A stretch of DNA of 64,000 bases from Perna viridis (GCA_037379345.1 CM074512.1:59231597-59295596); one strand, 5' to 3'; positions 1-64,000 are shown, numbered from the stretch's first letter. Notes: generated by a model not told the origin, from the sequence alone. Program-made: numbers and translations.

Positions 1-1257
1 TATACACTGACATATCTTTGCACTTCCTATGTCTTAGTAGGGGGCAAACTCTACAAGGAAAATGTTTACCATAGATTTATGATTATATGGCTGACTTTTA
101 AAAACCATTCACGTTTATTCAAATCATGATAAGAGCAAAACTATCACAATTCTAAAGTGGGACAACAAAAATCTTTTTGGCATTGAATACAGGTGTAATC
201 CTTCCAAAACAGCATAAAACCCCACAAAATGTCTATGATTATCTCTTATTCAGGCCAGTGCCAATCAAGTCTCTATACTGGCTCTCCAATTGTGTTCGAA
301 AGATAAAAAAAGACAGCTTTTCATGATTATAAGTGCTCTTTCATTTAAAGAAATAAGTGTAGACAGAAAATCTACATAATAAGGTAAACTGCATGTAGTT
401 AAATGAAATATAAACCCATGGCTCATGAAATGTAAGAGCAAGAGTATTGAAACCAAATAGGGTATAATTAAGGTATTCAAGAAACCAAGATAGGACTATA
501 AACCACCATTAATTCCCTGTATGGCTCATATGATTTTGCATACTTCAACAGATTTGCTAACAAGATTTTTGTAAATTTTGGTATAAGCTCACAAATCCTA
601 ATACTTTAAAATATTTATTCCTCTGGGTATAAAATGTAGCCCATTTTCTTTGTTTCATTTGCTAAGCAGATTAAAGATGATTTTTTTACAAGTAGTTACT
701 TTCCTTGGGCAAAAAGTTAACAAGTCAAACATCAAAGAAAAGCCAACAATTGATTGTGTTTAAAATATATGATAATCTTTAACTGTAATGATTTTACTCA
801 TTAAAAGGAATTAAGTGTATTAAGGTGTAGATATCTAATAAAAATTCTGGAGACCCTTTGTTTACCAAACTGACTAGAAATGTGTTGTAGAATGATAGAA
901 CTTATACTTGTTCTGCAAGTCATAGATTTTATTACATGTAAGTTTCTGAAACTTTGGATGTTATGGAACAGTTGAAACACATTTTTCATATTGAAATTCA
1001 CTCTTGCATTTTAATCATTTGCATAAAAACTGTGTTAACTTCAAGCATCCACAAAAGGAAAATATGTAACACAAAACTCAATAAGCATTTTGAAATTTTA
1101 TATTTGAATGAATAAAAATGTGTAAGTGTCAACAAAGAGTTTTCAATTATTGTTAAACATACATTCTATATATCTAGAGAAAGCAAATGTAAACACACAA
1201 ATGAGCAAGAAAATAAAAGAGCTGGTGACGGCTGTTTGGTGTTTGTTATTGTGTTTT

Positions 1258-2680
1258 AGTTTAAACATATTTTATTGCAAATAAAGCAGTAAGATTGGAC
1301 ACAAGTGAAATTCCACTTATAAAGTCCTCTCCAGCTAGATACAATTGACAAATGGTAGTTAGAGCATGATTTCATAATATACATGATTCGATATTATAGT
1401 ATGTGCATGTAAGGCAAAAAATATATAAAACAAAAAAATTTAAATAAAGGGTGGAGTATGTATATAAAGGGAGGAAAAGAAGAGGAAGATGAAAATTTTG
1501 ATGGAATTGAGAACACTATAACTCAACCACTTAAAAGTCTAGAAATCTGTCAGATCCTTTAATAAAGTTAAGGACATATTTGAATATTTTTGTCATCAGA
1601 CAGTTAAGAACTTCCACAAATGAGTATTCTTACGTCTATTTCCTGTCCTTCTGGAAGCCAATTAATTTTATATCATATCAGTATTAAATCTGCATATCTA
1701 ATTGTTAAATCAAATTTGTTCCACTCACCAATTGTGGAGGGGATGCATGACTCTGGGGTCAATGAAAGATGACAAAATAGAACTATAACGTCACTGTTCC
1801 GTAAGAGATATTGACTAATGTTTTGGATGGAAGGGGGACCAGTTTGGTAAGATATTCAGGGGCATATCATAAAACTTATGCAATCACCGTTTTCTTCATC
1901 ATTCATGCAAGGCTTCCCATCTTACCTCTCTATACAAAATCTCTTTACTTATGAATGTTGGTAGACCAGTTACAATTCTAGCTGCTTCAAGTTGTAAGCT
2001 TTCTAATTAATTAATATAGCCAGTACCATAATTACCCCAAACTTCACATGCATATTCATATAAGGGTCATATGAAAACAACATGCAGTTTCTCTAGATTA
2101 TGTCTGGAAATTTTAAATTTGAATCTATGAAGAACATTAAGGTGTTTCTTGACACTGATAATAATTGTTTTGACACGGCAGCCCCACTCAACGTCATCAC
2201 TAAAAGTGACACCAAGATGCTTATGAGTTTTTGACAAAGATATGTTTTTATCATTCATTGTAAATTTGAAATCTGGAACTGTGTTATTCAAGAACATCTT
2301 TATTTCCGTCTTCTCGGGATTGAAAGACATCACCCATTTAGAAGACCAATTATTCAAATCTTGATCAACTACATTTTAATGTGTTCTGTGCTTTGACTAG
2401 AAATATTTAAAGAGGTATCATCAGCAAATAATCTGCATAGGGAAAGGAGTTTGTCAGCAAAATCATTAATATAAATAATAAAAAGTAAAGGCCCCAAAAC
2501 AGAGCCTTGGGGGACTCCAGCTGAAACATTGCAAAGGGATGATGATGATTTATTTACCACTCATTGTTTTCTTGCATATAGATTTAAACCAGGTGAGTAA
2601 GCTTCCATTAATACCATAGGATTTCATTTTGTACATTTATGTCAGTCCTCTGTGCCTCTGTGCCATACCTTCTCAAAAGC
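1258..2680 (-). mobile_element. Decayed CR1-clade LINE, 3' part (reverse transcriptase C-terminal half plus 3' tail)
   Basis: ORF 2369-2560 gives VSAGVPQGSVLGPLLFIIYIND...LFADDTSL (non-LTR RT motifs 4-5). ORF 2067-2357 gives WSSKWVMSFNPEKT...KHLGVTFSDD. Frameshifts and stops separate them. A tail ending ...gcaataaaatatgtttaaa on the - strand lies near 1258-1335. Confidence 0.85.
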
Positions 2681-5600
2681 TTATTAATTGTGTAGTCATA
2701 TAAAGTTTTATCAAATGGAAAGAAAAGTTCCCTCAACTTTATGATAACCAGAAAGCATCTTCACGATAAAGTGTGATGAATGACATAATAACCAAAAGTC
2801 TATTCATTTAGACAAGTCAGTATAGCTTTATTACAATTTTGTCAGGTCAAAGCAAAATTCCAATTGGTATTACACTGCGTATGAGGAGATTTATGATTAA
2901 TTTATTCACCTCATCACAGCAGCTTCAAACAAGGAGCTTCTAGAAAATTAAAGTAGGTTATAAGTTGCCTTAAGAATGCCAATAATTATATATTTATGGA
3001 CCAAATGGTGGCCTTGGACTGACATTTTCATCCTGGAGGGGTTGTTGTCTCTTTGACATTCCTATTATGTATCGCTATCGTTATATTGTATATCCTTATA
3101 TATTAACTGTCTGCTAAAACCTGTGTAGGGCTACCTGTCACCATGGGCAGAAAAGTGGTAAATTGATTTTAAATAAATAATATCCTCTATTTTTATTTGC
3201 TATCACTAATGCTCATTTGTTTTCAAATTCAATACCCAAGATAATTAAGACAAGTTATTTTGATGTAAATTATTTTGAAGTTATAACCTGCTATGGACAT
3301 CGTTCAATGAATTCATGTGATCAATATCCATATTAAGAGAATTGTGACAAACTTAAAAGACATTGGTCCTTATGCATTTTATGGAGAAGTGCTCTCTGTA
3401 AATGAGCGTGACTTCCCCCAAAAAAATGATTTGGTACAAAATACATTTGTAAGAATGCATTTTTTTTATTTATGGTCATGCTACTTTCGCCCCACAAGGA
3501 GATTGGACTTCTAATGATTTTGATCATAGATTCATGGAGGTATGGTTTTCTTCATAGGGCAATTTTGTGTTTTTTTGTCCCTATCTTGTGTCATTTGTGA
3601 ACTTGATCATCTTATGTGATTAATTCCAAGGTTTCACATCTGTTCCAAATTGAACATGACCATTATCCTTCTAGTAAATGCAATTTCACACAGTTTTGAC
3701 CTTGTCCTAGTGCGAGTAGCAGTTGTTATTGAAAACTCGCTGAAATTACTTGAAATTCACCACTTTTATTCTTAAATAGACTGTCTCTTTATTTCTAGAA
3801 TTGTAAAACTGTTTATAAAAGGAGGAGTAAAATATTCAAACATGAAAATTACATTGCAAAAATAGGTGATACATGTAGTGAGTATATCCAAATCTTGATT
3901 TTAGAGTCATAAAACCAGTTTTATAAAAAAAAAATATCAGTATTGCAATAAAAACAATTCATAAAAGTGCATGAACTCCACAGAAATTTCTAAATAAAAA
4001 CTCAAATTAGACAAGTGAAATATTTTCCTTTTGTTTCTAAGCCTCATCTGTATATCAATACAGCTATATGTCATGTCTGTGTCCATGATGTTTGTGTACA
4101 CCCGTAAAGTTTGTCGATTACTTGCTAGAAAACCTACTTTATTTGAAAGAAATTCATTCATAAGCAGACTTTTGAATTCAAATGATCAACAAGGTACTAA
4201 GACTATTTTCAAATATTTGTTAATTAATAAGTACTCAAATAAATACAGCATTGAAAATTTCTTCAAGGGAGATAATAACAATGTATACTATTCTCTGTAG
4301 CTATTAATAATGATACAATATTATTCAATCTCAAAAGAGAACTTTTAACAATAGAATGAGATCTAAACAGTTTATCTTATATCAGAATGCTATATATCTT
4401 TTTCAAACTAAATATTACTCAATTACATAAAACATGTTTTTATCAAATTGAATCAAACTTAAATAAAATAGTTAAATGCAGAGAAATTAATATAACTTGA
4501 TATCTGGATGGAAATCTTTCTCCTTTCATTAAGATTTTTATTTTCTTCTGTAAATGTCAAATGGGATTTAAAAGTCATTAGGCATTTTATATACTTGCTT
4601 CTATAAGTTAATTGATATACTAATGAGTCTTAAATACTACAAAAATCTATTAAAGAGATTTAAGAAAGAAATCCAGGATTAGTTCTGAATCAGATTTGTT
4701 CTAACATATTTGGTATTTGGAAGAAAAGCCAGACAAACTTAAGCCCACATTTATTTTAATCCATGACATACATGCACTCCAATTTTAATTTTATCTCCCA
4801 TGAGATTTCAAGCCATGCTGCTTTCATATCTATGGTGACTGAGACATACGAATTCTTTGTCTGGAGACAATAAGGGAAATAACTTCTACTTACGTGTAGG
4901 TACTGGTAGCCACATTAACAAAATGATGTTTCCTTCCTGCTCATTATAAAATATTGCAATAATGTTTCATTGAAGGTACATGTTCATGTATATGAGCAAA
5001 AATACCCAAGTCAGTTCTATACATATGTATTTTACTTTGTCGTTGTACATCAGCATCCTAAAACTTATAAAGGTCTTTGATTTTAAATTATGTTGGCTGC
5101 TGAACACTATAATTTTTTGAGCAGAACAAACAACACTTAAATAAACAACTTGCAGGAAAAAACTCTATTCTCTACAGAACCATTTTAGATCCTGACATTG
5201 ACATTTTTATGGTACTAGTTCTATCTTTGCAGTTTGTTTACCATTTTGAAAATTACTGTTTTGCCATTACAAGATCTCAACTGCTTTGGACTAAGTTGGT
5301 TTTCTCTGCTGTGTAATTGTAACATAAAGACAATTACAGAGTACTGTCAGTGATTGATATAATAAATGCATGGCTCAAACCCATGATAATGCCTAGCTGA
5401 GCCTTGCACACATTAGAAGTCATGTCAGTACTGGATGTATGTTTCACCTTTTTTTACTAACAACATGACAAACAACAGGTTGTATGAAAAAAGATGCACT
5501 TGACTGCACTAACACTGACATACACAGCTTACTGTAATGTCATTTTTTAAACATTTTCTCATGGATGGACTTCCCATACCCTTCTCTTCTTACTAAAGCT

Positions 5601-5894
5601 GTCATATATATACAATGACTAATGTAAAACTCATTCATGATCTCTAATTACAATGATAAACTAATATAAGAAGCATTATGATAGAAAATGTCTCCATTAC
5701 TAAGGTAACCTAATTTTATGGATGAGTAAAAATGTTTACTACCAAAATAATAAATGTTTAGTTTACTTTGTATTTACCACATTTTATTCAGTAGCAAATC
5801 TGAAATGTCTTTATAAAACTTTTACAGTAGCAGACAGAGAAGATACCAGTTAGGATTTAATGAATAGCTACAAATGTAGTTTCTAAAAATTCAA

Positions 5895-6406
5895 GCCCCG
5901 TGCAGGTCCGGGTGTTAAAAGAATAGGCCTGCAGCAGCGCTAAGCTTGTCGTAAAAGGCGACTAAATAGTGCTCAGAAACCTAGCTGGGGGCTAGGCGCT
6001 CTGCCCACAGAGCAACTGGGATGTGTGCCCCAGGTGGTGGAATGGGGTACCCCTGGCGTGTTACATGCTGGGGTTGTCAGGCTATAATACGGTAAACCTG
6101 ACCGCAAACCATTGTGGTGCACCGTGATGGGAAAGATGCCACGTTCCTCGCACGTTAAAGAACCCTGCTGTGGTATTGGATAGGAGTAGGAACCTTTGCG
6201 CTCCGCCACAGGAGGCTAAATTGCCCGACCTTACCCATCCCCCCTTTTTTCCAGTGGCAATCAAAATTTGTCGACCCTATTATCCTTGTGACCCATCCTT
6301 TTTTTTTCATTTCATGTTCATTTTATCATCCATTTCATGTTCATTGTCTGAATATAGCTGAAATATTGCTGCTCGGACGTTAAACCCCAACAAACAAACA
6401 AACAAA
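5895..6406 (+). mobile_element. Apparently full-length SINE-like retroposon with (caaa)n tail and 12-bp target-site duplication
   Basis: GC-rich 512-bp island flanked by the exact direct repeat ctaaaaattcaa (5883-5894 and 6407-6418). The 3' end reads tatagctgaaatattgctgctcggacgttaaacccc followed by caaa repeats. Internal motifs cttgtcgtaaaaggcgactaaa and gcacgttaaagaaccc. Confidence 0.88.
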
Positions 6407-7800
6407 CTAAAAATTCAAAATGAGACATGGAAGTGCACATTGGGAACATCTTTCTAATTGTATTTATAGAAACTAATCACGGACTTCCAAGAATAGTTAA
6501 TTGTTTCATTACAAAACCTTTTTTATAAGTATTTTAAATTCAAAAGGCATTTCTTTTACTGATATTTAACTTAAGAAGTACCTTCATGTTGGTCCCTTTT
6601 CAAGGATTTCCAAATCTTAATACAGTAAAAAAATATTATCTAACGGCGATATTTGCAGTCAATGTGTGTGCGGCTTTGGTGAAATATCAGATTTAGTGGT
6701 TTTTGTATATTTCATAATTTTCAAACATTTAAATATTCATCCATCTGAATGACCTTTGAAGTTTTTGAAGCTTTTCAAACTAATCCAAATCGCTTAGAAC
6801 TGGATCACAGTTTTTTCTCCTTGACTGGTTCCCCATTGACATTACAAATCTTATCATAACCATTATCTAAACCAATAATTGTTGAATGATTGCTTCTCTT
6901 TATACTCAAATCTTCCTATTGAAAAAAAAGTGCAGGAATTTTATTTAAATTACTTTTTTTCTAAAAAGTTCACCACAGAGCCATGAAGGAGAAGAGAACT
7001 CTAGACAGACATATATTGTTTAAGTGGGTAGAGTCAGTCAATAAACTGTTCAATAATGAAGTTGATTAAATTACACTAAAGGTAATAGACATGTCTTTTG
7101 TTTGTAACTGTCAGTAGAGCTTTCCACACCATGAGACCAATTTTGAACTTTGAAGAAACATGAATTAAAGTACTATCAGAAGACAAAAATAATAATCTGT
7201 ATGTAAAAATACTACATTAAAGCATTCCAATAGTTAAGAATTTTGGATACATTATGAATATAAAGGATACTCATGGAAAATTACAACAGCTAGAAATCAT
7301 TAAGATGAAATCCATACCTGTGGGTCCCATTAAGCCAAATATCAAAAGCCCATATCATAAGACAAAAAAGTAACAGCTCAGACATGAGTTTATCACCAAA
7401 TAAATAAGGAATATGACCTTGAGGCCCAGACATGAATTTGTAACAGACGAATGGATGGACAGAGTAATCACTATAGCCATTTTTCATGGTGGGGCCCCAA
7501 TTAAAGCATTAAAAAAAAACTAAATAAATCCTTTCAATAAAAGCAAAAGTAGTACGTATAATGCACAATATAGTAAAATTAATTATTATACAGATAGCAG
7601 TTTTTTATCAAATGTCCCCAGTGAAATAAATTTCGATAATTCACACTGTGAAATAAATTTGGTAATTTCACTCTCAGACTTTCTCCCCCCGCCCCCCCCC
7701 CAAAAAAAAACGTCACAACTTTGAAATCAATCCCCTGCTCACAAATTTTGAAATTTATGTTGAAAATAGCAATGAATAATTGAGGAAATCTATATAATAA

Positions 7801-7975
7801 AATAGGATAATCAATTGGTTATTGTAGAGAACCAAAATATGATCACTTATGCCAAGAACGCAGTAAGATTTAACTCGTACGCATAACAAAATCTGCACAC
7901 TCGTTAAATCTATGTGTTCTTAGGCACTCATGATAATATTTTAGTTATTCTCTCCTTCCAATTAATTATCCCATT
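7801..7975. mobile_element. Fold-back MITE (~175 bp)
   Basis: Left end aataggataatcaattgg matches the reverse complement of the right end (aatgggataattaattgg) at 16/18. Inner inverted arms agatttaac / gttaaatct. Confidence 0.6.
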
Positions 7976-10927
7976 AAGAATTCCCTTCAATTGCTACACC
8001 CACCAATAATAGTGTTTTCAGCATTTTTGCTTTGGTAACTGTCATTTTTGGGTAAATTTTAGAATCATAACACTGATTTAATTGCCCTGAGTGAAATAAA
8101 ATAGGGTAGCTATTCACAAAATAAAAATCTCAATCAATTACATGTACAGCCAAAAATGGTATTTTAAATTTGGTTAAAATTGTCCATTTAATTTAATGTT
8201 TTAGGATTTTCCTGCAACTCACTGCTACTGGAGTATTCAACTTATCAAGTAACAAGATTTATTGAAATCTGTAAATCCACATTTATAATTTATAGTAATA
8301 TTAGTAAAACACAGAACATGCCATTAAAACCATAGAAACTTAAACATCCTTTTGATGTAGAAGCTGTGAAAACTTTAACAAAGGCTAATAAGATAAGAAG
8401 GTATCTGTTTTACCAACATCAATGTAACTCAGCCTAAATTATGGCTAGTGTTCTGACCCCAGATGTTCCAGTCATTCTTCAGTGGCATGACCTGCATGGG
8501 TTCTGGTTTTCATATCAATTTTACTGTAAGTGCATTCACTATTTATAATAAATTGGAATGCCCCTAGGTTAGTAACATTAAACAATACACAAGTCAGGTC
8601 AAATTTTCAACTTAACCATTTTTGACAAGACTAAGCCCTTACTCGTTTTGCAAGATTACAAAATGTATCTAATATGAGAAATTCTCCAAAAATTTAAGAG
8701 AAAGCAAAAATTTTGCAGAAATTAACAATAAAGAAATCCAAGCTATGAATAACTATACTAGTGAAAATGCTATTTTGATGCATATTAAATAATTTACATG
8801 TAAATTCATACATGCTCCATACGTAACTGTTCAAATAAACCAAAGAAAGGTTAAATACAATATGCAAATCATGGGGAAAATGTTCGATCTGTTTTGTTTG
8901 AGATTTAAGTCCCCACAAACAGCTATCAAACAAATCCTAAAACGAGTTTTTTAAAAATACATTTATATGATTTAAACCATACAAATCATTACTGGATGTC
9001 CGCTTCTCTAAGTATTTGGTATTGACAGAGTTAGTCACCTACGACGTAAAAGAATAGAAACAGACTTTTTCAGTTTATAAATGACATTGACAACCTCCCC
9101 CTAAGTAAACTAAACCCATACTAGGGCAGAATATGACTTTTCAATTCAGTTATTTGCATTTAATGAATATCAAAATATTTTGTCGACTACCCAAACAATG
9201 TTTTTTTTTCGGCATGACTTACATTATAAGCTAAAGGGGGGCTGTAAACAATGCTTTGTTGCGCTACTTAAATATCTAAGCTCAATATGTTTTATGCTTT
9301 GCCTATGGGGGACAGATCCATTTGCACTCAATTAACAATTAACTTAGTTGATAATGCCTTGATATGTTTTTATATCACTAAAGTCTTGACCAATGGGAAT
9401 ATGCAAGACTATTGTGCATCTGCATTTACTGTTAAAACAATAACTTCCTTACTGCATATGATACATGTAATTTCCATCATACATTATTTCTGACAAAATT
9501 ATTCTGAGTCATTCAATGTTTCACAGCATCTACACATATATGTCTTATATCCCTTACTCTATGTATAGGGTACTAATCATAGCAATAAACCTAAGTCATC
9601 GTTGAATTATCAAGATAACCAAAGGCCAAGGCTGAAAACATCCAATGTATAAGGAACCAAGGAAAAGTCAGGATTCAGCTACATAAAGAGAAAAAAAGAT
9701 TATAAAAATGTACTTTAATCATTTTTCAGACGTTTGCTGTGCATGAAAAGATAAAATCTTAATAATTAAAAAAAATGAAAACCTACATGGAAATGTTTGG
9801 TTTGAAATGAAATGTACACACACCCACATGTATTCAACAGGTGACAGAAACTTGCTTATCTACTATTCCAATATACTGTAATACAGGCTTTTCTAGAAAG
9901 AATGAGGGTAATAACAATATGGTATTACTGCATAATATTCATTAATCTAAGGAACTAAATAATTTTTAAGAGTGGTGTGATAAGGGCCACATTCCTGCAC
10001 TTCAATTGTAGTCACTCATCTGCAATTAAGCATAGTTTGCAGAATAGTTTTGAGTTTTACAGTTTTTATCTTAAAGGTTACACACCTACAAGATGATGAT
10101 CAATGGTTATTGTGTGGTTTTGAAGAAACCTAAGACTCGGAACATTTTCCGCTGGAATGCATGACTGTAGAATGAGTCAAATTAAAGTTTTTCTCCAAAA
10201 TTTGGAATGTATACTTTATGCTACATTCTCTCCAAAAGATCCAAGCCCCCCACCACCTCTTTTAAAATGGTCAGTGCTTAGCTCAAATTAAATGTAATTT
10301 TGAGAATATCAAATAAAAATCAAACTCCTTTGGCCCTGCATATTTCCATTATGTGTATTAACAACATGCAAAATATAAAACTTGTAGCTCAAAAACTGTG
10401 AGAGAAGATAGCAGGACAAGCTATGTACCCACTCACAAAACAGACAGATGGATGAATAGTATGTTAGACGATAGGGTATAATGTAATTACTGAGAATTTG
10501 GATCAAGATTCACATCATTTATACCTGAACAACAACCTGACTTGTCTAAGGAGTATTTAATGAACTATGCAAAATTGAAGGAATATAGAATGAAATATGA
10601 TGTAAACTACCATTATTAATTTAATAGTTTAATGAACCAAGGGTATCATGCACTCATACTATACAGTGTTCATCCTAAACCTACAGAATTACAGCTGCAA
10701 TCACTGCAATATATTTACTTCTCATCAAAATCGAATGTACAACTTTTAAATTTTAGCAAAATCTACAGTATGGCTAGAGGATAGATGTCAAAAACTACTA
10801 TTTCATCTATTTATCACTGAAGCATCACTTTGATGGTGTAGAAATAAAGAGAAATAGCACTCTTAATAGAGATAATTACTTGAGTATCCGCCTTAATAAA
10901 GATGTTCAGACATGTCTTAAGGATAAA

Positions 10928-11101
10928 TTAATAATCTCTGGAGTGTTCAAATCCTTGACAAACTATAACTGACTGCAAGATGTTGAGGTTTGCCTTTTTC
11001 GCTTCTACCAATGATACTATCCCATCATCAAAAAGTATTTCAAGGAAAATATCCTTCTCTCCAATATCAGAAATTACATATAATCTCAAAAACATGTCTT
11101 C
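10928..11101 (-). CDS. Probable terminal coding exon of the small secreted-protein gene (EDMFLRLYVISD...QGFEHSRDY*)
   Basis: Strong acceptor on the - strand (a T-run then ag|GAA at 11101). 57 open codons to TAA at 10928-10930 in phase 0, matching the phase-0 donor at 20756. The other two frames close early. Intervening exons cannot be excluded. Confidence 0.5.
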   Translation of the reverse strand, partial: EDMFLRLYVISDIGEKDIFLEILFDDGIVSLVEAKKANLNILQSVIVCQGFEHSRDY

Positions 11102-11353
11102 CTAAAAAAAAAACAAACCTAACACACAAATAAATATAGTTATCAAGCATCGACAACTCCCTTTTCTATCAATGGATCACTGTATCAGCAGCACTAAGCA
11201 CATGATACACATCTTTTCCAGTAATTTAAAAGTAAAATACAGAAGGTATTTTCCTTCTACCCCAATAGAAGTCCAAAAAATTATTAAATCCACGAAGACA
11301 CTTTTTGAGTAATCATATGACAGGTGGAATTAATGAACAAACAGAGGTATATG

Positions 11354-11966
11354 CAGGGGTTGAAAACTCCTAAAGACCAACACCCGGGACTAAAAAAATT
11401 GCACCTTGGACTTGCTGTTTTTCAATAAAATAAGTCTGTTGGGCATGGCAAATCTAAAAAAATAAAAACTATTTTTTGAAAGAGTTTGTCGTCATTTGGA
11501 CCATGTTTCTCGATCTATTCCCTGACCTATAAATAGTTATAACTTTATTTTTAGAATGGGTATTCACTAGATTGATCTATTGATTAGTCATTCTCAAGTT
11601 TGAATCACACCTGCGCTTGATCATATGCATTTTTTGACATACTACAAATTTTATTAATCAAGCGCTGGAATGATAAAGATCAAATTTTGTTGATAAACTT
11701 TTGAGGAAAAATATCGTTGCTCAATTACAATTTCAAGATTAAAAAAAAGCAGAAACAGAAAGCTGATGATAAGGCATCAGACCTGGAGACGGCATCAATT
11801 GACACTATGTCTTCTTCCCTGCAAACATAGAATTATACATAAGAATATCAGATAACAAAATTACATTTATATCGATTGGGACTTGACAAAACATTGTTCA
11901 AGCTTAGTGTACAAAAGGTGAAAAAGTACAGGGCTCGGGTGTTCCCAAAAAAATTGTGAACCCCTG
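11354..11966. mobile_element. Non-autonomous DNA transposon with hAT-like CAGGGG termini
   Basis: caggggttgaaaa at 11354 versus ttgtgaacccctg ending at 11966. No intact 8-bp TSD is visible. Confidence 0.45.
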
Positions 11967-12039
11967 ATGTGAATAATATCATACAACTATGTAGACTATC
12001 TCATAATAAGGTTAACAACAAAATTACCAAACACTTATT

Positions 12040-13150
12040 CGATCCATAATCAAGTCAAGTCCAAAATAAATCTGATAAAACAGACATTACACCACCGAGC
12101 AGATGGTACCGCAATAGCCCGGACTTGGTACAGGCATTTCAAATAAAATGGTGGGTTAAATCTGGGTTTTACAGTGTGCCAAACCACCCTCTTTAATTGC
12201 AGTGTGAATATACCATGGTAATAAAATACCATTTGGATGCTATAGTGTCATAATTGGTAAATCGGTGGTCATATCAGCATAAAGAATTATTTACAAAAAG
12301 CAATCATTACTCATTGTTTTAAAAGAAACAGTATTATTCAACCAAGGACTGATATTGAAAAAGAATTTGGTAAGAGACCTTTTGAGACGCATTTCCTCAT
12401 AGAACTGATTCAGGAGTCGGTTTTGCAGATACTTGCGTTCAAGAAATCGGAGTAGTAAGTACTTGCTCTAGCATAGCGAATCAATTGTGAAATATAGACA
12501 TCATATACAGGAGATGAAGGTATATTACTGCACAGGTAAGGAAAATCTATAATTTTAAATTAAAGTCATCTCTTTTATCATAAATCTTAGTGCCGAGACG
12601 ACCACTGTTGTTGAATTCAAGATGTATATTCCAAAAAGATGCTGGATAAGCTATTTCTGTAGTCTCTTTTTTCTTGAGCTTTGATGGATATATTGAAGGT
12701 GACGATTTACCAAAACAAGGGTTGTTAATGGACAATACATTAATAATTAAAGGATTTAGCACCTGAAGAAATTCAGTTTTGTATGAATATAAAAACAAGA
12801 TGGCTAATAGAGGAGCAAAGTTAGTACCCATTGGAATGCCAAATTGTTGCTGAAATATAGCTCCTCTAAATGTGACAAGTATATTATCAATGAGGAAATC
12901 AAGCATGCTGCAAACCTGCCCTATTTGTATCACACTTTACCCTTCTGAGATTTTTTTTAGAAAAGTATATAACCAAGAACAACATAATTTCTCAAATCAG
13001 CAAAAGATATATGAATAAGTCCTTTTAAATGAGATTTAAATTTATCATGTGGCAACATTGTGTAAAGAGTTGAAAAGTCCAAAGTTTGAAGAGAACTAAT
13101 TTCTGAAAAACTCTGGGATTTCAGGTTTTGAAGTAAATCTTTAGAATTTT
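12040..13150 (-). mobile_element. Decayed Penelope-like retroelement (RT C-terminal part plus 3' tail)
   Basis: The - strand gives DFSTLYTMLPHDK (~13030-13085), GIPMGTNFAPLLAILFLYSY...GRLGTKIYDKRDDF (ORF 12547-12933) and IPSSPVYDVYISQLIRYARA (~12470-12530), resembling PLE-type RT motifs. Deletions and frameshifts are present. Confidence 0.8.
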
Positions 13151-16100
13151 TTTTTTCAGTACATGTACAATAATTTTTAACAGGAAATGATTAACCTTCC
13201 TTCAAATGTCTTTCTTCATCAAATGACTTACAATGTTGATCTCAGGGTACAACAAAATTTAGTCAAAAATAGGTCACTAACCCATATATATCTACATCAA
13301 AGAGTCCACCTACCCATAAAACAGAATATCATCCAACCCTCAGTGCTAACTGACAATAGGGTAGGGATATTATCACAGGTCTTTTGATAACACAGCCATG
13401 GTTTATATGTCAAGCCAATTACGATCATAATCAGTGAATCTGTCATTTATTCAGTAAAACTTAAATAGCAGTTAGTCTCACTACACACTTTTCTACAATA
13501 CTGTTATCTGATGTTCCTTTATAAGAAAGACAATTTGTCCTCCAGTAGACCTCTATCTTTGTAGATATTATACATGTAATCAAAATGTGGTTAAGTAGTT
13601 TTTTCTGTCACTTGACACATATTGCCCATGTGTGAATGAAAATACAACCCAACCTATTATAAAATCTAATCACTTTTGTGTTACTAAAGGGATTTGTCAG
13701 AACCAATGAAGTTCATACAATAGTGGTATACAGTACTCAAGTATTGTGTTGTATTTATACAGCACTGAATACAGGCCACTTCTTTCAGTCATAAGCATTG
13801 ATGCCTCAGTCCTTACATTAAAAAAAAAAAAAAACTTTTTTCGTTGTAATTTAGGTCTTAATGAATCCACAGGACAATTTACTAATTCTGTTTCCAAATT
13901 CTAATACATACAGTTCTTGTACATATTGAAAATAACATAGTCTTTCTTTTGCTTTGCAAAAAGTGTTTTGTTGGATAAAAGCAATAACCTCAGAAAATAC
14001 ATGTATGAACTTAGAAAACCCCAAATTACCAGATAAAAAGAGTCATATACAAGATGAATTTATGACATCACTAATTTTATGAAATTTGTCAAAATTCTGA
14101 CAGTGAAATCCTGTCCAGGGAAGTTCATGTGTCTTCAATACATAACAAGTGTAGTAAGCTCATTAATTTTGGCTTCCATCAACCTACGTAATTGAGAAAT
14201 ATTCTGTTGCATTTTAATTTTTTTTACTTGGGTTGAATCAATTTATATTTACTAACCAAAGAAGGTTGAAAATTATAAGCCCAGCAAATTAGCCTACACT
14301 TCTACCAGGTATTTCCACTCAATTTACATTTTTTTAAGATTATCACAATTACCTGATATAAATGTAATAAGATAATCCAAACTCAGATCACTATATACAT
14401 GTTTTGGTGAAAACTATTATCAGAGCTGGGTGCAGTAGCATTCATTTTTAATTGAAACTATAAAAAAAACCATTATATATATATATTACCTAAAATATCC
14501 AAAGTAGTGTAATTGTTGATGATATTGAATAGCATCAGAAAATGAACTATATCAAAAGGTTGGGAATCTCAAGTTAATGTTACAATGACAAGCATAAAAC
14601 TGATAACAAGTCATTTTACTCAGTTTATATCTTATTCTCTTATACATAAATGTACATTTGCAGCTACCTTCAGAAACTTAAAGAGGTCGGACTGCACATA
14701 TCTTCTTTTAATTAGTTGAGAATTGTTGTAGATGATGTTTTGTGGTCTTTATGACCACATCTTCAGTATTAGGAAAAAGCCTGATACATAAGATAAGGTA
14801 TATACTTGATCTTTGTAAGTTTAACTTTATTTTTTATAGAAAATTTGACCCAGGCACCTCATCAGTTGAACTGATCACTTTTTAACTTTAATTTATATCT
14901 ACTGTTCAAATCATCTCTTAAATTTTCACTTATATATATCGCAACTGTGTCCCATCCACTTCTGAACTCTCTGAACAAGTTTTGAAGGTAAAGATCAGAA
15001 GAAAAGTTTGCACTAAAGAATAAAAAAAGTTACTATCATACACACCATACGTCATCAGTGATATTTTGTACAAGAAAATTTTAACGACATTTTGAAACCA
15101 CATAATGAAATTCACCACAATTCTAAAGAGGAGTGCTCTATTTGTGTTCTGCTTGTTTAAGCATTTTTGTAAAATTAGGTGTCTGAGCGCATCAAAATTC
15201 AAATTTATTCCATATCAGCAGTCACATGGTACAATGCAAAGGTCAAAAATAAATGATGTCACTTCATGCGTGTGCCTCTACAGATCTTCTTTTGTGAGGG
15301 AATTATGCATGCCAAAGACCATAGATAATTTCTCTACCTGGTGTCAGGTCTATTTCTAAAAGGTTTTATCATGAAATAAAATCATAACAAAACAGTGTAC
15401 ATAAATGATATTTCTCATCATTTTGTTTTTCTTGGTATAATGCTATTGTGAGCTATTTTTAGAGGAACTCAGTACTACTTTTACTTTAAAGTTTTAATAT
15501 TTACACATCAACGATTCATAAAGATAATTTCATATCTAGAAAGGTGAACAAGGGAATTCTAAGTACAACTTAAAGAAAGTTACTTTATGTCATCTTTGAA
15601 TGCATTTCTTTTCATCAGAAAGCATGTATGTATTTACTATGCTTACAAAAATATGAAATAAAATTCTCAGTAAGAAGCAATTGAAAAAAAAAGGATAATA
15701 AATACATGTACATGTAGTTAATAATGGAAAAATAATGAGAAAAATGTAAGAGCAGAAATTGGTGAAACATCACACTGAATTCAAGATAAATAAAACTGGC
15801 CATTATAAGATTTCAATAAAATCCCTTGACTACTTATTTCTAATGGACAATCTGTAACAAGATATGGAACCATAGTTAATTTTTAGGGTTCAAACATTCA
15901 AAAATTTTACTGAATTTTCAACAGTCAATTCATCATGTTTTATTGGTGTTCCAAGCCATTTCCCTTCATTAGATACTTTTGTTTCTCTATTTTTTTCTTG
16001 ATGCAGTGTAGTTTACAAACATATTGATCAATAGTCTCATCTATCAATGGTTAGATCCTGGATTACGTAAAAACTAGATAAATATTACCCATCCTCAGTA

Positions 16101-19100
16101 CTATATTACTTCCTAGAAACTTGGTACTTGTCAACAAGTTTATTACCTAATTCATTCATTTTTGTAAAATGCATTATATAAGACATCCTTAAGAATCAAA
16201 TTTATCTAACAACATGTACAGTAAAGATCCAATTTACATGTACAATGTACATATAGCAGATAGCTTAAACATTGATACTTTCTTATTGAAATTCTAGAAG
16301 ACTTCTATAATAAGTCATTCTTCTCTTTTCTTCAAAGATACTTCAAATAATAAAACGCTTAGTACAGTCAATATGATGGCCAAAATAGTCCAAGATATCA
16401 AAATTGTAGACACAAATTTATTAAGGTTGATACTTTTTAAATATTTTGAATTCTTTTTTTCTTTGAGATGTCTCAAAATGCCTGGACTTGCCCTTTTTCC
16501 TTAAATGAAAGCATCTGCTTTGAGTTGCTTATGACAATCTTCTGCTGTGTAAAATAATAATTGTTGAAGTAGTTTCTGTATAGACTAAACTTTACACAAA
16601 TCATCAAATAATATACATTTTCCTCACTCTAAAGATGCTGTAAATGTACAAGTAGATTGGCTTCATCAAATTACAAAATAAATTTCGTTCCAGTAAAATT
16701 AGTTTTTTTTAAGTAATCAATAGCTTCATCCAAAACCTCGACAATCAATCAAAAATTTCTATTGTGGCATGGAACCTTGTAATATATATACAAATACCAA
16801 TCCACCTGTAACCTTGAAAAAGTGGACAAATTAGAACAACTTTACACAAACATGTAGGACAAGACTATTGTCCTGTTTACACCATAAGTTATATACTAAC
16901 ATATATAATAAGACACATTTAAGTCCATTATAAATTGATGGTACACAACAAGTTCCTTGTACCTAGGTGTTAGAACAACTGTAATCTGTCATTATGGTGT
17001 TTCTGAACCCAAGTATGAATCTATTATCATTACCAATGACCCATAGTGAACACAATACAACAAGCACTGAAAAGTGATCAGACACATCTGTTCTGCAAAA
17101 TACTTCTGAAATAGATACTTCTAGGTTCAAACTTATATTTGTATTGTTTTCACTATAGAGCTACATATCTGTTTAATGTAAAAGTACTATTATATGTACA
17201 TCAGTTTTAGAACATCTAAGCAGCCCTATTGATAGAGGTAATGTTTGCAGTATCTGATCCCTATACTATGAAAATGTATACTTGAAAATGATCTCAGAGT
17301 TAGCATAAGCAGGTGCAGCAAATTCAAGAGTTTAAATAGATACATTTTTGGGGCACAGGTTAGTTTCTTACACATAGAAGTCCTAAAGCTAGACCACTAT
17401 ATTATCTACTATTTACTTTTATGATTTACCCAATTATCACCACATTTGGTAGTTTTTGTCTTGACATTTGACAAATGTTATTTGCTTTAAGAGTGATAGG
17501 TAAGATAATAGTGGCCTTACATATACCAAAATCTAGTGCCTTGTGAATGTCTAATTTTATCTTGATACAGCTGTAGTTAACTTCATTATGTGACTCAAGG
17601 CGAAAAAATGAAAAGAAGGATTCCCGAAAAGTGACAATGTTACAAAATGTACATGTATGACTTCATAGAGAACAAATCTACCGTGTTAAACACATTCATA
17701 GATCACTGCAATGCTGCAAGTCCTCTTCTAAATTATTTTTAATTAATATATGACAGGTGACTTGCAAAACTAAGCCTTTACTCTTTGAAGGAGAATAAAT
17801 GTTACATGTAAATTAAATACATTTACCCTAAATCATAAAAGCACTGTCATGAAGTCCTTGGTTGTTACATGATCATGAACAGTTTAATTATAAGGTTTAA
17901 TAAGATTGGCAAAAGCCATGGTTGTGGAAGAGTGATGACCTAAAAATTAATATCAACCAACCATTTTATTATAATGGAGGGATGAGCACTCTTTCACTGA
18001 AATTACTATCTTTTTTACAGTCCTGTCAGTAACATGACACCACAACATAAATCAAAATTATTTTTCATTTTGAAAGTTGTCCTCATAGGGTGAAAGAGTT
18101 AAATGTCTTTGGGTTTGAAACCCTAATGATAATTTCATTTTTTGAAAAATAAAAATGTAAATTTATACATGTGCATGCAGTTCTCAACTTTCTGCATGTT
18201 TGAACAAGAAATTAATTAGAAAACTTATTAAAGTATAAACAAGTCATTACTAACCAGTACAGCATGTATAGATTTTATACATGGTACATGTATGTACATG
18301 GATAAACAAAATAGTACATGTACATGTATCGTAGTAAAACAGGTGCTATAGCCTGTTTTACAACCATTCCCAATAAAACATCCTTTATAGCCAACTGTTC
18401 TATTCATTTAAACAATCTATCAAAAATCAGATAAATGGATGTCTTCCCTATTTCCCTATTTAGTGCTGAGAACTGTTTAACAATGTACATGTACCTGAAG
18501 ATTTAGCCCTTCTCCATATCGAAGTCTTCTCTTTTGAGCAGCAATGAAAAATCAGTAGAATGTAAAATTTACGGTTGACATTATACTCATTACAGACTTG
18601 CTGTGATACAGACAGTCATACTTTGACTCCACAAATATACAAGTACATGTACAAATGAGGATATTGAACTTTCTATTTTTTAAAGCCAAATAAGAAACTT
18701 TTTTTTACACATATATGTTTAATTAAGTCTTCTCCAATTTGTGGAGTCTTCAATGAATTTACATTTACTGTAAGGTTATTTACAATACAATTAACACTAC
18801 TTCCATATGTGTATACATTGTATGTATATTATAGGTAGGTACAAAAATGCTTGCCCCTACAGTTAGAAACTAAGATTGTAAAGGGCGGCATTATCATTAT
18901 TAAATATTCTTCAGAGTATCAACTGAGACATGACATACACAGTCTGATAACAGATGTAACATTGTTAAGGTGCAGTCTGGCTTGCAGCTAATTTAATTAA
19001 AACATCATAACTTAGCCCTATATTTAACATGTGAGATTACAGATCACCTGAAATCAACCTCAATTCTTAAAAGAGCTGACAAATTTGTTTTCCCTTTTAA

Positions 19101-20755
19101 TCTCAATAAAGCTAGTTTATATGAAATGATAAGCATACTGTATAACCACAACTTATTACTTTTACATAAATGTATCTTTATGAAATTGTGGGAAAATGTC
19201 TTATCTTTCCATGGAAATCATTTTTTTTCTTGCCAAAGTCTGCCAAAAGCACACTAAAGGTTTGTCCCAATGGATTAAAAGAAACTGTGATAGTATTTCA
19301 CTTGGATAGTGGGAACACTTGATTGTATCTACATGTACATGAAAGTTATAAGCTACAGCTGTAATGGTCAAAGAAATGTTAACCAAAAAAACAAAGTAAT
19401 TAGATTTTTTCTCTATAACCATGGGAGATGAATGCATAGATAGCTGAACAACATAATCATTGTTAACTGATTGATTCTCCATCATCAATAATCATAGATA
19501 TCAAATGATTATCACAGATGTGTTTCACATGATTTCACAGCTTTATTGTGACTGATCTACCTTTTTCAGGTAAGAGAGACAATTTTGTACTCTTACTGAA
19601 ATTAAGATGTATTGTACATTAGTGATTGATGAATGAAATAAAACACCAGTAAATGTTTGATCGTCAATCAGACAATCGGATTTAAGATTATAATCGGATC
19701 ATATACAATTTAAACCTATATTTAAATAAGGCCTCTTGTAGTGTTGTCTTGAATACAAATTATAGGTAATTTCTCAACATAATTTTTCTTGTACCTTACA
19801 ATTTACATGAGCACACTGTTTTTGTATTAGTCTGTACAGTTTCACTCACATGTACATGTATAAACAGCTTTCAAAAAATGATATCAGAATAAGAAGAACA
19901 AAGCTGATCAAAACCTTCACATGTAGTATTCCAAAACAAATTTATGTTTCTCACACATTTTCTAATATCAATAGTTTTCAAACACATACAAAAATGTACA
20001 TGTTCTACTGTTTTTAATCCACGTTTTTGTATATTGGTAAAAGTAATACATGTACATAAATGTTTACAAATAATTGAAGAAAGAATGTCTGAATCTATAT
20101 CTGCATTTGAAGGAACATGAAATCTTCAAAGGATTTATTTGTACTTCATTGTATTTTACTGTCATTAAAAAAAAGATCACATTTAATCTACTTTCATATT
20201 AATTTTTAGTGCTTTGATGACAAATAGTCAACATTGCTTTAAAGTAAGATCTGCAATTTTGCACTGAATACAAGTAAACTATTGTTATCACATGTGCAAG
20301 TATAAATTATAATACAAATGTAGGTCTTTTTTTGTCTGAAAATTATTTTGAATAAAGTATCTATTTTTTTTTACATTTAGTACATGCATGTTCCAAAATA
20401 TAAGTATAGCACAGACACATGATTTGCACCAGGGAGCTACATATAGAGATCCAGAGATCTTGTAAAGGAAAATTCAGACAATTACATGTGTAATGGCTCA
20501 TTTCAACCAAAATTTTGCACTAAATTAAAAAAATTCAAACAGAAGAAGGGAGTTCCAGCCCGGATCTGCCACCAACTTAGGTTCAAAACAAGTTTTAAAG
20601 TTAGCTGACTAGATCTATAACTCAAAGAACAAGCACTAATTTAACTATAATATTAGATGTATTTGAATATAAGGGTATCAGTATTGTAGTACAAAATGTA
20701 TATAGGTATAAGTATTTACTGTATAATTTTATAACATTTTAACTAAGATACTTAC

Positions 20756-20986
20756 TTCAATGTACTGGATCAGATCCAAGAAAATATTCCTGTTGAAATC
20801 ATGGGGTATCTTCATTCTGTCACTGACAATCTTCAGATTGTTTTCAGAATAACTTTCCTCTCTGGTTTTTAAACTATGCACATATGATATTGCATGTTGG
20901 CCGTGTGTCACATCTGTTGAAACGGGTGACAAAATTTCAGAAATTAAAAAGAATCCAAAAAAGAAAATTATCCTATAAGAATCCAT
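20756..20986 (-). CDS. First coding exon of an uncharacterised secreted protein (signal peptide MDSYRIIFFFGFFLISEILSPVST)
   Basis: ATG at 20986, a hydrophobic N-terminus followed by small residues, and 77 open codons ending at a consensus donor GAA|gtaagt (phase 0). Confidence 0.65.
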
Positions 20987-21600
20987 GTTAGTTTATCCTG
21001 TTCAAGGTGTACTTTGTCACCGATGACAGTCCAAGAAACTTTTAAAAAGATATGATTTTTTAACTAGTTAAATTCACAATCATGTTTGGCCCTGTTTCAA
21101 AACGTACTGTTGATCAAGAGGGTACAAAGTTGCCGTTCTTTTCAATAAACCTACTCCCACTGTAGCAGGTAAGTATAACTATTTTGGCAGGATTTTAAAC
21201 AAAGTTTTAATACATTTTCGATGTATAAGGTGCAGTCTGATTCAATAATAAAGTTCTCGCTTATATTAAAGAAAGATTTTTTTTATTAAAAAGTATCTCA
21301 TATCACAATAAGAGTTAAATGATATGTCTACTGCAGAGGGAGGGTAATTCATGGTTGAATGGACGTAAACCGAGGTCTGCACTGATTTACCAAAATTTGT
21401 GGCTGCTATTAAAAAGCACATGTTTACTAAGAAAACGGAACCTTAGCATGGCAACAAGTTAAAAACGTCGACAAGATGAAGGAACGTAAAATGGAAGGAA
21501 CTTTTTCTATGAAGTGACAATATTTTAATTTAAAAGAGATCATCTTTACAATTACAGGTAAAGTAATTTACGACAGGTAAAAATAGGCATTTTCAGGTGT
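20987..21600. promoter_or_regulatory. Candidate bidirectional promoter and non-coding first exon of the + strand gene
   Basis: Lies directly upstream of the - strand ATG (20986). It has a consensus + strand donor CAG|gtaagt at 21169, weaker donors near 21557 and 21577, and more CpGs than the flanks. The first + coding exon starts with an acceptor (26064), so an upstream UTR exon is required. Confidence 0.4.
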
Positions 21601-24600
21601 GCCACTGTATTTTGTGAATTAGACACCAACTGTCAGTTATCTTATATCACGTTTACTCAGTTGGAACTAAAACATAAATAATATGTACATTAATTTAACA
21701 CGCAATACTTTTATTTAGCCGCGACATACGTTTATAGCCAGTATACTATAGTACAGAAAGTAGAAGGGGGGAGGGGTAAGTTTGTAGCATTTGAATGATA
21801 TCTAAGTAAACTTTAATGCATGCACGTGAATGCATGAAGGTAAAACAGTCAGATTTGATGTGGAAGTTAAGTTAATTAATATATTTTTTACTAATATTTA
21901 CAGTTTGCATATACATAAACAAATTACAATATACACATACTTGTACCATGATTTGAAACTTGTATATATATCTGCTTTAATTTATGCCATTAATATTTTC
22001 ATAAAACTGTTTTGATTTCTAATAATTTTTATGATATGGAATAGGCATTGCCTAAATCAGCGAGCACCATGAGCTTTTCCATATGTGTACTGTCTGTGTG
22101 AGACTCGTAAAATTGTACAAAAGAGTGGGCATCAGATGAGAATTTTTGTTTAGGGAGTGCAATATTTTTATTTGAAAATCTTATTTAATAATGGGGAAAT
22201 GTTTTTGTTTTTTTTTCTTTTTCAATGAATAAGTAATTTTTTTTCTCCAAAATTCCAGCCCAATCCCCATTTCTCCTCACTTTCAAAATGGTCAATAACT
22301 TCGTAGCACTTTGCCATACTTTACAAATTTTAATCTTTAAGAGCATTTCTGGCAGCATCTTATTCAGTTTTAGCGGGTACGATTAATTTATACAGATACC
22401 AGAAATATTACAGTTCAGAATATTTTATACATATCATGTGACTTAAATAAAATTCAGATGCAACTGACAGCAATAAATCAAAATTCCAAAAAGAAAACGA
22501 TTGCCTATCCTATCTTAGAAAAGTTATGCTTTGATTTGGATAATACAATCAGAGTAATATTTTTTCAGAGGTGGGTTAGGTTCTTGACAACACGAACAGT
22601 GGAACAGCGGAGATGAACGTATCTACATCCATGTTTTCCCAAACTCTATGAAAACACATCATATTCACTTCTTTTAATAATTAAAAAAATAGAAAATACT
22701 CAAAAACTATCAGAAAAGATGGAGTTATTTATACTGAAACTTAATCTTAACGCAAAAGTGACTAAAGCTTTCAAAATCCTAGCTAAAACCCTGATCTCAA
22801 CCTTTATATTTTTAATTGTTTAAGGAAACAATGAATTTTCTCTGTAAGGACAGTCATTTTTTGTTACTACCAGACATGACTTTTTTTTCATTAGTATGCT
22901 GGCGAACCATAAGAGAAATTATGATAGTACATGCAGTAACCATAGAGCTCACATCGCTTCGTGGTGCTTGCTATGAAAATTACATATAGAACTTTTTACA
23001 CATTTTCAATTTTATAAATGCATGCTTAGTAATGAGACCCATTTTTTATAATAACATAAACATGTATTTCTGTCCCATAAAGTTTCATCAGCTAAAACTT
23101 GAGAACCCTTCAGTGGGCTGATTTCAGATTATGGTAGACATGTATAAATTAAGTCTTCCATGGGGAATTTTATCTCAGCTTTGCATCCACTTCAGTCATC
23201 TGAATTTTAGAGTTGTTACATGTACATGTATACTGTATGTTAGGTATTTTTTCAATAGTTTACAACCTATAACCTGTTCATGTAATGAATGATATGAAAT
23301 TTGGTGTGGGATTTTGATACAGTGTGTCAAGCATTCAGTTGTATGTTCCTGTTTTAAAGATTGCAGGACACCTGTTTCCTATGGACAGGTCTAAATGTAG
23401 TTACATGTAATGTACATGTGCATTTACAAATTTACCTTCAAAAGAGTTGTCCGAATACTGATGTATAAAACTCCTGAAATTTATTTTTTAATGAGCATTG
23501 CATTTTCTTTTACACGAACATGTATTGGTACAATGAATTATATTTTCAATGAATAAAAAGCATTTTGGCTTGCAAGAAATTTTTAAGTAACATTACATGT
23601 ATGTCCATTCACATTGTAAGAGTGATCAGTCTAGAGTGAAAGTTCAGGCCATTGTAAACAGTATATGTTCATGCTTCTTTCTCTATTTTAGCTTGTCATG
23701 TGATGACCCACTTTTTAAACATGAAATATTAACTCAGAATATACATGTGTCAGAATTAATACAACCCAGAAGCACACTGTTGCTATTATTGTTTATATTT
23801 ACCAGGACTTTTTATTATTACTTTAATGGATATCTGAAGATGTGAATGTGTTTATACATTTGAATGTTTATAGTGTTCCTAAATAATTGAACATTTTGAA
23901 AACTGCAAAAAAATCTGTTTTACCTTTTACAATGTGTATTTAACAACAACAAAATCAAAATTACACAAATGTAGAATTCTAATTTAAACTGAATAATTTC
24001 ATTCAAATAGTAGCTGATTATTTCTTCTTATTATTAAGTAGTACCTAATAAAATCAGAAAAATGCTATGGACCCTAGCATAACTCCTCCAACCACTCATT
24101 GAATTTTCATGAACTCTTATTGAAAGACTTGGTATCATATGTACACATGTCAACATGCATGTAGGAAGATAATTATTGATGGATGACTGCAATAAAAAAT
24201 ACATAAATCAAGTCCAAATAGAGTGTAACTCCAGGGTTTTTTGTAAGCTTAATGCTAATACTATTTTAGTCTGTTTTGAAATACATGTAGTGTAATGGTG
24301 GAACCAATGTGTTCATTTATGAAAGATGCATTCCCTCCCACCCCCAAATGTATATGAACAATATTTTACATTTTCCACAGATGCACATAGAATGTACCTC
24401 TGATGTGGACAAAAAAGGCAAAAAATAATGATAAATAATGATAATAATGTTTTCCTGAATAAAAAATACATAAAATGAAAAAACAATCTAGACTTTTAAC
24501 GATGCTTGAGAAAAAGTGGCCATAAAATGTTGAGGGTAAGTAGTTTTTGTGGGTTAAAGAACATAAAGTAATTAGTCAGATGTATCTAGTCCATTATTCT

Positions 24601-26097
24601 AACAGTCATAAAATAACCACTGATGATTGTAAATTTTATGGAATATTATTTCTTGCAATTTGTAGTTCAAGATCAGAATGTGATATCTTTTTTTTCCATA
24701 ATGCTTTTCTTAAATGAAAAATTCTATAATGTGAGTTTTAATTATTCTGAAAAGATAGTATACATTTTTCAAAATGGTAATAATCATGGTAACAATTTCT
24801 GAATTGAACAAGATTTTTTAAGTAGAGTGTGTAAATCTTGTTTTTAATTATAACCATAACTACAAGGCCAAATCATATTGATGTGCCATTCTAGTTATTT
24901 ATACTCTCTTTCTTGTTTATTTGACCCAGTCACTGCCTACTTAAAAGCCCTAAACCATCGTAGAAAACTTGGGCCAAATCTTTCATACACATTTGTTTTA
25001 AGTCTTTTGTTCTTGCATTCATTCTTTCAATTGTATTTGTAATCATTTATTAATTATTGTTTCATTAAAGATTAAATGTTAAACCACAATGAATCTCATA
25101 ATAAGATTAACTGAGATCTTAGAGGACAGAGTCACTCATGACTGACTCAAATAATAGAATTATAGAATCATAACAAACAGTCTATAGTAATAAAAACATA
25201 TATGTGTTGTGATTCATCATTGGCACCAAAACATTTTGTTTCCTTCCAAAAGCACATTAAAGGCCATTATTGAAGAACTCGAAAAAAATGAAGATTTTTT
25301 TTTAGCTCCATGTTAGGAGGGTTTTTCCCCAATAGTTCAAAGCTTTAACAGTGTCATTTACTGTATTTTCATACATTTACTTTATACCAATGCCTGGCCA
25401 TTGGCTCATGTGTATTTGTACCAGAATGTTAGGTAGTTCATATATTTAAACAAAAACCTGGGGTTATATGACAGTTCTACGGAAATTTGTACCCAAGCCT
25501 TGAACATATGTTTACCAAGGTCTTGGAACATACACCTGTATGTAAAGTTCTTCCTATGGTTTTATATTTTTTGTTTGAAGTGCATCAATACAGTTGACTA
25601 AGAATTTAGGTGGTACATGATTCCATTGTATTTGGGGAGATACTTCTTGTGCTAGAAAGTGTTTTTAAGCACTCAGAAATCTTGATACTTGGAGTAACTA
25701 CTTCCTGTCTTTCTAGCAAACAACATATGGCCTTGTAGATACTAGTATTCTTTGTTAGGTCAAAGTTATTTTAAATAATAATTTTAAATAAAATATTAAA
25801 AATGAAAATATGTAGGGTTTCCAACCATGTATCACATTTAGCATAATTCTTAGCTGAAGTACTTGTGCTACTTAATTTTGTGATATTTTTACACAATGGT
25901 CTTTATGGACTTGTTATTTAATTGTTAAAATAAAATATGGCTCTGTTGCTAATCTAGCAGTCTTGATACAATGTAGATTTAATAGATTTAGGCATGTTTC
26001 TAACCCTGAAAAGTAGGATGACATTCATATCATATTATGTTTGTTATTTTTCCTGTTATTTCAGAGACAACAGTACAGAAATGTAGAAAAGAATAAA

Positions 26098-26256
26098 ATG
26101 ATGAGGGTTGTGCTTAATTTGGTTGTGTTGCTGAGTCTGATTGGCTGTTGTCATGGTGATGGACAGTCCATGCAACATTTGATTCTTTTGGACCAATTAC
26201 CAAGCCAGTTCAGTTTGTACTCCTCCCCACAACTCATTGTTAGGACCAATTTTAGC
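26098..26256 (+). CDS. ORF A exon 1: signal peptide and start of ectodomain
   Basis: Acceptor ttatttcag| at 26064, ATG at 26098, donor AGC|gtaagt at 26257. Confidence 0.75.
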
Positions 26257-29200
26257 GTAAGTACAGGCAGACCAAGACACCATTGTTCATTACACAGCAT
26301 GATCAATATTCCCTGTAACATGGAAAATTTATTACGGACAATAACTCTTGTTAACTGAACATAATGAGTATATAAATTAGTTGTTTCCTTATGGGAAATA
26401 TCCTTAAGATCCTTTCATTCAGGATCCTTTATACTTCACTTGTATCATACTTTGAATGGATTATAAATATGTTTTTTACAAACCAACAAAAACATTAAAA
26501 CAAATTGGCATCTCATGAATTGTCATATCTTACAGCAGTAAGTGGCCTGGGTCTGGTCAAATTTTGGAACCACAAATGTCATGACAGATTAGAGTAATCC
26601 TAATTTGTCACTGTCAGACAATATTTGACAACCACAAAGCTGATAGTTGACATATAAAGGTCTTTAAAGGTTAGGTGATGTACTCAAGTTTTACTCTATT
26701 ATCATACAACTAGAGTTTCAACCATTGGATAAAACATGTAACATATTGTTCTATCTCTTACAAGCTTTTGTTTTCCATGTGAAACAACCCTTGTTACCTT
26801 TCTTCATTGGCTTTGATAAATATTTATGCAGTAGTTGCTTGTATAGAGGGCATTATCACAATAAATTAACTGTCCAAAGGTACAGTGATGTAATAATGTT
26901 TCGAGCCATATTTGTAAGAACTGAAGAGTTTCTAATTTTTTCTTATTAATTTTTAAATGAACATGGCAAGCCTAAATGCTAATGTTACTTATGTCTTAAA
27001 AAGATTGTTGAAGGCAATGTATTCTACAAATTATTGCACATTATACCATAGCATTTTTAGGTTCATCTAGATGAGCAGCTCAGACTGCTAGGGACCTGTA
27101 GTTACACTTCCAAAAACAGAATTTGTGGGAATATGTAGAAATCATGGTGTCAGTTTTATTTTTTCATTTGTCTGTCCACACATAGGGTAACTGCTCAATG
27201 AATTTTGATGAAATTAGGCATCCTGTGTAGATCTGTGCATAAAGGAAGTTGTCATTGTGAGAATGATAGCTTTTACTTGTTATAGAATGTCCATTTAGAA
27301 ACCATTCTTATGATATGGATGGTTCATGGTAAATTTTATCCTAAGGAATTTTTTATTCCAATGTTATATTTATATCATATATTTAACAGTGATTTGGAAA
27401 GCCAAGGGCAATGTGTCATATGCACACTGAAGCTGGAAATGGCCCATTAAAGTTACAGGATTTTACATAGAATGTAAATAAGTGGCCCATTAAAATCTTG
27501 AATACTTTTAATTATGCCGAAAATCGCTCATTTGAAAAAATCCTACCCAACCAATATCTGTTTAGAGAACAAAGTTTTTTTTAATCAACAATGGATGGCT
27601 CAGAAAATGATTTTACAGTTCGCTAAGAAAGCAACCAAATTTTACACAAAAATTGGAAGAGTTTTCTCCCCTTTTCAATGAAATGTATATTATTCTCTTT
27701 AACTGTTGCAGTAAATCAAAAACCAACATTCAACTTTGAGAAAGGATGGATTTGAAATATGAAATACATGAACATTTTTTTAAAACAAAATTTGTCATTT
27801 GTCATCCACTGCCTTGATTTTGGGTGGACGCCCTCTTAACATCTTCTTCATGTAAATGCAATTCCTCCTTAATGGCTCAGTGGCTTTTTATGAAATTTGA
27901 TAGTAAGGTTGGTCATCATATGTATATGAAGGAAAATGATTAATATCTGATGACTACTGGGGGAGATAATTCGACATATAGCATTTATATGTTTGTGACT
28001 GCACAACTGCTCCCAATTCACTAAAGGGATTATTGATTAAAAAAAGGTAAGTAAAGGGTAAAGGATAAAGATCAAGAAAGTTAGAAAATGATCCCTACCA
28101 TGGGAACTGATCAAACTTAGGGATCAACATTATTTAAGTTAAAGTAAAGCAGTGTTTTATTGTTTTTTTTGTTGTTTTTTTTTGTAACTTTATGTTCTTC
28201 GTTGTGTATGTGTGTTTTCCATGTCTGGTCTTTGTCCCTGGATTACATTCTTTTGATTACATTACAATATTTCTTAGTTTGGTTTACACCTTTTTTCTCA
28301 TAAAAACAAAATGTTGCCCCTTAACTTATTTTATGATATAAACTACTAATATAGACAAGACAAGATTGGGTACAGTATTGGAGTTGCTAGGAATACACAC
28401 CACAGAGGATACTATAAGCCATGAATGTTTCATGGTTTTTAGGAACCTACAGTATTTCCAAGTTAAACTGAACCTGAAATAATGGGCTTTTCCTCTGACA
28501 GTTAGGACTGAGTTCTAAAACAAATTCATTTGATCTTGAAAATGACTTGTAAACTTCTTTTTTTACCCTGAAAACTGGCAAGCAGTTGCACTTGCACCTA
28601 CCTTTGAAAAATTAACTGTTTAACAGGTTTTATTCATGGGGAAAGTCCTCCAATAAAGAAGACCTTTATTACTTTAGTATGCCCTTGTTGTATCAAATAG
28701 TTTTGTTTGGAAATCATTTAATTTGTAGATGTCAATTTATAATGGATAAAGAGACCTACTTACATGTAGTTGAGTTATAGTATATGAAGGACTGTTTATA
28801 CTATCAGAGTTCATTATTTCGCAGACTAACGTTGTGTTTGTTCTAATCATTTATCAGTATTTTTATACCTTGGTAGATATAGGGTGTTCAAACTAGCCAC
28901 AAGGATATAACTCAGTGTATTTACTTTCCTATACAACCTTCTATACATTCTGTAGGTACATGATTGTTTGTATTCAGTATCAGGGTCTCAATCAGTTTTA
29001 TTTTCAATTATAAAAGACCCACAATCATAATTTCTGTGTCATCTTTTGAAAAAGGAACATTTACCATTATTTTTGGACATTTAAACTGAGTCTTGACAGA
29101 TTAATAAGAAAAGTTCCATTACATTGTATTATGTGTATTTAACAAATGTCCTACAACGCCATTATTTAATAGGTCATAATTATTTTTTTCAAATGTCAGC

Positions 29201-32200
29201 GACTCTTTAACTTTTATGTAGACCAGAATGGGTGAAAGCTCTGTACATTTCATTTCTCATCCTGTATAGAACAGGGTTTCCCCTAATTTTTCCTGGAACC
29301 AGCCAAAAACAGCTATGAACAGGTCAAAACTTTATGATGTTGCATACAGTTGTAAAGAAAAAACTCAGTTTTAACAGACCAAAAGTGTGCTTGAACCATG
29401 CAATTTGGCCTCGCTTCTTAGGGAAAACCTTGTTAAGAGTTATTACCAGTACATACATTTTCTCTTCAAATTATTTTAACAATAACTTGGTGTTAATTCA
29501 AGTATTGGGGAAAAAATGGAAATTGACAAACATATTTTTTGCAGGATACAGTTATCTGAATTGGTGTGCTTGATCAACATTTCTGTTTAATGTGTAGAAA
29601 TCACAGTCCATTTACAAGCAATTATTTTAAAATCACACCAATCTTTTAAGTCACATGAAAATGGATATTTATTTAAATTTCATTAAATTTTAATTTATTT
29701 TTCACAGTACCTGCCTTGTGTAGATATTTAAACTGAACATAATTTAACAATATCAATTATTTTTAAAAGGCAACAGTTAAGTAATTGTATTTATTTATGA
29801 CAAATAATCATTGAATATTTCACAAAAGTATTATATCCATTTAGGACAATTTTACACTGGGTAGAATAGAAAATGGTGTTAAATAGGTTTGAAATGGCTT
29901 GATTTACTATCAGAATATTGGATTTGTTAAATGTTCCCAGTGTTATTAAAGAGTAGACAACAACGACATTTTGTCTTTCAAGAAAATTCGTAAATATCTT
30001 CATTCCTTGCATTGCATATGGTAGAACCTCTCGGTGATGGATTTGGCTTCCTCTTTCGATAGTTTTGGTTTTGAGTACAACTAATATTTTGAATATGATC
30101 TTCCTACATATTTGATTTTAATGCTGCTGATGAGAGGTTACTCCTTGAAACACATGTACAGCATATTGAAATTTACAATATATAAAACTGGTATTTTTTG
30201 TATTTGATATTTCTTACAAGATCATAGAAATTCTTATCATGTTATCATTTTTTGTAATCATGTTGTTTTAGACAAACTTCATTATTGTGCCTTCTTCAGA
30301 AGTACCATTTAAACCTATTTATGATTGAAAGAAACTAACTTAAATTTGAAAAAAATCTTCCATTTTTAATAGTTCAATAAAAGACATGGAAAGAACTTTT
30401 TATTCAGTGTACTGATTTGACATTATGATGGTGTGTATTAGTGCAGTATTGTACCTTATTAACAGTATTATTGTGATATAAAATATATTTCAGTAGTGCC
30501 TGAAATAAGCATTTGTCTGCTCGCCAATTGCAATCAAAAACTTGCATATGTGATTTTAAGTTTGGAAAAGTAAATGTGCCACTATGCCAAGAATTATAAT
30601 CTGGATGACTGACTGTAGATCAAAAAATGTTGCAAAACATTTTCTTTGTCAGCCTTATCTCAGGTATTGTAAATGAAAGTATATTTGAAATGACTAGTCA
30701 CTACTCCGTAGTTTCAATTAAAAAGTTTTTCCATTGACTTGTGTACAATTTGTTACACAGCCTAAGATGTCTCCCACGTAATTTTCACTGGAACTGTGCA
30801 CAGACTTAGACAAGCTAGTATGTCATTATACTGTTCTCCTGTATGTCTACTTTACATTTAAGATGCAGAATATTTAAACTGCATCAAGTCAACAGAAGGG
30901 GGAAGAGAAAACAAACAAATTATTGATTAGGCTAGCTATTAAATTTGTGAAATAAATCTGAAGTTTCACATATAAATTCCTTAGTGATTAATAATGTATT
31001 GCAGTATTGACTTCTCACAAGGAGGGATGTTTTCCTTGAATAAAAAGAAGAAAAGACTATTGTTAAGATTAAGTGATCCCATTTATGGTTAAAAGTTCTA
31101 GCTTTTCTTCCCTTTCACTTGTCAAAAGATACAATTTACCTGCTTTAACAAAAGTAGTTGACTATTAGAGTGCAATTTGTTCCCAATTTGACTCCATTAA
31201 AGGTGTGATTTCTTTATAGAAAATAATTGCTAGAAGGAGGAACCTACAATTTCCTGTGGAAGAGCTAAGGAAATCAGCTTTGATATGAAATAAATAGTTT
31301 TGCAGCATTGTAGACTTGACGTATTGAATGTTTTAATTAAGAGGGCAATCCTTACTTCCATCAATAACCATACATTTAGTAGAGAGTGTTAAGGTCAGAT
31401 AAAATAGGTTAGGAATAAAGCTTTACCCTGTTTCTGAAAAACAATACAGTGAATATTGATATGTTTTTTTGAACTCCTGGCTATCACAACTCTTACAATG
31501 AACAAAATGGGTGAGAAGTAATACATGTATTAGCAAAACTTATAACATCTCATCAATGCTGAGAGCAGTAGACTGTACCTGTTTATTTCATAGAATCACA
31601 AAAATTAGTAAAAATAAACTGATACATCTACAAAACTTGCACTTACCAAGGTTCATAGATGCATATTTTTAGTTAATGTACTTTTTTTATAGATATTTTG
31701 TAATGTTCTCATTATTATTGTGAAAAGTACCATTTGTAAGGCATTGGTGCTTGTATTACCAGGGGGTATTTCTTGGTGCTGCAAAAGATTTCAGTTGCAT
31801 TTTGGTTTAAAATTACAAATGCACACAGATTTCTATGAATGTCTGCCAACTTTTTATAGTTATATTTAATTTTTTAGTTACTTAAATGGTGAACATCAAG
31901 CATATCAGTATAACTGATTTTTCAAATAACAATTCAGATACATTGTAAATTACTGGCTTTCTCCTCAAAATATGCAAGAATAGTAGTAAATTCATTATAT
32001 ATCACGTAGAACATATTCCAAACATGTGTAATTCTAAATATCATAAATTTTAGCTTCAAAACCTAAAAAAAGTCTTCATGATTAAGGATAGAACCAGTTT
32101 GCATGGAAAGTGGCCATATGTTAATAGTTTTGATATAAAAACTGAAGAATTGATACAAAGGCATGTCTATATGTTCATATCATATGTGTTAAGGTATTTG

Positions 32201-35200
32201 ATAGAATGATGATGATTTTAATGAATCCATCTGTTTAGTTCTTCTATCTTTTTGAACTACAGACTTCTGTTTTCCTATCTCAGATCATATAACAACCTTA
32301 TGGTTTGACCTTGTGGCTTTTTAAACATTGGTTGATTTTTACGTTCATTTAATAGTAGGATTCAATCTCAATTTTACCAACTTGAAATTTATTAAACAAT
32401 GTTAGCATTCTTAGTTGCTTAATCCCTGCCAAGTATTGAGTATCATCATAAAACCACAAACTACTGGTTTGTCAACAGAGATAAACACTGAGATCTAAAC
32501 AGGCCATAACTCAACAAAAAATTGATCGTCTTAAAGGGAAAATATCCATTCATTTTACATTAAACTTCAATGGTATAGTTTAGACCTTAATGTTTGTGTT
32601 CAGACACTGGCACATGTTTGTGTGTGGTTTATATACTGGTATAATACGGAGTATGCTTATTTTGATGGACTAGTATAACTATGACTTAAAGAGTTAAATT
32701 TTAGATATCATTTCTACATTTTGTCAGCAGTGCATAGATTTTTTTTTGGGGGTTCAAATAATAGTTAAATGTAGTGATGTTATGGTCATTTATTGAAATC
32801 TATCTTAATTCTAGACAAAGAGGTTAGTCAGTAATGGATATTATTCCTTTTATTGTAAAAGTTAAATAGATATAAACCATGTCCATAGTTCACTCTGTCT
32901 ACACTCCATAAGTGTGCCTTGTCCATTCTGGGCCTTCTATAGGAAGTTATTTGAATTATCATGATGTGTTAAATGTCTTAAGCTGAATTTCTGAGACCAT
33001 ACATTTGTCTGTGCATGTACATAAATGCACTGTGTGTATTTGGTTTAGGTGCATATAAGGTAAGATCTGTTTAAACACAACATGTTAGGACATGCTGACA
33101 GGTAGATTTATGATATATTTGAAGGCACTGCAAATCCTAACTTTCATATTTATATAGATACATGTTGTCAGTTGTTACAAATGCTTGGTAAGATTAATAT
33201 GGAGAAGTAAAATTAAAATGATGCAGCAAAATTTGTCTATGTGGGAGAGATGGAAGACAAGTGAAAGAACCGAGAAGCTTTATAAACATGTTTTGTATTT
33301 GGCATGGGAGAGGTGGGTTACATGTCAAAGAACCAAGAACCAAGAAGCTTTATAACATGTTCTGTATTTTGGCATGGGAGAGGTGGGTTACATGTCAAAG
33401 AACCAAGAAGCTTTATAACATGTTCTGTATTTGGCATGGGAGAGATGGGTTACATGTCAAAGAACCAAGAACCAAGAAGCTTTATAACATGTTCTGTATT
33501 TGGCATGGGAGAGGTGGGTTACATGTCAAAGAACCAAGAAGCATTATAACATGTTTGTATTTGGCATGGGAGAGGTGGGGTACATGTCAAAGAACCAAGA
33601 AGCGTTACAATATGTTCGGTATTTGGCGTGGGAGAGGTGGTAGACGTCAAAGAACCAAAAAGTATTATAACATGTTTGTATTTGACATGGGAGAGGTGAG
33701 ATACATGTCAAAAAACCAAGAAGCTCTGTAACATGTTTTATATTTGGCATGGGAGTGCTAGGTACATCCCTGAGAACCCAGAAGCTCTGTAACATGAACT
33801 GTTTTAGGCACGGGAGAGGCATGGTTCATGACAGAGAAATCTAGAAGCTCTGTTACATGTTTTATATGGCAGGGGAGAGGTGGGGTACATGTCAGACAAC
33901 CCAGATTTTCTTTAACTGTGGTATATGGATAACCTTGATTACACCTATGCCTATTAAGTCAAATGTTTATATATGGTATCATGTATGTTGTGTGAGCTAC
34001 AGCAAGGATCAAATAAGTGGTAAGATGCATTTTCCAATATATTTTACCAAAGATTTTGTGATTAGAATAAAATAACAGTGAATCTTGTTAGTCAATAATG
34101 TCTTTAGGCAACCAATTTTCAGTATGATTTCAATTGAAAATTTTACCTGAACCCACCCTTATGACATATGAAGGACTCTAGTTAGTACTAATAAAGTTGA
34201 CTATGCACTTGTGTTTAACAGGTGTCCCTATCTTATCCAAAGCACTGTCATGCACCTACTTGTAAAGATAGGATTTGATTAGCTAAAACAGAATATGACT
34301 AACCTTTGCATTTAGGTTTCCATTGTTAAGATTTAATAAACTAGCTTTAATTGATAGGCAGTTACTAGGATACTTAACTTGGCTCCATTGACATAATTTT
34401 GGAGGGATACCCCTTTCTTTTCTTTGTAGTCCATTAGTAATAGTAGTATTCAACAAGATACTGTAAATATGTGTTTTATCTTCATATTTAAGATATAGTT
34501 ATTTATGAAATGTACAGTTTCTCAAACTCCCAGGTGTTGAATGATCTTGTACTGCTCTAATAAAGGGCAAGGTATGAAATTCAACTTGCAAAACAATATA
34601 TATGCAAATAATGCCTTTTAATTCGAATTTAGACAAATTGTGTAAAAGATATGACTTCGGACTACATCATAGGTCAACTTGAAGTCTTGCATAACATTAT
34701 ATGCAATTCCTCCTTTTTTGTGTGCTGAATTTTTTATTGCCATATGAGTAGCATGCACTAAAATGGGCATGATTTGTGTCTGCTTAAATTACCTCCCACA
34801 ATTTTTTTAATCATGTAAGCAAACATGGGTATCATTTGGATATGTATTACTATCAATACTTTTTCGTTCATTCTGGTAGAGTAAAGGAACATCAAAATCA
34901 ATAGTCATATTGAGTAAAACATAATAAACGGACTTCAGTGACCTTTCAGAGAGAGAAAAAAAGGCCTAACAGTAAATTAAAAAAAAACACACAAAAAATG
35001 TACCATCATGTGTTCGTTGCCTACACAATGATTAATTCTGTCACATGGTGTGTTTTCACCAAATAAAAGAGCTGAATATGGCAGAAGTCTTAGGTTACCT
35101 TATGTCACAAAAATATGGAAAAAGTACCACATTTATGTCCATATTTAACCAGAGACTGTTTTATCATTGTTTGACCATAGACTGACCATTATTGATGTTG

Positions 35201-38200
35201 AACTACTAACTGCTATAGCTCAGGATTAAGTAAATAACCACCTCATGGTAAAACACTGATGAAATGGAGTTCCTGCAATGGCTTTTCTTAAGAATAAAAT
35301 TGTAAAATGAAAGCCATATATTCAGTTTGAACTACTTCTGAATATGTACTAAATTTGTTAATGATCACTGCCTTCTTATAGTCAGTTAATTCTGAGAAAA
35401 TATTTGTGTTATGTATCACATTTGGATTATGCCTGATTATATTGTTGAGTTATATGTTAGACAGAGTACATCTACCCAGCTGTGTATAATGCCTTACACA
35501 GAAGGGGAGGAAGTGGTACAAGTGTAAATATTGAACTATCAAATTTATGAATAAAATTGTTTTTTGAATTGTATTTACTGTGTGCACTGAACATACTGTT
35601 CTGTAATTTGATGTTTCACATTTTTGCTGAGGCATTCATTTTTCTGCCATTGGGTCAAGACTACTCTCTTAGTCACCCCATACTTTACCTATGTTAAACC
35701 ATTCAATCTTTACATATCATATTGTATGAAAATATAATATTTGTGTACACTATATCTGAGACTATGTTTGAAAAGAGAATACAAAGATATCACAATCATT
35801 CCCCCCTGCAGACTATAATTGTAATGTACCAAAGGATTTATAAAATCTAAATTGATCCTTGTTTAAAGGGCTCTATCCTTTGGCTGTGAAAAGTATCAGA
35901 GAAGTATTTTTTGAAGTCTGTGATACAATTCTGTGCTGACATAGCAGATTATGTATTTGTTTATGTTAAATTGTGTGACATACTGCAACGAAAAGAGACA
36001 TTTGGTGACAGATTTAATGTTTAACAAAGTGCAATATTTGTCAGTCCTGCTTTTTAGGTCCTCTAAATTATTGTACATTCTTCCTGCCATAAATGCACTT
36101 GATCTCCTAGAGACATGGCAATATGACTTCTATATTTTCTCTCCCTTTGGTAATTTTTACCTGTACCACCAATGACCTAAGCAGGTAAAAATGATTAAAC
36201 TCTATAAAGCCATCACACTTACAGGGTACTCTGTTCCTCAAAAAGTATTGATCCAATATCTTTTAAACTTAAAAGTTTATATTGCACTTTCTATAATGAG
36301 TAAATTTAACAAATATTCCATCATTTTTAGCTTGTTGAACCTTGCTATTTCTTGTCATTAATTATGTTGTCAAGGGTACCTATTGACTTTATGTAATCTG
36401 TAACTTAATGAATGTTAAACAAATATAATTCAAATTGGCACAACTTTAAGATATATATTAGAAATGTGCAACTCCTATTACAGACAAATTTAACAAATAT
36501 TTTGTATGAATATTAACCTGTAAAGAGCCAGTTATATAGCAGCATATGCTATCATACAAATGTCATTACTGGTGCATACTTCATAATGTCTCCCCTCACT
36601 TAGGTGGGGAGACATTTTATTTTTGGCTTGTCCGTTGGTCCGTCTATGTGTCTACGTCCATGTGTCCGTGTGTCTGTCTCAAAGTTTGTCAGTGCAACCC
36701 CTCTCAAACTACTGAACCGAATTTTATGAAACGTGGTATGTAGCAAGAACATCAGATGTAGTTGTGCATATTACCAGGAAATTTTGATCCCCCAATTTTT
36801 GTAGAAGTTATGCCCTTTGAACTTAGAAATTTGAAAAAAAATCCTCTTAAATTACCATGTCAGTGCAACTTCTCTGAAACTATTGAACAAAATTTTACAA
36901 AACATGGTATGTACTAAGAACATCATAAATAAGACAATACTTGAATGGTAATGCTTAAATTTTAGATGTATGTTAAAATCAACATAGTTTTGGGCTTATA
37001 TATAAACGTTTGGGGGTTTGAATGAACATTTTTAATGTACGTTTATATACGTTTGTTCTCCCCTTCCTGGTTCCCCTAACTTCACAGATATTTTTAGATA
37101 GACATGCACAAGTCACATGACTTATACATGATGTCATGGAATTTTTTAGGCCGAGGCAGCTGGACCCCAAACAAATTTCAGTGTAGCTTTCCAAATTCAA
37201 TATTTATTGAACTTCAATAGCCGTTTTACTTCCATTTTGTGCCTCTATTCAAGGCGTGTGTTATGGAAATCACATAGTATTTTTATTATAACACAAGAAT
37301 GATGCCTCCGAAGGCATGCAACAGGGTCGCAATGTGCATCATAATTTACCGTATAATTTATCAGTACCAGAAAATTGGACTGCTGCTCAGCTTAAAACTG
37401 AACTTTCAAAACTTGGTGCACTGGTAGGGTAAGCATCCTCTGCTTTTCTATATATACCCGCCAAGTTGCTCATAAAAAGTCAAGTCCAAGGTAGACAAAA
37501 GAGGAAATAACGTTCATAACTTTCACTGTTTTCTCATGATTTATTCTCTACTGTTATCAAGAAGAGACTGGACTTGAAATTTGGGCTTAAGAATTTTACT
37601 TCGAGCAAAGACAAAAAGTTGTTCCAACTAAAAATTACGTAAGAAGCGTACTTGTGGTTTTAAATTTAATTGAGAAAGATTATTACTGTAAACAATCTTG
37701 TTTTTAAATATATTGCAATAATTGGGATTGGCTGTATTACATCAAATCACAGACATTGTGCAGATTAGTTTGTAAAAGTACCGCTGAATTTGGACTAAGT
37801 CCAGTTGTAAAGAAACCCAAGTCATACATATACAAAACACAGCATGATAAGTTGCCAGTTTTTATAAAAAAAAAATAAAACCTTCAGTGATATTTGTTTT
37901 TTTTCAATTGACATATTTACAATGTGATTTTTTTTGTCCAGTCATTGAAATGCTTAGTAGTTATGTAACCAGATAAATAATTAATGACAAATGAAGATTA
38001 ATTCTAAAGTTGGTGTTGATTTTCAAGGGTTAGGTGTTCTTTTCAACAACTTTATCATGAGTTAAAGCTTTAGAGTATTTTTTACAAAGTTAATATACAA
38101 TGACACAATGCATACTTTTACAACATAATGAAGAAGTTACTCCGAAGGAAAAGCTTTAGGATGCTTGTTTTCTGTCAGATTTTCTCCCACTTGTAAAATG

Positions 38201-41200
38201 TTAATGCCTTTATTGTTAGACATCTACTCTTTCTTTTCTAAAATTCCTGTTGCTATAGAAAATCATGTTCAAGAATTTATCAGGAATGATTTTACAGCTT
38301 GTATTAGGATTTGAAAAACTACTTAAAAAACAACGTAAAGAGAAATTTTAATTTACTGATTATTAGTGTCTGTTGTCAACAAGGAACTTTATTCCTGAGT
38401 CTTGTAATAGTATTTAGTATGGACCCTTCTGCATGTTAATTTTTGTTACTGCAAAAATCTGAAAATCATACTTTCTATAGTTAAATGATTGCAATCATTG
38501 TATACTCGTGCATTTATACAAGTGTGAAGCAAATACATGCTAACTCATACTATTGTTAGTTCACATTTCCTGGTTACAGGAACTTTAAACTTGAAACCTG
38601 AAGCAAACCAAACTTACCAGTTCCATGATTTTAGGGAATACTTTGAAACTCCTTGTTAATATTGGGCTTTAGATTTCAAGCTGTTTGCAAGAAAGATAAA
38701 CCTTCTGTGTTAGTTTTGCATAATTAAAGCTTGAAGTCAACACCTCCTGAACTATAAATGCTATAAAATAGATTTGATGAATCTTAATTTGGAGGTTTTA
38801 CATCATGTACATGTGAATTGAGAAACTAATTAATTGATATTAAAAAGGGGAGATAACACAAGGTTTTTTTATGTTCTCAGTCCAAGAGGAACACAAGTTT
38901 TATTGTGAGCTTCCTGAAATGAACATGAGATTTAATGTAAAAAAATGGTATTTAAAAGAAGCAATGCTTTACTTTATACATGCAATGAAATAAATAATGG
39001 GATAAAAATGGGGTTATTTGCCACAATACCAAGACTGGTACTCACAACACTGGGAATGATTAGCAATCGCCATCTTTTATTTTCAGGGCTTTGTTGATTT
39101 TAAGGAATCAGAAGATTTTAAAGTTCTTTTGAATGTTACTGCACCAGCTATAGAAGAAGCATATGCTGTTACAGCTGACATCACTGAAAGCAAGGGCAGA
39201 CTACTGATTCAGGTTGTAAGTATTCTATGATCTTTTGAAGAATCGTGTAGATTTTGAATTCATCAGGTTTTTAGGAAATTGTAATATGACTATAAACCTC
39301 TTTAAAATTCCATGTCATATTGTGAATGTACTTTAATTCATGGATACTAATTTTTGTGGATTGCAAAAGAAAGAGAAGTTCGTGGATTTTTGAATTCATG
39401 GTTTTGAGGTTTACAGGATACACATTTTTTGGTCTACCCACCAAAACCACGAAAATTGGTACCCCATGAATAATAGTACTTTCACAGTAGTTAGATGTTA
39501 GTAGGTGTGAAATTGCAAGACACATTAGTTCCGATAATTTTATATAATCTGTTAAAGTTTTTTAAAAGCAGACTTAAACTGTTTCCTTGTTTAGTGTTAA
39601 TAAAGGTCATAATTCAACTTTCAACTCATCTGGATGACATTATTATTTGCACGCCATGGATTGGTGAGTATTGTGATCCTTACATTCTTAGAATTTTTTA
39701 TTCTATTCAATCTTGGATTTGTTCATTTTGTTCCATAATAATTAAAATATCTTACTTTCCACAGTACGAAAACAAAACTGCTTCGTCACCTGTTACCTTA
39801 CCATGGATATTTATTTTCATCACCATAGCAACATGTCTTGTCATTATATTGGCATCTGTTTATGCAATCTGGTGGTATTGTTCCAAGAAGCATTTGGACT
39901 TACAGAGGGACTATTACAGTCATGGCAATGTTATGTTCAGATCGAGAAACAGTGAATGTCTGTCATCAGGGCCAACAGATTTACTTCTACAGTCAGAACA
40001 TGGTAGAGATAGTATGGTGGATGATGGGAAGGATTTACCTGATGTGTCAGAGGAAGATGAAGATGAAGATGGAAGGGTAAATTTTTATTACAGTGTCTTT
40101 TCCAGGTTTATGAAAATTTACAATTGCTTATTTTCAGTAAATTGGGGGTTAATTCACAATTTGTTTGATAAAATATAATTCATTTTAGGTAATGCTCCTA
40201 GTTAGTTTGATTTCAGATTAAGGTTTAGTTACGTTGTTTACTCATAGAATTTGTTTAATGTATGTGATTAGTATCTGCATGTACATTTTCAGCATTGGTC
40301 ACTGGAACAGTTATGAAACTCCCTTTCAGAACTGCCCTTACATCAATTCAATTTTAGCTGTAATGACTTAATCAGTCCAAAAGTCAGTTACTGTAAACTG
40401 GAAAAATTTTTTTTGTGGTTTCTGTGATCAATGTACTTTTGTGCTGTTTTAAATTCCAGATAATTTCTCAAATCTTATTGTAATTCTTTGAAGAAAACAA
40501 TTGTTACTGTCTAATTTTCTTGTTACAGGTCTTACCGCAAATAATAGTGAAAAAACTTGAAGTTAACTTTTACAACATTTAACTTGACTTATGTAATTAC
40601 ATGTTGACACCTTCATGTTTTGTTCTATAGTTCATTTTTTCCCCACTTTTAGCCAATAAGAAGAAAGAAAAAAACTGTTGTTCGTCTTGATGAGAGTGAT
40701 GAAGACAATGAGAAGGTGGATGAAAAACTGACAATAAAAAGACGTTATCAACCTCCTACAAAACGTTTGTACAGAGAGCAACAGATGAGAAGACATGGAA
40801 GAAGGAAACGGCATCCATCTTTAAATGATCCTCCATCCTATGATGCTGTAATGGAATACCCTGAGGGATCGAGTGATGAATCAGATGAAGAAACAAATCA
40901 GAAAAAAACTTATATAAATAGCTCAAGAAGTGTGGAGGAAAGAAGCAAACGAGATAAGCAGTTTGTAGAAAGTAGTCGCAGCTTTGGTGAACAAACATCC
41001 TATCAGAGAAGAGACCTGTATTCATATAATCCTTTGGCCTTTCAAACAATTCCTGTTGCTCACTCTGATACAGAGTTAAGTGTGCCGTTGAGGAGTCCCA
41101 GATATGTTGCACATAATATACCTCCAAGAGGCTTTGTTAACCCAATGGAAAGGCATGGTGATGAATATACTGAAAATAAAGATAAAAAGTTTGAAAAAAT

Positions 41201-43570
41201 ATTGAATAGTAAAGAATCCGTTATACAGGGAGAAAGATCAAAATCTCCATTTGGAAAGGAGAATAGAAATCGTTCAACTCCAGTTCCAAGGGAGGAACGT
41301 GTGCAATCACCGAACAATTTAGAAAGAAGTGCTTCATTCCGATCAAATCATTCTCAATCATCACGTCACGAGAGAACAAAGACTCCTACATCAGTTGGTA
41401 GGACTACTCCTAACCATTTTGACAAATCAAGTACGCCCAGCCATTATGAACAATCCAGCACACCCATTTACAGTGATAGATCAAATACAGTTAGTCAGTA
41501 TGCTAGAGCAAAATCCCCAATGGACAGAAATAAAACACATATTTATGCCAAGGCCAAGAAACCACCTCCCCTTAAACTACCTCCAGGGATTGCAAATGAA
41601 ACAACCAAACAAAATAATTTGGATGAAACATCTGGATACATTCAGCTGAAATCAACATCTGGTCCACCAATAGAAAAACTAACACCTATAGATCAGGTGG
41701 ATTCTAGTAATAGCAATCCAATGGATATTCCGTTGACTACTTTCACTGGTTCCTTGAAGAAGAAAAAGAGGCACAAAAGTAAACCAGAAACTGGAGGTAT
41801 TGTATCCTTTAACTGATGGGAACTTTTCAAATTCCTTACTATTAGAACTTCTTTGCAATTCTTCTTCCGTGATAATTTACTTTTTTATTGCAATGCATAA
41901 AGAAGAAATTCTTGTCATGTTAGTCACTGGAAATTGTACAATCAATGGGGCAGAGAAGTGCTTTTGTTTATCGTTTGTTAACATGCAATTTGGATGGATA
42001 AAAAATTCTGGAAGGATTCCTACAAATAGCGCATTGAATGTTTTTCTTATGCAGCTAAAAAGGCTGAGTAGTTATGATTGATTCATAAAAATGGATGATT
42101 TTTAATTAAAAATTTTAGTTCATCTTAGATATTATAACAGTAAAAATGTTGCAATGATATGAGAAAATGATGTCAATGTCTTTTGGAAATGCAACTACTA
42201 TATATAAAAAGAAAGAAATGTAGTAATATATGTACAACAAATGCAGAGAATAGACAATAATTCCACTAGAAAAAATTACATACAGCTTAAAAACAAGAAA
42301 GATTTCCATTTCAGGGGTTTATGCTTACCCATTTTGGTTAAATGTATCAGAATGTAATGAAATTTGAAATATTTTTTTATTTTATTATTGAAAAATAAGT
42401 TGTTTTTTGTATGTCAAATTTAGAATCTCCAAAGAGGAACGTTCTAGAAGGATACAATTACAACACTCTGCCAACATCTCCACTCTCCCCAAGGCATCCA
42501 CTGAACATTACTGGTACATCCACAATTAACTCACAAAGGTTCAGTGTACTAAGTGATAACTCTATATCACTGTACAGTAGTGGTGAAGTATATAGCCCAA
42601 CTGGTACAGGGGCTGATAAGGACGAGGAAGATGATGATGATGATGCATTCGAAATTGATTTTGAAATTCCTCCATTAAAACCGATGGAAGCAGATGGACT
42701 CTCTGAAGCTAGCCTTCCATTACCTAGCCCACCAGCATATGCTAAGATGCCCCCAGGATACAGCCCAAGGACCCTTCTGCCATCGCCAAAGCCAAGACCC
42801 CAACCTTTGAGTGCACTTAGCCACAGTATTCCTGTTGATGAAGACATGCTTAGTAAGTTTACTTAACTGACATAAAAACTTGAGTAGATCAAAATTAAAG
42901 AATGACTAAATTTTTTTTTAAAGAATCATGATGCTTTTCTTAATTTTCTTACATATATACAGTAGAACCTAGTGAGTTTGATATATTAAGGGAGTAAGGA
43001 AGTTGGGGGATTATACAGGACCAGGACAATGAATTGCAAATGTTGTTAATGTATACTATAAAAGATCTAACTATATAGACTCCTGGAAAACTCAGGGTGC
43101 AAATTGTTGAAGATAAACAAATGAAATATCTTATTCCAATTCGAAAAATCATTACCATTACAAGGAAAATGTATGCATAGTTTTATAATGGGTACATTAC
43201 ATTAATAGGTGGTACATACATTGGACTGACAGCCTCTCCTACCAATACTATGGACAGGATCTTTCAGTTCCCTTCTCCACACAGAGATTCTGGTATCTCT
43301 TCTGAACGTAGTCTTCCATTGTCACAGGGAGATGATTCTCCAATCACATCCCCATCTAGACCTTACCACCCAGCCCAGAGAGAGCTTCCCCTACTCCCAA
43401 CGCAGGGATATGCATGGAATGGTGGTAGAAAAACCCCAGAAAAGGGGGAATATGCCAGAATAAAACAAGCCAACGACGCTACAGCTAAAGAAAATGGTGA
43501 AGTAAAAGTAACCCCTAATGCTAGTGGTGGTGGTGGTAGGAAGAAACCAGTACTGAAACCGAAGGCGTAA
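26098..43570 (+). CDS. ORF A (exons 1-6): uncharacterised single-pass type I membrane protein, ~844 aa, with a small ectodomain and long disordered adaptor-like tail
   Basis: Exons 26098-26256, 39087-39215, 39765-40076, 40653-41796, 42424-42852 and 43209-43570 (stop) or 43566 (donor). All junctions are GT-AG and phase-consistent (0,0,0,1,1). Signal peptide MMRVVLNLVVLLSLIGCCHG; TM WIFIFITIATCLVIILASVYAIWWYC (39804-39881); tail rich in S/P/R/E. Confidence 0.8.
28188..28259 (+). repeat. Fragment of the Penelope-like 3' tail seen at ~45715-45790
   Basis: tgttttccatgtctggtctttgtccctggattacattcttttgat is shared almost exactly with ~45741-45785. Confidence 0.75.
30121..30164 (+). ncRNA. Minimal type I hammerhead ribozyme, probably Penelope-derived
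   Basis: atgctg-CTGATGA-gagg(ttact)cctt-GAAA-c(acat)g-TA-cagcat. Stem I is 6 bp, the catalytic core is intact, stem II is 4 bp with G-U closing, and stem III is 2 bp with a palindromic acatgt cap. GUA cleavage triplet at 30156-30158. Confidence 0.7.
33242..33900. repeat. Minisatellite, ~10-11 copies of a ~61-69 bp unit
   Basis: The unit tttggcatgggagaggtgggttacatgtcaaagaaccaagaagctttataacatgttctgta repeats; some copies carry an extra gaaccaa. It explains the repetitive ORFs at 33261-33822. Confidence 0.92.
36585..36930 (+). mobile_element. HINE-like (Helentron-associated non-autonomous) element, partial
   Basis: Terminal hairpin atgtctcccc...ggggagacat, a GTCY-type microsatellite (gtccgttggtccgtct...), then ~171-bp internal tandem units starting tgtcagtgcaac at ~36687 and ~36858. 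Confidence 0.65.
37413..37510 (-). repeat. Inverted fragment of the Penelope-like 3' tail
   Basis: The reverse complement matches ~45541-45638 (ggacttgactttttatgagcaact...ggtgcacc). Confidence 0.75.
39087..39215 (+). CDS. ORF A exon 2 (ectodomain; not in the ORF track)
   Basis: tttcag|GGC...GTT|gtaagt, 129 nt, encoding GFVDFKESEDFKVLLNVTAPAIEEAYAVTADITESKGRLLIQV. Confidence 0.75.
39318..39489. mobile_element. TA-flanked MITE (TACTGT...ACAGTA family)
   Basis: Termini tattgtgaatgtact / agtactttcacagta with internal ccacgaaaattggtacc motifs. Relatives lie at 56708-56891 and 63002-63203. Confidence 0.7.
39765..40076 (+). CDS. ORF A exon 3: transmembrane helix and juxtamembrane region
   Basis: ccacag|TAC...AGG|gtaaat, 312 nt, with a hydrophobic stretch followed by CSKK. 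Confidence 0.85.
40653..41796 (+). CDS. ORF A exon 4: low-complexity cytoplasmic region
   Basis: 1144-nt open exon (contains ORF 40716-41816), with acceptor ttttag| and donor G|gtattg. Confidence 0.9.
42424..42852 (+). CDS. ORF A exon 5: Pro/Ser/acidic cytoplasmic region
   Basis: 429 nt, phase 1-1, donor A|gtaagt. Confidence 0.85.
43209..43570 (+). CDS. ORF A exon 6: ends at TAA 43568-43570 or splices at 43566 into ORF B
   Basis: Phase-1 acceptor taatag|; the exon ends ...AAG GC|gtaagt, where the donor overlaps GCG TAA. Confidence 0.8.
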
Positions 43571-43810
43571 GTAGACATGATGGATGTCTTCATAATGTTT
43601 AAATGTGTATTGAAGCTTTTTTACTGTAAATGTATGCACTTTGTTGAATGGTTTATGTAAAGCAAAAAAAACAAGTGAAATGTAAGCATATGTTTATTGG
43701 TTTTTGTTCTGATGTTGACATTTTAGAGATATTTAATCAGATATATCGTTAATACATAAAAATGCTGTTGTAGAAAAATTATAAATAACAATTCTTCATT
43801 TCCTATGCAG

Positions 43811-46800
43811 GTTACATTTAGCTGTGATTTGTAGTATCTCAATACTAAGTCTTGCTTCAACAGTATACAGTGCTCTCTTACCATCTCAAACTCAAGTTCA
43901 TGTTACTGTGTATGCTCCTAAAAACTTCCTTCAGAAAGAGATTCAGGTGTATTTTAACCAGAATAGACCAGGGGAAATCCTAGATGATCAACTACATAAC
44001 ATACAGGCTTATGGTAAAATTATTAAGATAAAGATTTATTGGTTTTCAATGAGGAATAAAAGAGTTTCAATAAAGAGTATTTATTTTAAGAGCTGTGTGA
44101 CATAAATTTTATTATTGGTAATTTGTACAAAATTCCTTTGATGTGTACCTGCTGATTATGCTTGGATCAGGCAAACTGACTTGATACAAGAAATTATTGT
44201 GTCAGTTTGTAATATGAATGCGCCATTTACCGGTGTATAAATCCCCTTTTTTCAGTGGGTCAATGAAATCATGTCTTAATGTGACATTGCAATGACAGCC
44301 AGATTTGTACTTGTTTTCTGTAAACAATATTTTGTTTGTTTGTTGTTGTTGTGGTTTAACGTCCGAGCAGCAATATTTCAGCTATTTTCAGACGAAACAA
44401 TATTTTGCAAACGAATACAAATGAATTGTGGTACATATACAGCAATATTGCAGATCTCTTAAAACATTTGTCCTGAAATGATATAAATCAATCAATACTG
44501 TACATTTCTAAGGACACGGGTAAAATTTGCTGTATTCTTACCTGTACGTGTAATTCGTCTTCACGCGATCTGGAGAACAAAATATGGGGAAACCATGATG
44601 CTCTTATGAATTATGCTGAGGATGTTAATTTTGTCTTGTAATCTAGTTACTTTATAAATTACTACATTGTATTATAAAATACAATATAGCACATGGATAG
44701 TAACCAGAAGATTGACAATGTTTATCATCCTTTGTTTTTTTAGCATCTACACTACACAGGAGTGGTTTTTTACATTCAGTAGAACTGTCAAGATTGTAAA
44801 CATATCATAACTCAACATTGATGAATTTAACTAATCCTTTATAATAATGCACAAAAAATATCATCAAATTAATCTTGTAGTATGCTAACCTTCCCCTGAA
44901 ACATCACTTCATCAACTGACACACACATGCTAAATTTTGACCAGACCATATCACAAATCATATCAGTGGTCATTCAATAAAATAGTCCCCATTTAAGTAA
45001 TACTTTCGGTAATATTTTGAACATATTTCAGATAAGAAGCATCATTTTCTTTCATAATTTGTAGACTATGGATAAAAAGGAATAAATGATATTGTGTTTA
45101 AGGTAGTGACTTCTTCATAGTTATATCAGGGCTCACCTGATATGAAAAATGATAAAGTCAATATCAAAAACAAAATACCATTTATTCCTGTAATAAAATC
45201 TATTGATACTTGTAATATCAATATGTTAAAATCATATGTGAAATTGCATTTTTATACCCCCCACACACCCTTTTGAAGAAGAGGGGGGTACATCCCTTCT
45301 GCACCTGCGTATATGGAGTGTTCATATCACAACACATACATTATGCCAGAGCTTGTTGGAACTATGCAGACTTTTTGTATTGCGCTAGAACTCTAACAAA
45401 TAGGCTTCTGGAACAGGGTTATGTTGCTACAAGATTGAAGTCATCACTACAGAAGTTTTATGGTCGTCATCATGAACTCGTGGATTGTTATGGTGTATCC
45501 ATCTGCACCATGAAAACTGATTCATTCAGTGGGTCATAGTTTTCCTTTCCTCATTTGTCTACCCTGGACTTGACTTTTTATGAGCAACTCGGCAGGTGTT
45601 TCTAGAAAAGTAGAGGACGCTTACACTACCGGTGCACCTGGTCCATGCTCCCAGTTTCTAGTGGAGTCCGAGTTGCTCATTTGCTTTTGTTACTTTGTAT
45701 GTATGATTTTAGTTACTTTGTGTTCTTTGTTGTGTGTGTCTGTTTTCCATGTCTGGTCTTTGTCCCTGGATTACATTCTTTTGATAATCGCTATAACCTT
45801 GGTTCCCTTGATTACTCCTTAGGACTGTCCGTAACCAGAACTTTTGTAAAATTTTTCTCAGGAACTACTGATCATAGTACCTGAACATTTTTAGTATGTC
45901 TCAGCTAATGGTCCTATATAGCACTTACTGATTTTAGTCCTGTTGGACAATTACTTCCTTTTTAACGACTTTGGGAAGAATACATTTGTGGGGGAAAGCG
46001 GGGGTATTCTCAGTGAGTAAGTGGCTCACAGATCAAATGTTGTAACAGCATACTGAGTAATGTTTTATATATCATTAATATCAAGTTCACTTTTTTCAGA
46101 TATGGCTGACCCATATTTAAGGGTGGTGAACTCCTCTTTCTGTAGTACTGTACAATGTGAACATGGCTGTGATGAAAATAATGGTAACTGTATCTGTAAA
46201 AAGGGATATAGACTTGATGCCAAAGGAGTCTGCCAAGGTGAGATAAATAATCAGACTCGCTTATTTCTAACATATAGATATTTATGTAAAATTTTAAAAA
46301 AATGAATAAAAATTACATATGATAAAATAGAACACCAGATTTATAGAAAAAAAGGGAGAAAATAAACAACATTGTCATATGCTTATTTGCATAAGCCTTT
46401 GTGATCAGTGAGATTAATAAAACTCGTTCTGTTCTGTGCCAGTCTGTCCATATCTTATATCCCTCTTGTTCCATTTGTTATATCCTTGTAATATTCCTGT
46501 TAATATTTTTAGATGTTAATGAGTGTAGATCAGTGATACACCGTTGCCATGAGAATGCTGATTGTCTTGATAGAGAAGGAAGTTACCAGTGTCACTGTAG
46601 TGGATATTACTATGGTGATGGTAAAACTTGTTATGGTAAGGCTAAGACTTCTGGGTGTAATAGTTTTCACAGTTCACAAATAAGTGCCAAAAATAGTATA
46701 TATAAATTTTTTGGTATTAATTGGTTTTTTTTTTTTTTGAAGCTGCAAAATTTGAAACATGCAAAAATGAATATAAAAAATTAGCAAACTCAAAAATCAA

Positions 46801-49800
46801 TAGTTTACAATTTGTTTGGAAATTTGTTTTTAACTTTAACCAAACTTCAAATGAAGTGTTAATTTTATATTTTCTAAAATTCTTTTATAAGTACTGTATG
46901 TTTGTTATTACATATATACCATATTCAAAGATAAATGATATTAATCATTAGTGAAATTAAAATCAATCATGTCTTTATACAGAATTAAGATCTCTTTGGC
47001 AACTGAAGTTAATGACTCAAAAATAAATTTCACTTTATAAAAAGATTTCCACACTTTCCCATTATTTTTGTTCATGTATTGGCAAAATGAATATGTAAAA
47101 CAAATGTGAAGTTATTCAGCTCGAGTTAGGTATTGCGGAGAAGTAAAAAAGTGACATTTTGTTGAAACCTATGTACTGCAGTTTGTAAGTACATTTTTTA
47201 GCCAATTTTAACACCTTCCCAATGTTTATTTTGAAATTATCAAATTGTAATTTTGCTATTATTATGATTCTTTAATCACTATATTTACATCCAATTTTGA
47301 TAATTTCCTTGTGAAATCATTCCTAGTGTAGCCAATATGCAGTCTTGTTTCGTACAAAATATCTATTGGATTTATTATTTCCAGAATGTGCTGCACCTTG
47401 TGGTGAAGGGACCTATGAGTTCCAGCCCTGTAGTCAGAATCAGAAAAAAATTTGCTTAGGTATAGTAACTCCTTTTAATACATACTATTACTATAATAAG
47501 TATTATATTTATAATAGTTGATGAATGGGTAAATTTATTGTAAAATATTAAGCTTGACACAGTGGCTGACGTTTGTTTTCTCTTTAACTAACTGCTGCAG
47601 GCAAGCCTATCAAAATTCTCAAACATTTTTTAAATCAAGTGTCATTTGACAATTGGATAACATCACCTAAATAATCATTCAATTTTTCTCGACTTTGCAA
47701 GATTCTTGCATTTTCTGAGAGAGCTGGCTGCAGTGTCTAGAGTGATATTTCGAATGTCAGACACTGTTTGGAGCATGGCCAAATAGTTGATCTGGAACAA
47801 TAATGAATAATGTATTTGCTTTTTGAACACATTGGTCCATTAAAATGCCCCTGCAATGGTGTCAATGCACCAATAACAGCTTCCAGTGCACGGACAACAA
47901 TACAAAATGTATCACTTGTTTTAAGTAGAAGAGTGAGGGGTTTGCCAAATTAACCATGAACTGTTGAAACAAATGATCAAAAAACTTCTTTTTAAAAAGT
48001 AATTTCTTCATATTTTCATGGTGCCAGTACTTTATGAATGAAAATGCAAGAAGTTGTGTTTCCCGGCCTTCAAATATACATAGTTTGACTTAAATTAATT
48101 ATGCAAACTAACACATTTTGCAGTACTTTAATACAATGCATAGAACAGCAATTATGAGACAGTGCAATGATTCTTTCCTTATCTATGACTTGAAAGAGTG
48201 TTTTCTAAAAAACATGCTCACACTATGTCAAGTGTGGATGTTGAATGGTATAATAGTTAATGATGTGCATTTACTGATATATAAGTGATATATTTGCCCT
48301 CATATTTCAAGCCAAGCAGGCAGCACATCAGAGGTGGAGTGATAACTGTTGGCTGGAAGTGAGGATTATATGTCTTAGTGGAGTGACATGCTTACCTTCA
48401 GGCTGTTATTCTGTGAACAAGAACAATAAAAATCTGGCTTGGTGTGTCTGACTTGTACAAAGCAGGGTCTGTTCCATTGATCAAAAGTTCTCATCCTAAA
48501 ATGCAAAAAATATCTGTCATGGGACACTAAACCGCAATTTAATCAATCAATCACCATTCCATCTTACTGTTGCTTTATAATGTGTTTTAGTGAGGACTAA
48601 TGTATAGTGTGTCTACCTGGATTAGTAGAGTTTGTATTTCATCCTAAATATTATACCTGTATTTCATCCTAAATATTATACCTGTATTTCATCCTGAATA
48701 TTATACCTGTATTTCATCCTAAATATTATATTTGAAAGAAAAAGTTTCATCATAAATATATTTTTAGATTGTACAAAAGAATGTGCAAAAGGATTTTACA
48801 TGACAAGAAGATGTCATGCACAGGGAGATTCTGTTTGTCGAAGTAAGTCTTTTAATAGAACTTTTACTTTGTGAGTACTGCTGTATATATTATATCAGTT
48901 AGTATTTATACGCTGTTTATTCACTGGAATAGGTTTTAAAGATTGGAATTGCTACAGAAAATACTGTGCCCTCTAGTAGGACTGTGTTTCCCTCATCATC
49001 CATATAAATCTAAAATAGTTTAAAATCCACACCTAAAGTATTGAATTTATCTTAAGAATGACCACAACCTTTAGGGAAATCGTTGTTTTTGAAAAGTTTT
49101 GGAAGTTTGTATAATTAATGAGCTAAGGTAGGCTATTTAATTGCTGTTTCTGTTGAAAAGTGTTAAATGATAAGAAAAAAACAACAACAAAAAATAAACT
49201 TATCATTTTGGAACCAACTCAACCACCACCTACATATTTTTTTCTTCAAAATGCCCATTACTGTTATTATTCCTTTCAAAACCTGGGACCCGCATTTGTA
49301 ATTTTCATTAAAATGACCATCTACATTCATTGTCATCCATAGTATTTTGCAGGATCCTAAGTTAATTAGGAGATAGTTTTGATTCATTATCTGAAGTTTG
49401 ATGTTAATTTTAATGTTCAAGCCCATCACATTTAATGAATACATTTGAATGATTAATCTAAAGCACATTATTAAACTCACATTGATGATACAATGAAGTA
49501 GTCTTGCATATAAACAAGACATGGTATATGTTACACAATATTGACTCATGGTCATTGTGATCAAGATTTTTCTGATAGAAAGCAAACATAAATAAAACCT
49601 GTATTGACATTGGAATGTTACATTGTTAACACTGGATATTTATATTAAATTGCATGTATTCAGATATAATCTCAGTGTGTTGAGAGTAATCAGTCTTTTC
49701 GGTTAAGCAGTAGTCCGAAGCTAAAGGCTTGTCAAAATGGAGGTGGGCCTGTAAAATTAACTACTACAAGCCAACACTCACTATATGAAATTTTCTGAAA

Positions 49801-52800
49801 AATGTATCTCGGGCCTGTGAACTGGAAAGTTAGTTTTGAAGACTTAGTAATGGTATGAAACCTAATTTTGAAACACTGTAGTAACAGAAATCTTCACAGA
49901 ACTTTTTTTGAAAGTATAAAGATCTTGGTTTTTTTTTTTTTTCAGTGTGTCATAAGAAATGTGAAAAGGAAGAATTTGAATCTTCCAGATGTACAGATGT
50001 CACTAATAGAGTTTGTCAAAGTAAGTTATATGTTTTAGGAACAAGGCTTTGATAAGCAATATATCAATTATTTAAATGAAACATATAGGTTTCTTAGTAA
50101 TTTTCATAGTTGCTTTAAAACTCCTCTGTTTTTCACTTTCAACAGTGTAAATGTTGTTATATAGTGAGTTGAGATAAAAGATAAGACTGCTGAAATGCAT
50201 AAGAAGCAAAATATCATACAGTCAAACCTTGGTAGCTCGAACTCCAAGGTACCACTGAAAAGTGTTTGAATTATCGTGGAGTTCGAGAAATGAAGTTCAT
50301 AGAATTCCAGATTTTTTTGTTGCCGGTGCAAGTTTGACTTTATCATTAGAAATCACTTATTTCCTATGAAGTTTTGTTAGTACATGTACATGCATCTTTT
50401 TCATTCCCTTTCGGGAGATTATGTAGACTTGTGGACATTAAAAAAGCTGTGTTTGCTTTTAAAAACGTTCAGAGTTTGAGTTTCTAAGTCCATAATTTGT
50501 TTTTATCTGATTTTCTTTGATGCTTTCATCATGCCGACTTCAAAACATTCTCAAACTTCAATCAGTACTAGGTTAAGATAAAAACTACATAATTAGTGAT
50601 GACTTAAATTTTACATGTAATTAACTATAATGACACTGAATAAGGATAGGGTTTCAGTTTTTCACACCTTTTATTACCCACGCTGACAAAATGGATGACA
50701 AGTTCGAGTTACTGAGTCTCTAAGATTTATTACCGAACAAACCGACTAGTCAGATCGAGTGTTCAAGTAATCCAAAGTTGTTTTTATTGATTATATTAGG
50801 GAAAATTTTGGTACAGTCGAACTTCACTCGCTTGAACTCGTATGGCTCGAACACCTGGGATTTCTCGAACACAATTCAAAGTACCAAAATTTTCTCCTAT
50901 ATAATCAATATAAATAACCTTGGATTTCTCGGACTTTGATTTCTCGAAAACGCGAACTGACTAATCGGTCCATTCGGTAATAAATCTCAGAGAATAAACC
51001 TCACTAACTCGAACTTGTCAGCCATTTTGTCAACTTGGGTAATAAAAGGTGTGAAAAACTGAAACCCTATCATCACCAGTGTCATTTTAGTTAATTACAG
51101 GTAATATTTAAGTCATCACTAATTAGGTAGTTTTGATAAAACTGATTAAAGTTCAAGAATGTTCTGAAGTTGGTATGATGAAACCATGACAGAAAATCGG
51201 ATGAAAACAAATTATTGACCAATGAACCCACACTCTGGACATTTTTAAAAGAAAATACAGCATTTTTAATATCCGTAAATCAACATAATCTTCCGAAAGC
51301 GAATAAAAAAGATCCACGAACTAATACAACTTCGGAGGAGGTAAGCAATTTCTAATGATAAAGTGGAACTTGGACCGCCAACGAAAGAAATCCGGAAATA
51401 TACGTACTTCAATTTCTTGAACTCCCGATAACTCAAACACATTTCAATGGTTCCTTGGAGTTCGAGCTACCGAGGTTTGACTGTACTTTGAATTGTGTTC
51501 AAGAAATCCTGGGTGTTCGAGCCGTCTGAGTTCAAGTGAGTGAGTTCGACTGTAATTATAATTTAATCTGTTTCAGAAGGTAGTATTTTTAAAAGTAATA
51601 TGGAACAAATTTAGGATAACAAAATGTTGTTATGTTTTCTATACTTTTACATTTATACTGAACCTAACATGATTCTATTGCATTTAAAGAAATTGCAATG
51701 TTTATTTGCAGTATCATGTTTATTATGGTGAGCAATAGGGCTAAAAAGAAGTTAATTCAAATGAATCACAATAAGATCATTGCTATGTCTTGTTGCAATA
51801 AATTGAAAAATAAAAAATTTTGGTTCATTGACATTATATTGTGATTTTTATATTGCTTTAAAAAACTGTCAAAAAACAAGTAATTTCTGAAAATGATCAA
51901 CGGCATCCATTTTTTGTTTGAAAAGAATGTAAAAGCATGAGAGATAAATGTTCTTTTTTTATCAAAAAAATATTCTATCTGCTATTTTATATTTTATATT
52001 GATTATTTTAAATACTTATAAAAGTTTTTTTTAAAGCTGTTTGATGGAAATAAATAATAATTAGTTTATATTTACATGTTTATAGATCGTAATAAGTTAG
52101 CACCTCCTATTGCCAGTGGTAATGTCATCTTAGAGAATATGAGGGATGTATCAAAGTTCAATCAGGAGGAGTTGTTTAGACCTCGAGGATTTCATATTGA
52201 TAGAGGTAAGTTGTATTCCTATTTAAGAGGGAGGGCTGTACTGATATCAGCTTGTCTGTCTGTCTGTTCTTTGTCCAACTAATGTTATTACATTTTCTCA
52301 GTTTCTTCTAGACAGAATGGGAGGAATTTTTCAAAGTAAGTACACAGCTTTAACACAATGAACAGGATTTTTTTTACTTCTGGTAGATTCCATCTTCTCT
52401 TTTGAGGAGTTTAAAATTTGTGGGGTTTCCTAAGCATGATAGTACATGCAACCTCATGCTTTTTAATGTTGAAGGGCCCTGTTTTTTTTCTCCATAACAA
52501 ATTTAATGACTTTAGGTTTTCATAGATCTGGATTTTCCAGAAGCTCTATGGCTGATATCGTTGACTGGTTGATAATGAATGCCATACAGATTTTACCATG
52601 TATTATTTTTTATGTACCAATGAAACTTTTTTTATGAATTTTATTTTTAAATCTTTATTTGTTGAGAATTACTGATTACTTACAACATAAATTGGATGGT
52701 TTTTTTTCAGGATCAGGATTCTTTATCAAAGGAAATGTAATTTTCTTTAGACCTCAGATTATACTTCATCCAGTGAACCATGAGAAACAGAATGAATTGA

Positions 52801-55800
52801 ACAGGTTTTCTGGTGATCAAAGCATAGTGGATAAATACTGTCCTTACCCAGTGCCATCTTATTATGAACTAGTCAAACTTACACAGTTGGTTAGTAACTT
52901 TTAAGCATTTTGTCAAATACTACATACTACACAATTCTGGACTTGTTGATGTGTATTACATAATACATTTTGTTATGCATATTATCCTTATTATATACTG
53001 TAATGATTTAACTTCTTTTAGTAGTGTGCATTGAGTTAATTAACCTGATGTCCTAACTATTAAAAACTTGATTATGCTTGTGAAGTATTGCATGCTTCTG
53101 CTGGAAATAATAAAAAAATTTACATGTAAGTATATGAGAAACCTGCTGTCAGACTAGAATTATTATTCATTACAGAACATTACCTACAAAAGTAAGACCT
53201 ATTATGGCAAGACCTATATAGAACCCTGCAAGACATATATGGACCATGGGGTGTTTCCTGATTCTAAACAGGCATCAAGAACAATTCTATGTTCCAAACC
53301 AGGACCAGTTACCAGTATATTTGAAATAACATCAAATTTTGGTACAAGTACACCATATTGGGTGGAAAAACATGAGAAGTGAGTTTATCAGCACATTAAA
53401 CATTTTTATTTATTTTTCTTCATGTCTGATATTATCTCAGGCTACTGCCATGATACTAAAAAATATTGGCAGTTTCCATTGGCAACATTATGTCAAGCAG
53501 ACTTTGACATTGCATGTGAAATAACCTCAGTTTTAATATCCTGATAAAACACCATTTCATCAAATGTCATCAGACTTGCTGTAATCTTCTCTATTTTGAA
53601 TTCAAAAACAGATACTGTTCTGTATATCATAAACAAGCAGTTGACACATCTAGATTATTATGATTGAATAGAAATAATGTTGTTGAATTAGAGCTTAACA
53701 TATGAGAAAAAAATCTGAGGCCAATTTCAACACTGATGCTCATAAAAAGTTGTATTTTTTTTTCTAGTTGTGTGTCAAAGAATGCTGCATGCCTGAATTG
53801 TACAAAGACTTGTGCTAAGAAGATGAGGCTTCAGGGAGGAGATTGTGGTGTTACTGATAAAGATAATGGTCGCTCTCCTAGATTACCACTGTGTATGACT
53901 TGCTGTGCCGATGCTAACTGTACAGACCTTTGTCAAACATACCATGATTATATTTGCCAGACAGAGCAGTAAGTTATCAATAAGACTATAAGATTAAAAC
54001 AAATTTAAACTTGATGTTACAACATCAGCATACAAGTTTACAAGTTTTTCATTTATAAATTTAACCTTAATCACATCATGATCAGTAATGTAATAGTTCC
54101 ACTGTGATATTTGAACAATGACGGCAACTTGGAAATGTAAAGGGCTAACTTATGATTTATTTTTGTATTTTGAGAAATTTACATCAGGGAATTGACCTTT
54201 TTATTTACAAGTTTAACCATTTACTATTGCTTATGATAAAATTAGAATATAATGGTTCAGTCTATGGTTAAATAATTTAATTTCAGTTGAAACATGCTTT
54301 CTCATTGGATAAAAATTTTTGTCCATCATCCATAGACCAGATTTTGTTACTGTGACGTCATCAACCTTTTTTGATGATTTAATTGTTAAATTTTGATACT
54401 GAAATATGAATTTAAGGAATGACTTGTATTTTTCAGTCTGTTTGAAATAACATCAAAGCCTGGAGTGCACACTTAAGAATAACTTGCTCTGCATCACATG
54501 ATTTAGATTATTTTTTCATTGACTGAAAAAATATGAGAGTCATTCCTTAAATGGTTAAAACTTAGTTTCTGTTACCCATCTGTTATCTCTTAAAGTTGTT
54601 AACATAATGTGATAATTGGCCAGTTTTTTACACCAACAGCTTGCTTTAATAGATATGCTTCCTTTCAGGTGTTTGGTAGGAGATCTCTTAGGTTTCCAGC
54701 TTCGTCCTGTATTTGTTAACCCAGAGGATGTGTATTGTCACATGTATCCTGCAGCCAATCAGAAAATTGCTGAAATTAATTACAAGGTCATGAACTATTA
54801 CAACACACTAGTGTCAAGGTCGTTTGTAGTCTATAGTGATGGTAGTTGGACAACATCAGGGAAGCTAGATACAGGGTAGGTCAAGACTGTAGGCATTGAT
54901 TTTGTTACCTAGTTTCAAATATGAAATATGCCTGCCTGGCTTTTGAAAATAAAAGTTTTTTTTCCCATTTTGTGTTATAATATACCTTATCCAAATTGCT
55001 CTGACTTTAAAACATTATTTTTTTAATGAGCTTTAGGTTTTATGCATTTAAATGAAACTTATATTTTTTTCTGTTTCTTAGGCATTGAACTTAGGCACTT
55101 TAAAAGATGTTTTTCATATAGTGAGGTCAATATTAATTTTTTGAGTCCAGTAGCCACCTGGGCTCCTAAACTATAAAATTAATTTGCCCAGAAAAAAAAA
55201 TTGGTAGCCCATACTTTTTCTGACAAAATTTTGGTTTGTAAAAAAACTTGTTTAAAGGTATGAACTATTTGTTCATTGTTGAAGATCCTCATCCTCAAGA
55301 TGCAGAACAGGAATAAAAGCCCTGTTCCTTGATAATTTTTATTTTTTTCACTGTATAGTGTGATTCGTTGTCACAGACACACACATTCACTCTTTTACTC
55401 TATAGCCTCCCTATTTATGTGCGTCATGGAAAACCTTAAAATGTGCAGTTGAAGTTAAAAATTTACTTTTGATAATATATCTCTTTCAATGAATTAAAAT
55501 TATACAACCAATTCATATAATTTCAAAACTTTAATACATGAAACAGTAAACTGAGTATTCTAGAGATTAATTTTGTTCAGATTCTGAACAAATTAATCTC
55601 TAGAATATTCAAACAGTCTTGCAAAAACCCCAGAAATAAAATACCACATTTTACGGAATACCCGATGAGGAAATTAATAAGCAATTCTAAATAAGAAACC
55701 GACATCGGTTATGAATGATTTCTGTATTTTTAGAACTGGTTACCAATAAAATTTAACTAAAGGCATGATGTTTCCTATCGAATGGTAACCAGTTAAAACT

Positions 55801-58800
55801 CCGACTGCAACTTTTGTTTACAAAATTTTTTTTTGCAAATGCCAGCTGGGCTACTAAAATAGAAAAAATGATTGCCCAGGCACATTTCTGGTCGCCATTG
55901 ACGGATGGGCGACCAATAATTTTTTCCCCTGGAACACCTTGTGAACCTGTAGAAATAGACATTTTGTTACATTTTCAATAATAGTATTTGGGTAAATGCT
56001 TGTTCAACTGAAAATTGATTAAGAAGATAAAAACAATTTTCTGTTAGCTTACCTTTAGAAAGTAGCTTTCCAGTTTTGTATTTTTAGAGATGAGATAGTT
56101 GACATTGAGGTAGATTCCAAGGTCAGACAGATCCCTGACTTTATCAAAGTGTTAACGGGGAGAAAGGAGATAGAAGCAGGACAATACAAAAGTCATACTG
56201 CTAGTGTGTCTACCCTGTACACTGAAACTATAGGACTGTGTAGGCCTGATCTACCATTCAGCACCACTTCTGAATCATTTGGTAAGGTTATCAGGATAGG
56301 TGTAACTTTCCACTATGGTTGTGTATGCTCTTTCTTTTATTCCTTGTTGCAAAATAGTTTAAACTTTCATACCCTCGCTCCAAAGGAGAGGGGGTTTACT
56401 GCTTTACCCTGTTCATAAGTTTTTTTCATCACAGCGGCTTGAAATTTTAACACATTCTTCTTATAGGTATGCCCAGGGACTTTATATTACTAATATACAC
56501 TCCATGGTATGCCGAATGGTGGGATCCATTTTTGGCAAAATTCAACAACATCTTCCTGTTTACCAAGGACTGTTTTCCTTATATCTTGATTGAAAGTGGC
56601 CTGATATCACTAGTGAGCCATCACTCACAGATTTCTTGTTTAACCATTTTCATTGACCACTCAACATATGAAATGTACAATTTCCAGGCAAAAACTCTAG
56701 AATGAATTACTCTGAAAGTACAATTGTTTGTGGGGTATCAATTTTCATGGTTTTCGTGGGTAGGGAAAAGGAGATTTCCATTGATATGTGTACTAAACAC
56801 CTCAAAACCATGAATTCAAAAATCCATTAACAAGTGTTTATTTTTTAATCCAAGAAAATTGGTATCCACCAATTAAAGTACTTTTACAGTAAGAATTTTC
56901 TGAAACAAAACTGTATCAGAGTCATTCCTATACTCAAATACCTATTAAGTACAAAAGCATGAATGTGAGTGAGTATGAATACTACTCATAATAGCGAAAA
57001 AAGAATGCAGCTTTGAAAATGTTCTCACTATTTCTGTTTCAGCTAAGCACTCCTGTGATGATGAAGTTCTCTCTAACCTGATTATAGCTACTGGGTTAGA
57101 TGAACCATTTGTCAAATTCCCTGGAAAAGTAGATCATATCCATGACAACTATACATACACTGTTTCTTCAGAAGATTCAACCAACTTACCAAATATGAAA
57201 ATTACTGTTAATCGAAAGAAATCTCTGCTGGAGTCACTGTTTCCAATGGCAACATTACAGTTTGAGAACCTACTTGGAAATATATCCCATAATGCAACTC
57301 ATTGGGTTGTGAATTTGACTGGAAGAATTGAAAAATGCCCAGGTGGACATTTTTAAAAAAAATTATGTTCCCTTTAGATAGTAGAAAATTTATTATTTAC
57401 TTAGAGAATACATATCCATTAAAAATGAGTCAATATTTTTTAGAATAAAAACCTTAGACACCATATTAATACACATACTTTCAATGTGAGACTGTATTTG
57501 TAATTGGATTAAGTGTTCTTCTGTTTATTTTTCACAGTTTTGGGAGATTTAAATGAAACTTTTAGGAAATGATTATTTGGATTTAATAATTAAAAAAAAA
57601 AAAAAAAAAAAAAAAAGAATCAGGGTTCCCATAAGCATGACATAGACATAACTATGATAGTAGGGATATCATTTTGTATCTGTGATTCCTTCTTTACTGC
57701 TGGATAGATTTTATGAAATTTTGAGGAAATGGTAAGTTGATGCCATTGTGCACATGGGATTTTGATTTGTTTATCTAAATGAATGAAGGGTTACCATTTA
57801 TAGTGTAACGTTGTCTTCAACATTAACTCTGATAGGTTTATGATTTTTGTTTAGGCTTTATTTTGACTAGAAATTTGACATGGACTAAAAAGAGAAGCCT
57901 GTTCTGTGTCTTCGAAATCTTTTAACATTTTTTTTTTAATTCTACCTTTAATCTGACTAAGGTTTGAGTTTATATCAAAATTTAAATTCTGAGGAACATT
58001 TACACATTCTAGTTTCAAAAATTGATCATTGCTTTTTTTAGTGTTGGAAATGTAATAAAGTTAGCATGATGTTGACAGTTCATTTAAATACAATCATTTA
58101 TTTCAGGTGTTTTGGGTATCAACTTAACAGATCCTGGTTACCCAGATGAACCTTTGTACCAGTACATGATAGAAGTCACATGCCCAGAAAAGTTTGATTT
58201 GACCTTTGGTTTACCTACTGGTGACAAGCCTTTCCTCAACAAAGAAGTTGTTCTTAGTGTCAAGGACAAAAAATATATGCATCAACTATTTGTGTTCAAA
58301 CCAGCTTCAAAGAAAATATACTATACTCAAGGTGAGAGAATATTGTATTATTGCAAAAAAAAAAATGAAATTTCAGCTTAGAAGTTGATATATTCTCAGG
58401 CCATATAAATATAGAGGGTTGTACAGAGCTTTTTAAGAACTAAAAGCGAAGTCATTTTAATTTAGGGTTATAATTTGCATTGAAAGAATGATAAAAGGCT
58501 ATCAAATGCACTGATTTCAATGTGTTATAAATTACAATGTGTATTGAAATGTGTGCAAGGCCCTTTTGTTCTAAAACTTTCATACCAATTTTGGACCAGC
58601 TGAAATCAGGCAAAATTGAAGAGTGGTCTACTCAGATATTAGAGAGTTGGGGAACAATTTGCATCTTGTTTTGCTTTGCTTAAAGTTAACAGATTTCAGT
58701 AGGATTTTATCAAAAGATAGTGTAAGAACCCCTAATTTAGCTTTTTTATAACTCATTTTAGACCCTTGGTAAGCTGTTTTCTTTCTTGGGTTTTAGGGTC

Positions 58801-61800
58801 AACAACAGGACAGATGGCAGCCTCAAAAGACCCACAGAAACCATCTCATTTCTCCATACCATTTATAGCATCTGTAGTGGGTGTTGTCATGTTACTACTG
58901 TTTATAACCTCATTTGGAATGATGGTTGTATTTGGTAAGTTTTTATACTCTGCCACACAAAGTAACAAGGTCTTAAGTGATAATCGCCAAAATATGACAT
59001 ATTCCATCTGTCTGTCCCTCGCCCCCAGTTTCCAGACAGTTACTTATAGATATATCATATGATCTATAATCAGGCAAATTTTGAACTTCAGTGTTGCTCG
59101 GATTATTAACACTAAAGTATTGGCCATTTCAAGTTGTTTTTTGTTTTTTGTTTTTTTTTATGATGAGTTATCTTTCATTGAACAATGAGAAATTAGAGTT
59201 TGATCTAATGTTACTATGTGATAATTTTTAATTAAGCATGTGTCCTTGGATATTAACTACAACACAACACAGAAGGGTAAATTTAATGTCCCATTAGATG
59301 TCCTTTTTGAGACACTATTATTTTGAAGAATGTTGCCTATTATAGGTAGTATTTTAATGTTATATTAAACTTGGCCTGCTCAGATTAATACATGGAAATC
59401 CCTGTTGAATTAGTGCTTTTATTATTATACACTGGTTATATTGAATATTTCTGTCTATCTACAGGTCAGCCAACTAGTGATGTGTTAATATTTATTATTA
59501 TACACTGGTTATATTGAATATTTCTGTCTATCTACAGGTCAACCAACTAGTGATGTGTTAATATTTATTATTATACACTGGTTATATTGAATATTTCTGT
59601 CTATCTACAGGTCAGCCAACTAGTGATGTGTTAAGATTTAACTGGTGCCACCTGGTGTTGATGGTTGGTTACATTTCCTTCCAGTTTCTCTTTGCCATTT
59701 GTGCTTCTATGACTGTGTTTGTTTTAGTGATTGTGGCTGTAAATAGGTAAAAAAAATAGATTTTTTTTTAATAATTTTACCCTGCTTTTGAATTGATTAA
59801 AGTGAGCACGGGAAATCTTGTGTCAAGATTCACCAAATGTTTTATGCAATTTCTTTTGATATGGCTAAATATTTTAGTAGTTTTAAATTTGTGCATTTCT
59901 CGGGAAAATGAAGATTTTAGTCTAATTAGTAGGGTTTATCTTACCCATCAAAGCATTGAAAATAGATATATTAACAGTCAAGTCTGTCTAAACTTGACCC
60001 TGAATAGATTGTTAACTTGCATGAAGTGAATTAAACAGATCAATTAAGACAGGTTGTAAATGTATTAATTTTTGTGGTCTACTAATTTTCTCTTGGTACG
60101 CCTTTGACGAAAGAGCTAAAAATAATAATAAACACGAAATTATTTTTTAACACTATGAAACACTTTTCATTTTTTTAAGTGCGAAAATTGATATCCACTG
60201 ATATGGTCACTTGACAGAATCCGCAAAAATTAGCAACTGTGAAAATTAATACTTTTATAATTGTCTGTGAAATGCATTAGTCTTGTAAGTCTTCTGTCTT
60301 TACCAATATAAATGCCTGTATTCCAAAGACAAAAAAAAGCAATTGAGTAAATGCCACTTTGAATTGATTTGTAGTGATACAACAGCTTTCTTGAAGAACT
60401 ACCAACAACAGAGATCTGTGAAGTCAGCCTTTACTCACTTAGAGATGGACCACATGGAGAGATATCTCAAGACAGAGATACAGAGACAGAACTCAGCAGC
60501 TAATCTCAGTAAACATGAATGTGATCAGCAAATGTTGATCATTATAGAAAACCTTAATGAGGTAATCAAATATTGTTATTTATGATATTATTAACAAGTA
60601 TAGAGTTTGGTCTTATATGTAAACTTGATAAAATCTAGATGAATATTTATGTAGATACACAAGGCAGCTTGAAGTTTGATACAAGCTAAAACATTTGTAC
60701 TTGTATTTAGATATGTTTATTGACAGATAAAAATTAACCGTACTAAAGTTTGAAATCATCCAACATGAACTGAGTTAGCTGAAGTTAGGATTACTTGAAT
60801 AGATGATGATATAACTTACTGTTTACTCCCATTATAAAGTATTACCTCTAAAAAAATATTATTCTCTTCCATAATTCTTATAGCTTCAGAAGGAAATAGA
60901 GAAGAATATAACGGATGATATAGAGAAAAAGGATATTAGAGGATTACTATCAAAACAGATCACATCTTTGTCACAGAAGTTTGTAAATAATGTTGCCGCA
61001 TTTAAGTAAGTGTACCATATTTTCAGCTTTTACAATTACCTTATTGTTCAATAATTCAGTTAGATGTCGCTGTTTCTGACTACTGTCTGTTTAGTTAACT
61101 TGTTATAAAATGAAGAAAAAAAACTATTGCCTTACATGATTTATTAGTCCGCTAATGGGGACTTTCATTGAAGGGGACTTTAGGATTGTGCTCTGTCCAT
61201 CTGTCCATCAATTTGGCAAGTCAGTTTTCTGCACTTTTTTTCTCATGCTTACTATTAATATATGATACATTGCTTTACCATGACAAGTTACAGATCTAGT
61301 TCACACTTTGTTTTGTTCTGCTGATTTTATGCTGATTTATGGTCCTTTGACTTAGAAAGTAAATGCAAAGACTCAGTTATCACTTCTTTTTCCTCATGCT
61401 TTTTGATGTAAGGTAGATATTTTTTATCTGTAACTTAACCATGACAAGTTACAGTTCAAGGTTGAATTTTGTTCTCGTTCATTTATTTTCACTGAGTAAT
61501 GCCCCTTAGACTTGGAAAATTAATGCAGTTTTCCACACTTTTCTTGTTAACAAATTATGCATGAATTTTGCATTCTGTTCTCTTCGACAAAAATTTCTTC
61601 CAGTAGGGGACTTTGTATTTCCATGTGATACTCTCAAAATGCTTGTAGAGGTTATTATAAGAATAAAACAATGTAGTATGCAGTGAGTAAAGTAATTACA
61701 ATCATACATTCAGACCTGATTTTAATAGTGCAAAAAATCCTAAATAAGTCATTGATAGGAGTCGTGGTAGAAGTTTTCTTCAGTTCAGGAATAATTTTTT

Positions 61801-62401
61801 TCCTCATGAATTTAGTACTACCTGGTCAAAGACTTAACACTTGACATCATGGTAATTTTATTTTCATAATTCTTGGAATTTACTATGACATTACATTGGT
61901 GTCAAATCCAAACCCAACTATTTTAACTCGTACATATACACTTTTAGTAACCCATTTTTTATGTTGAAGATCTGGCTTGGCTCTCATACTAAAACCATTT
62001 GTGGTATAACGGCCACCTAAACAACAATCAGTTTGTTTCATCAACACATTCTCATATGATTAGAATAGAAGTGATATTCAATTGAAATTGAACTCTTGAA
62101 CATATAATTATTCTATGCTTCATGATTTGTATTATGTGATATTTATTTCATGTCATATGAATAAAATGAAAATTGTTCTATTTATGTAGAGAAAGGTTTG
62201 ATAGCTACACTAAGTTTATGGGAAAAAAATTTTCTACTGACTTAAAGAAAACATATCGAAGTATTGAGAAAAACAAATGGTTAGCAACTGCTCAGTTTCT
62301 CAGAAGATCTGTCAAAAATGTACGTGACCTGGAGTTCTTACCAACAAGGCCATTTACTGAGTGGCTTGGAATACAGGAAGATTTGACTAAGTTGGCTTTA
62401 G
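43811..62401 (+). CDS. ORF B (exons 7-25, 3'-incomplete): uncharacterised multi-pass membrane protein with signal-like segment, EGF, Ca-binding EGF, 3 TNFR-like Cys modules, Cys-rich ectodomain, 2+ TMs and helical region (>1030 aa)
   Basis: Exons 43811-44013, 46100-46237, 46513-46635, 47385-47459, 48768-48842, 49946-50020, 52086-52205, 52711-52889, 53176-53378, 53768-53968, 54669-54875, 56088-56281, 57043-57342, 58107-58331, 58797-58934, 59611-59746, 60375-60561, 60884-61005 and 62190-62401. Every junction is GT-AG and phase-compatible, with no internal stop. Confidence 0.85.
44335..44394 (-). mobile_element. 5'-truncated 60-bp copy of the SINE at 5895-6406 with 13-bp TSD
   Basis: Reverse complement of gctgaaatattgctgctcggacgttaaacc plus a caa tail, flanked by aaacaatattttg at 44322-44334 and 44395-44407. 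Confidence 0.8.
45249..46040 (+). mobile_element. HINE-like element interrupted by a Penelope-like fragment
   Basis: Head tttttatacccccc...ggggggta (to 45290). The element resumes at 45821 with ctgtccgtaacc... and ends gcgggggtattctcagtgag...ctcacag. Confidence 0.55.
45291..45820 (+). mobile_element. 3' fragment of Penelope-like retroelement (RT C-terminus plus tail)
   Basis: IPSAPA/YGVFISQHIHYARAC...RLLEQGYVATRLKSSLQKFYGRHHELVD (ORF 45273-45539), homologous to the - strand element near 12.4-12.5 kb. The tail recurs at 28188 and 37413. Confidence 0.8.
46100..46635 (+). CDS. ORF B exons 8-9: EGF-like and calcium-binding EGF domains
   Basis: CSTVQCEHGCDENNGNCICKKGYRLDAKGVCQ and DVNECRSVIHRCHENADCLDREGSYQCHCSGYYYGDGKTC (D-x-N-E-C cbEGF consensus). 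Both are phase 1-1 exons. Confidence 0.92.
47385..50020 (+). CDS. ORF B exons 10-12: three 75-nt TNFR-like cysteine modules
   Basis: ECAAPCGEGTYEFQPCSQNQKKICL, DCTKECAKGFYMTRRCHAQGDSVCR and MCHKKCEKEEFESSRCTDVTNRVCQ, each exactly 75 nt, phase 1-1, with good splice sites. Confidence 0.85.
48285..48552 (+). mobile_element. Old SINE remnant (Meta-domain-like bivalve SINE, tentative)
   Basis: gccaagcaggcagcac...gtggagtgacatg...gtacaaagcagg, ending in an (aatc)n tail. The family assignment is from recollection of similar elements, not from a search. Confidence 0.45.
48633..48730. repeat. 25-bp tandem repeat, ~4 copies
   Basis: tgtatttcatcctaaatattatacc x3.9, with one a>g variant. Confidence 0.92.
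50219..51552. mobile_element. Tc1/mariner-pogo-type MITE containing an inverted copy of the same family (inner copy 50814-51483)
   Basis: Outer element TA|CAGTCAAACC...GTTCGACTG|TA; inner element TA|CAGTCGAACT...GGTTTGACTG|TA. 50219-50813 is a diverged inverted copy of ~50882-51483. Confidence 0.85.
54411..54551. mobile_element. Short MITE with 14-bp perfect terminal inverted repeats
   Basis: tttaaggaatgact ... agtcattccttaaa. Confidence 0.65.
55553..55610. repeat. Near-perfect 58-bp palindrome
   Basis: gagtattctagagattaattttgttcaga-t-tctgaacaaattaatctctagaatattc, with one mismatch and one bulge. Confidence 0.85.
56365..56640 (+). mobile_element. Degenerate HINE-like element
   Basis: Head ataccctcgctccaaaggagagggggt and tail tagtgagccatcactcacagatttcttgtt; same layout as 45249-46040. 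Confidence 0.5.
56708..56891. mobile_element. TA-flanked MITE (TACTGT...ACAGTA family)
   Basis: tactctgaaagtac ... gtacttttacagta. Confidence 0.7.
58797..59746 (+). CDS. ORF B exons 21-22: two transmembrane segments
   Basis: FSIPFIASVVGVVMLLLFITSFGMMVVFG and WCHLVLMVGYISFQFLFAICASMTVFVLVIVAV, separated by the short loop GQPTSDVLRFN. Confidence 0.85.
59418..59634 (+). repeat. 73-bp tandem triplication spanning an intron/exon boundary
   Basis: Copies at 59418, 59491 and 59564, each containing tctatctacag|GTCARCCAACTAGTGATGTGTTAA. Confidence 0.95.
61140..61640 (+). mobile_element. Degenerate HINE-like element
   Basis: Head ttattagtcc...ggggact, a ctgtccatctgtccatc microsatellite, duplicated ccatgacaagttacag units (~61278 and ~61439) and terminal aggggactttgtatt. 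Confidence 0.5.
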
Positions 62402-62544
62402 GTAATTTTGTTTTAAAAATTCTTTGCTAATAAAATTTGTAAGTGACTTATTGGAGTTCAGGATAGACTTTGTGTTACTTGCCTATGGCAGCACAGAGTT
62501 ACAAAATATGTTAAATGAGTTTCAAAATACTGTGAACAGTGGTA

Positions 62545-63790
62545 TTTACTAGTCAATGCCGACAAAACAAAAATACTTTTATTTTCATAAGGTGCAATAG
62601 CAAATAGCCTCCATTTTACTCTAAATGGTAAGGAAGTTGAAATTGTAAAAGATTACAAATATCTTGGTTTATATTTCGCTAAAAATTCGGTTTGAAAGTT
62701 ATGTATGGTGTATTGAGAAAATCTAGACGAAACAAGCTATCAATAGTTTGGCAACTAGACATTTTGATAAATGCATTGTTCCTATATTACTATATGGCTC
62801 TGAGATTTGGACATTTGAAAACAAAGACATTTTAGAGCGTCTACATTAAAAATTTTGCCAAAAAATTTTACATTTAAAACAGTCAACTCCAGACTTCATT
62901 GTATATGCCGAGCTGGGACAATATCCTTTAGAGGTAACAGCAAAGGCTCAATTGGTATATTTTTGGGGTAGCTTTATATCAGGGAAACACAGCCAAATAT
63001 CTACTGTGAAAGTACTTTAATTTGTGGATACCAATTTTCGTGGATTAGGAAAGAAATGCAAGTTCTTGAATTCGGGGTTTGGAGGTTTTCAGTATACACA
63101 TCGATGGACATCTTCTTTTCATTGGGAACCAAAATTCATGGTTTGGCCTACCCACGAAATCCACAAAAATCGGTACCTCACAAACAATAAAACTTTCACA
63201 GTAGTTTGTTGTACAGGCTATAATAATTAACTATATAATTGTGGTATTGACAGTGGCTGTCATTTATCAAAAACATTTTAGACAACTGTGGTGTGTCTTA
63301 TTTATGGAATATGCAATATGCAGACAAAGGTGTTTCAAAATATATTGAGCAGATTCTTAAAGATCAGTTCGCTCATTTGTGATTATCTCAGATAAACGAA
63401 TCGCCAAAATGTCTCTGTTGTAGACTATACAAAAAAAAAGGATCAATTTGAAAAATATCTTGAACTATTACCAGATAATTTGTTATTTACATTATGCAAA
63501 TTTAAATGTGGTAGTCACCGTTTGCCAATTGAGACAGGAAGGTGGTAGGGTGCTCCAAGGAATGAGAGAGACTGTCAACTTTACAACTCGAGTGACATTT
63601 TGTGGCAAATTACATTCTATCTTGAAAATATTTTTCTTTTGATAGGAAAAAATTACTTCCTGGGTATTGTTGGAAAAATCCTCATATGTTTAAGTTTGGT
63701 AATCTGTTCAACACAACAAATATCATAATTTTAGAAAAATTAAGCAAATTTTTAAAGTTGATAAATATGAAAGTCAGTCATCAGGGTTAA
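62545..63790 (+). mobile_element. Decayed LINE 3' part (RT C-terminal region), interrupted by a MITE
   Basis: EIVKDYKYLGLYF, FDKCIVPILLYGSEIWTFEN, KQSTPDFIVYAELGQYPL and KCGSHRLPIETGRW-like segments, with stops and frameshifts. Confidence 0.75.
63002..63203. mobile_element. TA-flanked MITE inserted into the LINE remnant
   Basis: tactgtgaaagt ... actttcacagta. Removing it plus one TA restores caaatatcTAgtttgttgtac (QISSLLY) in the LINE frame. Confidence 0.8.
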
Positions 63791-64000
63791 TCTTCTTAAT
63801 TTATTAAGTATTGTATTTTTCAGGCATGCATATAATTGTTATACATTATTGTATATATGTTTCTCTTTAACTATGTAATATGTAGTTTATGAGAATTAAG
63901 TTACTCATTATTTGGTGTTCTGATTTGATTTACAGCAAATAACAATCTTATTTTTCCTATTAATTACTTATTAATTTATGGTATGTTTGATTTTATTTGT

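What the first reader, a model, noticed from the sequence alone, without database searches (positions are those of the whole stretch)
43565..43873. Possible splice switch between a fused polyprotein and two separate membrane proteins (donor overlapping the stop vs ATG built across a splice)
Seen in sequence: ORF A ends AAG GCG TAA, but the same bases form a consensus donor GC|gtaagt (43567). Splicing to the acceptor cctatgcag| (43810) removes the stop and continues in frame: ...GGGGRKKPVLKPK-A-LHLAVICSISILSLASTVYSA-LLPSQ..., giving one ORF of >1880 aa. A second donor AAAT|gtaagc (43682) joined to the same acceptor keeps the stop and creates AT^G, giving MLHLAVICSISILSLASTVYSA, which looks like a signal peptide for ORF B. 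Only ~110 nt separate the stop from this split ATG, and I see no AATAAA before 44055. Established knowledge: basic residues followed by a hydrophobic stretch and small residues can act as an internal signal sequence cleaved by signal peptidase, as in viral envelope polyproteins. Inference: the locus either makes an adaptor+receptor polyprotein that re-enters the ER and may be cleaved, or a bicistronic/overlapping pair, and donor choice could switch between them. Short upstream ATGs at 43577 onward would hinder initiation at the split ATG.
Basis: partly seen in the sequence, partly recalled or inferred. Interest (0 to 1): 0.85.

Follow-up and report, generated by a model that had tools for sequence, protein, structure and literature searches.

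The report
Ordinary intron inside one membrane-protein gene
The "stop codon" is just the TAA inside a standard GTAAGT splice donor, so the two reading frames are almost certainly consecutive exons of one large, uncharacterised mollusc-like membrane-protein gene, and nothing supports a regulated splice switch.

Summary
Every sequence statement I checked holds: AAG GCG TAA at 43562-43570, donor GC|GTAAGT from 43567, acceptor ending at 43810, in-frame continuation, AT|GTAAGC at 43681/43682, first AATAAA at 44055. The >1880 aa figure was not checked.

Comparison with two other lineages settles the reading.
- L001 and L008 keep the same exon order, a GT donor at the same codon position (phase 2), a phase-2 acceptor and a 203-nt next exon.
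- The interval between the exons is 244, 1163 and 515 nt and shares nothing recognisable.
- In the most distant copy (L008) the donor is GTATGT. There is no stop there, and the frame runs 50 unconserved codons into the intron.
- In the window and L001 the next exon has no in-frame ATG, yet it is under purifying selection from its first codon.

So ORF A and ORF B are best read as one gene, and the stop is a by-product of a phase-2 GTAA donor.

The second donor with its split ATG is at chance level (P about 0.18). It has no alignable counterpart in L001 or L008, and in L001 the exon starts with A, which gives ATA.

What stays open is whether the signal-peptide-like hydrophobic segment built across the junction remains a membrane span or is cut by signal peptidase. 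I could reach no transcript data.

The parts
39765..40076 (+). Exon with the first strong membrane span (TM1), followed by SKKH and an acidic stretch. An NKT sequon lies just before the span.
   Evidence: Splice sites read. Conserved with L001 and L011. Kyte-Doolittle 19-residue mean 2.72.
40653..41796 (+). Large exon of the predicted cytosolic, low-complexity region. It carries the invariant motif RHPSLNDPPSY (a PPxY motif), an SSDESD acidic cluster and NPMDIPLTSF.
   Evidence: Homologues P0004-P0009. Alignment A2. No Pfam or PDB match.
42424..42852 (+). Exon with a second conserved PPxY motif (LPLPSPPAY). It ends in a phase-1 GTAAGT donor.
43209..43566 (+). Its last 13 codons (43526-43564, GGGGRKKPVLKPK) are basic and conserved up to the donor.
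   Evidence: alignment A3; last 14 codons against L001: pS 0.67, pN 0.10.
43567..43810 (+). A 244-nt GT-AG intron. Donor GTAAGT at 43567-43572, whose TAA (43568-43570) is the apparent stop. Pyrimidine tract and cag acceptor at about 43790-43810.
   Evidence: The orthologous intervals are 1163 nt (L001) and 515 nt (L008), with no conserved block and 22-29% ungapped identity beyond position +6. No AATAAA or ATTAAA inside.
43680..43687 (+). Judged a chance motif.
   Evidence: In L001 the exon starts with A.
43811..44013 (+). Next coding exon, 203 nt in all three lineages. Phase 2 at its start and phase 1 at its end. Codons 43812-43874 encode the 21-residue signal-peptide-like hydrophobic segment ending VYSA.
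   Evidence: alignment A1; codons 1-21: pS 0.59, pN 0.14; codons 1-5: 3 synonymous and 0 replacement changes; hydropathy 1.96.
46100..46237 (+). EGF-like exon.
   Evidence: Weak Pfam EGF_Tme5 hit. Conserved in L001 and L008.
46513..46635 (+). Calcium-binding EGF exon.
   Evidence: Pfam EGF_CA 3.7e-08, above the gathering score. Conserved.
47385..50020 (+). Three small exons (about 47385-47459, 48768-48870 and 49946-50020), each with a TNFR-like cysteine-rich module.
   Evidence: Pfam TNFR_c6 at 0.087, 0.00067 and 0.007, all below the gathering score. Conserved in L001/L015 and L008.
58790..58939 (+). Exon with a strong membrane span after the cysteine-rich region. Boundaries are approximate.
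   Evidence: Conserved with L016. Hydropathy 2.64.
60376..60567 (+). Further conserved coding block downstream, so the gene continues at least to here. Boundaries are approximate.
   Evidence: 80% identity at the protein level with L016.

Best explanation
Positions 43567-43810 are an ordinary, constitutively removed phase-2 spliceosomal intron inside a single large gene. The apparent stop of ORF A is the TAA contained in the donor GTAAGT. With two codon bases left in the exon, the frame reads xxG TAA, so any phase-2 intron beginning GTAA shows an immediate in-frame stop (established donor consensus GTRAGT). Splicing 43566^43811 joins a long cytosolic, low-complexity region to an EGF / TNFR-like cysteine-rich region. 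The cytosolic region carries two conserved PPxY motifs and ends in a conserved basic stretch. Across the junction a complete signal-like element is assembled: the basic residues come from the upstream exon, the hydrophobic core and a V-Y-S/C end from the downstream exon. Inferred mechanism: after the first membrane span leaves the chain in the cytosol, this segment re-engages the translocon as an internal start-transfer sequence (N-terminus inside, C-terminus outside). That puts the disulfide-rich EGF/TNFR-like modules into the ER lumen, and a later strong span anchors them. Shown: the gene structure and its conservation. Inferred: the topology. Unknown: whether the segment is then cleaved.
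For: (1) Donor conserved at the same codon position and phase in three lineages: GC|GTAAGT in the window and L007, CA|GTAAGT in L001, CA|GTATGT in L008. (2) L008 has no stop at the donor. Its frame runs on for 50 codons that resemble nothing in the other copies, so the stop is not the conserved feature. (3) The acceptor and the 203-nt next exon are conserved, and the split codon closes in frame each time (GC+G, CA+A, CA+G). (4) The next exon has no in-frame ATG in the window or L001, yet window versus L001 gives pS 0.59 / pN 0.14 over its first 21 codons, and 3 synonymous / 0 replacement changes in the first 5. (5) The upstream exon is constrained right up to the donor (pS 0.67 / pN 0.10), and its C-terminal GG..KP.L.PK is the part best kept in the distant L008. 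(6) The interval has variable length (244/1163/515 nt), no conserved block and random-level identity, and no poly(A) signal. (7) The exon order of both halves is collinear in the window, L001/L014/L015/L016 and L008. (8) Of the nine donors of this gene that I read, this is the only phase-2 one, and so the only one where the TAA of GTAAGT falls in frame. (9) The topology is coherent. Sequons lie before TM1 and basic residues after it. Basic residues precede the internal hydrophobic segment, and cysteine-rich extracellular-type modules follow it.
Against: I could reach no transcript or protein evidence. All database hits were exon-sized ORF calls on genomic contigs. Only three lineages cover the junction. 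In L008 the downstream exon has in-frame Mets (LHMTM...), so a stand-alone downstream product is possible there. The hydrophobic segment is only as hydrophobic as the candidate N-terminal signal peptide (1.6-1.96 against 1.93) and well below the two clear spans (2.64-2.72). That is what a gene's own N-terminal signal peptide would look like. A cytosolic loop of roughly 650-700 residues (summed from the exon coordinates) between luminal domains is unusual. The joined product was not built or searched.
Confidence: 0.8

Rival explanations
1. Two ordinary adjacent genes. ORF A really ends at TAA, and the downstream gene has its own promoter and an unrecognised 5' exon that supplies the ATG plus two bases.
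For: The hydrophobic segment looks like a classical N-terminal signal peptide. L008 has in-frame Mets inside that exon. TAA is present in the window, L001 and L007.
Against: There is no stop in L008. There is no in-frame ATG in the window or L001, and no conserved candidate exon in the interval. Coding constraint starts at the first codon after the acceptor. A spacing of 244 nt with no poly(A) signal would have to hold a 3'UTR, a promoter and a 5' exon. The adjacency and the phase match are kept in three lineages.
Confidence: 0.08
2. Donor choice (43567 against 43682) toggles between a fused product and a separate downstream protein started at an ATG built across the splice.
For: AT|GTAAGC is present at 43681/43682 and would give ATG with G43811. 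L008 also has an AT|GTAAAT 82 nt before its acceptor.
Against: Such sites occur 0.8-0.9 times per kb, giving P 0.18 (window) and 0.37 (L008) of at least one by chance. The two sites are not alignable. L001 has none, and its exon starts with A, giving ATA. A transcript using it would still need a promoter inside about 110 nt and would carry 9 upstream ATGs.
Confidence: 0.03
3. One fused gene as the main form, plus minor isoforms. Intron retention would give an A-only protein that ends exactly at the TAA. In lineages like L008, an internal start could give a downstream-only protein.
For: In the window, L001 and L007, retention ends the protein with no added residues. In-frame Mets are present in L008.
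Against: Neither feature is conserved across the three lineages: the stop is absent in L008 and the Mets are absent in the window and L001. A retained-intron mRNA with a stop far from the 3' end would normally be a target of nonsense-mediated decay (established knowledge). There are no data on this here.
Confidence: 0.09

Closest known systems
Phase-2 U2-type GT-AG intron with a consensus GTAAGT donor
   Same: GT and AG boundaries, a pyrimidine tract, position and phase conserved in orthologues, unconstrained interior of variable length, and coding constraint up to both boundaries. The in-frame TAA follows automatically from phase 2 plus GTAA.
   Different: Nothing structural. Removal has not been seen in RNA here.
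Internal signal peptides of viral glycoprotein precursors (for example the bunyavirus Gn/Gc precursor, cut by host signal peptidase; review PMC7926653)
   Same: A basic stretch, a hydrophobic core and a small-residue end (V-Y-S or V-Y-C) lie inside one ORF, downstream of a membrane span and upstream of a luminal domain.
   Different: This is a cellular, intron-rich gene with no viral domains. The segment follows a cytosolic low-complexity region of several hundred residues. Cleavage is untested.
Multi-pass membrane proteins with internal start-transfer (signal-anchor) segments
   Same: Alternating topology with basic residues on the cytosolic side of the segment and extracellular-type modules after it.
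   Different: The segment is much less hydrophobic than the two clear spans of the same protein. No related family was found in Pfam or the PDB.
Bicistronic or conjoined gene pairs in animals (upstream ORF with stop, downstream ORF with its own start)
   Same: Two protein-like units lie on one strand with a very short spacer.
   Different: The upstream stop is not conserved (L008), and the downstream start is absent in the window and L001.

Membership tests
Ordinary spliceosomal (U2-type) intron within one gene | GT donor and AG acceptor with consensus context and a pyrimidine tract | tested here: met
   GTAAGT at 43567 and ttcttcatttcctatgcag ending at 43810. GTAAGT is the usual donor of this gene.
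Ordinary spliceosomal (U2-type) intron within one gene | Position and phase conserved in orthologues, with the frame closed across the junction | tested here: met
   Window, L001 and L008: phase 2 on both sides, with split codons GC+G, CA+A and CA+G.
Ordinary spliceosomal (U2-type) intron within one gene | Flanking sequence under coding constraint and the interior unconstrained | tested here: met
   pN/pS pattern and 22-29% interior identity. No conserved blocks. Lengths 244/1163/515 nt.
Ordinary spliceosomal (U2-type) intron within one gene | Spliced junction seen in RNA | not testable with these tools
   No transcript-derived sequences were found.
Two separate genes / bicistronic pair | Conserved stop codon ending the upstream ORF | tested here: not met
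   L008 reads CAG TAT GTA and then 50 further codons.
Two separate genes / bicistronic pair | Start codon for the downstream ORF | tested here: not met
   No in-frame ATG between the upstream stop at 43782-43784 and the end of the exon in the window, and none in the L001 exon. Present only in L008.
Alternative 5' splice-site switch with a split start codon | Second donor and AT+G reconstitution conserved | tested here: not met
   Not alignable between lineages. L001 lacks it and its exon starts with A. The motif occurs at chance frequency.
Polyprotein processed at an internal signal peptide | Tripartite n-h-c element with small or neutral residues at -3 and -1 | tested here: inconclusive
   By eye, RKKPVLKPK + hydrophobic core + V-Y-S (window, L001) or V-Y-C (L008). 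Hydropathy equals that of the candidate N-terminal signal peptide. No signal-peptide predictor was available.
Polyprotein processed at an internal signal peptide | Actual cleavage by signal peptidase | not testable with these tools
   This needs microsome translation, N-terminal sequencing or proteomics.

The most novel reading that the evidence does not exclude
The fused precursor is a cellular polyprotein. Signal peptidase cuts after the conserved V-Y-S/C of the internal signal-like segment. One ORF would then yield (i) an N-terminal membrane protein whose PPxY-rich cytosolic region is tethered at both ends and (ii) a separate type I EGF/TNFR-like receptor-type protein, as in viral envelope precursors but in an animal gene conserved across several mollusc-like lineages.
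Probability: 0.25. Interest if true: 0.6.

Novelty: already known. Interest (0 to 1): 0.25.

Why it matters
The practical lesson is for genome reading. A stop that coincides with GTAA or GTGA at the end of an open frame is what any phase-2 intron looks like, and it should not be taken as a gene end. The gene itself has no match in Pfam or the PDB apart from its EGF and TNFR-like modules. It joins a PPxY-bearing cytosolic region to a receptor-like ectodomain through a signal-peptide-like segment assembled across a splice junction. If that segment were cleaved, this would be a rare cellular counterpart of viral envelope polyproteins, and it could be tested directly.

Tried and rejected
- Exon-sized protein searches and the length-free HMMER search with the 387-aa exon returned only exon-sized ORF calls on genomic or metagenomic contigs. 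There was no annotated full-length protein and no transcript, so "one or two genes in annotated orthologues" could not be answered.
- Scans of metagenome contigs and genome contigs for more lineages found nothing.
- P0008 had no contig on record.
- L009-L012 are too short to reach the junction.
- L013 (P0011) is a rearranged, partly palindromic metagenome contig and was set aside.
- Pfam gave nothing for the cytosolic exons, the candidate first exon or the exons between the TNFR-like modules and the late membrane span. The PDB gave nothing for the three exons searched: the 387-aa cytosolic exon, 56979-57353 and 60289-60582.
- A paper search for the sample accessions found nothing, so the source organisms of the loci are unnamed.
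- A spliced-leader start that donates AUG was considered and rejected. AUG directly before G43811 gives a frame that stops after 8 codons (read).
- Structure prediction of single small exons was judged uninformative and was not run.

Full report
**Observation.** The window is AT-rich (about 31% GC) and has the small-exon, long-intron layout of an animal genome.
- AAG GCG TAA sits at 43562-43570.
- The G of GCG and the TAA belong to GTAAGT, which starts at 43567.
- The acceptor cctatgcag ends at 43810.
- Joining C43566 to G43811 gives GCG (Ala), followed in frame by LHLAV...
- AT|GTAAGC lies at 43681/43682.
- The first ATG of the interval is at 43577, one of 14 in the interval, none open into the next exon.
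- The first AATAAA is at 44055.

I did not verify ">1880 aa".

**Orthologous loci.** Searching with the last "ORF A" exon gave exon-sized ORF calls from other organisms, and their contigs were fetched.
- L001-L006 are one organism, with 60-77% protein identity to the window.
- L007 is closer, at 73-86%.
- L008 came from the length-free HMMER search with the 387-aa exon. It is much more distant, at 37-45% identity.

tblastn and tblastx show the same exons in the same order on the same strand, across both halves, in the window, L001 (extended by L014, L015, L016) and L008.

**The junction in three lineages.**

| Lineage | Upstream exon ends | Donor | Interval | Next exon starts | Split codon |
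|---|---|---|---|---|---|
| Window | ...KPK + GC | GTAAGT | 244 nt | G TTA CAT | GCG |
| L001 | ...RPK + CA | GTAAGT | 1163 nt | A TTA CAT | CAA |
| L007 | ...KPK + GC | GTAAGT | contig ends | not covered | not covered |
| L008 | ...GPK + CA | GTATGT | 515 nt | G TTA CAC | CAG |

Donor position, phase 2 on both sides, and a next exon of exactly 203 nt are shared by all three complete copies.

The decisive point is L008. Its donor is GTATGT, so there is no stop at all. The frame runs on for 50 codons that resemble nothing in the other copies. What is conserved is the splice donor, not the stop.

**Coding constraint.** Between the window and L001, synonymous sites are close to saturation while replacement sites are not.
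- First 21 codons of the downstream exon: pS 0.59, pN 0.14.
- Its first five codons: 3 synonymous changes and no replacement.
- Last 14 codons of the upstream exon: pS 0.67, pN 0.10.
- Beyond position +6 the interval drops to 22-29% ungapped identity, which is random level. No block is conserved with L001 or L008.

In the window and L001 the downstream exon has no in-frame ATG, so it must be translated from upstream. The C-terminal GG..KP.L.PK of the upstream exon is the part best kept in the distant L008.

**Why there is a "stop".** Of the nine donors of this gene that I read, this is the only phase-2 one. With two codon bases in the exon, the frame reads xxG TAA. From the established donor consensus GTRAGT, most phase-2 introns therefore begin with an in-frame TAA or TGA.

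**The second donor.**
- AT|GT sites matching at least 5 of 6 positions of GTRAGT occur 0.83 times per kb in the window. The chance of at least one in 244 nt is 0.18.
- L008 has its own AT|GTAAAT (chance 0.37), but it cannot be aligned with the window's site.
- L001 has none. Its exon starts with A, so AT+A gives ATA.
- A transcript using this donor would need a promoter within about 110 nt of the "stop" and would carry nine upstream ATGs.

I find no support for a switch.

**What the gene encodes.**
- Upstream half:
  - An exon with a strong membrane span at 39765-40076 (hydropathy 2.72), with a sequon before it and basic residues after it.
  - Then roughly 650-700 residues of low-complexity sequence, estimated from the exon coordinates.
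  - This region has two conserved PPxY motifs (RHPSLNDPPSY is invariant in seven sequences; LPLPSPPAY is shared with L008) and an SSDESD cluster.
  - By established knowledge PPxY is the ligand of class I WW domains such as those of NEDD4-family ligases. That is an inference, not tested here.
- Downstream half:
  - The hydrophobic segment.
  - A conserved block of unknown family.
  - An EGF-like exon, then a calcium-binding EGF exon (Pfam EGF_CA 3.7e-08).
  - Three exons with weak TNFR_c6 matches, all below the gathering score.
  - Further conserved exons with no family, then a strong membrane span at about 58790-58939 (hydropathy 2.64).
  - More conserved coding sequence up to at least 60567.
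- A signal-peptide-like open frame at 26098 could be the first exon. I could not confirm that.
- Outside the EGF and TNFR-like modules, no Pfam or PDB relative was found.

**Mechanism.**
- Shown: one transcription unit with an intron at 43567-43810, supported by comparative evidence only.
- Inferred:
  - After the first span, the chain is cytosolic.
  - The basic stretch comes from one exon, and the hydrophobic core ending V-Y-S/C comes from the next. Together they form an internal start-transfer element that takes the cysteine-rich modules into the ER lumen.
  - That is the only way the fused product is topologically coherent.
- Open:
  - The segment's 19-residue hydropathy is 1.96 (window), 1.82 (L001) and 1.61 (L008). 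This equals the candidate N-terminal signal peptide (1.93) and is far below the two clear spans.
  - V at -3 and S or C at -1 are conserved.
  - Cleavage by signal peptidase, as in viral glycoprotein precursors (review PMC7926653, found), is therefore a live possibility. No tool here can test it.

**Caveats.**
- No RNA or protein evidence was reachable.
- Only three lineages span the junction.
- In L008 the downstream exon carries in-frame Mets (LHMTM...), so a stand-alone downstream product cannot be excluded there.
- Intron retention in the window would end the upstream protein exactly at the TAA. Neither this feature nor the L008 Mets is conserved across the three lineages.
- None of the contigs looked human, and no N stretches were met.

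**Verdict.** The sequence observation is real. The interpretation as a splice switch is not supported. The locus is best read as one gene with an ordinary phase-2 intron. The residual interest lies in the unusual protein architecture and in the untested possibility of internal signal-peptidase cleavage.

Noticed in passing
window 33242-33905: Tandem array of a 61-62-nt unit (about 9 copies, 80-85% matches; also scored as a 121-nt period). It produces spurious long ORFs in all three + frames. It lies upstream of the confirmed exons, possibly in a large intron.
   Followed up: partly
L008 4859-4915: In the distant orthologue the hydrophobic segment reads LHMTMLCS..., with two in-frame Mets. The window and L001 have Leu and Val at those positions. 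A downstream-only product from an internal start is conceivable in that lineage only.
   Followed up: partly
window 52725-52901 and 53218-53379: Two open blocks conserved with L015/L016 (58-63% at protein level) in different frames and without a Pfam match. I cannot tell whether they are exons of the gene or a shared transposable-element remnant in the intron.
   Followed up: partly
window 59595-59744 (partial copy at 59449-59505): A conserved (74%), very hydrophobic open block (hydropathy 2.86) downstream of the late membrane-span exon, with a partial duplicate 90 nt upstream. It could be a further membrane-span exon or a repeat.
   Followed up: no
window 58088-58378: A 97-codon open frame that looks protein-like by eye but has no counterpart in L016 at E 0.01. 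Its exon status is doubtful.
   Followed up: partly
L001 10420-10640 and L016 11967-17748: The orthologous introns carry insertions that are absent from the window. One is a short duplicated motif just after the donor in L001. The other is a roughly 6-kb stretch full of called ORFs in L016, before the membrane-span exon. These are probably transposable elements, and they explain the differences in intron length.
   Followed up: no
L013 (JGI 3300042711 contig): This contig holds part of the upstream exon joined to the reverse complement of its own 3' end and donor. It is a rearranged or chimeric assembly, not an informative variant.
   Followed up: yes
window 12550-12936 (-) and 2070-2375 (-): Open frames that look by eye like fragments of a retroelement reverse transcriptase. 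Pfam gave no hit at E 0.01, so this is unconfirmed.
   Followed up: partly
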